Part shown: positions 1-20,405 of the stretch, one piece after another | Layout of the letters: each line of letters opens with the position of its first letter | Numbering within the stretch: the stretch's first letter is position 1 | NCBI GenBank assembly: GCA_964593225.1 | Contig: CAZQHJ010000026.1 | Span: 1-20,405, forward strand | Length of the DNA stretch: 20,405 nucleotides | Origin: an uncultured Thiotrichales bacterium | GTDB taxonomy: Bacteria; Pseudomonadota; Gammaproteobacteria; HK1 | Direction: 5' to 3' | Program-made: the position numbers and the translations under genes | Notes under the pieces: generated by a model | The model's input: the letters and a program-made list of their open reading frames with translations, nothing else | What the model was told of the DNA's origin: nothing | Databases searched by the model: none

Positions 1-104
1 GAAAAGCTGGCTTAATCCGACATCCTAATTTATCTCATGGACAGACCACTAGGGGCTGTTGATGTTTCACATAGGTAGCCAAAAAAAGCTACATGCTAAT
101 GCCA

Positions 105-394
105 GGTAGTGGCTCAGTTTGAAATTTCTATGTTTCCATGCCCCGAATGGGGCTATGTACATTAGCCCGGGTTTGCGCGAAGCGTTACCCTGGGGAAGAG
201 GGAACCCTACGACACAACCCCAACGGGGTTGTGTCGGAAGACGTTGATAACGTTAGTGATACACAACCCCCTTGGGGTTGTTCCCACCCTCCCGCCAACC
301 CGGGGTTGCGCGAAGCGCTACCCCGGGCTTGTTATACGTAGCCCCTATCGGGGCAAAAAAATGCCAATCGAGGATTTCAAACTGAGCCACTACC
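105..394. mobile_element. MITE-like non-coding structured element, ~290 bp, bounded by perfect 21-bp terminal inverted repeats GGTAGTGGCTCAGTTTGAAAT (105-125) and its inverse (374-394)
   Basis: Read directly from the sequence: perfect 21-bp inverted repeats. Internal hairpins GCCCCGAATGGGGC (139-152) and GCCCCTATCGGGGC (341-354). 10-bp-stem hairpins ACACAACCCCaacGGGGTTGTGT (211-235) and ACACAACCCCcttGGGGTTGT (259-279). Two ~30-bp direct repeats CCCGGGtTTGCGCGAAGCGtTACCC (~166-195) and CCCGGGgTTGCGCGAAGCGcTACCCC (~299-328). No credible ORF. No clean target-site duplication found. Confidence 0.5.
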
Positions 395-715
395 AAATTC
401 TCCGACCAATTGCCACTTGGGATCGTCGTTTTTCTGGTTGTATAGGGAAAACGGCTGGCACGGGGCGCATCCGGCGAGGACCCTGAGCGTATTCGGATAA
501 AACTCCCGCGTCACTTCCCGGCTGGAAATGGTGGCCACGTCCCACCGTATGAAAGGCGCGTCATTGTTGGTTTCGAACGGGTGACGGCACGCCTCGTCCA
601 CATCGATCCCGCATGCTACCGGGAAACCCTCGACCTTGAACCCATGGGTCAAGCCCCCGACGCCGCAAAACAGATCGATGACGGATGCCTGCATTCTCCC
701 AGTCCTGTTGTTCAA
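377..715 (-). pseudogene. DNA cytosine-5 methyltransferase (Dcm-like) N-terminal remnant, truncated after motif IV at the MITE-like element boundary
   Basis: 112-aa ORF carrying C5-MTase motif I (DLFCGVGG, F-x-G-x-G-G AdoMet site) and motif IV (GCAPCQPFS, catalytic PCQ). The reading frame ends in ...DPKWQLVGEF|GSGSV*, where GSGSV* is encoded by the terminal inverted repeat itself. Nothing C5-MTase-like (ENV motif, target-recognition domain) continues in any frame at 1-104. Confidence 0.6.
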
Positions 716-733
716 TCGGTTTTCGACTTCCGA

Positions 734-2248
734 CTAACCCCCACCGGTAGCCGGAGAAAAATCACCCAGCAGCATCTCCGCTGCCTGCCGGGCCACGCCC
801 GTGGTCAGCGACGCGTCCAGCCCGAAATAGAGGTTCGCCGCCACCAGGAACCAGATGGGGATCAACATGCCAAGGGGCGCCTCTTCCCGTTTATCCGCGA
901 CGGCGCCCGCGGCCCCGGCGGCCGCCGGTTGAAAATACGCCGCCTCCACCACCCGCCACACGTAGACCACCGCCAGCAGGGAGCCGACGATGATGACGGC
1001 CACCACCGGCCACAATCCCTGTTCCAGGGCGGCGGAGATGAGATACCACTTGCTGATGAAACCGACGCTCATGGGCACGCCGATGAGACTGAGCCCCCCC
1101 GCCACGAACGCGGCCATGGTCCAGGGCATCCGCCGGCCGAGGCCGGCAATCCCGTCCAGCGATACGCTGCCGAATCGGTAGAACACGCTGCCCAATGCCA
1201 TGAAAAGTGCCGTCTTGATGAGGGCGTGATTGAAGAGGTGGACGATGGTGGCCATAAGTCCCGTTATGGAGGTCAGGCTGATGCCAAGCACCATGTAACC
1301 GATCTGCGCCACGCTGGAATAGGCCAACATGCGTTTCAGGTTGGTTTGGAAGATGGCCACCAGGGCGCCGGAGAGCACCGCCACCACCGCCAGGACCAGC
1401 AATATCCCATCCAGGGCCAGAGTCTTGAAAGGAAAGCTGCCGCCGAACACGGTGAACAGGAAGCGCAGCAGGACATACACCCCGACCTTGGTGGCCGTGC
1501 CCGCCAACAGGGCCGACACGGCCGATGGCGCATAGGTGTAGGCATTGGGCAGCCAGGCGTGCAGGGGAAACAACGCCACCTTGAGACCGATACCCACGGT
1601 CAGGAAGGCGAACGCCACCGCCACCGTCCGGGTATTGGAGACCGCGGGCAGGCGCGCGGCCAGATCCATCATATTGAGCGTGCCGGTCATGGCGTACAAA
1701 AAGCCGATGCCGATCACGATGAAGGTGGCCCCGATGGTGCCCATCACCAGGTACCGATAGGCAGCCATCAGGGCGCGCCGATGGGACCCGAGGGCGATGA
1801 GCGCGTAGGTGGAAAGGGAGGAGATCTCCAGGAAGACGAACAGGTTGAAGACATCGCCGGTGATCGCGATGCCCAGGAGCCCCGTCAGGCACAGCACCCA
1901 GGCGGTGTAAAAGAGATAGATGCGATCGGGTTCGATCTCCCGCTCCACGCTTTTTCCGGCGAACACCACCACCACCGAGCTGATCCCCGCCACGATGAGC
2001 AGAAGAAAGGCATTGATGGTATCGACCCGGTATTCGATGCCCCAGGGCGCCGCCCAACCACCGAGGGCGTAGGAAAGGGGGCCCGTCTCGCGCACCGTGT
2101 GGAGCAATACCAGGGCGATGACAAACGCGGTCCAGCTCGCGGCGGTGGCAACCAGCCACGCGAGCTTGGGACGATGGACAAGGAGGCAGACGGGGGCCGC
2201 AATCAACGGGATGACGACCTGGAGCGCGGGGAGATGTTGTTCAATCAT
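734..2248 (-). CDS. mrpD: Proton-pumping antiporter-like membrane subunit, MrpD/MnhD (NuoN/NuoM/ND2 family), 504 aa
   Basis: Polytopic membrane protein whose composition and helix pattern are typical of the complex I antiporter-like family. Start ATG overlaps the stop of the upstream mrpC-like gene (ATGA), indicating translational coupling. The name MrpD versus NuoN rests on the adjacent MrpC-like gene. Confidence 0.8.
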   Translation of the reverse strand: MIEQHLPALQVVIPLIAAPVCLLVHRPKLAWLVATAASWTAFVIALVLLHTVRETGPLSYALGGWAAPWGIEYRVDTINAFLLLIVAGISSVVVVFAGKSVEREIEPDRIYLFYTAWVLCLTGLLGIAITGDVFNLFVFLEISSLSTYALIALGSHRRALMAAYRYLVMGTIGATFIVIGIGFLYAMTGTLNMMDLAARLPAVSNTRTVAVAFAFLTVGIGLKVALFPLHAWLPNAYTYAPSAVSALLAGTATKVGVYVLLRFLFTVFGGSFPFKTLALDGILLVLAVVAVLSGALVAIFQTNLKRMLAYSSVAQIGYMVLGISLTSITGLMATIVHLFNHALIKTALFMALGSVFYRFGSVSLDGIAGLGRRMPWTMAAFVAGGLSLIGVPMSVGFISKWYLISAALEQGLWPVVAVIIVGSLLAVVYVWRVVEAAYFQPAAAGAAGAVADKREEAPLGMLIPIWFLVAANLYFGLDASLTTGVARQAAEMLLGDFSPATGGG

Positions 2249-2634
2249 GATGGTTTCGAGTCGGGTTCTCGGGCTTCGAGCCTTTCTATCTTGTCTTCCT
2301 CCACCGACCCGTAGGCCGCTCGGATGCGGATCACCAGGGCAAGTCCCAAGGCCGTGGTCGCGACGCTGACCACGATGGCCGTGAGGATCAAAACGTGGGG
2401 CAAGGGGTTGGCGTAGTGGGGAATCCCTTCGGCAAGAATGGGCGCGGTGCCCCCTTCCAGCTTGGCCATGGAGATGTAGAAAATGAAGACGGATGTCTGG
2501 AAAACATTAAGACCAATGATCTTTTTCACAAGATGATGGCTTGCGATGGTCGCGTACAAACCGAGCATCATGAGCACGATCACGACCCAGTAGTTGAATA
2601 GACCGTTGAATAGGTCGAATGCGGTGGTAAGCAA
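2245..2634 (-). CDS. mrpC: Cation:proton antiporter subunit C (MrpC/MnhC, NuoK-like), 129 aa
   Basis: Three-TM small protein with the conserved GGTAPIL...DPLPQ/HVLILTAIV core recalled from MrpC/MnhC (NuoK paralogue). Coupled to the downstream MrpD-like gene. Confidence 0.75.
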   Translation of the reverse strand: MLTTAFDLFNGLFNYWVVIVLMMLGLYATIASHHLVKKIIGLNVFQTSVFIFYISMAKLEGGTAPILAEGIPHYANPLPHVLILTAIVVSVATTALGLALVIRIRAAYGSVEEDKIERLEAREPDSKPS

Positions 2635-2889
2635 ACTTCCGAACTCCGTTTAACTGTAACAGATAGAATAGGAATGATATCATGAGGCTATGTCGAACGA
2701 CACGGATTCTGACGCTCGAAAGTTGTTATGTAAAAGTCCGGGTTGTGCTCGAAAGCCAAGGCGCCATGGATGAAAGATTGGGGGCGAAAAAGCCGAGTTT
2801 ACACGGCGTCGATGAGCCTCTACCCGGATTCCCACGTAGCCGGTTAGGGCGCGGGACGGATTTTGCATAGGGCCCCGGATAGTAATACT

Positions 2890-4215
2890 ATGGCAACCAT
2901 CACCCGACCACTGCGCACCATTGCGCTGTTTCTACCGCTTCTCCTGTCCTTCCTACCCGCCCTTGGCGCGCCGCCCCTATCCCCGCCCCCCGTGACGGAA
3001 ATCGATCGCATCGTGGCCGTTGTCGGCGATGATGTGATTGTGGCAAGCGAGCTCGACAGCCGCATTCGCACGATCCTGACGGAAATGCGCCAGGGTAGCG
3101 CCAGTGTGCCCTCGGCCTCCCCGGCGCTTCGGAAACAGGTTTTGGAGCGTCTGATCCTCAATCTCTTGCAGGTCCAGGTGGCCAGGCGCGCGGGCATTCG
3201 GGTCGACGATGAACGGCTCAATCGGGCGATTGCCGGTATCGCCCGGAGAAACGGGCTGAAACTACGCCAATTTCGTGAAGTCCTGGAAAAAGACGGCTAC
3301 GATTTCGCCTCGTTCCGGAAAAGCATCCGGGATCAAATGATGATTACGGAGATACAAAAGCGTCGCGTGGCCAACCGTGTCCAGGTAACCGATCGGGAAA
3401 TCGATGATTACCTCTCGACAAAGGCCCGACAAGGCGAGACGGGGAATGCGTACCATCTGGCCCATATCCTCATCGCGGTAGAGGACAGCACCGACGCAAA
3501 CCAAGTCGCCGGCGCTCGTAAGAAGGTCGAAAGGGTCATTCGCGAGCTGCGCGCCGGCGCGGATTTCACCCGAATGGCCATGACACTCTCCGATGGCCGA
3601 CAGGCCTTGGAAGGGGGCGATCTGGGTTGGCGCAAGGAGAAACAGTTGCCCAGTCTGTTCGTCGACGTTGTCCCCAAGATGGGGGTGGGCCAGATCAGCG
3701 ACCCGTTATGGAATTCCAGTGGATTTCATATCCTCAAACTCGTTGACCTACGAGGGCGAAAACGTCACATAATTACCCAAACGAAGGCCAGGCATATCCT
3801 GGTGCGAACGAATGAAATCACTTCGAATACCGACGCAAAAACCCGGCTTGAACAAATCCGGGAGCGCGTCGTCCAGGGGGAGGACTTCGAGGAGCTGGCC
3901 AGATCCCACTCCGATGATCGCGGAACAGCCATCAAGGGGGGCGATCTCGGGTGGGTGGGCCCGGGGGATCTTGTCTCGCGATTCGAACAAGAAATGAACA
4001 AGCTCCGGCCCATGACGATCAGCACGCCGTTTCGTACCCAGTTCGGATGGCATATCGTGCAGGTGCTCGAACGTCGCAAACACGACGGGACCCGGGAGGT
4101 GCGCCGGGCCCAAGCCAGGAAGGAGATCCGGGAGCGCAGGATCAATGAAGATCTCGAGGCTTGGCTGCGTCAGCTGCGGGATGAAGCGTATGTGGAATAT
4201 CGATTGGAAGGGTGA
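2890..4215 (+). CDS. surA: Periplasmic chaperone / peptidyl-prolyl isomerase SurA (N-terminal chaperone domain plus two parvulin domains)
   Basis: Signal peptide MATITRPLRTIALFLPLLLSFLPALGAPP. SurA N-domain (IDRIVAVVGDDVI...ERLILNLLQ). Two parvulin PPIase domains (AHILI...GGDLGW... and ARHILV...GGDLGWV...). The track ORF starts at 2863; the ATG at 2890 gives a more typical signal peptide, so the start is uncertain by 27 nt. Confidence 0.85.
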   Translation: MATITRPLRTIALFLPLLLSFLPALGAPPLSPPPVTEIDRIVAVVGDDVIVASELDSRIRTILTEMRQGSASVPSASPALRKQVLERLILNLLQVQVARRAGIRVDDERLNRAIAGIARRNGLKLRQFREVLEKDGYDFASFRKSIRDQMMITEIQKRRVANRVQVTDREIDDYLSTKARQGETGNAYHLAHILIAVEDSTDANQVAGARKKVERVIRELRAGADFTRMAMTLSDGRQALEGGDLGWRKEKQLPSLFVDVVPKMGVGQISDPLWNSSGFHILKLVDLRGRKRHIITQTKARHILVRTNEITSNTDAKTRLEQIRERVVQGEDFEELARSHSDDRGTAIKGGDLGWVGPGDLVSRFEQEMNKLRPMTISTPFRTQFGWHIVQVLERRKHDGTREVRRAQARKEIRERRINEDLEAWLRQLRDEAYVEYRLEG

Positions 4216-4497
4216 TTTTGTTTTGCCGGGTGATAGGGCGGACTGAGAGGCTCCGATGCCCTCGGAAAGGGGACTATATACATAGCTAGCCAACATCGGG
4301 GATAACCGTTGATTGGGTTTCCGGAACGAAAGGCGCGCGCCATTGATATGACGAGGGGAATCCATGGCAGGCCAGGGGGAATCCCGGGCATGGCCCGCGC
4401 CTACAAGGGACGCCCTATCCGGTAGGAGCGGGCCATGCCCGCGATTGGGCCAGCCCATGGCGAGTCATGTATATAGTTCCCCTCGGAAATACATCCA

Positions 4498-5415
4498 ATG
4501 CACCGCGCCACCCTCTTTGTAGAACAAGCCGAAATCCTCTCCCGAGAAAGCTTCCAGGGCGATCGGATCATCCTGCGGATCGCCGCGCCGCGCATCGCGG
4601 CGGCAGCGCTGCCCGGCACATTCCTCCACGTGCGCTGCGACCCGGAACGCCCCATGCGAAGGCCGATCTCCCTCATGGCCGCCGAGCCGGCCAGTGGCAG
4701 GCTCACGATTCTGTTCAAGGTGGTCGGCAAGGGGACCGAACGCCTTGCCGCCAGGGCGGTGGGGGATGTGCTGGATATCATCGGGCCCATAGGCACCGGG
4801 TTCCGACCACTTGAGGACCGTCCCCGCGCGCTGCTCGTTGGCGGCGGCCTTGGAATCCCCCCCATGGTGTTCCTGGCCGGGTGGCTCGCCCAAGGAGGCC
4901 AAACCTCGAAAAGGGCAGGGGAGGGAGGAGGGGGGGCGTCCCCCGCCCAACCCGCCGCTTACCGACCACTCCTCTTGATGGGGTCCGAAATACCCTTTCC
5001 CTTCCATCCCTGTCCCTCCCGCCTTCCCGTTCCCGCGCCGGATGGCGTCACCGCCGCCATGCCCCTCATGGAAGCGCTGGGCATACCCAGCCGCCTCGCC
5101 AGCCGGCGGGGTTATCCCGGCAGCTTCAATGGATGGGTCACGGCGCTGGCGCGGACCTGGCTCATGGCGCAACCTCCCGGCGCATACCGGGACATCGCGT
5201 TATATGCCTGTGGCCCCGAACCCATGTTACGGGCCACCGCCCACCTTGCCCGGGAATACGACCTGCCGTGCCAGGTCTGTTTGGAGGAATTCATGGCCTG
5301 CGGGGTCGGCGCCTGCGCGGGGTGCGCCGTTCCGGTCACAACCCCGGCGGGCGTCGCCATGAAGCGGGTCTGCGTGGATGGGCCGGTGTTCGATGCCGGG
5401 GAGGTTTTCGGTTGA
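4498..5415 (+). CDS. PyrK-family FAD/NAD(P)-binding oxidoreductase with C-terminal [2Fe-2S] cluster (dihydroorotate dehydrogenase electron-transfer subunit-like), orphan
   Basis: RRPISL...(FAD binding), LLVGGGLGIPP (NAD binding), C-terminal C-x-C...CGVGACAGC...VCVDGPVF are all typical of PyrK and related sulfide-dehydrogenase/GltD partner subunits. No catalytic partner gene is adjacent. Confidence 0.65.
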   Translation: MHRATLFVEQAEILSRESFQGDRIILRIAAPRIAAAALPGTFLHVRCDPERPMRRPISLMAAEPASGRLTILFKVVGKGTERLAARAVGDVLDIIGPIGTGFRPLEDRPRALLVGGGLGIPPMVFLAGWLAQGGQTSKRAGEGGGGASPAQPAAYRPLLLMGSEIPFPFHPCPSRLPVPAPDGVTAAMPLMEALGIPSRLASRRGYPGSFNGWVTALARTWLMAQPPGAYRDIALYACGPEPMLRATAHLAREYDLPCQVCLEEFMACGVGACAGCAVPVTTPAGVAMKRVCVDGPVFDAGEVFG

Positions 5416-5835
5416 AAGTGCCTTATGCAAAGGCATTGCCGACTTTCACGCTCTGAATTACGGAAGGATACATTGCTATATCGTACCGACCTGGAGGAGG
5501 CCTATGGCGAAAAACCGAGCCTGGGCACCCATGGGGGGGCGGTGTTTGGGTTTGAGCGCCTGGTGTGGGCATGATTCCGCTGACTGAAATCACGTGGTCC
5601 CCCTTTGCCGGACGAAGCATGTTCGGAAGACACTCAGGTCGTGGTCGAGTTTCAATACGCTCTCGAACTTCGACCGCTTCTCACAACCAATAAGGACAAC
5701 CTCTTCTTAAATATATCCTAAAGATCTTTCCCTTCGGTGGGGATGACAGTTGTATTTCACTGTGAAATTAAGATGGAACGAGCCACTACGGCATTTCGGC
5801 AATCTCCTCGAAACCTGCCTCGCTTTTCGAAGCGC

Positions 5836-6230
5836 CCGGAAAACTTTCCAAGTGCCCCGGCATACTTTCCGTGGATCTCGGATGGTTTTCCCCGATCCCG
5901 GGAAAGCCTTCCCGAGTCACGGGCAACCTTTCCCGGACCCCTGGCAAGCTTTCCCGCCGTCCCGGAAAGCCTTCCCGGATCGCCGGAAAGTTTCCCCGGG
6001 ATCCGGTAAATCTTACGCAAGGTTCCGGCGGGTCTGCCGAGTATCCGGTTCGCTTTCCCCATGATCCCGGCAGACCCGCCGAAGGTCGAATCCGGCTTTC
6101 CCGAGTTCCCGGCAATTTTCCGAGGTTCCGGTCAATCCCGCCCGGTATCCCGGAAAAGCTTCCGGCCTACCGGTGAAAGCCCTCCGGCATCGGGCCAATC
6201 CCACCGAGGGTTCGGGAACGTTTTCCTCGT
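5836..6230. repeat. Array of ~18-20 degenerate tandem repeats of 20-22 bp, with 10-11-bp sub-period; consensus approx. TTTCCCGG-N3-5-CCGGAAAGC
   Basis: TTCC(C)GG / CCGGAA motifs recur at 5846, 5866, 5887, 5909, 5929, 5950, 5972, 5990, 6023, 6054..., spaced 20-22 bp apart, with half-sites about every 10.5 bp. All six reading frames stay open across it, so it is a stop-free repeat rather than a gene. Lies immediately upstream of the flotillin start at 6270. Confidence 0.6.
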
Positions 6231-6269
6231 CCTTGCCCCGCAGGGCCGAGATGGCCGAACAACTGGGAG

Positions 6270-7814
6270 ATGGAACAGATGTGGAGTGAAATAATTTCTT
6301 ACCTGATTTTCGCGCTGGCGATCGTGTTGGTGTCGTTCGTGGTGTTTATCATCAAGAACTATCGGGTTATCGGGGCCAATGAGGTCGGCATTATCTCCGG
6401 CATTTTCCGAAGACAACGAATCCCCGAGACCGGGAAGATTAGGAACTATACCCTCCTGACGGGTGGCGGCGTGCTTGTCTGGCCCGTGATCAACCAATTG
6501 AATATCCTGAGCCTGGCGCTGCGAGAGATAAAGATAGATTTGGATGTTAGAACCAAGGAATACCTCCCGCTGAAGTTGACTGTCGTATTGGTATTTCACA
6601 TCGATGGCCATGGCGATCGATTGCATGTTGCCGTGAGCCTTTTTACACAAAGAACCGACCCGGACGACCAATTCGTCGAGGATTTACTGATGGGCAGTCT
6701 TCGAGACGTCATCGCGGGCATGTCCTACCATGAGCTACACAGGGAACGGGGTCGCCTCGAGGAGGAAACCCAGGGGTTCGTTCAAGGGAGATTCGACGAG
6801 TTGGGGCTGAAGGTCACCAGCCTCGTTATCCAAAATTTGACGCCAAAGGAGATTCCCCAAGACAAAGACGATTTTTGGGCCGTCAAGGCAAGAGAGGCCA
6901 TGGCGGAGATCATGCGGGAGACGGACAGTAATATTGCGCAGCAGGATAGCCTGAAAGAATCGGCGCTTGCGAAGGCTGACGCGGAAAAAGCAATCAATGT
7001 TTTCAACTCACGGAGAGATGAGTTTATCGCCGCGGCAGAGACCAGGAAAGAACAAGAGATCTCCCAACGCAATCTCGACCGGGATGTTTTCATTAATGGA
7101 CAAAAAGCGCAGGAATCGGAGGAGTCTCAAAAGAAGGAAACGGAAAGAAACATCGGGATAGTAGAGCAAGAGACGCGGAAAGCGATGGAAATTGCCAAGC
7201 GTGAAGCAGCGCGAGATATCAGAATCAAGGATGAGGAGGCGTTGCGGGACGAAGTTTGCAAAGAACAAGAACGCATCGAGGAAACCAAACTCAAAAAAGA
7301 GTCGACGCGAGCCGAGTCCGAAGTTGCCAAGGTTCGGGCAGACAAGCAAATCAAGTTGGAGACGGAAGACGCAAGAAAGCTGGAAAGCCTCCGGGAAAAC
7401 GAGATCACACGGGAAATCGATACCAACAGGGCGGCGATCCAGCAGGATATCGGCGTGGCGCGAAGGGATGCCGAACGCCAAATCAAGGTGGCGAGCATCA
7501 ATGCCGCGCGGGACGAGCGGCTACGCGAGCAGGAGACGGAAAGGGAGATCGTGGAGAACAAGAAGGAACTCTTGAAAACCCGAGACGAGATGAAGGCCAT
7601 CGAATTCGATACCAATGTCAGATCCCACCGGGCCGAGCTCGTGCCGCCCGTACTGGCGGAGAAGGAACAACAGGAAACCCAGGCGAACATCAAAAAGGCC
7701 GTGTTGGTCATCGAATCGTTGGCGCGCCTCTCCGCCGCCGAAAACGATCGCAACGCCAAGGCCTTCGAGGCCGAAGGCAACCTCCGTCTGGTCCAGGCGG
7801 AAGCGGAGGGGTAA
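6270..7814 (+). CDS. Flotillin (FloT/YuaG-like SPFH/band-7 protein): N-terminal TM anchor, SPFH domain, long E/A/K-rich coiled coil. Terminated by an in-frame TAA at 7812-7814
   Basis: Architecture and local motifs match bacterial flotillin: TM, then KNYRVIGANEVGIISG, TGGGVLVWPV, LRDVIAGMSYHELHRER, then long EA-rich heptads. RBS GGGAGA precedes the ATG. The conserved flotillin C-terminus continues in the same frame after the TAA. Confidence 0.8.
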   Translation: MEQMWSEIISYLIFALAIVLVSFVVFIIKNYRVIGANEVGIISGIFRRQRIPETGKIRNYTLLTGGGVLVWPVINQLNILSLALREIKIDLDVRTKEYLPLKLTVVLVFHIDGHGDRLHVAVSLFTQRTDPDDQFVEDLLMGSLRDVIAGMSYHELHRERGRLEEETQGFVQGRFDELGLKVTSLVIQNLTPKEIPQDKDDFWAVKAREAMAEIMRETDSNIAQQDSLKESALAKADAEKAINVFNSRRDEFIAAAETRKEQEISQRNLDRDVFINGQKAQESEESQKKETERNIGIVEQETRKAMEIAKREAARDIRIKDEEALRDEVCKEQERIEETKLKKESTRAESEVAKVRADKQIKLETEDARKLESLRENEITREIDTNRAAIQQDIGVARRDAERQIKVASINAARDERLREQETEREIVENKKELLKTRDEMKAIEFDTNVRSHRAELVPPVLAEKEQQETQANIKKAVLVIESLARLSAAENDRNAKAFEAEGNLRLVQAEAEG

Positions 7815-8276
7815 AAGGCAAAACTCATTGCCGACGCCGATGGCCTCAAGGCGCAACTCTTTGCCCAGGTCGATAGCCGAACGGCCCTGGCCGATGCCTT
7901 GAAGGAGGTGGATGACGCGACCAAGTTTTTCCTCTTCTTCAATGAGACCCTGGAACAGTTCCCCGAGATCCTCCGCGCCCTGGTGGGCGAACCCGGGCTG
8001 GCGGGCGTATTCGGGGAGATCGCAAAACCTCTCGGACAAATCGACAGCATCCGAATCGTCGATTTTGCCGGACAGAATGGCGCCGCTTCCCGCCTCTCCG
8101 AACTGGCGGAGGTCAGCCCTCGGATCGTCTTGAACTTCCTCTCCAAATTCCAGGCGGCCGGTTTCGGCGATATCATCAAAAAGCTTGGGATCTCCAACGA
8201 ATGGCTCGAAGAATTTGTGGAAAAAAAGGTCGGCGCGCCGGGCGATACGTCGAACGGCCCGACAACGGATCGATAG
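7815..8276 (+). CDS. C-terminal portion of the same flotillin, in frame downstream of the TAA (track ORF 7899-8276 is its internal-Met version)
   Basis: Same frame as 6270-7814. Sequence KAKLIADADGLKAQLFAQ...LPE...PLGQIDSIRIVDFAGQNGA matches my recollection of the flotillin C-terminal block (…AAIFDMIVKMLPE…PLSNIDKITVVDTGG…). Confidence 0.6.
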   Translation, partial: KAKLIADADGLKAQLFAQVDSRTALADALKEVDDATKFFLFFNETLEQFPEILRALVGEPGLAGVFGEIAKPLGQIDSIRIVDFAGQNGAASRLSELAEVSPRIVLNFLSKFQAAGFGDIIKKLGISNEWLEEFVEKKVGAPGDTSNGPTTDR

Positions 8277-8285
8277 CGCATCGTC

Positions 8286-9542
8286 ATGAATCGGACAACA
8301 CACGCCAATGCCCCGCCGGGCGAGAGAATCGACTCCCTGATGCGGTTCCTGTGGTGGTGCTCCGGGGCCGTCGTCTCCATGCTGAAAGACTACCCAACCG
8401 AATACAGCAAATATTTCGGGATAGGCGGCGCCATCTTCACCACCTGGTTGCTGGCGACCATCAGCGGCATCTATGCCTTCTACACCATGATTGGGAGTTA
8501 CTTTGTCGCGATTCCCATTGGCATCGTCTGGGGCTGGGTCATCTTCAATCTGGACCGGTTCATCACCTCCAGCATGAAAAAACCGGGCAACGAGATCGAC
8601 GAGGCCTTTTTCTCCGAACGCATCGGGGCCTTTCTCTCGGAATTCCTGCCGGCGATTCCCCGTATTCTGATTGCCGTGATCATCGGTTATTCCATCTCCA
8701 TTCCCCTGGAACTGCGGTTGTTCGAGTCCGAGGTGCTGGAACAGGTAAAAGAGATCGAAAAGATCGAGATGCAGCGGTACGTGGAGCGACTGCGCCAGGA
8801 ACGGGACAAGGTCATCTCTTCCCTCAAGTCCGAACGCGTAGCATTGAAACAGGAAGAAGACGAACTGCGCGAGGAATACGGACGCGGTCGGGAAGAAATC
8901 GCGCGCATGGAAGAACGCATCAAGGGACTTCGGCGGGAGTTGCAGGCCGATCTTGAAGAACACGCCTCGAAGATCACGGCGTTCCAGGCGGAAATAACCG
9001 GAACTGGCGGAACCGGACTGCCGGGCTATGGCAAAGTGGCGGGCCTCAAGGAGGATTTGATGAAAAAAACCGGCGATTGGTATCAGTCGAGCCAGGATCA
9101 AACCATGAAAAGGATCGAATCCATGGGTCAGCGGATTCTGGAGATCAACGGACGCCATAACCAATCCGCGCTCCGGCTCGATAGGCAGCTAACAGGTATC
9201 GAAACCGAGATCGAAAAAGCCAAGGAAGCGTTCGAGAAAGAGAAAGACAGGGTCCACGAAGAAGGCATGCGCCACGGGTTCCTGACCCAGGTCAAGGCGC
9301 TCTATCGGGTCTCGGCCCAGGAAGGCAACGAGGCCATCGAATGGGCGCACACCATCTTCGTGCTCCTGATCATTCTGGTGGAACTGGGTCCGATCATCGT
9401 CAAGCTGCTCTCGCCACGCGGACCTTACGATGCGCGGGTCGACCGTGAAAACAAGTTGGCGATGATCGGCATGGATAATGATGTGATTAAAGAACGTTCG
9501 ATAGCCATTCGAAATAGAAGAACCGGGAAGCACTTGACGTGA
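8286..9542 (+). CDS. DUF4407-like membrane protein: N-terminal multi-TM region, ~200-aa coiled coil, C-terminal TM helix
   Basis: N-terminal RFLWWCSGAV...YFGIGGAIFTT...NLDRFITSSMKK matches my recollection of the conserved DUF4407 (PF14362) N-terminus; this is unverified. ELRLFESEVLEQ...coiled coil. IFVLLIILVELGPIIVKLL C-terminal TM. Sits 10 bp after the flotillin stop. Confidence 0.6.
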   Translation: MNRTTHANAPPGERIDSLMRFLWWCSGAVVSMLKDYPTEYSKYFGIGGAIFTTWLLATISGIYAFYTMIGSYFVAIPIGIVWGWVIFNLDRFITSSMKKPGNEIDEAFFSERIGAFLSEFLPAIPRILIAVIIGYSISIPLELRLFESEVLEQVKEIEKIEMQRYVERLRQERDKVISSLKSERVALKQEEDELREEYGRGREEIARMEERIKGLRRELQADLEEHASKITAFQAEITGTGGTGLPGYGKVAGLKEDLMKKTGDWYQSSQDQTMKRIESMGQRILEINGRHNQSALRLDRQLTGIETEIEKAKEAFEKEKDRVHEEGMRHGFLTQVKALYRVSAQEGNEAIEWAHTIFVLLIILVELGPIIVKLLSPRGPYDARVDRENKLAMIGMDNDVIKERSIAIRNRRTGKHLT

Positions 9543-9567
9543 ATTCCGGCTAAATAGAGGAAATCGT

Positions 9568-11424
9568 GTGACACAAAAACAGAATCCTATCCCGGAGCGA
9601 GAGAAATCTTCCGGTCATCCTTCCGAGGTTCACCAACTAAAGGAAAAGTTGGAACAGGAGGTCTCCAATCTGAAAGAGGCAAATAATAGGGTATCGAAAA
9701 AACTGACGGTTTTCCCAACATTCACGATGTTGCTTTTGGTGACGATATTTCTTCTATTTATTTCCTCTGTCGTCGTGAATGACATACGTATGGCCAGGCA
9801 GATAGAAAACCGGATAGAGCTATCCAAAGGCGAGATAGAATCCTCGCTAACGGATGCCATCACGCATGATATGCTGGGTGAAATAGCGAAAATACAAGAT
9901 ATATCCGATGGCGCCGCACTGATCGAAAGATTATATAAAATCGCTGAAGAAACCAATCAACAGCTGAAAGATAAAATCAGCCGAATAGAATTTCAGCAGA
10001 ATATGATTGTCGATGGCGCGCAAGGGGCCCTGGAGAATATGTATTTTATATTCACCGCGGTGGCGGCCTTGTTTTCCCTCCTCGGCATTTACTTTGCCTA
10101 TCGGCATATTCACTTGGAATCGAAAAAGGAGGAATCACAGGAAAGGCACGACCAGGAAATGAGAGGCCTGGTGGGATCATTCCAGAACAACATCAATACA
10201 ATCAATTCTCTGGTGGCCACATTGGAGAAAAGCTACGCATATAGACAAATTGTAGAAGAGCAAATAGAAGAACTAAAAGAAGATGCCTCTTTATTCGAGA
10301 AGCGTCACAAGGAAGATGAAGAAAAGTTTCGTCAATCCATTGCTGAGCTCAACGCTAATGCGGTAAGGCTCTACAAAGCAAATATCTCCAGAACCACGTT
10401 GAATCAGGAGGAACGAAGGCGAGAGTTGAATGCTTTCGCTAACCGGATGAGCAATATGGAATCCAGTCGCGACATAGCAAGCGATATAAATCCCTTCTGT
10501 TATTATATGCGCGGATTGAGCCATGTCGCCAACTATAGATTCATGGATGGAATTAGGGATCTGGAAACTGCCTATAAAAAAGGCACGGACGATTTGTCAG
10601 GAATAAAAGAAGAAAACTATGCAGGGGAGCACATAATCCGTATACGCGAAGATCTAAATAAGATGCTCGTTGACGCGTGTTACTTTCAGGCCAATTCCTA
10701 TAAGAATCTGGGAAAATATAAAGAGAGTATTGCCAAGTTCTCCGAGGCCATTCGGCTCGATCCCAAACACCTGGACTCACTTGTTACCAGAGTACAGGTG
10801 ATGTTCTTCGATAAAGATGTCCCATTTGGAGCGGTTGAAGAAGAGTGTGAAAAACTGGATCGGGCATTCAATTCGTTCAGTGATGCGGACGTTGACGAGG
10901 CTGCCTTGAAAGAGGCGAAAAAATTCCTGAAACTTTACCAGGGAAATATGTATTTAAGTAAGGAGAAGCGACTCTTGCCGAAATTCCGTGCCGCATATGA
11001 GAAGTATGAGGATAAGGCGAAGGCACTGGAATTCTACGGGCAGGCATATGATGATTCTCCATCGGCTCGCCCTGCCTTTGCCGTTGCGCAGGCTATGGAG
11101 GGCGTTGGGCCATCCTCCTGGAGAAGGGGAGAAACACCGGAGAAGATGTATGAACGAGCAATAACAAAACTAAAGGATAGGGTAACACACGACCACGACC
11201 TCATATATTCCGTCATGTTGTACTATATGTTGGCCATTTGCGCGTGCAATCTACCGAGGAGAAAAGAAAGCGCGGAAATGTACTTATCACAAGCGCGACA
11301 GTGTTTAAAAGAGTTGCCTGGCGATATCACTTACTTCTCGCCCATGAACAAAATCAGATTGAAGCGGGCGGAAATATTGGAAGAAATGAACGAATTCGAG
11401 CGATCTTTTATAAAAAATAGTTGA
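9568..11424 (+). CDS. Hypothetical 618-aa membrane protein: two TM helices bracketing a ~90-aa loop, then coiled coil and TPR-like C-terminal repeats; markedly AT-rich gene
   Basis: GTG start with RBS AGAGGAAA. TM1 VFPTFTMLLLVTIFLLFISSVVV and TM2 MYFIFTAVAALFSLLGIYFAY. TPR-like ANSYKNLGKYKESIAKFSEAIRLDPKHLDS. GC is visibly lower than the flanks. 26 bp downstream of the DUF4407-like gene. Confidence 0.65.
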   Translation: MTQKQNPIPEREKSSGHPSEVHQLKEKLEQEVSNLKEANNRVSKKLTVFPTFTMLLLVTIFLLFISSVVVNDIRMARQIENRIELSKGEIESSLTDAITHDMLGEIAKIQDISDGAALIERLYKIAEETNQQLKDKISRIEFQQNMIVDGAQGALENMYFIFTAVAALFSLLGIYFAYRHIHLESKKEESQERHDQEMRGLVGSFQNNINTINSLVATLEKSYAYRQIVEEQIEELKEDASLFEKRHKEDEEKFRQSIAELNANAVRLYKANISRTTLNQEERRRELNAFANRMSNMESSRDIASDINPFCYYMRGLSHVANYRFMDGIRDLETAYKKGTDDLSGIKEENYAGEHIIRIREDLNKMLVDACYFQANSYKNLGKYKESIAKFSEAIRLDPKHLDSLVTRVQVMFFDKDVPFGAVEEECEKLDRAFNSFSDADVDEAALKEAKKFLKLYQGNMYLSKEKRLLPKFRAAYEKYEDKAKALEFYGQAYDDSPSARPAFAVAQAMEGVGPSSWRRGETPEKMYERAITKLKDRVTHDHDLIYSVMLYYMLAICACNLPRRKESAEMYLSQARQCLKELPGDITYFSPMNKIRLKRAEILEEMNEFERSFIKNS

Positions 11425-11505
11425 TGATCGGCCTCTCGAGTGTATTAAAAATTTATCCGGTTTTAAGGGTTCGTAGCGAGAGGAAGTGGAGTCGGGAAAG
11501 AAATC

Positions 11506-12993
11506 GTGAACAAAAACGCCAACCTATACACACAATTCACCCATCACTTCCCCGAGGACCGCTCCCGAATCGTCATCGGGACGCCCACCGGGCAAAGCCG
11601 GTCCTATGGAGAGCTGGAACACCGGAGCGCCCGCCTTGCCAACCGCCTCACGGGGCTCGGCATCGGCAAGGGGGACCGGATTGCCGTCCTGGTGGAAAAA
11701 TCCCCCGAAGCGCTTTTCCTATATCTCGCCTGCCTCCGGGCCGGGATCATCTACCTGCCGCTCAATACCGCCTACCGATTACCGGAAATCGATTATTTCT
11801 TCTCCGACGCGGAGCCCAAGGCCGTGGTGTGTCGGCCCAAGGCATGGGAAGAGATCGCCCCACTGGCGGCGCGACACGGAATCGGACAGGTCCTTACCCT
11901 GGGAGAAGAAGGGGAGGGGACGCTTATCGAGATGGCCGGATCGGGTGATTCGGAATTCGAGACGGTCCCTTGCAAGGAAGAGGAAATTGCGGCCATCCTG
12001 TACACCTCCGGCACCACCGGACAGCCCAAGGGCGCCCTGTTGACCCACGGGAATCTTGCTACCAACGCGCTTACGCTAAAAAAGGCGTGGCGTTGGACCT
12101 CATCCGATGTGCTGCTCCATGCACTGCCGCTTTTCCATGTACACGGCCTCTTCGTGGCCTGCCATTGTGTGTTGATGAGCGGGGCCAGGATGTTCCTGCT
12201 GCCAAGGTTCCATGTGGATTCCGTATTGGCCCGGCTACCCCAATCGACGGTGTTCATGGGCGTGCCCACCTATTACAGTCGGCTATTGATGGAACAGGAA
12301 TTCGACGCCGATGCCTGCCGCGCCATGCGCCTGTTTATCTCGGGATCCGCGCCATTGCCGGAAAACGTCTTCCATGCCTTCCGGGCGCGTACCGGCCACG
12401 CCATCCTGGAACGCTACGGCATGACGGAAACCCTCATGAATACCTCCAACCCCTACGATGGCGAGAGAAAACCCGGTAGCGCCGGACCGGCATTGCCGAA
12501 TGTCGGTGTGCGCATCGTCAATGCGTCACCGGAAGGGGTTGGGGACATCCAGGTCAAGGGGCCGAACGTCTTCAAGGGATACTGGCGTCTGCCGGAAAAG
12601 ACCGCGCAGGAATTTACGTCGGATGGTTGGTTTCGGACCGGCGATCTTGGGACCCTGGACGAGGCGGGATACCTCTTTATCGTCGGTCGGGAAAAGGATC
12701 TCATCATCACCGGCGGCTACAATGTCTATCCCCGGGAGGTGGAACGCGTCCTGGATAGCATCGATGGTATACGGGAGTCGGCCGTCATCGGCCTGCCCGA
12801 TGTGGATTATGGGGAAAGGCTAACCGCGTTTGTGATACTTGAGCCAAATCGGAAAACCATCACTGCGGAAGAAATCATTGCCATGCTAAAACAGTCCATC
12901 GCAAACTATAAAGTGCCCAAACAGGTACGGTTCATCGACGAATTTCCCAGAAACGCCATGGGAAAGATCCAAAAAAATTTGCTGCGCCATTAG
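11506..12993 (+). CDS. AMP-dependent acyl-CoA synthetase/ligase, malonyl-CoA synthetase (MatB)-like, 495 aa
   Basis: AMP-binding motif I LYTSGTTGQPKGALLTHGNL, YGMTET, TGDLG...GREKDLIITGGYNVYP, and C-terminal K of the ANL superfamily. GTG start preceded by GGGAAAG. Confidence 0.85.
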   Translation: MNKNANLYTQFTHHFPEDRSRIVIGTPTGQSRSYGELEHRSARLANRLTGLGIGKGDRIAVLVEKSPEALFLYLACLRAGIIYLPLNTAYRLPEIDYFFSDAEPKAVVCRPKAWEEIAPLAARHGIGQVLTLGEEGEGTLIEMAGSGDSEFETVPCKEEEIAAILYTSGTTGQPKGALLTHGNLATNALTLKKAWRWTSSDVLLHALPLFHVHGLFVACHCVLMSGARMFLLPRFHVDSVLARLPQSTVFMGVPTYYSRLLMEQEFDADACRAMRLFISGSAPLPENVFHAFRARTGHAILERYGMTETLMNTSNPYDGERKPGSAGPALPNVGVRIVNASPEGVGDIQVKGPNVFKGYWRLPEKTAQEFTSDGWFRTGDLGTLDEAGYLFIVGREKDLIITGGYNVYPREVERVLDSIDGIRESAVIGLPDVDYGERLTAFVILEPNRKTITAEEIIAMLKQSIANYKVPKQVRFIDEFPRNAMGKIQKNLLRH

Positions 12994-12996
12994 GTG

Positions 12997-13216
12997 CAGG
13001 GCAACCGAATGAAACTGTTTTCCAATTGCCATTGACGTATTTTGTTGCCGGAACATAGCCCTTTTGAGGAATTCGAAGGCAAGTTCGAAGCTTGGTCTCC
13101 TTACTATCGATAGTCAAAACCGGGCGATTTCAACTAAAACGGGCTCTGTTGGACACCGGAAACACCTCCATTTGCCAGATTTGTCAATATAAAAATACTT
13201 TCATTCGGTTGCCCTG
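12997..13216. mobile_element. MITE: 220-bp AT-rich non-coding element with perfect 18-bp terminal inverted repeats CAGGGCAACCGAATGAAA (12997-13014 / 13199-13216), flanked by a 10-bp direct target-site duplication CCATTAGGTG (12987-12996 and 13217-13226)
   Basis: All read directly from the sequence. The left duplication copy contains the TAG stop of the acyl-CoA synthetase gene. No ORF in the interior; the imperfect inverted repeat extends to ~26 bp. Confidence 0.6.
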
Positions 13217-13591
13217 CCATTAGGTGTAGCATTCCATGAAATTCTGATAAACTCTGTTTTTCGGGAACAAAGCCGGGAATACCGGATTGTGCTTCCGACT
13301 AAGGCAAGAATGCGCGAGAGAGCTGCGTTTACGAAAGGTAAGTGGGCATTTCCTCGTATCTTCAACGCACTCAGGGAGTACAGATGGATTTGTATATCGC
13401 TTATTTTCATTCATAATAAGCTTTATCCGCCCTCGTGTGTAACTTTTTTCCGGCAAGCTATTGATTTTCCGAATGCCGTTTTTTAGCATGGACCGAAGAT
13501 AATGGCGCCGGAAAAAAGTTGCACGCGAAAGTTTTTCCGTATAAAACTTGTTTTCAATCAATTTTCCGTTAACTAACGATGGAGACTGCAA

Positions 13592-14059
13592 ATGCCTACT
13601 TTCGTTCGTACCGAAAAGTGTGACGGCTGCAAGGGGCAAGACAAAACCGCTTGCATGTACATTTGCCCACACGATCTCATGAAGTTGGACAAGGATGGGA
13701 CTGATACCGGTAACGCCATGAAGGCCTACAACCAAGAGCCGGAGCAATGCTGGGAGTGCTACTCCTGCGTGAAGATTTGCCCGCAAAACGCCATCGAATG
13801 CCGCCACTACGCCGACGTCGTACCCCTCGGTGGCTCCGTACAACCCCTGCGCGGTACCGATTCCATCATGTGGACCATCAAGTTCCGTAACGGTACACTC
13901 AAGCGCTTCAAATTCCCCATCCGCACCACCCCCGAAGGCTCCATCGACCCCTACAAGGGCAAGCCCGCCGCCGAGATGTCCAAAATCGAAGAACCCGGTT
14001 TCTTCTGCCAGGAAAACGGTTTCCGGGCCGGCGATCGCAGCGAGTTGATTTGCCTGTAG
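13592..14059 (+). CDS. aprB: Adenylylsulfate (APS) reductase beta subunit AprB (2x[4Fe-4S])
   Basis: MPTFVRTEKCDGCKG...CMYICP and CWECYSCVKICP cysteine clusters, plus the conserved AprB C-terminal tail (MWTIKFRNG...RFKFPIRTTPEGS). RBS GGAGA. Confidence 0.9.
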   Translation: MPTFVRTEKCDGCKGQDKTACMYICPHDLMKLDKDGTDTGNAMKAYNQEPEQCWECYSCVKICPQNAIECRHYADVVPLGGSVQPLRGTDSIMWTIKFRNGTLKRFKFPIRTTPEGSIDPYKGKPAAEMSKIEEPGFFCQENGFRAGDRSELICL

Positions 14060-14124
14060 ACAAGGGCCCTCGCGCTTACAGTTGGGTAAATAATTAAATT
14101 AAAAACCATTCGAGGATCAAAGTA

Positions 14125-16116
14125 ATGTCTGATGGTATTTTTGGTAATCCCCAGGTTATCGAGGAAGAGGTCGATATCCTATTGATTGGTGGTGGTATGG
14201 CCTGTTGTGGTGCCGCCTTTGAAATCATGCGGTGGCTCGAAGCCGAGGGCAGTGGCCTCAAGGTAAAGTTGGTCGACAAGGCCGCCATGGATCGCTCCGG
14301 CGCCGTGGCCCAGGGACTGTCCGCCATCAACACCTATATCGGTACAGAGCAGGATCCCGCCGACTATGCCCGCATGGTCTCCAACGACCTCATGGGCATC
14401 ACCCGCGACGATTTGGCCTATGATCTCGGTCGCCATGTGGACGAATCCGTGCATCTGTTCGAAGAATGGGGCCTGCCCATTTGGAAGACCGACGAAAACG
14501 GCGAGCGTCACGATGGCTCCAAGGGTCTGCCCGCGCTGAAAGACGGCGGCAAACCCGTGCGTTCCGGTAAGTGGCAAATCATGATCAACGGTGAATCCTA
14601 CAAGTGGATCGTCGCCGAAGCCGCCAAGAAGGCGCTGGGTGTGGACAACATCCAGGAGCGCGTCTTCATCGTCAAGCTGGTCAACGACAAAAACAAACCC
14701 AATCAGGTCTGTGGCGCGGTCGGTTTCTCCGTTCGCGAAAACAAGATCTATGTCTACAAGTTCAAGGCCTGCCTACTGGCCGCCGGTGGTTGCGTGAACA
14801 TCTTCCGTCCGCGTTCCGTGGGCGAAGGCACGGGCCGCGCTTGGTACCCCGTCTGGAATTCCGGTTCCACCTACTCCATGGCCGCCGAGGCCGGCGCCGA
14901 GCTGACCATGATGGAAAACCGCTTCGTGCCGACCCGCTTCAAGGACGGTTACGGTCCGGTAGGCGCTTGGTTCCTGCTCTTCAAGTCCGTTGCGACCAAC
15001 GCCTTGGGCGAGCAGTATATGCAACGCAACAAGGAGATGCTGGACGACTATCCGCCCTATGGCAAGGCCGCCGTCCCTGCTTCCTGCCTGCGTAACCACC
15101 TCATGCTCAAAGAGATGAAGGAAGGCCGCGGTCCCATCTACATGGATACCGTCACGGCGCTTGCCAATCTCCGCGAAACCCTGAGCCCCCGCGAGGTCAA
15201 GCACCTGGAAGCCGAGGCATGGGAAGACTTCCTGGATATGTGCGTCGGTCAGTGCGGTATCTGGGTCGGTGAAAACATTGAGCCCGAGAAGAAGAACTCC
15301 GAACTCATGCCCACCGAGCCCTACCTGCTGGGTTCCCATTCCGGTTGTTGCGGCATCTGGGTCTCCGGTCCCACCGATGTCGGTGCGCCCACGGCGGAAA
15401 AAGAAAGCGGCATTCCCTCCCATCTGCCCTCCGGCTGGAACTGGGGTTACCGCTCCATGACCACCGTCAATGGTCTCTTCACGGCTGGCGATGGCGTTGG
15501 CGCCTCCGGTCACAAGTTCTCCTCCGGCTCCCACGCCGAAGGTCGCCTGTGCGCCAAGTCCATGGTCAAGTACTGCGTGGACAATAAGGACTACAAACCC
15601 GAGATGGATACCCCGGTGCAGGAACTGGTGGATGCCATTTATCAGCCCGTCAAGACCTACCTGGAGTTCAAGGACTACACCACCGCCATCGACGTGAACC
15701 CCAACTACATCACGCCGAAGATGCTGCAATTCCGTCTGCAGAAGATCATGGACGAGTACGTTGCGGGTGTGGCCACCTACTACACCACCAACGAGCATAT
15801 GCTGGCGGTTGCCGAGGACAAGCTGGAGATGCTCAAGGAAGACGCGGCCAAGATGCGCGCCAAGGACCTGCACGAACTGCTGCGGGCCTGGGAGAACTAC
15901 CACCGCATCCTGACGGCTGAAGCCCACATGAAACACATCCAGTTCCGCCAGGAAAGCCGTTATCCCGGTTTCTACTATCGCGCGGACAAAAACTTCGTGG
16001 ACGAAAAGAATTGGAAGTGCTTCGTGAACTCCATCTACGACAAGAGTACCAAGAAGTGGACCTGCTTCAAGCGCGCCCACACGGATCTGGTCGACAAGTC
16101 GAAGCTGTTCAAGTAA
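14125..16116 (+). CDS. aprA: Adenylylsulfate (APS) reductase alpha subunit AprA (FAD flavoprotein), 663 aa
   Basis: FAD fingerprint DILLIGGGMACCGAAFE. Length and motifs match the AprA / fumarate-reductase flavoprotein family. Immediately downstream of aprB, with RBS GAGGA. Confidence 0.9.
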   Translation: MSDGIFGNPQVIEEEVDILLIGGGMACCGAAFEIMRWLEAEGSGLKVKLVDKAAMDRSGAVAQGLSAINTYIGTEQDPADYARMVSNDLMGITRDDLAYDLGRHVDESVHLFEEWGLPIWKTDENGERHDGSKGLPALKDGGKPVRSGKWQIMINGESYKWIVAEAAKKALGVDNIQERVFIVKLVNDKNKPNQVCGAVGFSVRENKIYVYKFKACLLAAGGCVNIFRPRSVGEGTGRAWYPVWNSGSTYSMAAEAGAELTMMENRFVPTRFKDGYGPVGAWFLLFKSVATNALGEQYMQRNKEMLDDYPPYGKAAVPASCLRNHLMLKEMKEGRGPIYMDTVTALANLRETLSPREVKHLEAEAWEDFLDMCVGQCGIWVGENIEPEKKNSELMPTEPYLLGSHSGCCGIWVSGPTDVGAPTAEKESGIPSHLPSGWNWGYRSMTTVNGLFTAGDGVGASGHKFSSGSHAEGRLCAKSMVKYCVDNKDYKPEMDTPVQELVDAIYQPVKTYLEFKDYTTAIDVNPNYITPKMLQFRLQKIMDEYVAGVATYYTTNEHMLAVAEDKLEMLKEDAAKMRAKDLHELLRAWENYHRILTAEAHMKHIQFRQESRYPGFYYRADKNFVDEKNWKCFVNSIYDKSTKKWTCFKRAHTDLVDKSKLFK

Positions 16117-16133
16117 AGCCCGTATCCGCGTGC

Positions 16134-16162
16134 TATCGCCCCCGCGAACAGAGGGGGCGATA
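16134..16162. repeat. Palindromic hairpin TATCGCCCCC-gcgaacaga-GGGGGCGATA downstream of aprA; shares the TATCGCCC/GGGCGATA arms with the hairpin at 18669-18690
   Basis: 10-bp perfect inverted repeat. A second copy of the same arm sequence, TTATCGCCC-ggca-GGGCGATAA, lies after the stop at 18663. Confidence 0.4.
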
Positions 16163-16188
16163 CCGTGGGCAATGGGTCCGGTGACTTG

Positions 16189-16226
16189 AAAAAACCGGGT
16201 GCCGGAAAGCGCCCGGTTTTTGTTTA
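16189..16226 (+). terminator. Rho-independent terminator after aprA (A-run, 8-bp GC stem CCGGGTGC/GCGCCCGG with loop CGGAAA, then TTTTTGTTT)
   Basis: Stem-loop followed by a T-run 73 nt after the aprA stop. The A-tract before the stem makes it potentially bidirectional. Confidence 0.65.
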
Positions 16227-16256
16227 TGAATGGGTTCCAAGGGATCCCGATGAAAA

Positions 16257-17279
16257 ATGGTGTTATCGAGAAGTCAGCAGCTCACTGGAAAAAGTTGCAC
16301 ACCGAACTATAGGGATAAATTATCCGAACCGTCCGGATCGGATAATTTATCGATCACCACATCCCTGTCGCCAGGGATGGAACTCGCCGTTACCGTGGAT
16401 ACTCTGGTCTGCGGTGTCCACTTCCCACCCGATACCGCGCCTGTCGACATCGGCCATAAGGCGCTCGCCGTAAATATAAGTGATCTTGCCGCCATGGGTG
16501 CCCGTCCGGATTGGGCCGTCATGAGCCTCGTTGTTCCTCGGTGGGACGAAGATTGGATCTCGGCGTTTCACAGAGGATTCAACGAACTCGCTGAGCAGCA
16601 TGGTGTTCGACTCATGGCCTGGGACATTGGCGTTGGTCCGCTGGCAATGACCATCCAGATCCATGGGCAGGTGCCCTCTGGTCGCGCCCTTCGTCGTGAT
16701 TGTGCCCGTCCGGGGGACCTCATCTTTGTCACCGGAACCTTGGGTGATGCCGGTCTGGCCCTCGGAACACGATTTGCCGACGAAGGAGAGGGGTTCGAAA
16801 TCCCCGAGGAAGACAAGGCATTTATCGACAGGCGCCTGGCCTGTCCCACGCCTCGTGTCATTGAGGGAATCGCGCTCCGTGGGATCGCAACCGCAGCCAT
16901 CGACATCTCCGATGGGTTGACTGCGGATCTATCACACATCGTCGAGGCAAGTCGGGCCTGTGCGGAGGAGTTGGGAGGATTGAGCGCGACGATTGATATG
17001 GAAAAACTACCTTTATCGCTTGCATTGCAGCGGCTCCCGGACCGAATACAGGCATGGCAATTTGCGCTGTCATCCGGTGACGATTACGAACTGTGCTTTA
17101 CGGTACCGCCGGATCGATACCGGAGACTACAGCAGGTCGCGGAGCGTTTTCCCTGTCCCATCACCCATATCGGTTGCATGGAAACGGATTCGGAGGCCCG
17201 TCCGGCCATTCGGTTCCTGGGATCGGCATCGGGCGAGGAAGCGTTTTTGTCCAGGGCGGGATATCGGCATTTCGGGTAA
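16257..17279 (+). CDS. thiL: Thiamine-monophosphate kinase ThiL (AIR-synthase-related fold), with atypical N-terminus
   Basis: LAVTVDTLVCGVHF, KALAVNISDLAAMGA, GPLAMTIQIHGQVPSGRALRRDCARPGDLIFVTG, DISDGL, SSGDDYELCFTVPP all align with ThiL. The first ~40 residues lack the usual GEFxLI/IGDDxAL block and contain a 38-bp palindrome, so the true start is uncertain. Confidence 0.75.
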   Translation: MVLSRSQQLTGKSCTPNYRDKLSEPSGSDNLSITTSLSPGMELAVTVDTLVCGVHFPPDTAPVDIGHKALAVNISDLAAMGARPDWAVMSLVVPRWDEDWISAFHRGFNELAEQHGVRLMAWDIGVGPLAMTIQIHGQVPSGRALRRDCARPGDLIFVTGTLGDAGLALGTRFADEGEGFEIPEEDKAFIDRRLACPTPRVIEGIALRGIATAAIDISDGLTADLSHIVEASRACAEELGGLSATIDMEKLPLSLALQRLPDRIQAWQFALSSGDDYELCFTVPPDRYRRLQQVAERFPCPITHIGCMETDSEARPAIRFLGSASGEEAFLSRAGYRHFG

Positions 17280-17535
17280 TGGAAATCATCGGGATTCCGG
17301 GAATTTCCGTCTCCCAATGCAGGTACACGTTGCCTATTACCCATGGTACACTTTAAATCATGAGGGCAAGCAACCTTACGAGCTATATGCCCGACATTCC
17401 GTGCGTCTTTACTCACTTCCGGGATTATGAATGACGCCATCTCTCGGCAGGATTCATTCAGGCTTGTAACCAACCGAGATAATGAATCCGGAAAAAATTG
17501 TGCGCAAAATCGACCTCTTTGAATAAAAAAATACG

Positions 17536-17979
17536 ATGAATATCGATATGGATTTGGCAAGCGGGATCGCCGCTTTCGAGGCAAAAGAATTCCGCCGCGC
17601 CACGCAACTGTTGGCTCCCCTCGCCGAACAAGGCAACCTTGATGCCCAGTTCCGGCTCGCCGTCATGTACCAGAATGGCCTGGGAAATGCCCGCAACGAA
17701 GCCTTTGCGCTGAAATGGATGCGTCAATCAGCCGAAGGCGGGCTGGGGCTCGCCGAGCACGGTCTGGGCTTTATGTATCTGGAAGGCGATTGCGTGGACA
17801 AGGACGAGGGCAAGGCCACGGAGTGGTTTCGCAAGGCCGCCGAGAAGGGTCTGATAGGGTCCATGACGACCCTCGCCATGATGTACGAAGAGGGCAGGGG
17901 CGTGGAAAAAGATCCGGAACAGGCAAGATATTGGTATCGACAGGCAGGCTTCGATGACCTTCGAGGGAAGGTTTGTTAG
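17536..17979 (+). CDS. Sel1-repeat (SLR/TPR-like) protein, 147 aa
   Basis: Three Sel1-like repeats: AQFRLAVMYQNGLGNARNEAFALKWMRQSAEGG, AEHGLGFMYLEGDCVDKDEGKATEWFRKAAEKG, SMTTLAMMYEEGRGVEKDPEQARYWYRQAG. Confidence 0.75.
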   Translation: MNIDMDLASGIAAFEAKEFRRATQLLAPLAEQGNLDAQFRLAVMYQNGLGNARNEAFALKWMRQSAEGGLGLAEHGLGFMYLEGDCVDKDEGKATEWFRKAAEKGLIGSMTTLAMMYEEGRGVEKDPEQARYWYRQAGFDDLRGKVC

Positions 17980-18072
17980 CTCGATGCACTTGGAAACGAC
18001 CGTTCCATGTCTCTATCATGTTATAAATCTATGAATTTTCCGCTGGAATGAAGACAGACAGGGGGGAATCCC

Positions 18073-18327
18073 ATGAAATGCCAGTGTGCGAATTGCGGTG
18101 TCATCAACGAAATTCCCAATGATGCTTCCCCTTCGGAATCTCTTTGCTGGTCCTGCGAACAGCCTCTGATCAATGTAAGGGACCCGAAAGGGGCCGGGGA
18201 TATGTCCACGGCGGTGGGATTGATGGGGGGTGGCATGTTGGGGGCTTCCATTGGCGGTCTTCCCGGTGCCTTCGTGGGCGCTTTGATCGGCGCCTTGATC
18301 GGCAGGGAAGCCCGGGGGGTTGGTTGA
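18073..18327 (+). CDS. Small zinc-ribbon plus glycine-zipper membrane protein, 84 aa
   Basis: C-x-C-x2-C ... C-x2-C zinc-ribbon (MKCQCANCG...CWSCEQ), followed by GLMGGGMLGASIGGLPGAFVGALIGALIG (GxxxG zipper TM). Strong RBS GGGGGGA 8 nt upstream. Confidence 0.5.
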   Translation: MKCQCANCGVINEIPNDASPSESLCWSCEQPLINVRDPKGAGDMSTAVGLMGGGMLGASIGGLPGAFVGALIGALIGREARGVG

Positions 18328-18360
18328 TGCCGATCGATACGACGGGAATCGGCATCATCC

Positions 18361-18663
18361 TTGGCCTCCTCGCTTGCGCGCTTATTCGCATTCCTGAAAT
18401 TTCGCCACCGGAGCCATCGTGTCGATATCGACAACGCCGCTAATATCGTCCTTGCCGCCAATATCGCCCTTATATTCCTTTCGGTAAATGCCATTCTTTC
18501 GTTCATGCAATTGATTTTGGCGGCAGTTCGCGACGACCTAAGTCAGCTGCCATCAAGATGGCGAGAGTACCTTGCGGTGGCAGCCCTGGTTGGGATTTGG
18601 ATGATGGGAATATACCTATACCGAATCTTCAGCAAGACGTATCGAGTAAAGGATAGCAGATAA
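18361..18663 (+). CDS. Putative small two-TM membrane protein, 100 aa, TTG start. Same frame as the upstream Zn-ribbon ORF, separated only by one TGA. An alternative overlapping 38-aa ORF at 18327-18443 starts at a TGATG junction
   Basis: Hydrophobic segments IVLAANIALIFLSVNAILSFMQLIL and LAVAALVGIWMMGIYLY. Lower GC than the surroundings. The start codon is weak, so confidence is low. Confidence 0.3.
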   Translation: MASSLARLFAFLKFRHRSHRVDIDNAANIVLAANIALIFLSVNAILSFMQLILAAVRDDLSQLPSRWREYLAVAALVGIWMMGIYLYRIFSKTYRVKDSR

Positions 18664-18761
18664 AATCGTTATCGCCCGGCAGGGCGATAATCATGAAATA
18701 TGAGCATATATTAACTATATCTTTCCGGCCTTATCGAAAAACATAAAACAGGTAATTCCAA

Positions 18762-20087
18762 ATGGCTACAGAAAACAAAACCATTCCCGAAAGAGCCGCG
18801 CGCACTCCCCGGTTCGTCAGCCAGATAACCCGCGATACGCTCGCCCTCATCCTGGCTGGTGGCCGTGGTTCGCGTCTCAAGCACCTGACGCTCTGGCGGG
18901 CCAAGCCCGCCGTCCCCTTCGGTGGCAAATTCCGCATCGTCGACTTTCCACTGTCCAACTGTATCAATTCCGGCATTCGCCGGATTGGCGTATTGACGCA
19001 ATACAAATCCCATTCCCTGATTCGCCACGTACACAAGGGTTGGGGGTTTCTTCGAGGCGAATTCGGTGAGTTCGTGGAGCTGTTCCCCGCCTCCCAGCGC
19101 ACCAGTGAATCCTGGTATGCCGGCACCGCCGACGCCCTGTACCAGAATCTCGATCTCATTCGCCTCCAACATCCCAAGTATGTGGTCATCCTGGCCGGTG
19201 ACCATATCTACAAAATGGACTACGGCACCATGGTTGCCGCCCACGTGCAGGCCGAGGCCGACATGACCGTGGGTTGCCTGGAGGTTCCCATTGCCGATGC
19301 GCGGGAATTCGGCGTTATGACGGTGGACGAATCTCATCGCATCATCGAATTCAACGAAAAGCCCGCCAACCCGAAACCGGTGCCGGGCAGCACCGACACC
19401 GCCCTCGCTTCCATGGGGATCTACGTGTTCAATACCGATTTCCTCTACGAGCAGCTCATCCGGGATGCCGATAACGAGACATCCAGCCATGATTTCGGCA
19501 AGGACATCATTCCGTCTGTCATCGACGACAGCAAGGTCATCGCCTACCCGTTCCGGGATCCCGCCACCGGCAAGCAAGCTTACTGGCGCGATGTGGGGAC
19601 CGTGGATGCCTTCTGGGAGGCCAATATGGAACTCGTGGGGCTTGACCCGGAACTCAATCTGTATGACGACGTATGGCCTATCTGGACCTACCAGGAACAG
19701 CAACCCCCCGCCAAGTTCGTATTCGACGACGACGATCGCCGCGGTATGGCGGTCGATTCCCTGGTCTCCAGCGGCTGCGTCATCTCCGGCGGGACCGTGC
19801 GCCGTTCCCTGCTCTTCTCCGCGGTTCGCGTCAACTCCTATGCCGAAGTATCGGACGCCGTCGTCCTGCCGGAGGTGGATATCGCCCGTAATTGTCGGAT
19901 CACCAAGGCAGTCATCGACCGCGGTTGCAAGGTCCCGGAAGGGATGGTTATCGGTGAGGATCCGAAGGCCGACGCCGAACGCTTCTATCGCACCGACAAG
20001 GGTATCGTGCTCGTTACCCCCGAGATGTTGGGGCAAAACATCCACATCCATCGCGGGAGCGGCGAGGATAGTTTCGAGGTCGGCTAG
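18762..20087 (+). CDS. glgC: Glucose-1-phosphate adenylyltransferase GlgC
   Basis: [17 protein letters not shown]...[41 protein letters not shown] and the C-terminal left-handed beta-helix region. 441 aa, typical of GlgC. Confidence 0.9.
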
Positions 20088-20156
20088 TGTCTCGTTCCAC
20101 CTTAATTTTGGGATTTATAATTTATACCGTTAAATCCACTATGATGCATCGCGAAT

Positions 20157-20405
20157 TCAAGTCGCAAGTGCAACAGTTGGATCGATGTTGAAAAATAGCT
20201 GATTAGGGGTATCCATGCCAAGGCATTTTCTTGGTCGGTTGTTTAGCTTATCCATGACGCTCCGAGTTTCCACGAGTGTGATTTTGGTGAAATCGGAGCC
20301 CTTGGGAAAGTACTGGCGAATAAGGCCATTGGTGTTCTCATTGAGCCCTGGCTCCCATGAGGCATGGGGGTGAGCGAAGTAGAAGTCTGCGTTCAAGGTT
20401 TTGGC
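20157..20405 (-). mobile_element. IS30-family transposase, C-terminal (DDE-domain end) fragment, running off the window edge. The IS end should lie in ~20090-20156
   Basis: …FYFAHPHASWEPGLNENTNGLIRQYFPKGSDF…LNNRPRKCLGMDTPNQLFF matches the IS30 transposase C-terminal signature (…SWQRGxNENTNGLLRQYFPKGTD…LNxRPRKxLG). Confidence 0.7.

What the first reader, a model, noticed from the sequence alone, without database searches (positions are those of the whole stretch)
105..715. Highly structured ~290-bp palindromic element truncating a dcm-like methyltransferase
The element has perfect 21-bp terminal inverted repeats and nested internal hairpins. These include two 10-bp-stem hairpins on an ACACAACCCC core and two GCCCC-N4-GGGGC hairpins. 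It also carries a pair of ~30-bp direct repeats. The C5-MTase ORF runs into the right inverted repeat, so its last five codons and stop are supplied by the inverted repeat, and no remainder of the gene exists beyond the left inverted repeat. The absence of a target-site duplication, together with loss of the 3' two-thirds of the MTase, fits recombination between two copies of the element, or insertion plus deletion. Alternatively the element could encode a structured small RNA.
Basis: partly seen in the sequence, partly recalled or inferred. Interest (0 to 1): 0.55.

Follow-up and report, generated by a model that had tools for sequence, protein, structure and literature searches.

The report
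Miniature IS1-family transposon truncating methylase gene
A 290-bp non-coding mobile element sits where the last 70% of a DNA-methylase gene has been lost in a ciliate symbiont; it has the ends of a very widespread IS1-family transposon and an interior made of a hairpin-rich intergenic repeat, so it is an ordinary kind of genome parasite with an unusual nested make-up.

Summary
In detail: there are perfect 21-bp terminal inverted repeats (TIRs) at 105-125 and 374-394. The 290 bp between their outer ends fold far better than shuffled sequence. A C5-methyltransferase ORF ends inside the right repeat.

The 21-mer is the invariant end of a huge IS1-family transposon group found in more than 10 phyla. 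That group includes autonomous copies of 1.9-4.6 kb carrying a transposase and passenger genes, and miniature copies of 63-490 bp. Of 57 paired elements, 26 have perfect 8-bp target duplications. The window copy has none (4/8).

The interior (137-357) is a second, unrelated repeat. It consists of two outward-facing two-hairpin units plus inner hairpins. The same architecture occurs in five other loci without IS1 ends. Two of those units pass Rfam's threshold for the Acido-Lenti-1 RNA motif; the window units do not.

The methylase keeps residues 1-100 (motifs I and IV) and breaks 16 codons before motif VI.

The host is Candidatus Kentrum eta.

Best reading: a non-autonomous IS1-type element carrying a palindromic repeat, followed by transposase-mediated adjacent deletion or inter-copy recombination. 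This is a new member of a known kind and of moderate-to-low interest. Copy number in the host is inferred, not shown.

The parts
1..104 (.). Left flank: lower-GC (47%) non-coding DNA with no methylase remnant. All public contigs end here.
   Evidence: Composition. tblastn with the C-terminal part of the Kentrum sp. LFY methylase finds nothing in this stretch. Contig ends are shown.
105..125 (+). Left terminal inverted repeat, GGTAGTGGCTCAGTTTGAAAT. It is identical to the consensus end of the IS1-family transposon group.
   Evidence: Conservation is at least 0.88 at all 21 positions over 189 ends and drops to 0.49 or less at position 22.
126..136 (.). 11-nt spacer between the left TIR and the palindromic repeat.
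   Evidence: Boundary taken from the covariance-model (CM) match.
137..194 (-). Two-hairpin unit 1 of the Acido-Lenti-1-like repeat: hairpin B (166-194), linker (154-165), hairpin A (140-153).
   Evidence: Model R1, built without the window, scores 44.2 bits, E = 1.3e-10, over its full length. The Rfam family RF01687 scores only 11.6 bits here.
210..236 (.). Inner hairpin C, CGACACAACCCC-AAC-GGGGTTGTGTCG, with a 12-bp stem.
   Evidence: DNA fold -14.7 kcal/mol, z = -6.6. AACCC..GGGTT inner hairpins sit at the same place in L134, L135, L136 and L103.
241..253 (.). Central mini-hairpin ACGTT-GAT-AACGT at the symmetry centre.
263..281 (.). Inner hairpin C', ACAACCCC-CTT-GGGGTTGT, with an 8-bp stem.
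299..357 (+). Two-hairpin unit 2: hairpin B' (299-327, apex inverted relative to the family), linker (328-340), hairpin A' (341-354).
   Evidence: Model R1 scores 44.6 bits, E = 1e-10. The apex reads GTTGCGCGAAGCGCTAC instead of the family's GTAGCGCTTCGCGCAAC.
358..373 (.). 16-nt spacer between the palindromic repeat and the right TIR.
374..394 (-). Right terminal inverted repeat. It supplies codons GSGSV and the stop codon to the methylase remnant.
377..694 (-). Remnant of a C5 cytosine DNA methyltransferase, 105 aa. Residues 1-100 are genuine (motifs I and IV). The break falls after ..KWQLVGEF, 16 codons before motif VI (ENV).
   Evidence: Pfam PF00145, 54.8 bits. It aligns to M.HaeIII residues 3-93 of 324. 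The Kentrum sp. LFY homologue continues GEF-SRLIREIRPDVVTMENV. UniRef names it a C-5 cytosine-specific DNA methylase of Candidatus Kentrum eta.

Best explanation
Window 105-394 is a non-autonomous miniature transposable element (MITE) of an IS1-family transposon group.

Its two perfect 21-bp ends are the sites recognised by that group's DDE transposase, supplied in trans. The group's normal product is an insertion flanked by an 8-bp target duplication.

Its interior is not transposon-derived. It is a complete copy (137-357) of a separate palindromic intergenic repeat built as hairpin H1, hairpin B, inner hairpins, hairpin B', hairpin H1'. That repeat is related to the Rfam motif Acido-Lenti-1. 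It was either captured between two IS1 ends or inserted into a TIR-only mini-MITE of about 67 bp.

The element landed in or next to a C5-methyltransferase gene of Candidatus Kentrum eta. A later event removed the 3' 70% of the gene together with one copy of the target duplication. That event was either a transposase-mediated adjacent deletion (intramolecular transposition, classic for IS1) or recombination between two copies.

Shown: the identity of the ends, the family's mobility elsewhere, the identity of the interior, and the methylase breakpoint.

Inferred: mobilisation in this host, copy number above 1, the order of nesting, and the type of deletion.
For: Ends:
- The exact 21-mer occurs in 5 viral contigs and in more than 117 stretches of species-representative genomes from Acidobacteriota, Verrucomicrobiota, Chloroflexota, Actinomycetota, Bacteroidota, Alpha- and Gammaproteobacteria, Nitrospinota and others.
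- Paired ends delimit elements of 63 bp to 4.6 kb. Of 57 pairs, 26 have perfect and 8 have 7/8 8-bp direct flanks.
- Cultured examples are the Acidiphilium multivorum plasmid (flanks AAGCCGAG) and the Mesorhizobium loti plasmid (flanks CGCTGGTG).

Transposase:
- Long copies carry a 277-308 aa transposase whose stop codon lies inside the TIR (..ISN*).
- It hits Pfam DDE_Tnp_IS1 at 28.6 bits (threshold 24.1) and NCBIfam IS1 at E = 6e-14.
- At least 8000 protein clusters match, and NCBI and JGI name them 'IS1 family transposase'.
- The TIR tip GGTAGTGGCTCA matches the E. coli IS1A end GGTAATGACTCC at 9/12 positions. The IS1A sequence was verified at 100% identity.

Interior:
- A model built only from units in L133-L136 finds exactly two full-length matches in the 20-kb window: 299-357(+) and 137-194(-), E about 1e-10.
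- The same model finds nothing in 0.5 Mb of other TIR-bearing loci.
- The same outward-facing pair architecture is seen in six elements at five loci: L133, L134 (two elements), L135, L136 and L103.
- The L134 units pass the RF01687 threshold (46 and 40.7 bits against 37).

Methylase break.

More than one context in the host: Logan contigs (k = 31) from three runs all end exactly 30 nt into the right end.

No coding capacity: a six-frame translation finds no significant homologue (one weak hit, E = 1.3e-4) among 5.8e9 protein clusters.
Against: - The window copy has no target duplication (4/8), so transposition into this site is not directly documented.
- No second copy of this exact element (TIR plus this interior) was found in IMG/VR, JGI metagenomes or the fetched loci.
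- I could not show an IS1-family transposase in Kentrum.
- Only 104 nt of left flank exist, so a displaced methylase remainder further left cannot be excluded.
- SPAdes assemblies read through the 290 bp. Other copies, if any, may therefore share only the ends.
Confidence: 0.75

Rival explanations
1. The element is primarily a gene for a structured small RNA, or a pair of divergent small RNAs of the Acido-Lenti-1 type. On this reading the inverted repeats are just its basal stem.
For: The fold is very stable. The two-hairpin unit shows compensatory changes, 8 of 15 pairs and 36 cells. Rfam files related units as the sRNA family RF01687. Weinberg et al. 2010 rated that motif as probably an RNA.
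Against: - The basal 21 bp are the ends of transposons that carry entirely different interiors.
- There is no sigma-70-like promoter or intrinsic terminator in 1-900 apart from one outside the element.
- The units face outward on opposite strands.
- Of 216 pair cells, 98% are Watson-Crick, none is G-U and no pair varies on one side only. That is what DNA palindromes give and is unusual for RNA helices.
- The units are dispersed multi-copy intergenic repeats.
- The window units score only 11.6 bits on RF01687.
Confidence: 0.1
2. The palindromic (Acido-Lenti-1-like) repeat is the active agent. It inserted into a pre-existing 67-bp TIR-only relic of an IS1 element. The methylase damage dates from the older IS1 event, and the 290-bp unit as a whole is not mobile.
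For: TIR-only mini-elements of 63-83 bp exist in other genomes. The window element minus its palindrome leaves about 67-69 bp. The palindromic family is found elsewhere without IS1 ends.
Against: The k=31 contig break lies exactly at the outer edge of the TIR, not at the edge of the palindrome. That argues that the TIR-bounded unit, or at least TIR plus 10 nt, is what is repeated. Both TIRs are still perfect. No mobility mechanism or transposase for the palindromic family was seen.
Confidence: 0.12
3. Assembly artefact: the palindrome caused a chimeric or folded-back join, so the truncation is not real.
For: All contigs end within about 105 nt of the element. For NODE_257, 106 + 21 = 127 nt, a common SPAdes k.
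Against: The methylase-TIR junction is reproduced in independent SPAdes contigs and in Logan contigs from three sequencing runs. The interior is identical in the window and in ENA NODE_257.
Confidence: 0.03

Closest known systems
IS1 family insertion sequences (IS1A of E. coli; single-ORF IS1 relatives with passenger genes) and MITEs derived from them
   Same: - The transposase is a DDE type with the IS1 signature.
- The TIR begins GGTAnTGnCTC, as does the IS1A end.
- The transposase stop codon lies inside one inverted repeat.
- Target duplications are 8 bp. IS1 itself makes 8-9 bp; that figure is my knowledge of ISfinder and Siguier et al. 2015.
- IS1 is classically associated with adjacent deletions (Reif & Saedler 1975; Turlan & Chandler 1995; from memory).
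   Different: - The transposase scores below NCBIfam's IS1 cut-off (52 against 100 bits) and is a single ORF of 277-308 aa.
- The 21-nt TIR is invariant across phyla.
- The window copy is non-autonomous, lacks a target duplication, and has a foreign palindromic interior.
Acido-Lenti-1 RNA motif (Rfam RF01687; Weinberg et al. 2010, PMC2864571)
   Same: The architecture is a long hairpin, a linker of about 12 nt starting GGCU.., and a small variable hairpin. Units in L134 that are homologous to the window units pass the Rfam threshold. There is covariation in both stems.
   Different: - The window units score 11.6 bits against a threshold of 37.
- The host is a gammaproteobacterium, not Acidobacteria or Lentisphaerae.
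- Here the units come as outward-facing inverted pairs with inner hairpins, forming a palindromic element of about 160-290 bp.
- No G-U pairs are seen.
REP / REPIN / BIME-type intergenic palindromic repeats
   Same: They are dispersed intergenic hairpin units arranged as inverted pairs between ordinary genes, including between convergent genes in L136. Structure is conserved while sequence varies.
   Different: No RAYT-type Y1 transposase was seen. The GTAG tetranucleotide lies inside hairpin B rather than at its foot. The units are larger, with two hairpins each.
Structured bacterial MITEs such as Correia (Neisseria) and ERIC elements
   Same: They are short TIR-bounded non-coding elements that fold into long hairpins and disrupt or end genes.
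   Different: The ends and target duplications differ. Effects on transcripts are documented for those elements and were not tested here.

Membership tests
MITE derived from the IS1 family | Terminal inverted repeats identical or near-identical to those of autonomous elements encoding an IS1-family transposase | tested here: met
   Both ends equal the 21-nt consensus. The same ends bound elements of 1.9-4.6 kb that carry the transposase. The transposase hits PF03400 and NF033558. The TIR tip matches IS1A at 9/12.
MITE derived from the IS1 family | Target-site duplication of the family's length (8 bp) flanking the copy | tested here: not met
   The window flanks are TAATGCCA and AAATTCTC, 4/8 identical. 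In the family, 26/57 pairs are perfect and 8/57 are 7/8.
MITE derived from the IS1 family | Small size and no transposase or other coding capacity | tested here: met
   The element is 290 bp. The six-frame translation has no significant homologue (one weak hit, E = 1.3e-4). No gene is called in it in public assemblies.
MITE derived from the IS1 family | Several copies in the host genome | tested here: inconclusive
   Logan k=31 contigs from 3 runs end exactly 30 nt into the element, which implies at least 2 contexts for its end. No second copy could be retrieved.
MITE derived from the IS1 family | A cognate autonomous transposase in the same genome or community | not testable with these tools
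   Kentrum assemblies cannot be searched by DNA here. None of the 120 best transposase hits listed was named Kentrum.
Acido-Lenti-1 RNA (RF01687) | Score at or above Rfam's gathering threshold (37 bits) | tested here: not met
   11.6 bits, E = 2.8-4.3, at 139-194(-). Homologous units in L134 score 46 and 40.7 bits.
Acido-Lenti-1 RNA (RF01687) | Two hairpins joined by a conserved GGCU.. linker, with covariation | tested here: met
   Model R1, built without the window, scores 44.6 and 44.2 bits with E about 1e-10. 98% of cells are paired and 36 cells change on both sides.
REP/REPIN mobilised by RAYT | Inverted doublets of a hairpin unit with a GTAG head, and a RAYT gene in the genome | tested here: inconclusive
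   Inverted doublets are present. GTAG lies inside the stem of hairpin B. No Y1 transposase was found in the five flanking regions. Whole genomes were not searchable.
Functional C5 DNA methyltransferase (Dcm-like) | The full set of motifs I, IV, VI, VIII, the target-recognition domain, and IX-X | tested here: not met
   Only motifs I and IV are present. The alignment stops at M.HaeIII residue 93 of 324. The break falls 16 codons before ENV.

The most novel reading that the evidence does not exclude
The orphan 'Acido-Lenti-1 RNA' motif is not an sRNA gene. It is the end module of a cross-phylum family of palindromic DNA repeats, made of outward-facing unit pairs with inner hairpins, and its pairing is maintained at the DNA level (no G-U in 216 cells). 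Such repeats can ride inside IS1-type miniature transposons, whose 21-nt ends are invariant across more than 10 phyla. That would give a REP-like repeat a vehicle for horizontal spread into hosts such as the Kentrophoros symbiont.
Probability: 0.35. Interest if true: 0.5.

Novelty: new member of a known kind. Interest (0 to 1): 0.3.

Why it matters
For the genome at hand, it explains a pseudogenised restriction-modification methylase and a recurrent assembly break in Candidatus Kentrum eta. It also points to active or recent IS1-type mobile DNA in an obligate ciliate symbiont whose assemblies are notably fragmented.

More generally, it documents three things:
- One IS1-family lineage keeps an identical 21-nt end in more than 10 phyla and spawns many unrelated MITEs.
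- MITE interiors can be complete copies of another repeat family.
- An Rfam 'sRNA' family may really be part of a palindromic DNA repeat.

None of this changes how transposons are thought to work.

Tried and rejected
- Rfam at gathering thresholds on the window found nothing. The permissive hits (BTH_s19, D12-methyl, mir-976, enterovirus CRE) were far below threshold and were rejected.
- The ACACAACCCC hairpin pattern in IMG/VR gave one unrelated intergenic hairpin.
- TIR plus GCCCC-hairpin pattern in JGI metagenomes gave 0 hits.
- The hairpin B pattern in IMG/VR gave one chance hit inside a gene. In plasmids it gave only chance-level hits.
- Exact look-up of the 67-aa ORF inside the element found nothing on record.
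- A six-frame protein search for other copies found nothing significant, only one weak hit (E = 1.3e-4).
- I looked for the interior or the left flank among 125 loci and found only self-matches.
- I looked for a methylase 3' remnant in 1-104 and found none.
- I asked whether the methylase remnant belongs to a family of small proteins. It does not: the short hits are fragments that run on into motif VI.
- I checked whether the left-flank octamer recurs as a displaced target duplication. The 7/8 match at 359 is at chance level.
- I asked whether the sequence left after removing the palindrome resembles TIR-only mini-MITEs. There is no clear similarity.
- The Kentron genome paper does not mention mobile elements.

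Full report
**1. The observation**

Window 105-125 (GGTAGTGGCTCAGTTTGAAAT) and 374-394 are perfectly complementary over 21 nt. No shuffle of the window contains the 21-mer even with 3 mismatches.

The 290 bp fold as one long imperfect hairpin: -172.9 kcal/mol against -100 +/- 5 for shuffles, z = -13.6. The other strand gives z = -12.3. The interior without the repeats still gives z = -9.9. The two halves are about 70% identical as a palindrome.

The local hairpins exist as described, with one correction. The left ACACAACCCC hairpin has a 12-bp stem and the right one an 8-bp stem, not 10 bp each. The 29-nt pair 166-194 / 299-327 is 26/29 identical in direct orientation.

The minus-strand ORF 377..694 is a C5-methyltransferase N-terminus (PF00145, 54.8 bits). 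Its last five codons (GSGSV) and its stop lie in the right repeat.

**2. Host and methylase**

The 105-aa product is on record as a 'C-5 cytosine-specific DNA methylase' of Candidatus Kentrum eta, the sulfur-oxidising ectosymbiont of Kentrophoros ciliates (PMC6593406).

It aligns to residues 3-93 of the 324-aa M.HaeIII, so motifs I and IV only. In the homologue of Kentrum sp. LFY, itself frameshifted and in another context, the DNA after ..VGEF continues SRLIREIRPDVVTMENV... In the window, VGEF is followed directly by the repeat. The break is therefore 16 codons before motif VI, and about 70% of the gene is missing.

The C-terminal part has no match in window 1-104. The many 80-170-aa database relatives are contig-end fragments or pseudogenes that run on into ENV. 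They are not a small-protein family.

**3. What the inverted repeats are**

The exact 21-mer occurs in five IMG/VR contigs. These come from Acidobacteriota, Verrucomicrobiota, Chloroflexota, Actinomycetota, Bacteroidota, Alpha- and Gammaproteobacteria, Nitrospinota, Nitrospira, Zixibacteria, Oligoflexia, Binatia and others.

Pairing plus-oriented and minus-oriented ends gives 57 elements of 63 bp to 4.6 kb. Of these, 26 are flanked by a perfect 8-bp direct repeat and 8 more by a 7/8 repeat. Over 189 ends, every one of the 21 positions is at least 88% conserved, and conservation collapses at position 22.

Elements of 1.9-4.6 kb carry a 277-308-aa protein next to one end, with its stop codon inside the repeat (..ISN*). 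They also carry variable passenger genes. That protein hits Pfam DDE_Tnp_IS1 above threshold and NCBIfam 'IS1 family transposase' at E = 6e-14, though below that model's cut-off. At least 8000 90%-identity clusters match the profile, and NCBI and JGI name them 'IS1 family transposase'.

Cultured examples lie on plasmids of Acidiphilium multivorum (flanks AAGCCGAG) and Mesorhizobium loti (flanks CGCTGGTG).

The tip of the repeat (GGTAGTGGCTCA) matches the E. coli IS1A end (GGTAATGACTCC) at 9/12 positions. The IS1A sequence I used is 100% identical to annotated IS1A copies. In IS1A, too, the transposase stop lies in the inverted repeat.

The repeats are therefore the ends of a known, extremely widespread IS1-family lineage. 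The window element is a miniature, non-coding derivative of it. A six-frame search of 5.8e9 protein clusters found no significant homologue, only one weak hit.

**4. What the interior is**

Nothing inside 126-373 resembles any other element with these ends. A pattern taken from hairpin B (GGGKTTGCGCGAAGCGYTACCC) retrieved four unrelated metagenome contigs. All four show the same 31-33-nt unit AGCCCGGGGTTGCGCGAAGCGCTACCCCGGG and the same overall plan. That plan is: small outer hairpin, linker of about 12 nt, hairpin B, usually inner AACCC..GGGTT hairpins (absent in L133), hairpin B inverted, linker, small outer hairpin. None has IS1 ends. All lie between ordinary genes with no transposase nearby.

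Rfam places the 'hairpin B + linker + small hairpin' unit of L134 in Acido-Lenti-1 RNA (RF01687) at 46 and 40.7 bits, against a threshold of 37. L136 reaches 23.4 bits and the window only 11.6.

I aligned ten units from L133-L136, excluding the window. RNAalifold gave 15 pairs, 7 of them with compensatory changes. A covariance model from that alignment finds exactly two full-length matches in the 20-kb window: 299-357(+) at 44.6 bits (E = 1e-10) and 137-194(-) at 44.2 bits (E = 1.3e-10). It finds nothing in 0.5 Mb of other TIR-bearing loci. It finds one further outward-facing pair in a Spartobacteria genome, L103.

So 137-357 is a complete member of a second repeat family. In the relatives these are inverted copies of each other. 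In the window, the apex of the right one is flipped (GTTGCGCGAAGCGCTAC for GTAGCGCTTCGCGCAAC). That is what a small inversion between the 7-bp stem arms would give (the inversion mechanism is inference).

Across 15 matches (14 full two-hairpin units plus one hairpin-B-only match), 98% of 216 pair cells are Watson-Crick and 36 show changes on both sides. None is G-U and no pair varies on one side only. This suggests a palindrome kept at the DNA level rather than an RNA helix. The alignment is model-fitted and small, so this is suggestive only.

**5. RNA gene?**

No Rfam family reaches threshold in the window. There is no sigma-70-like promoter, and no terminator-like site inside the element. 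Together with the outward-facing arrangement and the absence of G-U pairs, I rate the sRNA reading at about 0.1.

**6. Copy number and assembly**

Every public contig carrying this locus ends at or near the element. Three Logan contigs from different sequencing runs stop exactly 30 nt into its right end. Logan graphs use k = 31 and keep each 31-mer once. The first 31-mer lying wholly inside the element must therefore have more than one predecessor. This means the right end (TIR plus 10 specific nt) occurs next to at least two different flanks in each sample. The element's own two ends share only 21 nt, so they cannot cause this. That is indirect evidence for more than one copy.

SPAdes contigs read through the element and stop 104-106 nt to its left, for unknown reasons.

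**7. Mechanism (best reading, 0.75)**

An IS1-family transposase supplied in trans recognises the two perfect 21-bp ends and inserts the unit with an 8-bp duplication. Here the duplication is absent (4/8) and the gene's 3' 70% is gone. The present left junction is therefore secondary.

The two simplest routes are intramolecular transposition giving an adjacent deletion, which is classic for IS1 (my knowledge: Reif & Saedler 1975; Turlan & Chandler 1995), and recombination between two copies. They cannot be told apart without the rest of the genome.

How the palindromic repeat came to lie between IS1 ends is also open. It could be capture between two ends, or insertion into a TIR-only mini-element. 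Such mini-elements of 63-83 bp exist, and the window element minus its palindrome leaves about 67-69 bp.

**8. Verdict**

This is a real feature, correctly spotted. It is an IS1-family MITE with a nested Acido-Lenti-1-like palindromic repeat, ending a decayed methylase gene. It is a new member of a known kind.

The parts worth a specialist's glance are:
- the cross-phylum invariance of the 21-nt end;
- the nesting of two repeat families;
- the hint that RF01687 is a DNA repeat rather than an sRNA.

Noticed in passing
L134 4265-4691 (-): Three tandem Y RNA-like (YrlA, RF02553) matches at 60.9, 57.7 and 37.9 bits (threshold 69). They lie next to Acido-Lenti-1 units in a soil metagenome contig.
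   Followed up: no
L006 8115-8702: An ORF in a viral contig begins with C5-methylase motif I (KPLAIDLFCG), continues as unrelated sequence, and runs into an IS1-type end at 8682. It also ends ..GSGSV*. This is a second methylase fragment abutting this repeat.
   Followed up: no
L005, L008, L009, L027, L042, L075, L130, L131 (long elements): The IS1-family transposons with this end carry diverse passenger genes. These include MazF/PemK-like and RelE-like toxins, a HicA-like protein, a Fic-like protein, ImmA/HTH regulators and a histone-H1-like protein.
   Followed up: partly
L014 2744-2927, L035 2818-3001, L058 6829-7012, L070 162-370, L074 963-1146, L113 5966-6189: A second structured MITE subfamily of 184-224 bp has the same ends, a long GC-rich stem and a conserved asymmetric core (..GCGCACATCCATGTGC..GGTGGCGACGTCCTGTCGCCAC..). 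It occurs in either orientation in Halioglobus and another gammaproteobacterial MAG. Fold z-scores are -7 to -14, and there is no Rfam match.
   Followed up: partly
L067 406-468 and L080 7712-7782: Mini-elements of 63 and 71 bp consist of two ends plus the last codons of the transposase gene (KRGPYKK-ISN*). Both have perfect 8-bp duplications, so two ends with only 21-29 nt between them appear sufficient for transposition.
   Followed up: partly
L129 4343-5433: The Kentrum sp. LFY homologue of the methylase is split by a frameshift into ORFs of 118 and 234 aa. It sits next to a HATPase_c gene. This is independent decay of the same gene in a sister symbiont.
   Followed up: partly
window 1-125 and the end of ENA NODE_257: Independent SPAdes contigs end 104 and 106 nt left of the element. 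For NODE_257, 106 + 21 = 127 nt, a usual maximal k. This may mean a graph branch exactly at the inner edge of the left repeat.
   Followed up: no
L054 1910-2178: Two miniature elements of 119 and 142 bp lie 8 bp apart. They share the octamer CACTTGCT between them and have CACTTACT outside, which looks like a tandem or nested insertion.
   Followed up: no
L045, L062, L081, L097, L032, L092, L078 interiors: Several other MITEs with these ends contain the common soil-bacterial palindromic motif GTCATCCTGAG...GAAGGATC. This suggests that the interiors of this MITE group are often built from host REP-like repeats.
   Followed up: no

Follow-up and report, generated by a model that had tools for sequence, protein, structure and literature searches.

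A flotillin–DUF4407–TPR gene module in the ciliate symbiont Candidatus Kentrum eta as a proposed derivative of a wider NfeD–flotillin–DUF4407 operon

Operons in which an NfeD-type gene accompanies a flotillin of the SPFH2 class are already established (PMC2636767), for instance yuaF-floT/yuaG of B. subtilis and yqiJ-yqiK of E. coli. SPFH domes are described in a further report (PMC12624060), and the flotillin structure PDB 9l3g comprises 22 chains of flotillin-1 and 22 of flotillin-2. The locus described here resembles the NfeD2-SPFH2 operons in the layout of its flotillin—N-terminal anchor, SPFH domain, Glu/Ala-rich coiled coil and Flot C-terminus—and, in its relatives, in having directly upstream a gene for a YuaF-like membrane protein whose C-terminal domain is NfeD. 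It differs from them in that a third, tightly coupled gene, encoding a DUF4407 protein, follows the flotillin in this clade; in that Kentrum lacks the NfeD gene and carries an added gene for a protein with two transmembrane (TM) helices and a TPR domain; and in that a stop codon interrupts the window's flotillin. The NfeD (YuaF-like)–flotillin (SPFH2)–DUF4407 operon is so far undescribed, and a literature search found no published description of the flotillin, DUF4407 and TPR composition, in line with what the initial annotation of this DNA had supposed.

The window, meaning the whole stretch of 20,405 nucleotides that was analyzed, comes from the ciliate symbiont Candidatus Kentrum eta. Its module genes lie on one strand throughout (Table 1), as first annotated, although the ORF coordinates place 9 nt (8277–8285) before the DUF4407 gene and 25 nt (9543–9567) before the 618-aa gene rather than the 10 and 26 bp originally given. 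These genes are real and functionally linked. With confidence a little better than even, we read 6270–11424 as a single co-inherited membrane module, a Kentrum-specific derivative of the wider NfeD–flotillin–DUF4407 operon that would operate by the mechanism proposed below. The cohesion of the three genes had been suggested at the outset, and the co-localization of homologues bears it out.

Table 1. Positions of the module genes and of the upstream interval within the window
Feature	Position	Strand	Basis
Gene-free interval, pyrK-like gene to flotillin gene	5416..6269	.	public assemblies call no gene
21-bp phased array, 42-bp super-period	5814..6233	.	TRF, copy spacings, autocorrelation
Flotillin N-terminal part, 514 aa: anchor, SPFH/Band_7, coiled coil	6270..7814	+	PF01145 E=2e-16
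In-frame TAA nonsense codon within the flotillin frame	7812..7814	+	sequence and translation, ortholog alignment
Detached flotillin C-terminal part, 153 codons	7815..8276	+	PF15975 Flot E=1.5e-6
DUF4407 protein, 418 aa	8286..9542	+	PF14362 E=2e-63
618-aa protein, two TM helices and TPR domain	9568..11424	+	

Gene neighborhoods support a unit. Flotillin lies directly upstream of DUF4407 in eight of the nine closest neighborhoods examined, a small sample that counts the window itself and in which two belong to sister species; the eight are the window, Kentron sp. FM and loci L008, L009, L010, L011, L012 and L177. In L010, L011 and L012 the two genes overlap by their stop and start codons. All flotillin-linked DUF4407 members fall within one neighbor-joining clade, inside which the protein P0006 has a TPR_12 protein upstream and not a flotillin. 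Among distant DUF4407 loci (at most 36% identity), flotillin accompanies 1 of 80 from genomes and 0 of 80 from metagenomes, or 1 of 160 together, and the immediate neighbors of 72–74 of the 80 genome loci (118 neighbors scanned) span 158 Pfam families, none of which occurs more than four times. The flotillin–DUF4407 link is therefore clade-specific, and within that one clade the pairing is conserved across unrelated bacteria.

A YuaF-like NfeD gene precedes the flotillin in six of the eight linked loci (L008–L012 and L177). The upstream genes of L008–L012 share a TM region and a C-terminal domain, and that of L177 has a faint precomputed NfeD_TM match. Pfam NfeD matches of these genes are weak, and a profile built from them matches YuaF (PDB 2k14) with E=6e-7; their length in the related operons is 225–286 aa, and in L008 the NfeD-like gene is fused to a TIR domain. 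Neither the window nor the Kentron sp. FM loci yielded an NfeD in a six-frame HMM search (best E in the window 0.42). Since NfeD stands ahead of flotillin in six of eight linked loci, the ancestral unit was NfeD–flotillin–DUF4407, from which NfeD has been lost in Kentrum. Its absence, correctly seen in the initial annotation and taken there as the mark of a non-canonical system, is thus a local loss in Kentrum and not a trait of the system.

Kentron sp. FM carries the same three genes in the same order between different flanks, and DNA homology between the two Kentrum species is confined to those genes. Between the species, dN/dS is 0.20 for flotillin, 0.22 for DUF4407 and 0.085 for the 618-aa gene. 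Judged by the confined homology and these ratios, the module would itself be the unit of conservation. The sister species has an intact flotillin of 678 aa in an arrangement that likewise lacks NfeD; the loss of NfeD therefore predates the species split and was tolerated.

The flotillin assignment holds. An SPFH/Band_7 domain spans residues 33–197 (PF01145, E=2.1e-16, 60.9 bits against a cutoff of 23.6), and is followed by a coiled coil rich in Glu, Ala, Arg and Lys; the gene starts at 6270, with an alternative start at 6279. The N-terminal hydrophobic helix covers residues 8–26, with no Lys or Arg and two acidic residues on its N-terminal flank and a C-terminal flank that begins KNYR. From hydropathy and the positive-inside rule, the N-terminus would lie outside and the body in the cytoplasm. 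The full-length ortholog finds human flotillin-1 and -2 as its top PDB matches (E=1e-10). On the NCBIfam FloT model NF058507, the window protein reaches 80.1 bits against an equivalog cutoff of 700, setting it apart from B. subtilis FloT: by sequence it is a flotillin-family member, not a FloT equivalog.

What had been annotated as one gene is, however, interrupted. An in-frame TAA at 7812–7814, previously overlooked, divides a 514-aa SPFH/coiled-coil part from a 153-aa Flot-domain part; four assemblies carry the identical codon, where the intact Kentron sp. FM ortholog has CAA (Gln). The Kentrum eta flotillin thus bears a CAA-to-TAA nonsense mutation. The PF15975 Flot domain (28.8 against 27.0 bits) occurs only on the fragment beyond the stop. 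That fragment continues in the frame of the N-terminal part and runs through all 153 codons free of further stops and frameshifts; it shares 82% identity with the Kentron sp. FM ortholog, at a dN/dS of 0.14.

The second gene is, as first proposed, a DUF4407 gene. Its product matches PF14362 with 214.9 bits against a cutoff of 31.3, over profile positions 2–296 of 297, and shares with the family at large both this full HMM length and the invariant motifs (FNLDR, PR, PLE, a Gly-rich tip, E..P..K and GPYD). Residues G47, T53, A64, I86, F87, N88, D90, R91, P125, R126, A130, P140, E142, E366, P369 and Y381 are invariant across 80 homologues. The AlphaFold (AF2) model (pLDDT 92.6) has three TM helices, an antiparallel helical hairpin of ~180 residues (147–238 and 250–326) with a conserved Gly-rich tip, and a fourth TM helix, in keeping with the TM helices at both ends and long coiled coil of the initial description. 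Kentrum's hairpin is ~50 residues longer than the family median. Loop 2–3 has a net charge of +3.2 across the 80 homologues, and the flotillin-linked clade has a specific loop of 25–26 residues, against 12–20 in most other members. In this longer cytoplasmic loop and in its flotillin linkage, the window clade differs from most DUF4407 proteins, which occur in Bacteroidota and Acidobacteriota as stand-alone genes with no conserved neighbor. A divergent NfeD (OB-fold, PF01957), raised earlier as a possible identity for this gene, is rejected: the model is all-helical, and neither Pfam NfeD nor the YuaF-like profile matches anywhere in the window. The protein has no solved relative by sequence or by fold. 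The hairpins of EnvC, HlyD/EmrA adaptors, AhlB/C and IpaB resemble it only as generic coiled coils, at 15% identity or less and mostly with large rmsd; they are unrelated to it in sequence and have a different TM architecture.

The 618-aa protein runs from a cytoplasmic N-terminus through TM1, an outside loop of ~85 aa, TM2 and a long helix to a C-terminal TPR-like solenoid formed by tandem TPR motifs. Its portrayal as one of three coiled-coil scaffolds was overstated; the TPR solenoid is the confident part. It belongs to a family of proteins of ~550 aa that combine two TM helices with a TPR domain. At L179, a distant relative of the module that lies beside an integrase in an unrelated genome of 32% GC, the gene order is TM-TPR, coiled-coil protein, DUF4407 and a second TM-TPR, the last matching the 618-aa protein with E=1e-77. 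At L093 the gene after a TM-TPR gene encodes a coiled-coil protein whose C-terminus weakly resembles Flot. No SPFH domain is detectable in the flotillin-position proteins of L179 and L093. In place of NfeD, Kentrum has a 2TM/TPR protein, relatives of which are likewise associated with DUF4407.

How might such a module work? Most likely flotillin provides the scaffold, to which a dedicated membrane client and an adaptor belong. With its N-terminal helix as anchor, the flotillin would oligomerize into an SPFH ring or cage at the inner membrane, on the cytoplasmic side, and the enclosed membrane patch would hold DUF4407 as the dedicated client. The conserved polar cluster of DUF4407 and its clade-specific loop are predicted to lie on the cytoplasmic side, and the helical hairpin probably projects into the periplasm. 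If real, a periplasmic hairpin would be on the side opposite the flotillin cage, which would leave only TM segments and loops available for contact. The adaptor, which would engage the C-terminal region of flotillin and control assembly, may be NfeD or, in Kentrum, the 618-aa protein with its cytoplasmic TPR solenoid. Because the Kentrum eta flotillin is truncated before its Flot domain, the module there would be impaired or run on a split scaffold; with the flotillin interrupted and NfeD absent, this copy may be non-functional. By analogy, the proposal recalls HflK/C-FtsH and other SPFH cage-client assemblies, in which a ring or cage encloses a membrane patch with a dedicated integral-membrane client. 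The SPFH body of HflK/C is periplasmic, whereas here it would be cytoplasmic by the positive-inside rule, and the client would be a non-enzymatic, four-TM hairpin protein, not a protease. The role we consider likeliest is maintenance of the envelope or membrane, with a role in conflict as the main alternative.

That alternative would make the module a membrane-based conflict or anti-phage system of the abortive-infection type, in which the TPR protein, NfeD or TIR-NfeD serves as sensor or adaptor and the flotillin cage restrains or deploys a membrane-perturbing DUF4407 effector. We regard it as unlikely, though several contexts suggest it: the TIR domain fused to the NfeD-like partner at L008, a match to TIR models of defense systems (SAVED-TIR 4e-14, ThsB 1e-6); the integrase, HTH_17 protein and PemK toxin adjoining the DUF4407/TM-TPR cluster of L179; the placement of the L010 operon between a PNP_UDP protein (PDC-M60C 2e-18, CBASS PN-type effector 1e-12) and a REC-CHAT protein; and a 1773-aa AAA_16 protein beside L177. 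Each of these is a single anecdote, however, and those of L010 lie several kb from the operon. The patchy distribution of the module and its unlike genomic context in the sister species also fit a role in conflict, as do fold matches, none significant, that include alpha-pore-former and translocator hairpins. Yet housekeeping genes flank the module at L012 and in the window, which has no mobility genes or tRNA, and across the broad DUF4407 family the genes stand alone in ordinary surroundings. In PADLOC-DB v2, no window protein rises above coiled-coil noise: the flotillin parts and the 618-aa protein match no family, and DUF4407 matches LmuB and JetC only at the coiled-coil level (E 2e-4 to 4e-3). 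No window protein matches a PHROG family, a search of viral contigs found nothing, and plasmids gave one weak DUF4407 match (37% of the query, 27% identity). A bolder form, in which NfeD, TIR or TPR proteins together with flotillin and DUF4407 make up an unrecognized membrane-resident immune or abortive-infection system whose SPFH cage restrains the four-TM hairpin effector until a sensor or adaptor releases it, strikes us as quite improbable; if true, it would be a bacterial counterpart of plant SPFH (HIR)-associated immune signaling.

It is also rather improbable that the Kentrum eta block is a decaying relic of the NfeD–flotillin–DUF4407 operon that no longer forms a unit, its flotillin pseudogenized and the rest drifting or in unrelated roles. 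The nonsense codon, the missing NfeD, the repeats that fill the space where NfeD would sit and the symbiotic lifestyle of the host all point that way, but the DUF4407 and 618-aa genes are intact and show the low dN/dS given above, the flotillin C-terminal part is still open, at 82% identity to its ortholog, and the sister species retains an intact flotillin in the same NfeD-less, three-gene arrangement.

GC3 is 0.67 and 0.72 in the N- and C-terminal parts of flotillin and 0.72 in DUF4407, within the 0.60–0.84 of the other window genes; the lower total GC of flotillin arises because of codon position 2 (GC 0.34), reflecting amino-acid composition. The 618-aa gene (GC 0.44, GC3 0.50) is the sole deviant of the block, and its GC3 is low in both Kentrum species although dS is saturated, so the low value is no signature of fresh import. 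The horizontally acquired, lower-GC block of the initial annotation thus shrinks, at synonymous sites, to this one gene. Neither a tRNA nor direct repeats bounding the block are present in the window, and the window genes scanned contain no integrase or transposase domains. Despite the deviant 618-aa gene, the different flanks in the two species and the lack of NfeD at either Kentrum locus, a recently imported low-GC island carrying a new, NfeD-independent type of flotillin system is very doubtful, given ordinary GC3 in two of its genes, NfeD in related loci, low GC3 of the third kept across the species split and no mobility features at its borders.

The phased repeat array noted earlier before the flotillin was recovered as well. 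It lies in the interval that corresponds to the position of the NfeD-like gene in related operons; this interval contains no Rfam family and no promoter signal above chance. TRF assigns a period of 21, copy spacings are multiples of 21, and autocorrelation is strongest at lag 42, followed by 21 and 63 (z ~10–12 against shuffles). The unit is dyad-symmetric, of the type CCCGGAAA-N3-TTTCC. Upstream of its flotillin, Kentron sp. FM has an array of like architecture and unrelated sequence, based on TTCGAA, with 10 copies at exactly 21 bp.

Among the relatives of the window's DUF4407 protein, flotillin and DUF4407 form a conserved, often overlapping gene pair, usually with an NfeD gene in front, while a second recurrent link joins DUF4407 to proteins that combine TM helices with TPR repeats (TM-TPR). 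Inspection of the closest DUF4407 neighbourhoods (n=9, the window included) placed a flotillin gene directly upstream of DUF4407 in 8, bearing out, for these two genes, the co-localisation that the initial annotation's module implied. The flotillin stop codon overlaps the DUF4407 start in L010-L012; the sole neighbourhood without flotillin, that of P0006, has a TPR_12 protein upstream in its place.

Flotillin-linked relatives of the window DUF4407 protein and the genes around them
Protein	Neighbourhood	Identity to window	Flotillin	Upstream	Downstream
P0002 (Kentron sp. FM)	L005	75%	yes, 678 aa, intact		611-aa third-gene ortholog
P0003	L008	50%	yes	TIR-NfeD fusion	
P0004	L009	42%	yes	NfeD-like	
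P0008	L010		yes	NfeD-like	
P0009	L011		yes	NfeD-like	
P0013	L012		yes	NfeD-like	
P0016	L177		yes	NfeD-like	

Across 80 DUF4407 loci of species-representative genomes, mostly Bacteroidota and at 36% identity or less to the window protein, flotillin occurs within 8 kb in one, on the contig of L011. It occurs in none of 80 metagenome loci, where the upstream sequence reached 1.5 kb or more in 55. The immediate neighbours (118 scanned) of 72-74 of the 80 genome loci matched 158 Pfam families, each at most 4 times. All flotillin-linked DUF4407 proteins fall into a single clade of a neighbour-joining tree drawn without bootstrap support, with P0006 and P0007 nested within. The flotillin-DUF4407 link is specific to this one DUF4407 clade.

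The genes upstream of flotillin in L008-L012 are mutually homologous in a TM region and a C-terminal domain of ~70 aa. Their profile matches the NMR structure of B. subtilis YuaF (2k14; E=6e-7) and two other NfeD-type chains; the Pfam NfeD matches are weak (E=0.005, 0.05) but correctly placed, and the L177 upstream gene carries a precomputed faint NfeD_TM match. YuaF is known to share an operon with the flotillin YuaG/FloT (PMC2636767). With a YuaF-like gene upstream in the relatives, NfeD, flotillin, and DUF4407 therefore make up the wider unit. NfeD-flotillin operons as such are textbook knowledge. Tandem DNA repeats in the NfeD-like genes of L177 (24 bp x 3.2) and L011 (15 bp x 2.2) encode acidic, Asp/Glu-rich linkers. 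The initial annotation had treated the module as non-canonical for want of NfeD, which does not hold as a trait of the system, given the NfeD-like genes of L008-L012 and L177. For the window itself the claim stands: when all six frames were searched by HMM with the YuaF-like profile, no match came up there or in the loci of the sister species Kentron sp. FM, and a divergent NfeD was rejected for both on this basis. NfeD was thus lost in the two Kentrum species, or never received.

The window contig recurs in several ENA and Logan assemblies, and its DUF4407 protein matches, at 100% identity, a UniRef entry assigned to Candidatus Kentrum eta, which lives as a bacterial symbiont with the ciliate Kentrophoros. 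Gaps of 9 nt and 25 nt separate the module genes. The initial domain calls (SPFH, DUF4407, TPR) are confirmed by profile matches, but the flotillin is not the single gene it was taken for: an in-frame TAA cuts its reading frame, and the 153 codons beyond continue the flotillin protein and encode its Pfam Flot domain. The aligned codon in the Kentron sp. FM ortholog is CAA (Gln), within AEADGQKAKLIADADG, and the TAA is thus a C-to-T nonsense mutation. It is found in 4 assemblies, which are identical across the whole module and therefore offer no independent population evidence for it. Because UAA is a stop and no recoding codon, programmed read-through is unlikely. The flotillin begins with an acidic N-terminus of seven residues, followed by a single TM helix and KNYR. 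On this arrangement its SPFH body would be cytoplasmic, likewise the orientation in FloT/YqiK.

Features of the window and of related neighbourhoods
Feature	Location	Strand	Evidence or size
ORF with DNA_methylase match	window 377-715	-	PF00145; 105-112 aa
ORF without family match	window 581-2314	+	577 aa
NuoN-like gene	window 734-2248	-	
SurA	window 2863-4215	+	
PyrK-like Fe-S flavoprotein	window 4498-5415	+	
Gene-free interval	window 5416-6269		854 bp
Three module genes	window 6270-11424	+	
Flotillin, first part	window 6270-7814	+	Band_7/SPFH, E=2e-16
In-frame TAA	window 7812-7814	+	
Flotillin, detached C-terminal part	window 7815-8276	+	Flot, E=1.5e-6
DUF4407 gene	window 8286-9542	+	DUF4407, E=2e-63
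TM/TPR gene	window 9568-11424	+	TPR, E=2.5e-6; 618 aa
AMP-dependent ligase	window 11506-12993	+	
AT-rich gene-free stretch	window 12994-13591		598 bp
aprB and aprA	window 13592-16116	+	
Nested inverted repeats, Kentron sp. FM	L005:864-1051, 1557-1717		~190 bp
Hairpin, Kentron sp. FM	L005:1043-1153		53-nt arm
Repeat array, Kentron sp. FM	L005:1239-1467		
TPR gene, Kentron sp. FM	L094:5397-7232		
Tandem repeat, Kentron sp. FM	L094:10086-10293; L095:7868-7974		100 bp; 2.1 copies, 100% match
TIR-NfeD membrane protein	L008:362-1780		TIR_2, E=8e-22
PNP_UDP_1 protein	L010:1460-2611		PADLOC PDC-M60C 2e-18; CBASS PN-type effector 1e-12
REC-CHAT	L010:16183-17062		
Tandem repeat in NfeD-like gene	L011:1515-1554		
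Tandem repeat in NfeD-like gene	L177:3294-3370		
TM-TPR/DUF4407 cluster	L179:2941-14028		

DNA similarity between the two Kentrum species is limited to the three module genes, their upstream intervals and flanks being unrelated. With dS near or beyond saturation between the species, dN/dS is lowest in the TPR gene (0.085), against 0.20 in flotillin and 0.22 in DUF4407; the detached C-terminal part of flotillin by itself gives 0.14. Purifying selection has therefore acted on the module, and the nonsense mutation probably arose recently. Two Kentron sp. FM assemblies diverge downstream of the module at a repeat, a 100-bp tandem unit that marks the end of their collinearity.

The initial annotation had also described a lower-GC block and read it as consistent with horizontal acquisition. 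The first part stands for the 618-aa gene, the window's sole deviant gene (GC 0.44, GC3 0.50), but not for the flotillin parts (GC3 0.67 and 0.72) or DUF4407 (0.72), set against 0.60-0.84 in the remaining window genes. Flotillin's lower total GC stems from codon position 2, because its coiled coil is rich in Glu/Ala/Arg/Lys. The second part is not supported: GC3 of the TPR gene is low in Kentron sp. FM too (0.46), despite saturated dS and a dN/dS of 0.085, so its low GC is maintained and bears no mark of fresh import. Elsewhere in the window, an AT-rich stretch (43% GC vs 56% window-wide) upstream of aprB/aprA is unrelated to the module.

The repeat array reported ahead of flotillin is borne out, with a TRF period of 21 and an autocorrelation that peaks at lag 42, followed by lags 21 and 63 (z 10-12). 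Both Kentrum species carry such an array in the gene-free interval upstream of flotillin, with period 21, super-period 42, and dyad-symmetric units; among non-Kentrum module loci there is none. The two arrays have no common DNA sequence or peptide pattern, the window's being based on GGAAA/TTTCC and that of Kentron sp. FM on TTCGAA. The latter lies within nested inverted repeats, the same in all three Kentron sp. FM loci (L005, L094, L095), and L005:864-1717, taken together, resembles a structured or mobile element. A hairpin with a 53-nt arm is also present in L005.

An RNA or promoter element was considered for the window array and rejected: no Rfam family reached its gathering score, with sub-threshold noise only, and sigma-70, terminator, and sigma-54 consensus scans gave nothing better than shuffles. 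A span of 21 bp is about two helical turns, and because of this spacing and the dyad symmetry the array would fit a series of sites, all on one helix face, that a dimeric DNA-binding protein could occupy. Alternatively, it may be a coding heptad repeat or the relic of an acidic NfeD linker. Several frames are open across it, giving 7-aa repeats, but no gene is called there, and neither peptide pattern nor DNA is alike between the arrays of the two species. Since the interval sits exactly where relatives have NfeD, and tandem repeats in their NfeD genes encode acidic linkers, a relic origin is possible.

The AlphaFold2 model of the DUF4407 protein (80 homologues; pLDDT 92.6) opens with a short N-terminal helix followed by TM-length helices at residues 37-69, 72-96, and 109-145, the third of which passes directly into a 92-residue helix (147-238). 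At the modelled helical tip lies a conserved Gly-rich turn (E236, GTGG...), from which a 77-residue helix (250-326) returns to a last TM helix at ~349-375. The invariant polar residues N88, D90, R91, R126, E366, and Y381 gather at one membrane face. Family-wide net charge is +3.2 in the TM2-TM3 loop and -1.6 in the segment after TM3; by the positive-inside rule, the termini and this loop would be cytoplasmic and the hairpin outside. The loop measures a uniform 25-26 residues in the flotillin-linked clade vs 12-20 in most other members. Searches for a solved relative returned none by sequence and generic hairpins only by fold. An uncharacterised family now has a first functional handle and a high-confidence model of a fold without a solved relative.

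The 618-aa protein had the appearance of an orphan in a word-indexed search, which found 2 relatives. An exhaustive HMMER search overturned this: at E<=1e-30 it recovered a family with 37 cluster representatives, most of them 520-600 aa long, that match from TM2 to the C-terminus. For this uncharacterised family of ~550-aa proteins with two TM helices and TPR repeats, too, there is now a first functional handle. P0140, a member with 29% identity to the window protein (blastp E=1e-77), comes from a 32% GC genome in which neighbourhood L179 runs in the order TM-TPR paralog (560 aa), coiled-coil protein (709 aa), DUF4407 (363 aa, E=4e-48), and TM-TPR protein (601 aa). After the cluster come a phage-type integrase, an HTH_17 protein, and a PemK toxin, which suggests carriage on an integrative element. 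Its DUF4407 branches far outside the flotillin-linked clade in the same unbootstrapped tree, so that DUF4407 and TM-TPR genes are linked again in a distant DUF4407 lineage. P0122, at 41% identity, is a further member; the gene that follows it, in neighbourhood L093, encodes a 512-aa coiled-coil protein whose Flot C-terminal match stays sub-threshold (E=8e-4). In L179 and L093 these coiled-coil proteins take the place of flotillin, and a hidden SPFH domain was sought in them by Pfam, hhalign with an SPFH profile, PDB phmmer, and a homologue search, all with negative or sub-threshold outcomes.

A literature search on DUF4407, SPFH, NfeD, and defence found no account of a DUF4407-flotillin link or of the TM-TPR family, and in the three papers of the searched literature that name DUF4407 it stands in neither title nor abstract. 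This agrees with the initial view that no system of such composition had been described.

In mechanistic terms, flotillin would assemble as an SPFH ring or cage at the membrane's cytoplasmic face; the flotillin entry 9l3g holds 22 chains each of flotillin-1 and flotillin-2, and SPFH domes are described in the abstract of PMC12624060. DUF4407 would be a dedicated client within the enclosed patch, making contact through its TM segments and clade-specific cytoplasmic loop, while NfeD, or the TPR solenoid in Kentrum, could act as adaptor for the flotillin C-terminal region. In Kentrum eta the C-terminal part, which would close the cage, is detached, and this copy would then be impaired or operate as a scaffold in two pieces. 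As its physiological role we loosely favour membrane or envelope maintenance; in S. aureus, FloA-NfeD stabilises client proteins (PMC11222466).

It is unlikely, in our judgement, that the module is instead a conflict system, the evidence for which is anecdotal and drawn from relatives. For instance, the TIR domain at the N-terminus of the L008 NfeD-like protein, whose gene shares an operon with flotillin and DUF4407, matches defence-type TIR models (PADLOC SAVED-TIR 4e-14, ThsB 1e-6). The L010 operon lies between a PNP_UDP_1 protein and a REC-CHAT, an AAA_16 giant adjoins L177, and an integrase and PemK stand near the L179 cluster. Yet the window proteins matched nothing in PADLOC, coiled-coil noise aside, or in PHROGs, so their membership of a defence system was rejected; viral contigs gave no DUF4407 or TPR-family match, plasmids gave no TPR-protein match and one weak DUF4407 match, and the flanks are ordinary in the window and L012. 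Given the TIR-NfeD fusion and the mobile-element setting of one relative, it is a testable possibility that bacterial conflict systems make use of some SPFH assemblies.

What bacterial flotillins hold or organise is still debated, and a flotillin coupled, often through overlapping stop and start codons, to one integral-membrane protein is a natural scaffold-client pair. Intact versions (e.g., L011/L013, L177) would lend themselves to expression, purification, and imaging. The general finding, that a flotillin has its own dedicated membrane partner to which it is coupled genetically, is moderately interesting and can be tested in these intact relatives. As for the Kentrophoros symbiont itself, which is uncultured, the window copy is a partly degraded example and of lesser importance.

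Two further reading frames lie at the start of the window. The 577-aa frame, without a family match, is an antisense shadow of the NuoN-like gene and no gene, while the short frame beside the nuoN-like and nuoK-like genes is apparently the remnant of a truncated C5-methyltransferase.

Follow-up and report, generated by a model that had tools for sequence, protein, structure and literature searches.

Known Arrays of Dyad-Symmetric Repeats

BvgA of Bordetella occupies its promoters as head-to-head dimers spaced every 22 bp along one helical face; Pptx accommodates six such dimers, and its primary site is TAAGAAATTTCCTA (PMC7250471). The BvgA arrays at Pfha and Pptx are composed of inverted TTTCC-type heptad half-sites with centres every 21-22 bp; most of the sites are degenerate, and they are located directly upstream of the operon that BvgA regulates (PMC7250471). 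Iterons of lambdoid phages and plasmids are also tandem units, 18-22 bp in length, with internal dyad symmetry and in helical phase. Partition centromeres, such as sopC of F and parC of pSK41 and R1, consist of head-to-tail repeats, each of which is a dyad-symmetric site for a dimeric protein, and the bound proteins form a filament or superhelix. REP/BIME, BOX, and MITE repeats are intergenic, palindromic, and non-coding, and sponge RNAs such as CsrB and RsmZ are about 400 nt long and carry about 20 repeated GGA-containing motifs.

Here, we describe an array of dyad-symmetric units in 'Candidatus Kentron/Kentrum eta', a ciliate symbiont. The window analysed was a whole contig of 20,405 nucleotides, in which the units are arranged head-to-tail in intergenic DNA between pyrK and a flotillin-like gene. 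The features of the locus are as follows.

5416-5802, plus strand: non-repeated part of the 863-bp pyrK-flotillin intergenic region (sequence read directly)
5803-6243, no strand assigned: the complete array, with about 20 tandem units in a 21.0-bp register (autocorrelation, local periodicity profile, TRF blocks, unit table)
5824-6012, no strand assigned: left block, nine well-kept units in strict register, local lag-21 identity of 0.50-0.71, containing the TRF block 5887-5998
6013-6096, no strand assigned: degenerate middle, four unit lengths in which periodicity dips
6097-6243, no strand assigned: right block, about seven units with a drift of -1 to -3 bp, the last units barely recognisable
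6279-7814, plus strand: SPFH/Band-7 (flotillin-like) gene, the first gene downstream of the array (Pfam Band_7)
7899-8276, plus strand: detached C-terminal flotillin fragment, 83% identical to residues 556-678 of the Kentron sp. FM protein
8286-9542, plus strand: DUF4407 membrane/coiled-coil protein, second gene of the module (Pfam PF14362, E = 2e-63)
9568-11424, plus strand: third gene of the module, which encodes 618 aa and one TPR; Kentron sp. FM homology ends at 11422

With its dyads centred at 10.5-bp intervals and its units repeating every 21.0 bp, the array has a BvgA-like geometry, and it shares with the Bordetella arrays the inverted half-sites, the degeneracy of most sites, and the position directly upstream of an operon (PMC7250471). 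However, BvgA promoters carry three to six dimer sites with a recognisable core promoter at the end, whereas the Kentron eta array has about 20 units, no detectable -35/-10 elements, and no nearby regulator gene. As tandem 17-22-bp direct repeats in helical phase, the units also resemble iterons, but neither an adjacent initiator gene (the neighbours being pyrK and the SPFH gene) nor a DnaA box is present, the setting is chromosomal housekeeping DNA, and the copy number is several-fold above the usual four to nine iterons. The two blocks around a distinct central segment recall the layout of R1 parC; in contrast to centromeres, the locus has no ParA/ParM or ParB/ParR gene and no parS match, and there is no sign that the contig is a plasmid. 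Similar to REP/BIME, BOX, and MITE repeats, related arrays in some genomes are multi-copy and dispersed, with copy numbers that vary, but the Kentron eta units are strictly head-to-tail with a fixed 21-bp period instead of single or alternating palindromes, and they lack a GTAG/CGTC tag and terminal inverted repeats. The minus strand resembles a gammaproteobacterial CsrB/RsmZ RNA in length and in its GGA-containing repeats, but it has no Rfam match, no promoter or terminator of its own, and no covariation, and the GGA motifs fall in predicted stems. A literature search found no specific description of a 21-bp palindromic array class.

Architecture of the Array

The array is real and lies far above chance. 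Autocorrelation of positions 5800-6250 gave identities of 0.474, 0.523, and 0.479 at lags of 21, 42, and 63, compared with a maximum of 0.369 in 500 shuffles. Peaks occurred at exact multiples of 21 up to a lag of about 273, with a drift of only -1 to -3 bp by lag 336. At least 13 units, only about 50-70% alike, keep the 21.0-bp register, with no more than 3 bp of drift over 400 bp. The original prediction of a helically phased tandem array was thus borne out, 21.0 bp being two helical turns. Local identity at lags of 20, 21, and 22 exceeded the 99th percentile of the window (0.50) at about 5810-5984 and 6090-6159; between these stretches it stayed above the background mean, and the repeat can be traced from about 5803 to about 6230. 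TRF reported blocks at 5825-5870, 5887-5998, and 6097-6136 (period 19-21, 67-80% matches), which are the best-kept parts only, because the units are degenerate.

The unit consensus on the plus strand is TTTCCCG-nnn-TCCCGG-AAAGC, that is, a dyad core of about 16 bp plus a spacer of about 5 bp; on the minus strand it reads CGGGAAAGCTTTCCGGGA-nnn. The density of TTTCC inside the array is 18 times, and that of CCGG 6 times, the density elsewhere in the window. Dyad symmetry has its centres at 10.5-bp intervals, and complementarity over ±60 bp is 0.53-0.70, versus a shuffle maximum of 0.52. Two opposed half-sites about one helical turn apart had been proposed for each unit; this description is accurate for the consensus but not for every unit, in which TT(T)CC and CCGG are the conserved parts and GGAAA is found in only five. 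Column conservation is concentrated at T2, C4, C5, C13, and G15, and its variance was 0.0305 compared with 0.0165 ± 0.0048 under an equal-rate null (p ~0.004), a significance that may be overstated, as the null assumes a star genealogy of the units. Complementarity between the two arms was observed in 67 of 133 cells within units, compared with 65.5 ± 3.6 between units (permutation test, p = 0.39), and permuting the arms gave no signal for either of the two dyads that can be drawn (p = 0.39 and 0.67). There is no arm-to-arm compensation, and hairpins are therefore not under selection.

Larger-scale order was also found. The left block is self-complementary over 62 nt about position 5948.5, the degenerate middle contains a perfect 14-nt inverted repeat (6026-6039, CGGCGGGTCTGCCG; 6068-6081, CGGCAGACCCGCCG), and the right block ends 36 bp before the flotillin ATG. 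The unit has no second occurrence in this 20-kb contig, and no inverted repeats were found flanking the array. Its length is the same in six full and two partial public assemblies, and the intergenic region is identical in all eight, although these assemblies are clonal (100% identical over up to 17.8 kb), which gives this comparison of length low power.

Genomic Context and the Sister Species

The non-repeated part of the intergenic region includes a hairpin directly after the pyrK stop (about 5417-5440), a 27-codon ORF from about 5504 with a GGAGG Shine-Dalgarno sequence, and an AT-richer stretch at 5680-5790 with the palindrome TTTCACTGTGAAA at 5767-5779; the predicted fold of 5416-5802 was no better than that of shuffles (z = 0.08). 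A consensus scan of 5300-6500, which covers sigma-70-type sites, found no sigma-70-like promoter and no terminator consensus. No DnaA box matching TTWTNCACA was present within 5416-6278, the chromosomal parS consensus had no match with up to three mismatches allowed, and BLAST of the whole intergenic region against plasmids and phages gave no match.

Downstream of the array, the flotillin-like gene starts at 6279, where nucleotide homology to Kentron sp. FM also begins, and not at 6270 as originally proposed; a frameshift cuts it short relative to the 678-aa FM orthologue. SPFH and DUF4407 genes form a conserved pair at other loci. The SPFH-DUF4407-TPR operon is horizontally acquired. The cassette has a lower GC content than its surroundings, and its genomic context differs between the two Kentron species. 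No gene for a DNA-binding protein was found in the window or the module, nor was any initiator (Rep/O), partition, integrase, or transposase gene found in the window, and PADLOC gave only weak matches of a coiled-coil type to the module.

In the sister species Kentron sp. FM, the orthologous operon is also preceded by an array, with 10 units at a strict 21-bp spacing, the core of which is a 16-bp palindrome, ATTCGAAG|CTTCGAAT, unrelated in sequence to the eta array and devoid of GGA motifs. At the DNA level, homology of eta to FM begins exactly at the flotillin ATG; the flanks are not alignable, and BLAST found neither array nor flank homology upstream of the ATG. Both Kentron arrays have a 42-bp higher-order period. 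The FM array is surrounded by MITE-like inverted copies and a 110-bp palindrome, another site in the FM genome carries a second, partial copy of the array edge (P0125, in which the edge and its flank match at 84% aa identity), and one FM assembly has an integrase-primase island near the locus.

Comparable arrays turn up sporadically across metagenomes, where their contexts vary and some of them are multi-copy; the core and the 20-22-bp period that the metagenomic and viral arrays share were imposed by the search patterns, so that recurrence is demonstrated and not homology. Arrays with an eta-type core were found in every intergenic orientation, including between convergent genes (L108), and next to unrelated, diverse neighbours. 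In one organism, at least three loci (L108, L109, L113/L117) share a 20-bp unit together with its conserved flanks, with 18.5 versus 25.5 units at one locus, and the L108 array adjoins a 207-aa ParA-like gene. Phage contigs carry 18-22-bp arrays of GGGAAC.GTTCCC-type palindromes inside O-like initiator genes (L125, L126) and upstream of a primase-helicase gene (L123), both bona fide locations of protein-binding iterons; arrays of such architecture are located upstream of terminase genes as well. Another metagenomic array (L120) adjoins a 116-aa protein, whose only domain is a sigma-70 region-4 HTH. No consistent upstream array was found at more distant SPFH-DUF4407 loci (L015-L017) or at 80 Bacteroidota DUF4407 loci (L018-L097).

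Coding Capacity and Curvature

Stop trinucleotides are depleted in the array (7 on both strands, versus 23 ± 4 expected). The array had been described as stop-free in all six frames, which overstates the case: it is stop-poor, with one or two stops in each frame. No ORF spans it, the longest covering about 75% of its length, and the array ORFs on both strands had no Pfam match. A phmmer search with an ORF of the window returned 66 'relatives' with R-E-x-F/L-P-x-x heptads, which proved to be short hypothetical ORFs over similar DNA arrays. At L098, the spacer codons vary, whereas those for R, F, and P (CGG, TTT, CCG) do not change even in their third position, a pattern that points to conservation at the DNA level, not the protein level. 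In Kentron sp. FM, automated gene calling had placed a 159-aa product over the array, and a 164-aa FM ORF, considered as a protein, had a paralogous, non-coding-like copy as its sole database relative. With stops in every frame, no Pfam match, and repeat-driven phmmer matches, coding was rejected; the array ORFs are spurious, as originally predicted, and no conserved protein family was found in any one frame.

Intrinsic curvature had also been anticipated from the phased A/T tracts. In a wedge-model path calculation, the ratio of end-to-end to contour length was 0.77 compared with 0.88 ± 0.07 for shuffles, 5.7% of which were as bent, and the difference was not significant. The FM array was straighter than random in the same calculation.

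A Possible Lattice of Sites for a Dimeric DNA-Binding Protein

The best-fitting reading, to which we assign a probability of roughly 0.4, still follows the original prediction of binding by a dimer: the array would be a lattice of binding sites at the level of DNA, comparable to operators or iterons, and the protein would bind it in dimeric form. Each unit descends from a dyad-symmetric core of about 16 bp (...CCGGAAAGC|TTTCCCGG...) with a spacer of about 5 bp, and inverted TTTCC / CCGG(AAA) half-sites therefore recur every ~10.5 bp, with whole sites on one face at intervals of two helical turns. Protein binding, the kind of protein involved, and its effect on the operon are inferred as follows. 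A sequence-specific DNA-binding protein, presumably encoded elsewhere in the genome, would occupy successive dyads as dimers; neighbouring dimers would touch and coat about 420 bp at the 5' boundary of the acquired SPFH-DUF4407-TPR operon. The coated array would then gate transcription into the operon, probably by repression or as a roadblock. The same geometry is seen in BvgA dimers at Bordetella promoters, in lambda O on its iterons, and in ParR or SopB on centromere repeats.

Several observations argue for this reading. The register is rigid despite the degeneracy of the units, and conservation is specific to particular columns. The half-sites are kept independently, without any arm-to-arm excess, and the pattern therefore fits recognition by a protein, not RNA or single-stranded DNA hairpins. 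The FM array at the analogous place, the BvgA precedent, the iteron positions in phages, and the HTH neighbour at L120 point in the same direction. Other observations count against it: neither the window nor the module contains a gene for a DNA-binding protein, a sigma-70-like promoter was found neither within the array nor next to it, and about 20 sites are far more than known operator arrays contain. Related arrays occur in all orientations beside unrelated genes, one organism has several copies with a difference in unit number at one locus, and the FM genome has a second partial copy, with MITE-like repeats flanking the FM array. In addition, the first downstream gene of Kentron eta is frameshifted, and there may therefore be little left to regulate. 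Specific control of the flotillin module, also part of the original prediction, finds no backing in a promoter or in a DNA-binding protein of the module, and similar arrays occupy every intergenic context.

A bolder version, which we consider quite unlikely, is that the array belongs to an undescribed class of dyad-symmetric 21-bp arrays on which a cooperative nucleoprotein filament would form at the 5' boundary of horizontally acquired cassettes for membrane or defence functions, thereby silencing or gating them, with a core that co-evolves with an unlinked regulator. Such co-evolution would explain why the two Kentron species share the architecture and not the sequence. The cassettes concerned would be SPFH-DUF4407, to which a TIR gene is linked in a relative; at L103, a Ser/Thr kinase together with a TIR-FHA gene; and, at L110, a PDC-S06-like ATPase.

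Alternative Explanations

The foremost rival, possible although doubtful in our view, is a selfish or neutral palindromic minisatellite, in which a hairpin-prone 21-bp unit would have grown by slippage or unequal exchange; it might have arrived with a small mobile repeat and would now serve no cellular purpose, decaying in the long 'junkyard' spacer that borders the cassette. The organism with conserved unit flanks at several loci and a seven-unit copy-number difference behaves as this explanation predicts, and the partial second copy (P0125) and the MITE-like copies and 110-bp palindrome around the FM array are in keeping with it. The 42-bp higher-order period of both Kentron arrays is typical of satellite-like growth, and the diverse neighbours of related arrays, the homology that stops exactly at the flotillin ATG, and the strong degeneracy of the units point the same way. 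However, a decaying repeat does not readily account for a register kept within 3 bp over 400 bp despite heavy substitution, for conservation that is non-uniform across unit positions, or for arrays of the same architecture at the same place in two species with otherwise unrelated flanks, and the unit is absent from the rest of the 20-kb contig.

It is unlikely that the array acts through tandem hairpins in a structured RNA, either as a flotillin-operon leader of about 450 nt or as a separate ncRNA, for example a CsrB-like sponge on the minus strand. The minus strand contains about 30 GGA triplets, and a 6-bp hairpin that includes one G-U pair is possible in its core, CGGGAA-AGC-UUUCCG; CsrB is similar to the array in size and repeat number. 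The array, ending 36 bp before the ATG with no promoter seen downstream, is probably included in the operon transcript. Both strands folded much better than shuffles (z = -5.4 and -5.6), but excess folding energy is automatic for palindromic repeats and was equal on both strands, and no compensatory changes link the hairpin arms. No Rfam family matched the array at the gathering level; sub-threshold matches to CC3664 and tsr1 disappeared on re-scanning (two E-value scans) and were not reproducible. Furthermore, the GGA motif is absent from the FM array, no promoter/terminator pair was found, and an RNA function needs no rigid helical register.

The array might instead be left over from a mobile element, as the iterons at which it replicated or the centromere at which it was partitioned, carried along with the SPFH-DUF4407-TPR cassette, but this appears very unlikely. 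Such an origin would suit the phage arrays in O-like initiator genes and upstream of primase-helicase or terminase genes, the ParA-like neighbour at L108, the low-GC cassette in different contexts in the two species, and the integrase-primase island in one FM assembly. On the other hand, genes for initiators, partition proteins, integrases, and transposases are all missing from the window, the intergenic region has no DnaA box or parS-like site and no similarity to any plasmid or phage record, and the eta and FM arrays are unrelated in sequence.

Finally, a protein-coding heptad-repeat gene (suggested by a 21-nt period equal to seven codons, the stop depletion, the 159-aa FM gene call, and the 66 phmmer 'relatives') or a slippage-driven phase-variation tract, as originally envisaged, is highly improbable, given the coding results described above for the former and, for the latter, long and degenerate units (50-70% alike) and a length identical in eight assemblies, which are clonal and thus of low power.

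Implications

Stop-poor arrays of this type are called as genes, and public 'hypothetical proteins' with R-E-x-F/L-P-x-x heptads are translations of such arrays. If the array is a selfish repeat, a type of palindromic 21-bp minisatellite that recurs in metagenomes would be documented. If it is a lattice of binding sites, iteron- or BvgA-type geometry would be extended to a much larger chromosomal array, and its approximately 20 phased sites would serve as bait with which to isolate the protein that regulates the SPFH-DUF4407 cassette, itself uncharacterised, of this uncultured symbiont.

Periodicity and Anatomy of the Array

A tandem array was predicted upstream of the flotillin gene, and it proved genuine: self-identity at lags of 21, 42 and 63 bp is 0.474, 0.523 and 0.479, respectively, compared with a maximum of 0.369 in 500 shuffles. 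The autocorrelation peaks at exact multiples of 21 up to a lag of about 273 and is shifted by only 1-3 bp at lag 336. A sliding lag-20/21/22 score exceeds the 99th percentile of the contig (0.50) at about 5810-5984 and about 6090-6159, stays above the background mean in between, and marks 5866-5990 as the best-kept stretch; the repeat is traceable from about 5803 to about 6230. Tandem Repeats Finder reported three blocks only, as similarity among the copies is 67-80% or lower. The array is divided as follows.

5824-6012: left part, nine good units
84 bp: degenerate middle, holding a perfect 14-nt inverted repeat (6026-6039 and 6068-6081)
Right part: about seven units, fading out 36 bp ahead of the ATG

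The inverted repeat is GC-rich (CGGCGGGTCTGCCG ... CGGCAGACCCGCCG, arms 28 nt apart) and lies in the most degenerate segment of the array, separating the array into two blocks.

On a strict 21-bp grid, the unit reads TTTCCCG-nnn-TCCCGG-AAAGC, with TTTCC enriched 18-fold and CCGG 6-fold relative to the rest of the contig. Two opposed half-sites per unit, as originally predicted, are found in the consensus but not in every copy, GGAAA being kept in only five units. The unit approximates its own reverse complement, and dyad centers fall every 10.5 bp (5885.5, 5896.0, 5906.5 and so on), with complementarity of 0.53-0.70 over +/-60 bp where shuffles reach at most 0.52; this spacing arises because a palindromic core of about 16 bp (CCGGAAAGC|TTTCCCGG) repeats with a spacer of about 5 bp. 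Conservation is uneven among columns: its variance is 0.0305, compared with 0.0165 +/- 0.0048 under an equal-rate model that presumes a star genealogy of units (p about 0.004, unadjusted lattice), and columns T2, C4, C5, C13 and G15 are near-invariant. The best-kept tetranucleotide is CCGG, a common target of C-5 cytosine DNA methylases; a match to such a methylase (PF00145) lies in a short ORF of 105-112 aa at 377-715 on the minus strand, probably a gene fragment.

Intrinsic curvature, which had also been predicted, was not supported. In a wedge-model path calculation, in which a phased A-tract control gives 0.34, the end-to-end/contour ratio is 0.77 versus 0.88 +/- 0.07 for shuffles, 5.7% of which are equally bent; the array of the sister species Kentron sp. 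FM is straighter than random.

Genomic Setting and the SPFH-DUF4407 Cassette

The names attached to the flotillin and DUF4407 proteins identify the source as 'Candidatus Kentron (Kentrum) eta', a gammaproteobacterial ciliate ectosymbiont; the 20,405-bp window is one complete contig from it. Gene order around the array is as follows.

Minus strand (pair): proton-antiporter/NADH-dehydrogenase-like pair
Next: surA
4498-5415: pyrK-like gene
863 bp: spacer between the pyrK-like gene and the flotillin gene
From 6279, plus strand: SPFH/Band-7 'flotillin' gene
8286-9542, plus strand: DUF4407 gene
9568-11424, plus strand: 618-aa single-TPR protein
Past the TPR gene: acyl-CoA-ligase-like gene, then aprBA and others

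The array occupies the promoter-proximal half of the 863-bp spacer. A consensus scan of 5300-6500 found neither a sigma-70-like promoter nor a plus-strand terminator, and transcription of the cassette operon therefore probably starts farther upstream and passes through the array. The non-repeated part of the spacer contains a 27-codon ORF (5504-5587) with GGAGGAGG ahead of its start, and a palindrome, TTTCACTGTGAAA (5767-5779), that is parS-like except for one additional base at its center and did not pass as parS when tested. An AT-rich spacer of about 600 bp (12994-13591, GC about 0.43) precedes aprB/aprA (APS reductase).

The three genes SPFH-DUF4407-(TPR-like) form a conserved cassette (6279-11424, and loci L009-L017) with a GC content of 0.42-0.55, below that of its surroundings. 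SPFH-DUF4407 pairs also occur elsewhere, once directly behind a TIR-domain gene (L015), and DUF4407 outside these loci is mostly from Bacteroidota. The cassette may serve in defence or membrane stress; PADLOC gave weak coiled-coil matches only. The Kentron eta flotillin gene is split (7780-8276): a 511-aa ORF ends at the stop at 7812-7814, and the last 123 residues of the 678-aa Kentron sp. FM protein are matched at 83% identity by a separate ORF (7899-8276). The stretch between the ORFs is open in another frame, which places a frameshift near GGGGTAAAAGG (about 7808-7816). Because the break is the same in eight of eight assemblies, it could represent a pseudogene, a true split gene or a programmed frameshift.

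Comparison with Kentron sp. FM

The cassette is also present in Kentron sp. FM, in a different genomic context. The two species share 73-88% nucleotide identity across 6279-11422, which runs from the flotillin ATG through the third gene, and no alignable DNA was found upstream of that ATG. Kentron sp. FM nevertheless carries a 10-unit array about 470 bp upstream of its flotillin gene, spaced strictly at 21 bp, whose unit cgtaTTCGAAGcTTCGAATAt consists of a 16-bp palindrome and a 5-bp spacer and forms the same 10.5-bp dyad lattice. Architecture and position are thus common to both arrays, and sequence is not. A consistent array was absent at more distant SPFH-DUF4407 loci and at 80 Bacteroidota DUF4407 loci.

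In one FM assembly (L010, 864-1717), two inverted MITE-like copies of about 190 bp (864-1051 and 1557-1717), the arms of which are 93-95% complementary, flank both a near-perfect palindrome of 110 bp (1043-1153) and the 21-bp array, and another FM contig holds at least one further partial copy of the array edge. This setting and the second copy caution against reading too much into the shared architecture. Just downstream of the cassette, another FM assembly (L009, 6470-12895) has a P4/PICI-like island with an integrase, small ORFs and an 889-aa Toprim/primase-like gene, where L010 has an MMPL transporter.

Arrays of Similar Build Elsewhere

Scanning metagenomes for two adjacent consensus cores yielded 20 loci among 241 million records, which makes such arrays rare; they represent about 13 distinct arrays of 4-40 copies with a period of 20-21 bp. 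Two more were reached via spurious ORFs: L119 (CAGGGAACGATTCCCTG, 9 copies) and L120 (CGGGAGAGCCTCCCG, 14.7 copies). Their neighbors, listed here, are mutually unrelated.

gidA
Small ParA-like gene and gpsA, convergent
NlpC/P60 and Sel1 protein
FtsX, then TIR-FHA gene and Ser/Thr kinase
LysR regulator downstream of a PDC-S06-like ATPase
nuoH
M23 peptidase
Trigger factor
Protein with a sigma-70 region-4 HTH only

One freshwater-metagenome organism carries the same 20-bp unit, TTTCCCGTGGCTTGGAAAAA, at three or more loci, adjoining gidA, a ParA-like gene and a Sel1-repeat gene; at these loci the units are embedded in a larger conserved element whose flanks are shared on both the left and the right.

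Arrays of TTTCCCGTGGCTTGGAAAAA (15-40 copies, about 90% identical)
L108: 1107-1412
L109: 11684-12475
L113: 10267-10636
L117: 11334-11843

L113 and L117 are one locus in two samples (flanks 99.3% identical), seven units apart in copy number. One flank of the element ends with a hairpin and then a short weak T-run (ATTTTC), and the element may be a non-coding RNA gene in several copies or else a mobile repeat.

Among viral contigs, 18-22-bp GGGAAC.GTTCCC-type palindrome arrays lie inside O-like replication-initiator genes (L125, 8327-8403; L126, 3200-3256) or just upstream of a primase-helicase gene (L123, 3597-3681), and TTCGAA arrays lie upstream of terminase genes; these arrays are probably origins and packaging sites. 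The phage-contig arrays include L133 (2458-2702) and L153 (4136-4260), and one array of 11.7 copies is inside a 495-aa ORF of unassigned function. Because the search patterns imposed the common core and period of the metagenomic and viral arrays, these findings demonstrate recurrence of build, not common descent.

Possible Functions

The array is a well-defined element. We tentatively read it, at a probability of roughly 40%, as a lattice of putative sites for a dimeric DNA-binding protein, the function of which would hang on helical phase and a few bases per half-site. A DNA-level lattice is favored by four observations: the register of two helical turns is rigid, conservation is uneven, half-sites are kept independently and without compensation, and the architecture recurs in the equivalent position in a sister species. 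Phage and plasmid iterons and centromere repeats have matching geometry, the phage examples here being arrays in O-like genes. So do the sites of BvgA at Bordetella promoters, where head-to-head dimers bind every 22 bp on one face (six at Pptx; primary site TAAGAAATTTCCTA) (PMC7250471). No gene for a binding protein was found in the window or module.

The main rival, a selfish or neutral palindromic minisatellite, is somewhat less likely than the lattice. It is supported by the dispersed, multi-copy relatives of variable copy number, the MITE-rich setting of the FM array, a higher-order period of 42 bp, the loss of homology precisely at the flotillin ATG and the strong degeneracy of the units. 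An RNA role is improbable. The predicted folds of the two strands are much more stable than those of shuffles (z about -5.5), an excess expected of any palindromic repeat. Arms are no more complementary within units than between them (junction dyad, 67 versus 65.5 +/- 3.6 cells, p = 0.39; within-unit dyad, 55 versus 56.0 +/- 3.3), so that mutated arms are uncompensated; there is no evidence for selected hairpins, and an Rfam scan gave nothing at gathering level and only non-reproducible sub-threshold matches. A relic origin or centromere is more doubtful still: no replication or partition genes were found in the window, no DnaA boxes or parS in the spacer, and no plasmid or phage matches to the intergenic region.

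Coding and phase variation, taken jointly, are very improbable. The array had been described as stop-free; it is stop-poor, with 7 stop trinucleotides on both strands versus 23 +/- 4 expected, and all six frames are broken once or twice each, leaving no array-spanning ORF. Array ORFs lack a Pfam match on either strand. The spacer is the same in six complete and two partial independent assemblies, which match the window at 100% identity for as much as 17.8 kb; this establishes only clean assembly of the array and a lack of hypervariability in the population. When the 109-aa minus-strand ORF was compared by a full phmmer search with 1.8 billion representatives, 66 hits were obtained; they are repeat-driven, many being short 'hypothetical proteins' built of R-E-x-F/L-P-x-x heptads. 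The DNA under one (L098) is a 21-bp array, CGGGA(A/G)nnCTTTCCG plus 6 nt, with the minus-strand core of the window array; its Arg, Phe and Pro codons are invariant including third positions while 'spacer codons' vary; what is conserved is the DNA, not the protein. The 164-aa ORF called over the FM array has a single relative in the database. That relative is another copy within the FM genome, partly diverged, and similarity is lost directly past the repeat flank.

Phased tandem dyad repeats are a known kind of element. Three features make this array a variant rather than a plain member: how large it is, that it sits in chromosomal DNA with no cognate gene, and that it recurs where an acquired SPFH-DUF4407 cassette begins. 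Such arrays yield spurious heptad-repeat 'proteins' in public databases, which is a warning; those found here (P0138, P0144, P0157, P0160, P0162, P0168, P0178, P0184 and P0189; L098, L119 and L120) are translated from stop-poor 21-bp DNA arrays and are likely gene-calling artefacts. For this uncultured symbiont, the array, if a binding lattice, would be a ready-made bait in the hunt for a regulator.

Follow-up and report, generated by a model that had tools for sequence, protein, structure and literature searches.

In Candidatus Kentron sp. H, a flotillin-like membrane-scaffold gene has very probably been truncated by a real and evolutionarily recent nonsense mutation, which turned a CAA (Gln) codon into TAA. 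The premature stop lies on the forward strand of the window (the whole stretch of 20,405 nucleotides that was analyzed) in the context GCG GAG GGG TAA AAG GCA AAA CTC, and it is in frame with an open reading frame that begins at ATG 6270 and was listed as 6270..7814. Translated in a single frame, positions 6270-8276 yield 514 residues, the stop, and another 153 residues that end at TAG 8274-8276, while the translation of these 153 codons 3' of the TAA reveals no further stop or frameshift; the orphaned 3' portion amounts to 462 nt. The coordinates of the gene and of the other features discussed here are collected in Table 1.

Translation likely starts at ATG 6279 (MWSEII...) rather than at ATG 6270, since GGGAGA is found 8 nt upstream of the former, the orthologue begins with MWGEII, and the gene callers also selected this codon. 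With this start, the truncated product comprises 511 aa and the restored protein 665 aa, and the lengths of 514 and about 667 aa given by the first-pass annotation are corrected accordingly. The 511-aa product is an exact match to a protein (P0001) deposited under VFJ94617.1, VFJ95167.1, and VFK01737.1 for Candidatus Kentron sp. H (Candidatus Kentrum eta). In GenBank, the locus is split into a 511-aa CDS named 'YqiK' and a 122-aa CDS named 'hypothetical protein', and the downstream open reading frame is represented by the entries P0006 (VFJ94614.1 and others, 'hypothetical protein BECKH772A_GA0070896_100744') and P0096. Judging from the sequence, this downstream frame of 122 or 125 aa is probably not real as an independent gene. 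Tryptic peptides encoded 3' of the TAA include FFLFFNETLEQFPEILR, IVDFAGQNGAASR, LSELAEVSPR, and LGISNEWLEEFVEK; the junction peptide would be LVQAEAEGQK if the TAA were read as Gln, while termination would leave LVQAEAEG as the C-terminus.

Table 1. Coordinates of the flotillin-like gene, its cassette partners, and aprA and thiL in the window.
Feature	Coordinates	Strand	Remarks
Truncated flotillin-like CDS	6279..7814	+	511 aa + premature TAA; alternative ATG 6270
Premature stop TAA	7812..7814	+	Orthologous codon CAA (Gln); single C-to-T transition
Orphaned 3' part	7815..8276	+	153 sense codons + TAG; end of helical region + flotillin C-terminal domain
Caller-annotated downstream ORF	7908..8276	+	122 aa from GTG 7908, or 125 aa from TTG 7899
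DUF4407 gene	8286..9542	+	Pfam DUF4407 E 2e-63; intact
TPR-containing gene	9568..11424	+	About 615-618 aa; Pfam TPR hits; intact; GC 0.44-0.49
aprA	14125-16116		FAD_binding_2, 663 aa; TAA-terminated
thiL	16257-17279		AIRS, 340 aa; TAA-terminated

Domain organization and family membership

The domain searches bear out the initial claim that an in-frame TAA splits a flotillin gene. Upstream of the stop, residues 33-197 match a Band_7/SPFH domain (PF01145; E 2.1e-16, 60.9 bits, cut-off 23.6), which in the translation is preceded by the N-terminal hydrophobic stretch IISYLIFALAIVLVSFVVFII as membrane anchor and followed, within the 511-aa product, by a long helical region rich in Glu, Lys, and Ala. 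The 153 aa encoded downstream match the Pfam family Flot (PF15975; E 1.5e-6, 28.8 bits, gathering threshold 27), and this match lies wholly 3' of the TAA and begins at profile position 12, which places the stop close to the start of the Flot domain. Moreover, the NCBIfam FloT model (NF058507) aligns to both pieces, at positions 6-253 to the upstream one and at positions 369-448 to the downstream one, at scores of 80.1 and 18.9 bits, respectively, both far below its equivalog cut-off of 700 bits. By its sequence, the protein is therefore best described as a divergent flotillin-like protein and not as a FloT orthologue. When a family profile was compared with PDB, it recovered the human cryo-EM chains of Flotillin-1 (9bq2_B, 9l3g_A) with E about 3e-68 and of Flotillin-2 with E about 5e-66. 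Flotillin similarity of the downstream frame, on which the first-pass annotation had made its reading depend, was thus present in the Pfam, NCBIfam, HMMER, and profile-PDB searches.

In a pairwise alignment, the stop falls near residue 287 of human Flot1, N-terminal of the C-terminal region. Cryo-EM of flotillin-1/2 has shown that CC2 and the CTD make the roof of a 44-mer dome, and the authors of that structure reported that dome formation may be disrupted by successive C-terminal truncations (PMC13000311). An AlphaFold monomer model of the orthologue described below, which has a pLDDT of 62.6 overall and below 50 for residues 530-615 and is too weak for fold comparison, predicts a helix at residues 2-29 and positions Q515, the residue equivalent to the stop, within the last long helix (462-544), where model confidence is low.

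The ancestral codon and the age of the mutation

The only close orthologue (P0002) is an intact protein of 678 aa from another Kentron, in which a single chain carries both Band_7 and Flot; it is 58% identical to its Kentron H counterpart and aligns with it from end to end. At its locus (L007), the codon at the stop position is CAA (Gln) and the flanking codons are conserved in the codon alignment, and hence a single C-to-T transition accounts for the TAA, in line with the expectation that a comparison of orthologues would reveal a sense codon one substitution away. The 153 downstream residues share 82% amino acid identity with the C-terminus of this orthologue (90% over the first 128 codons), which indicates that the frame is not open by chance.

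The wider family gives the same picture of a fused C-terminal domain. An exhaustive HMMER search with the 153-aa query returned 90 relatives, among which the long ones (450-650 aa) have the matching region at the C-terminus in every case, while the short matches (88-320 aa) may represent either genes that stand alone or fragments cut off at contig ends. Twelve relatives were aligned, and their residues in the stop column are Q, N, E, T, R, or K; no protein ends there, and all 12 run about 130-190 residues past it into the conserved C-terminal block. The close family is very small: next after the 58% orthologue comes a relative that is 67% identical in the C-terminal domain, and from there on the identity in this domain is 43% or less. 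A word-indexed protein search with the 153-aa query recovered only the frame itself, and two scans of GTDB genome contigs, which also missed the source contig, found no further Kentron orthologues; the phylogenetic comparison of the TAA therefore consists of one orthologue (P0002) and one outgroup (P0007). In the parts of the supplements to the Kentron genome paper that were available, neither this gene nor pseudogenes are mentioned.

Comparison of Kentron H with the orthologue shows similar constraint on both sides of the stop. The dN/dS is 0.16 for the SPFH part, 0.20 for the helical region, and 0.19 for the whole upstream part; it is 0.149 for the 71 codons preceding the stop and 0.136 for the 152 codons following it, with 0.064 for the first 128 of the latter, and the downstream 153 codons are the best-conserved part of the protein. 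In addition, the relative-rate test with the outgroup counted 7 H-specific and 8 sister-specific changes downstream, and 40 H-specific and 43 sister-specific changes upstream. Neither relaxed constraint nor secondary lesions were detected 3' of the stop by dN/dS, the relative-rate test, or translation. Of the explanations raised by the first-pass annotation, a recent nonsense mutation is thus the one that prevails, given the CAA codon of the orthologue and the undecayed downstream segment.

The age of the change can be roughly bounded from the same comparison. The Kentron H branch measures about 0.35 synonymous substitutions per site and the downstream segment contains roughly 350 non-synonymous sites, so neutrality over the whole branch would have added dozens of changes; as a rough estimate, the segment would have been unconstrained for at most 5-10% of the branch. 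On this sequence evidence, either the mutation would be very recent or the downstream segment would still be under selection, as continued selection on the 153 codons would give the same undecayed pattern as a recent mutation. A small residual uncertainty concerns the continued expression of this undamaged segment.

Alternative explanations of the stop

Kentron is a sulfur-oxidizing ectosymbiont of the ciliate Kentrophoros, and its genomes were binned from metagenomes, each of which represents a single host individual (PMC6593406). The window stems from a metagenome-assembled genome that is fragmented and was built from short Illumina reads (PMC6593406), which lends some color to the idea of a sequencing or assembly artifact, whereby the true genome would have a sense codon at 7812-7814. 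However, the exact 51-nt context with the TAA was present in all six loci retrieved, namely the Logan assemblies of ERR2391701, -702, -703, -706, and -662, each run being assembled separately by Logan, together with the ENA assembly ERZ27275416, and positions 6270-8276 were identical to the window in each of the four loci that span the whole gene. The 511-aa product is encoded on 17 contigs, and the truncated product occurs in three GenBank protein accessions. Moreover, the contigs continue unbroken across the site, which argues against a mixed position. No intact Kentron H allele was found in a search of 5.8 billion proteins, whose close hits were only the truncated P0001, the sole member of its cluster, and the 58%-identical orthologue. 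The TAA is thus common to every sampled library, although the samples may all derive from one local population. Identity of the TAA across independent loci makes an assembly error very unlikely, and the artifact proposed by the first-pass annotation, with an extremely slight probability, is regarded as largely ruled out.

If the stop is real, the gene might still function in two pieces, with the 511-aa protein and a separately initiated piece of about 122-125 aa assembling non-covalently into a cage. The downstream frame is intact and strongly constrained in the comparisons, and gene callers predict an open reading frame of 122/125 aa there, but recency of the mutation accounts equally for the intact frame, and the domain is fused at the C-terminus in every long relative (450-650 aa). 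Initiation is also poorly provided for: the first in-frame start (TTG 7899) lies 28 codons past the stop, so that the piece would be made without the conserved KAKLIADADG...ALADA stretch, and it has no Shine-Dalgarno sequence, while the only Shine-Dalgarno-like motif, AAGGAG (7902-7907), abuts GTG 7908 with zero spacer, and in the intact orthologue the AAGGAG-GTG codons (K-E-V) are likewise conserved and coding. Such a split gene is considered unlikely. Programmed or functional readthrough of UAA, by a near-cognate tRNA-Gln or an ochre suppressor, would produce some 665-aa protein alongside the truncated form, and it would agree with the homology that resumes in the same frame right after the stop, with the undecayed downstream segment, and with Gln as the ancestral residue, as tRNA-Gln is a main near-cognate reader of UAA (PMC5289835). 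Against this, both RF1 and RF2 recognize UAA, which is the least leaky bacterial stop (PMC5289835); it is followed here by A as the +4 base, its position is unconserved (CAA in the orthologue; N/E/T/R/K in others), and aprA and thiL end normally in TAA. In addition, the RNA of 7790-7920 (131 nt) folded no better than shuffled sequences (z +0.96), Rfam had no match in the window, and no tRNA genes were found in the 20-kb window. Programmed readthrough, another option of the first-pass annotation, thus receives no support from an unconserved UAA-A stop of the least leaky kind and without structure, and it is very improbable. The more general notion that the TAA is tolerated or maintained, with the cage-closing C-terminal module delivered either by Gln-type readthrough or by separate translation of the 3' frame, would be compatible with the fully preserved 153 downstream codons but is decidedly improbable as well; if true, this flotillin would be naturally split or tuned by dose, and the shape of the cage would depend on how many of its subunits are roofless relative to complete ones.

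A bypass by +1 or -1 frameshift was also considered and rejected, as the zero-frame homology continues and a TGA closes the +1 frame about 30 codons on. In the karyorelict host ciliate, UAA stands for Gln, and the orthologous Gln matches this nuclear meaning of the codon in the host, a point in favor of a variant genetic code in which TAA would be a sense codon. The contig, however, is bacterial, with SurA, AprBA, ThiL, GlgC-like, and NuoN-like genes, and both aprA and thiL end in TAA at the expected lengths, for which reasons the host code is rejected. Moreover, the symbiont has its own translation machinery, and Gln is the necessary starting residue for a C-to-T change that yields TAA. A code variant has next to no probability, and its dismissal in the first-pass annotation, which likewise pointed to the TAA ends of aprA and thiL in the same window, holds.

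Under the preferred explanation of a recent nonsense mutation, ribosomes would terminate at 7812-7814 and release a 511-aa protein that keeps its membrane anchor and SPFH domain along with most of the helical region. By homology to structurally solved flotillins, the missing 153 residues would correspond to the end of the wall helix and to the roof-closing CC2 and C-terminal domains, while the 3' 462 nt would be a gene remnant too young for decay. Termination at the TAA is presumed to be efficient, and the truncated product would probably be functionally impaired. The loss-of-function allele may have been tolerated or have drifted to fixation, since it seems to belong to an accessory cassette in a symbiont of small population size. 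The event is an ordinary kind of gene truncation.

The cassette, its significance, and comparison with known systems

The flotillin-like gene is followed by the DUF4407 gene and the TPR-containing gene, and this order is the same in both Kentron species. The DUF4407 gene starts 9 nt past the flotillin TAG, and the same 9-nt junction is present in the orthologous cassette; as this junction sequence is conserved, translation initiation on DUF4407 appears to be coupled to termination at the end of the flotillin gene, and the truncation may possibly exert polarity on DUF4407. The pairwise dN/dS of the partners is 0.22 for DUF4407 and 0.085 for the TPR gene, of which an orthologue occurs in loci L007-L012. 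DNA homology between the two Kentron begins inside the flotillin gene and ceases where the TPR gene ends, and the flanks are unrelated, which means that the cassette is not syntenic. The GC profile shows that the TPR gene is lower in GC. A 21-bp periodic repeat array precedes the cassette. The flotillin-DUF4407 module was present in 4 of the 6 loci examined. PADLOC had no model for the flotillin or the TPR protein and gave only weak coiled-coil noise for DUF4407, and an assignment of the cassette as a defense system is thus unsupported, there being no matching PADLOC model. A literature search on DUF4407 returned nothing functional.

The 511-aa and 122-aa CDSs of GenBank represent the two parts of a single flotillin-like gene that a nonsense mutation has interrupted, and they should be flagged as disrupted. 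The locus is a clean case of a very young truncation that all sampled libraries share, located in an accessory cassette of a vertically associated symbiont. Should the truncated protein still be made, it would provide a natural variant of flotillin that lacks the roof, which could aid the study of cage assembly. Biologically, the uncharacterized flotillin-DUF4407 module is probably more interesting than the stop codon.

Like animal flotillin-1/2 and the bacterial FloT/YqiK-type proteins, the Kentron protein family combines an anchor, an SPFH domain, a helical region rich in Glu, Ala, and Lys, and a C-terminal Flot domain. Unlike canonical flotillins, which measure about 430-510 aa, the Kentron proteins have 665-678 aa owing to an expanded helical region, and the C-terminal quarter of the Kentron H protein is severed by the stop codon. 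The site resembles UGA readthrough and selenocysteine or pyrrolysine recoding in that homologous coding sequence continues in the same frame beyond an in-frame stop, whereas it differs from UGA/UAG recoding in that the codon is UAA, is unconserved, and is accompanied by neither a downstream structure nor a known element. The locus also resembles the young pseudogenes or split genes that single nonsense mutations create in host-restricted bacteria, with one point lesion, the remaining frame intact, and the allele of an accessory gene found in all sampled libraries, which is a classic signature of early gene loss; the genomes of Kentron, however, measure 3.3-5.0 Mbp and are not strongly reduced (PMC6593406).

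Repeats around the interrupted flotillin-like gene

The degenerate tandem array directly upstream of the flotillin-like gene is built on a unit of approximately TTTCCCnGAnCCCGGnAAAGC, and Tandem Repeats Finder (TRF) resolved it into three blocks (5825-5870, 5887-5998 and 6097-6136), while by eye the motif extends to about 6210, giving about 18 units. In the other Kentron species, an array with 21/42-nt periodicity is also present upstream of the orthologous cassette of flotillin-like, DUF4407 and TPR genes (locus L007, 1272-1434); its motif consists of TTCGAA palindromes, unlike that of the window. The two arrays share their period but not their sequence. The array in the window had no match in Rfam, and it may represent a phased protein-binding array. 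Inside the gene, the intact orthologue P0002 from the other Kentron species carries an extra 11-residue KAKLIA(D/K)AD(G/A) copy right after the codon corresponding to the TAA of the window (residues 516-536, L007). The nonsense mutation thus borders a short repeat whose copy number differs between Candidatus Kentron sp. H and the other Kentron species.

Positions of the features in the window and in related loci
Feature	Position	Strand	Remark
577-aa ORF	window 581-2314	+	long, overlaps opposite-strand ORF
Proton_antipo_M ORF, NuoN/Mrp-like	window 734-2248	-	domain E 1e-62
21-nt tandem array, degenerate	window 5825-6230		within gene-free gap 5416-6269, directly 5' of flotillin gene
Cassette-bearing block	L007 1098-7538; L008 1414-7853; L009 21-6460		
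Flotillin-DUF4407 regions	window 6279-11424; L007-L012; L013 362-5035; L015 763-4055		

Cassette contexts and base composition

A block of about 6.4 kb containing the cassette is 99.98-100% identical between contigs of the other Kentron species, and it is followed downstream by three different contexts, namely an MMPL transporter, DUF302 with cytochrome c, and ArsC with a phage-type integrase. The left edge of the block lies in a perfect palindrome of about 78 nt (L007 1060-1136). The cassette may be mobile or present in several copies, or the assembly may have branched at a repeat. GC content is only 0.44-0.49 across the TPR gene (window 9001-11000) versus about 0.55-0.63 in the remaining window, and this base composition fits a foreign origin of the TPR portion of the cassette at least.

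Overlapping ORFs and reach of the searches

Within the overlapping ORF pair, a domain was found in the minus-strand ORF only; its 577-aa partner on the plus strand probably represents a shadow ORF within GC-rich sequence. As for the homologue searches, the 153-aa C-terminal segment, used as query in a word-indexed protein search, missed P0002, which is 82% identical to it. Both GTDB genome-contig scans recovered neither the source contig nor any Kentron locus. Negatives from these searches for the Kentron clade should be read with caution.

The flotillin-DUF4407 pair

The DUF4407 gene lies directly 3' of the flotillin-like gene in both Kentron species as well as in two distant relatives, P0007 (L013) and P0016 (L015, GCA_026995525.1). 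In the Kentron cassettes a TPR protein gene stands 3' of DUF4407, and in L013 a gene for a 472-aa TIR-domain protein adjoins the flotillin gene on its upstream side. PADLOC contained no system matching this module, and the literature search found no function for DUF4407. Flotillin and DUF4407 together look like a conserved, uncharacterised two-gene membrane module that is at times located beside defence-type genes.

What the first reader, a model, noticed from the sequence alone, without database searches (positions are those of the whole stretch)
12987..13226. Textbook MITE with 10-bp target-site duplication inserted at the stop codon of the acyl-CoA synthetase, upstream of aprBA
Perfect 18-bp terminal inverted repeats (CAGGGCAACCGAATGAAA) are flanked by a direct 10-bp duplication, CCATTAGGTG. 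The left copy provides the synthetase's TAG stop. The interior is ~200 bp, AT-rich and non-coding. The insertion sits ~375 bp upstream of aprB inside the ~600-bp aprBA leader/promoter region, where it could donate promoter elements or alter regulation of a core dissimilatory sulfur gene. Inside the MITE there is a TTGACG and a TTGTCA-N17 hexamer.
Basis: seen in the sequence. Interest (0 to 1): 0.6.

Follow-up and report, generated by a model that had tools for sequence, protein, structure and literature searches.

The report
ISAs1-type MITE upstream of aprBA
A 220-bp non-coding "jumping" DNA element (a MITE) has inserted three bases after the stop codon of a CoA-ligase gene and 375 bp upstream of the APS-reductase genes in a sulfur-oxidising ciliate symbiont; it is a real but ordinary kind of mobile element, and nothing shows that it affects gene regulation.

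Summary
Window 12997-13216 is a 220-bp non-coding element with perfect 18-nt terminal inverted repeats (CAGGGCAACCGAATGAAA). It is flanked by a perfect 10-bp direct duplication (CCATTAGGTG) that contains the upstream gene's TAG stop. The source is Candidatus Kentrum (Kentron) eta, a sulfur-oxidising gammaproteobacterial symbiont, not a sulfate reducer.

Evidence for an insertion:
- A Kentron-clade relative with the same gene order lacks the element plus one target copy (231-column gap; flanks colinear).
- A 217-bp sibling, 73% identical over its full length with perfect termini, sits in a Mu-like prophage region from another Kentron-series sample.
- Independent assemblies break about k-2 to k-5 nt inside each boundary at k=31 and k=141, as expected for a multicopy repeat.

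The parent family is probably ISAs1, not IS4:
- Annotated ISAs1 elements end in CAGGG(C) and make 10-bp duplications.
- Ruminococcus elements with the identical 18-mer also make 10-bp duplications.
- One Ruminococcus element holds a weak DDE_Tnp_1_assoc remnant.

No autonomous parent and no second K. eta copy could be retrieved. Promoter-like hexamers are at chance level, so promoter donation is unsupported. Verdict: a genuine MITE, a new member of a known kind, of modest interest.

The parts
12987..12996 (+). Left copy of the 10-bp target-site duplication CCATTAGGTG. It contains the synthetase TAG stop at 12991-12993.
   Evidence: a single homologous copy in relative L078
12997..13014 (+). 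Left terminal inverted repeat CAGGGCAACCGAATGAAA
12997..13216 (.). The MITE itself: 220 bp, non-coding, 44% G+C. It folds as a long hairpin closed by the 18-bp TIR stem.
   Evidence: absent from the orthologous locus L078/L079; sibling L073:77-293 at 73% identity
13199..13216 (-). Right terminal inverted repeat, an exact reverse complement of the left one
13217..13226 (+). Right copy of the target-site duplication CCATTAGGTG
11506..12993 (+). Context: malonyl-/methylmalonyl-CoA synthetase-like AMP-binding enzyme. Its stop codon lies in the duplicated target, so its product is not altered by the insertion.
13592..14059 (+). Context: aprB (APS reductase beta subunit), 375 nt downstream of the element
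14125..16116 (+). Context: aprA (APS reductase alpha subunit)

Best explanation
Window 12997-13216 is a miniature inverted-repeat transposable element (MITE). It is a non-autonomous, non-coding DNA transposon that was cut and pasted, or copied, into the intergenic DNA of Ca. Kentrum eta by a transposase supplied in trans. That transposase recognises the 18-nt termini and makes staggered cuts 10 bp apart in the target; repair of the cuts duplicated CCATTAGGTG. The transposase is most likely of the ISAs1 family (DDE_Tnp_1_assoc + DDE_Tnp_1). The insertion landed 3 bp after the stop codon of the CoA-ligase gene, at the far end of the spacer from aprB. It therefore leaves both coding sequences, and the conserved aprB-proximal leader, intact. 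It is most likely selectively neutral selfish DNA. Shown here: the structure, the insertion relative to a relative's empty site, the existence of a sibling, and termini and duplication length that match ISAs1 elements. Inferred: multiple copies in K. eta (from assembly breaks), the identity of the mobilising transposase, and neutrality.
For: Structure: perfect 18-nt TIRs and a perfect abutting 10-bp duplication. Empty site: L078/L079 (synthetase 72% identical, inside the 67-76% range of named Kentron species, while the non-Kentron hits listed are at most about 61%) keep the order sat-synthetase-aprB-aprA with a 272-bp spacer against 598 bp here. The alignment has a 231-column gap equal to the element plus one target copy, with homology on both sides. 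After in-silico excision the junction is colinear with the relative, with a single 1-nt indel. Sibling: L073:77-293 is 217 bp with both 18-nt termini perfect and is 73% identical over its full length; the interior alignment scores 178 against 59 +/- 9 for shuffles. It lies in a Mu-like prophage region from another sample of the Kentron series. Multicopy behaviour: contigs from the left end at 13024 (four Logan assemblies, k=31) and at 13135 (MEGAHIT k141); contigs from the right start at 13191 and 13078. Penetration into the element is about k-2 to k-5 from each boundary. That is expected when k-mers wholly inside the element are shared with other copies; a presence/absence polymorphism would instead break at the boundary itself. 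Family: Ruminococcus MAG contigs carry the identical 18-mer exactly at the junction of variable flank and conserved interior, and two insertions there have perfect 10-bp duplications. A short Ruminococcus element bounded by this terminus (1 mismatch) contains a fragment whose only Pfam hit is DDE_Tnp_1_assoc (E=0.013; a stitched query gives 4e-4). E. coli ISEc1/H-repeat (YhhI = DDE_Tnp_1_assoc + DDE_Tnp_1) ends in CAGGGAAAGAT / CAGGGCAAGAT. Of 9 annotated ISAs1-family elements examined, 5 have CAGGG termini and 3 of those have perfect 10-bp duplications; the Methylocystis terminus CAGGGCGATCGGGTGAAG matches ours at 13 of 18 positions and all differences are transitions.
Against: No second copy was seen directly in K. 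eta, because the source genome is not in the searchable DNA collections. No autonomous IS with this exact terminus and an intact transposase was recovered anywhere. The sibling has no flanking duplication. No copies occur in about 100 kb of other Kentron loci sampled. The ISAs1 assignment rests on termini, duplication length and a sub-threshold domain remnant from a different phylum. The empty site comes from a relative that is only about 72% identical in the neighbouring protein, so precise loss in that lineage cannot be formally excluded.
Confidence: 0.85

Rival explanations
1. It is a MITE, but derived from another IS family that also gives roughly 10-bp duplications, such as the IS4 family suggested by the first reader, and not from ISAs1.
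For: No intact parent transposase was found. The only direct protein link to ISAs1 is below the Pfam cut-off. Four of 9 annotated ISAs1 elements showed no CAGGG...CCCTG pair in my simple scan, so the end motif is not universal in the family.
Against: The CAGGG(C) start together with a 10-bp duplication was found on real ISAs1 elements from three genera. The first 8 nt match E. coli ISEc1 and 13 of 18 nt match a Methylocystis ISAs1 element. From memory, untested here, IS4-family ends begin CT or CAT and not CAGGG.
Confidence: 0.1
2. It is a domesticated or exapted regulatory element. The MITE contributes a promoter, or an RNA hairpin acting as a terminator, stabiliser or RNase III site, that changes expression of aprBA or of the synthetase. 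In that respect it would work like Correia or ERIC elements.
For: Position: 3 nt after a stop codon and 375 nt upstream of aprB. As RNA it folds to -72 kcal/mol, z = -5.2. A TTGACG hexamer reading toward aprB is conserved between the two copies. Six predicted interior pairs show compensatory changes between the two copies.
Against: Promoter-like sites are at chance frequency and no intrinsic terminator is predicted. The outward TTGCCA-N16-AATACT match is not conserved in the sibling. Most of the fold energy comes from the TIR stem that any MITE has. Compensatory pairs counted on 2 sequences, for a structure chosen by the same program, are not evidence. The relative runs the same operon region without the element. 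The sibling sits in an unrelated context, a prophage.
Confidence: 0.1
3. It is not mobile. It is a native palindromic intergenic element (REP-like, operator or terminator), or a one-off internal-deletion remnant of an IS that decayed in place.
For: Only one copy is directly visible in K. eta. The sibling lacks a target duplication.
Against: The abutting perfect 10-bp duplication. Absence from the syntenic site in L078/L079. A sibling of nearly the same length (217 against 220 bp) in a completely different genomic context. Identical termini on elements that make 10-bp duplications in Ruminococcus. Assembly breaks that scale with k.
Confidence: 0.04

Closest known systems
ISAs1-family insertion sequences (e.g. 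E. coli ISEc1/H-repeat, ISAs12, ISAzs5, ISAeme2)
   Same: Termini begin CAGGG(C). The first 8 nt are identical to the ISEc1 right end, and 13 of 18 nt match a Methylocystis ISAs1 element. A 10-bp target duplication was seen on three annotated ISAs1 elements.
   Different: The element is 220 bp with no transposase gene, against 1.2-1.45 kb with one DDE_Tnp_1_assoc + DDE_Tnp_1 ORF in the elements measured here. No interior similarity to any ISAs1 element was found. It can only be a non-autonomous derivative or a hitch-hiker on that transposase.
Bacterial MITEs in general (e.g. MaeMITEa-h of Microcystis aeruginosa, 176-429 bp, PMC2779907; Correia, ERIC and RUP elements, from my own knowledge)
   Same: Size, lack of coding capacity, TIRs, target duplication, intergenic location, hairpin-forming potential and a tendency to fragment short-read assemblies.
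   Different: Copy number in the host was not measured. No regulatory or RNA-processing role was shown. The termini differ from those families. I found no paper linking a MITE to ISAs1 and none containing this terminus sequence.
IS4-family-derived MITEs
   Same: A duplication length of about 10 bp is compatible with several IS4 subgroups (from memory).
   Different: The termini CAGGGCAA... are those verified here on ISAs1 elements. IS4-type ends (CT.../CAT..., from memory) do not fit. This was not tested against real IS4 elements here.

Membership tests
MITE (non-autonomous TIR transposon) | Short (under about 600 bp) with no transposase or other credible coding capacity | tested here: met
   220 bp; the longest ORFs overlapping it are 43 aa or less (the 42-aa one lies wholly inside) and all start with TTG; no similarity to YhhI; no Rfam family
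MITE (non-autonomous TIR transposon) | Terminal inverted repeats | tested here: met
   18/18 nt; 0.04 matches expected by chance
MITE (non-autonomous TIR transposon) | Target-site duplication abutting both ends | tested here: met
   CCATTAGGTG at 12987-12996 and 13217-13226
MITE (non-autonomous TIR transposon) | Empty (unoccupied) site in a related genome | tested here: met
   L078/L079: 231-column gap equal to the element plus one target copy, flanks colinear
MITE (non-autonomous TIR transposon) | Several dispersed copies in the same genome | tested here: inconclusive
   Only indirect evidence: contig ends fall about k-2 to k-5 nt inside each boundary at k=31 and k=141. One sibling occurs in another Kentron-series sample. 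The K. eta genome itself is not in the searchable DNA collections.
MITE (non-autonomous TIR transposon) | An autonomous IS with the same termini present in the same genome or lineage | not testable with these tools
   No DNA search of the K. eta or other Kentron assemblies is available. No such IS was found in the loci fetched.
ISAs1-family derivative | Termini of the CAGGG(C) type | tested here: met
   Compared with ISEc1 and with ISAs12, ISAzs5, ISAeme2 and a Methylocystis element
ISAs1-family derivative | Duplication length characteristic of the family (10 bp on the real elements examined; 8-10 bp from memory of ISfinder) | tested here: met
   10 bp here. 10 bp on 3 annotated ISAs1 elements and on 2 Ruminococcus insertions with the identical terminus.
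ISAs1-family derivative | This exact terminus physically linked to a DDE_Tnp_1_assoc + DDE_Tnp_1 transposase | tested here: inconclusive
   The only link is a decayed fragment in L007:531-714. PF13808 is its sole Pfam hit, at E=0.013 (16 bits against a cut-off of 32.3); a stitched query gives E=4e-4. The search for an intact protein found nothing.
IS4-family derivative | IS4-type termini | not tested
   Considered only from memory (CT/CAT-type ends). The CAGGG ends fit ISAs1 better.
Regulatory MITE (works like Correia/ERIC) | Supplies a promoter, or is co-transcribed and processed, with an effect on neighbouring genes | tested here: inconclusive
   The consensus scan is at chance level and predicts no terminator. 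Hairpin potential is real but generic to MITEs.

The most novel reading that the evidence does not exclude
The element belongs to an undescribed ISAs1-mobilised MITE family whose 18-nt terminus is conserved base for base between Gammaproteobacteria (Kentron) and Firmicutes (Ruminococcus). In this reading it moves between Kentron species on Mu-like phages, is a main cause of the unexplained fragmentation of Kentron assemblies, and at this locus has been co-opted into control of aprBA (the conserved TTGACG hexamer facing aprB, or a 3'-UTR hairpin for the synthetase transcript).
Probability: 0.1. Interest if true: 0.5.

Novelty: new member of a known kind. Interest (0 to 1): 0.3.

Why it matters
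MITEs are well known, so the class is not new. Three things are modestly useful. First, the main text of the Kentron genome paper reports fragmented assemblies despite high coverage and never mentions mobile elements (PMC6593406). This window alone carries this MITE, a second foldback element and an IS30 fragment at the contig end, which points to repeats as a cause of that fragmentation. Second, I found no paper linking a MITE to the ISAs1 family, and an 18-nt terminus identical across phyla says something about how strictly that transposase reads its ends. Third, the insertion marks a lineage-specific change in the spacer upstream of aprBA. Existing Kentron H transcriptomes might show whether that change has any effect, if Kentron H is K. 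eta, which I did not confirm.

Tried and rejected
1. Scanning 596 Gb of genomes with the 18-mer gave 21 loci. About half are single chance matches inside ordinary genes, in line with the roughly 17 chance hits I estimate. None came from Kentron.
2. A metagenome scan with a pattern extended into the subterminal region gave 0 hits. The plain 18-mer gave 27 loci, none with a second arm within 4 kb. The L037/L049/L041 group shares subterminal sequence but is followed by a toxin-like ORF, not a transposase, so I left it unresolved.
3. Cross-species empty sites via Kentron sp. G, FM, DK and MB failed because the synthetase is not next to aprBA there. Only P0007 (L078/L079) kept the synteny.
4. An alternative assembly of the L073 prophage (L076) does not reach the sibling's site.
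5. An exact-protein lookup of the 42-aa ORF inside the element, as a proxy for other copies, found nothing on record.
6. A homology search with a peptide stitched from the Ruminococcus remnants found no candidates. The AprB homology search confirmed the sulfur-oxidiser affinity but gave no usable synteny.
7. BLAST of the terminus and of the whole element against the plasmid collection gave only chance-level hits, best E = 0.2.
8. More viral-collection scans with a conserved subterminal block and with relaxed termini found only L073 again.
9. The IS review that tabulates family features is not held, so I tested the ISAs1 features on real annotated elements instead.
10. Conserved interior RNA structure cannot be judged from only two sequences.

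Full report
OBSERVATION. CAGGGCAACCGAATGAAA lies at 12997-13014 and its exact reverse complement at 13199-13216, which bounds a 220-bp segment. CCATTAGGTG lies at 12987-12996 and 13217-13226, abutting both arms. Allowing 3 mismatches, the 18-mer has only these two occurrences in the 20.4-kb window, against 0.04 expected. The 10-mer also occurs only at these two places. The repeat finder extends the arms to 36 nt at 83% complementarity. The upstream ORF 11506-12993 is an AMP-binding CoA ligase, and its TAG stop (12991-12993) lies inside the left target copy. aprB (13592-14059) and aprA (14125-16116) follow. The interior has 44% G+C against 56% for the window, has no ORF longer than 43 aa and gives no credible Rfam match. 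Other assemblies reproduce both junctions at 100% identity.

SOURCE AND CONTEXT. The CoA ligase is 100% identical to a protein that UniRef names malonyl-CoA/methylmalonyl-CoA synthetase of Candidatus Kentrum eta. The next best hits, at 67-76%, are all other Kentron species, and the non-Kentron hits listed are at most about 61% (taxonomy). Kentron is the thiotrophic ectosymbiont of Kentrophoros ciliates and uses a Sox plus reverse-Dsr pathway (PMC6593406). The closest AprB homologues come from sulfur-oxidising Gammaproteobacteria. AprBA here therefore belongs to sulfur oxidation, not sulfate reduction.

IT IS AN INSERTION. Most Kentron species do not have the synthetase next to aprBA. One Kentron-clade relative (L078/L079; synthetase 72% identical) keeps the order sat-synthetase-aprB-aprA, with a spacer of 272 bp against 598 bp here. 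In the alignment, homology runs up to the target sequence. A 231-column gap follows, which corresponds to the 220-bp element plus one 10-bp target copy. Homology then resumes at once: window TAGCATTCCATGAAATTCTGATAAA against relative CAGTATTTCATAGAATTCTGATAAA. Removing 12997-13226 in silico gives a junction colinear with the relative apart from a 1-nt indel. Because the duplicated target contains the stop codon, the synthetase product (…LLRH*) was not changed by the insertion.

IT HAS RELATIVES. A scan of the viral/prophage collection found L073:77-293, a 217-bp unit with both 18-nt termini perfect. In reverse orientation it aligns with the window element over its entire length at 73% identity. 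The interior alone scores 178 against 59 +/- 9 for shuffled sequence. It lies in a region with Mu-like phage genes (terminase-like, Mu portal and Mu Gam). The protein accessions and ENA sample number belong to the Kentron series. This copy has no flanking duplication.

IT BEHAVES AS A MULTICOPY REPEAT IN K. ETA. Four Logan assemblies (k=31) end at 13024, and a MEGAHIT k141 contig ends at 13135. From the other side, contigs start at 13191 (k=31) and 13078 (k=141). Contigs thus penetrate about k-2 to k-5 nt from each boundary at both values of k. That is what a de Bruijn graph gives when k-mers wholly inside the element are shared with other copies. A presence/absence polymorphism would break the graph at the boundary itself. 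The perfect inverted repeat (19 nt at most) is too short to cause branching at k=31. This evidence is indirect, and I could not search the K. eta genome itself.

PARENT FAMILY. In Ruminococcus MAGs the identical 18-mer sits exactly at the junction between variable flanks and a conserved interior, often at contig ends. Pairing the contig ends shows two insertions, each with a perfect 10-bp duplication (TGTGCCGATA and GTTCTCACCC). A short Ruminococcus element bounded by the terminus (1 mismatch) contains the fragment IVAITAGAEHWNEIEMYCKDR. Its only Pfam hit is DDE_Tnp_1_assoc, the N-terminal domain typical of ISAs1 transposases, at E=0.013 (4e-4 for a stitched query); both are below the curated cut-off. 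I then tested the family's features on real elements. E. coli K-12 ISEc1/H-repeat (YhhI = DDE_Tnp_1_assoc + DDE_Tnp_1) ends in CAGGGAAAGAT / CAGGGCAAGAT. Of nine annotated ISAs1-family elements from plasmids, five have strong CAGGG termini and three of those have perfect 10-bp duplications. The Methylocystis terminus CAGGGCGATCGGGTGAAG matches ours at 13 of 18 positions, and every difference is a transition. Both the termini and the duplication length therefore fit ISAs1. I did not recover an intact transposase attached to this exact terminus.

MECHANISM. Inferred from the established behaviour of DDE transposons: a trans-acting ISAs1-type transposase binds the 18-nt ends and integrates the element at cuts staggered by 10 bp, and repair of those cuts creates the duplication. 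The element folds strongly as single-stranded DNA (-40 kcal/mol, z=-5.3) and as RNA (-72 kcal/mol, z=-5.2), largely because of the TIR stem.

REGULATION. I found no support for an effect on regulation. Promoter-like hexamer pairs number 2 against 1.1 expected, and no intrinsic terminator is predicted. The outward TTGCCA-N16-AATACT match is not conserved in the sibling. A TTGACG hexamer facing aprB is conserved between the two copies, but it lies in the subterminal region where transposase-binding sequence would also be conserved. Six compensatory pairs between two sequences are not evidence of structure. The element lies at the end of the spacer farthest from aprB, and the aprB-proximal conserved blocks are untouched.

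COMPARISON AND NOVELTY. This is a MITE in the ordinary sense. It meets the structural criteria and the empty-site criterion. Copy number in the host and a co-resident parent remain untested. I found no paper tying a MITE to ISAs1 and none containing this terminus sequence. The main text of the Kentron genome paper never mentions mobile elements, although it notes fragmented assemblies. I rate it a new member of a known kind, with interest 0.3.

Noticed in passing
window 105-394: A second, unrelated foldback element of 290 bp. It has a perfect 21-nt TIR GGTAGTGGCTCAGTTTGAAAT (105-125 / 374-394) and three nested inverted repeats. The DNA fold is -93.9 kcal/mol, z=-12.6. No obvious target duplication. 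The same 21-mer occurs in 5 viral contigs, including a two-armed 486-bp unit (L095:1846-2331). In L096 an IS1-type transposase ORF (PF03400, 28.6 bits) lies about 1.5 kb inward of the terminus, but it is not shown to belong to the same element. The GGnnnTG start fits IS1-family ends (from memory).
   Followed up: partly
window 20157-20405 (minus strand): The contig ends inside the C-terminal 82 aa of an IS30-family transposase (NCBIfam NF033563, E=9e-23). The other contigs that reach this region appear to stop at about the same place (judged from their lengths), so an IS30 repeat probably limits the contig.
   Followed up: partly
window 13433-13528: A 22-nt inverted repeat (13433-13454 / 13507-13528, 91% complementary, 52 nt between the arms) lies 64 nt upstream of the aprB start. 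Two contigs from other samples begin exactly at 13507. The window has 31 extra nt between the arms relative to L078. It could be a leader hairpin, an operator or another small insertion.
   Followed up: no
window ~13317-13374 and ~13456-13486: Two further window-specific segments in the synthetase-aprB spacer relative to L078/L079. Together with the MITE they account for the 598-bp against 272-bp difference in spacer length.
   Followed up: no
L073:74-77 (also L074): The sibling MITE abuts, with 1 nt between, the ATG of a called minus-strand gene at the contig end, and it lacks a target duplication. The insertion may have truncated that gene, or the flank may have been rearranged.
   Followed up: no
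L005/L006, L017/L020, L007:531-714, L019:3670-3889: Ruminococcus MAGs carry a multicopy element with the identical 18-nt terminus. It makes 10-bp duplications and shows decayed ISAs1-like N-terminal coding remnants (MKEYFEELSDSREKSNI...; IVAITAGAEHWNEIEMY...). Base-for-base conservation of a terminus across phyla is unusual.
   Followed up: partly
L010:1-72: A contig end binned as Anaerolineales matches 24 of 24 nt of the window element's right arm and then shares TGACAAAT further in. It may be a sibling in an unrelated, or mis-binned, genome.
   Followed up: no
L037/L039/L045/L046/L056, L049, L041: JGI metagenome contigs carry the 18-mer followed by a shared AT-rich subterminal sequence in at least three flank contexts. 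No second arm lies within 4 kb, and in L037/L049 a small toxin-like ORF (my reading, not tested) follows where a transposase would be expected. They may be solo ends or a larger cargo-carrying element.
   Followed up: partly
L063-L071, L078-L085 compared with window 9568-16116: The neighbourhood of the synthetase differs among Kentron species: sat-synthetase-aprBA in L078; polyphosphate kinase upstream in sp. G and DK; a Ham1-like gene downstream in FM; VWA/tubulin-like genes in MB. This indicates frequent rearrangement around this locus.
   Followed up: no
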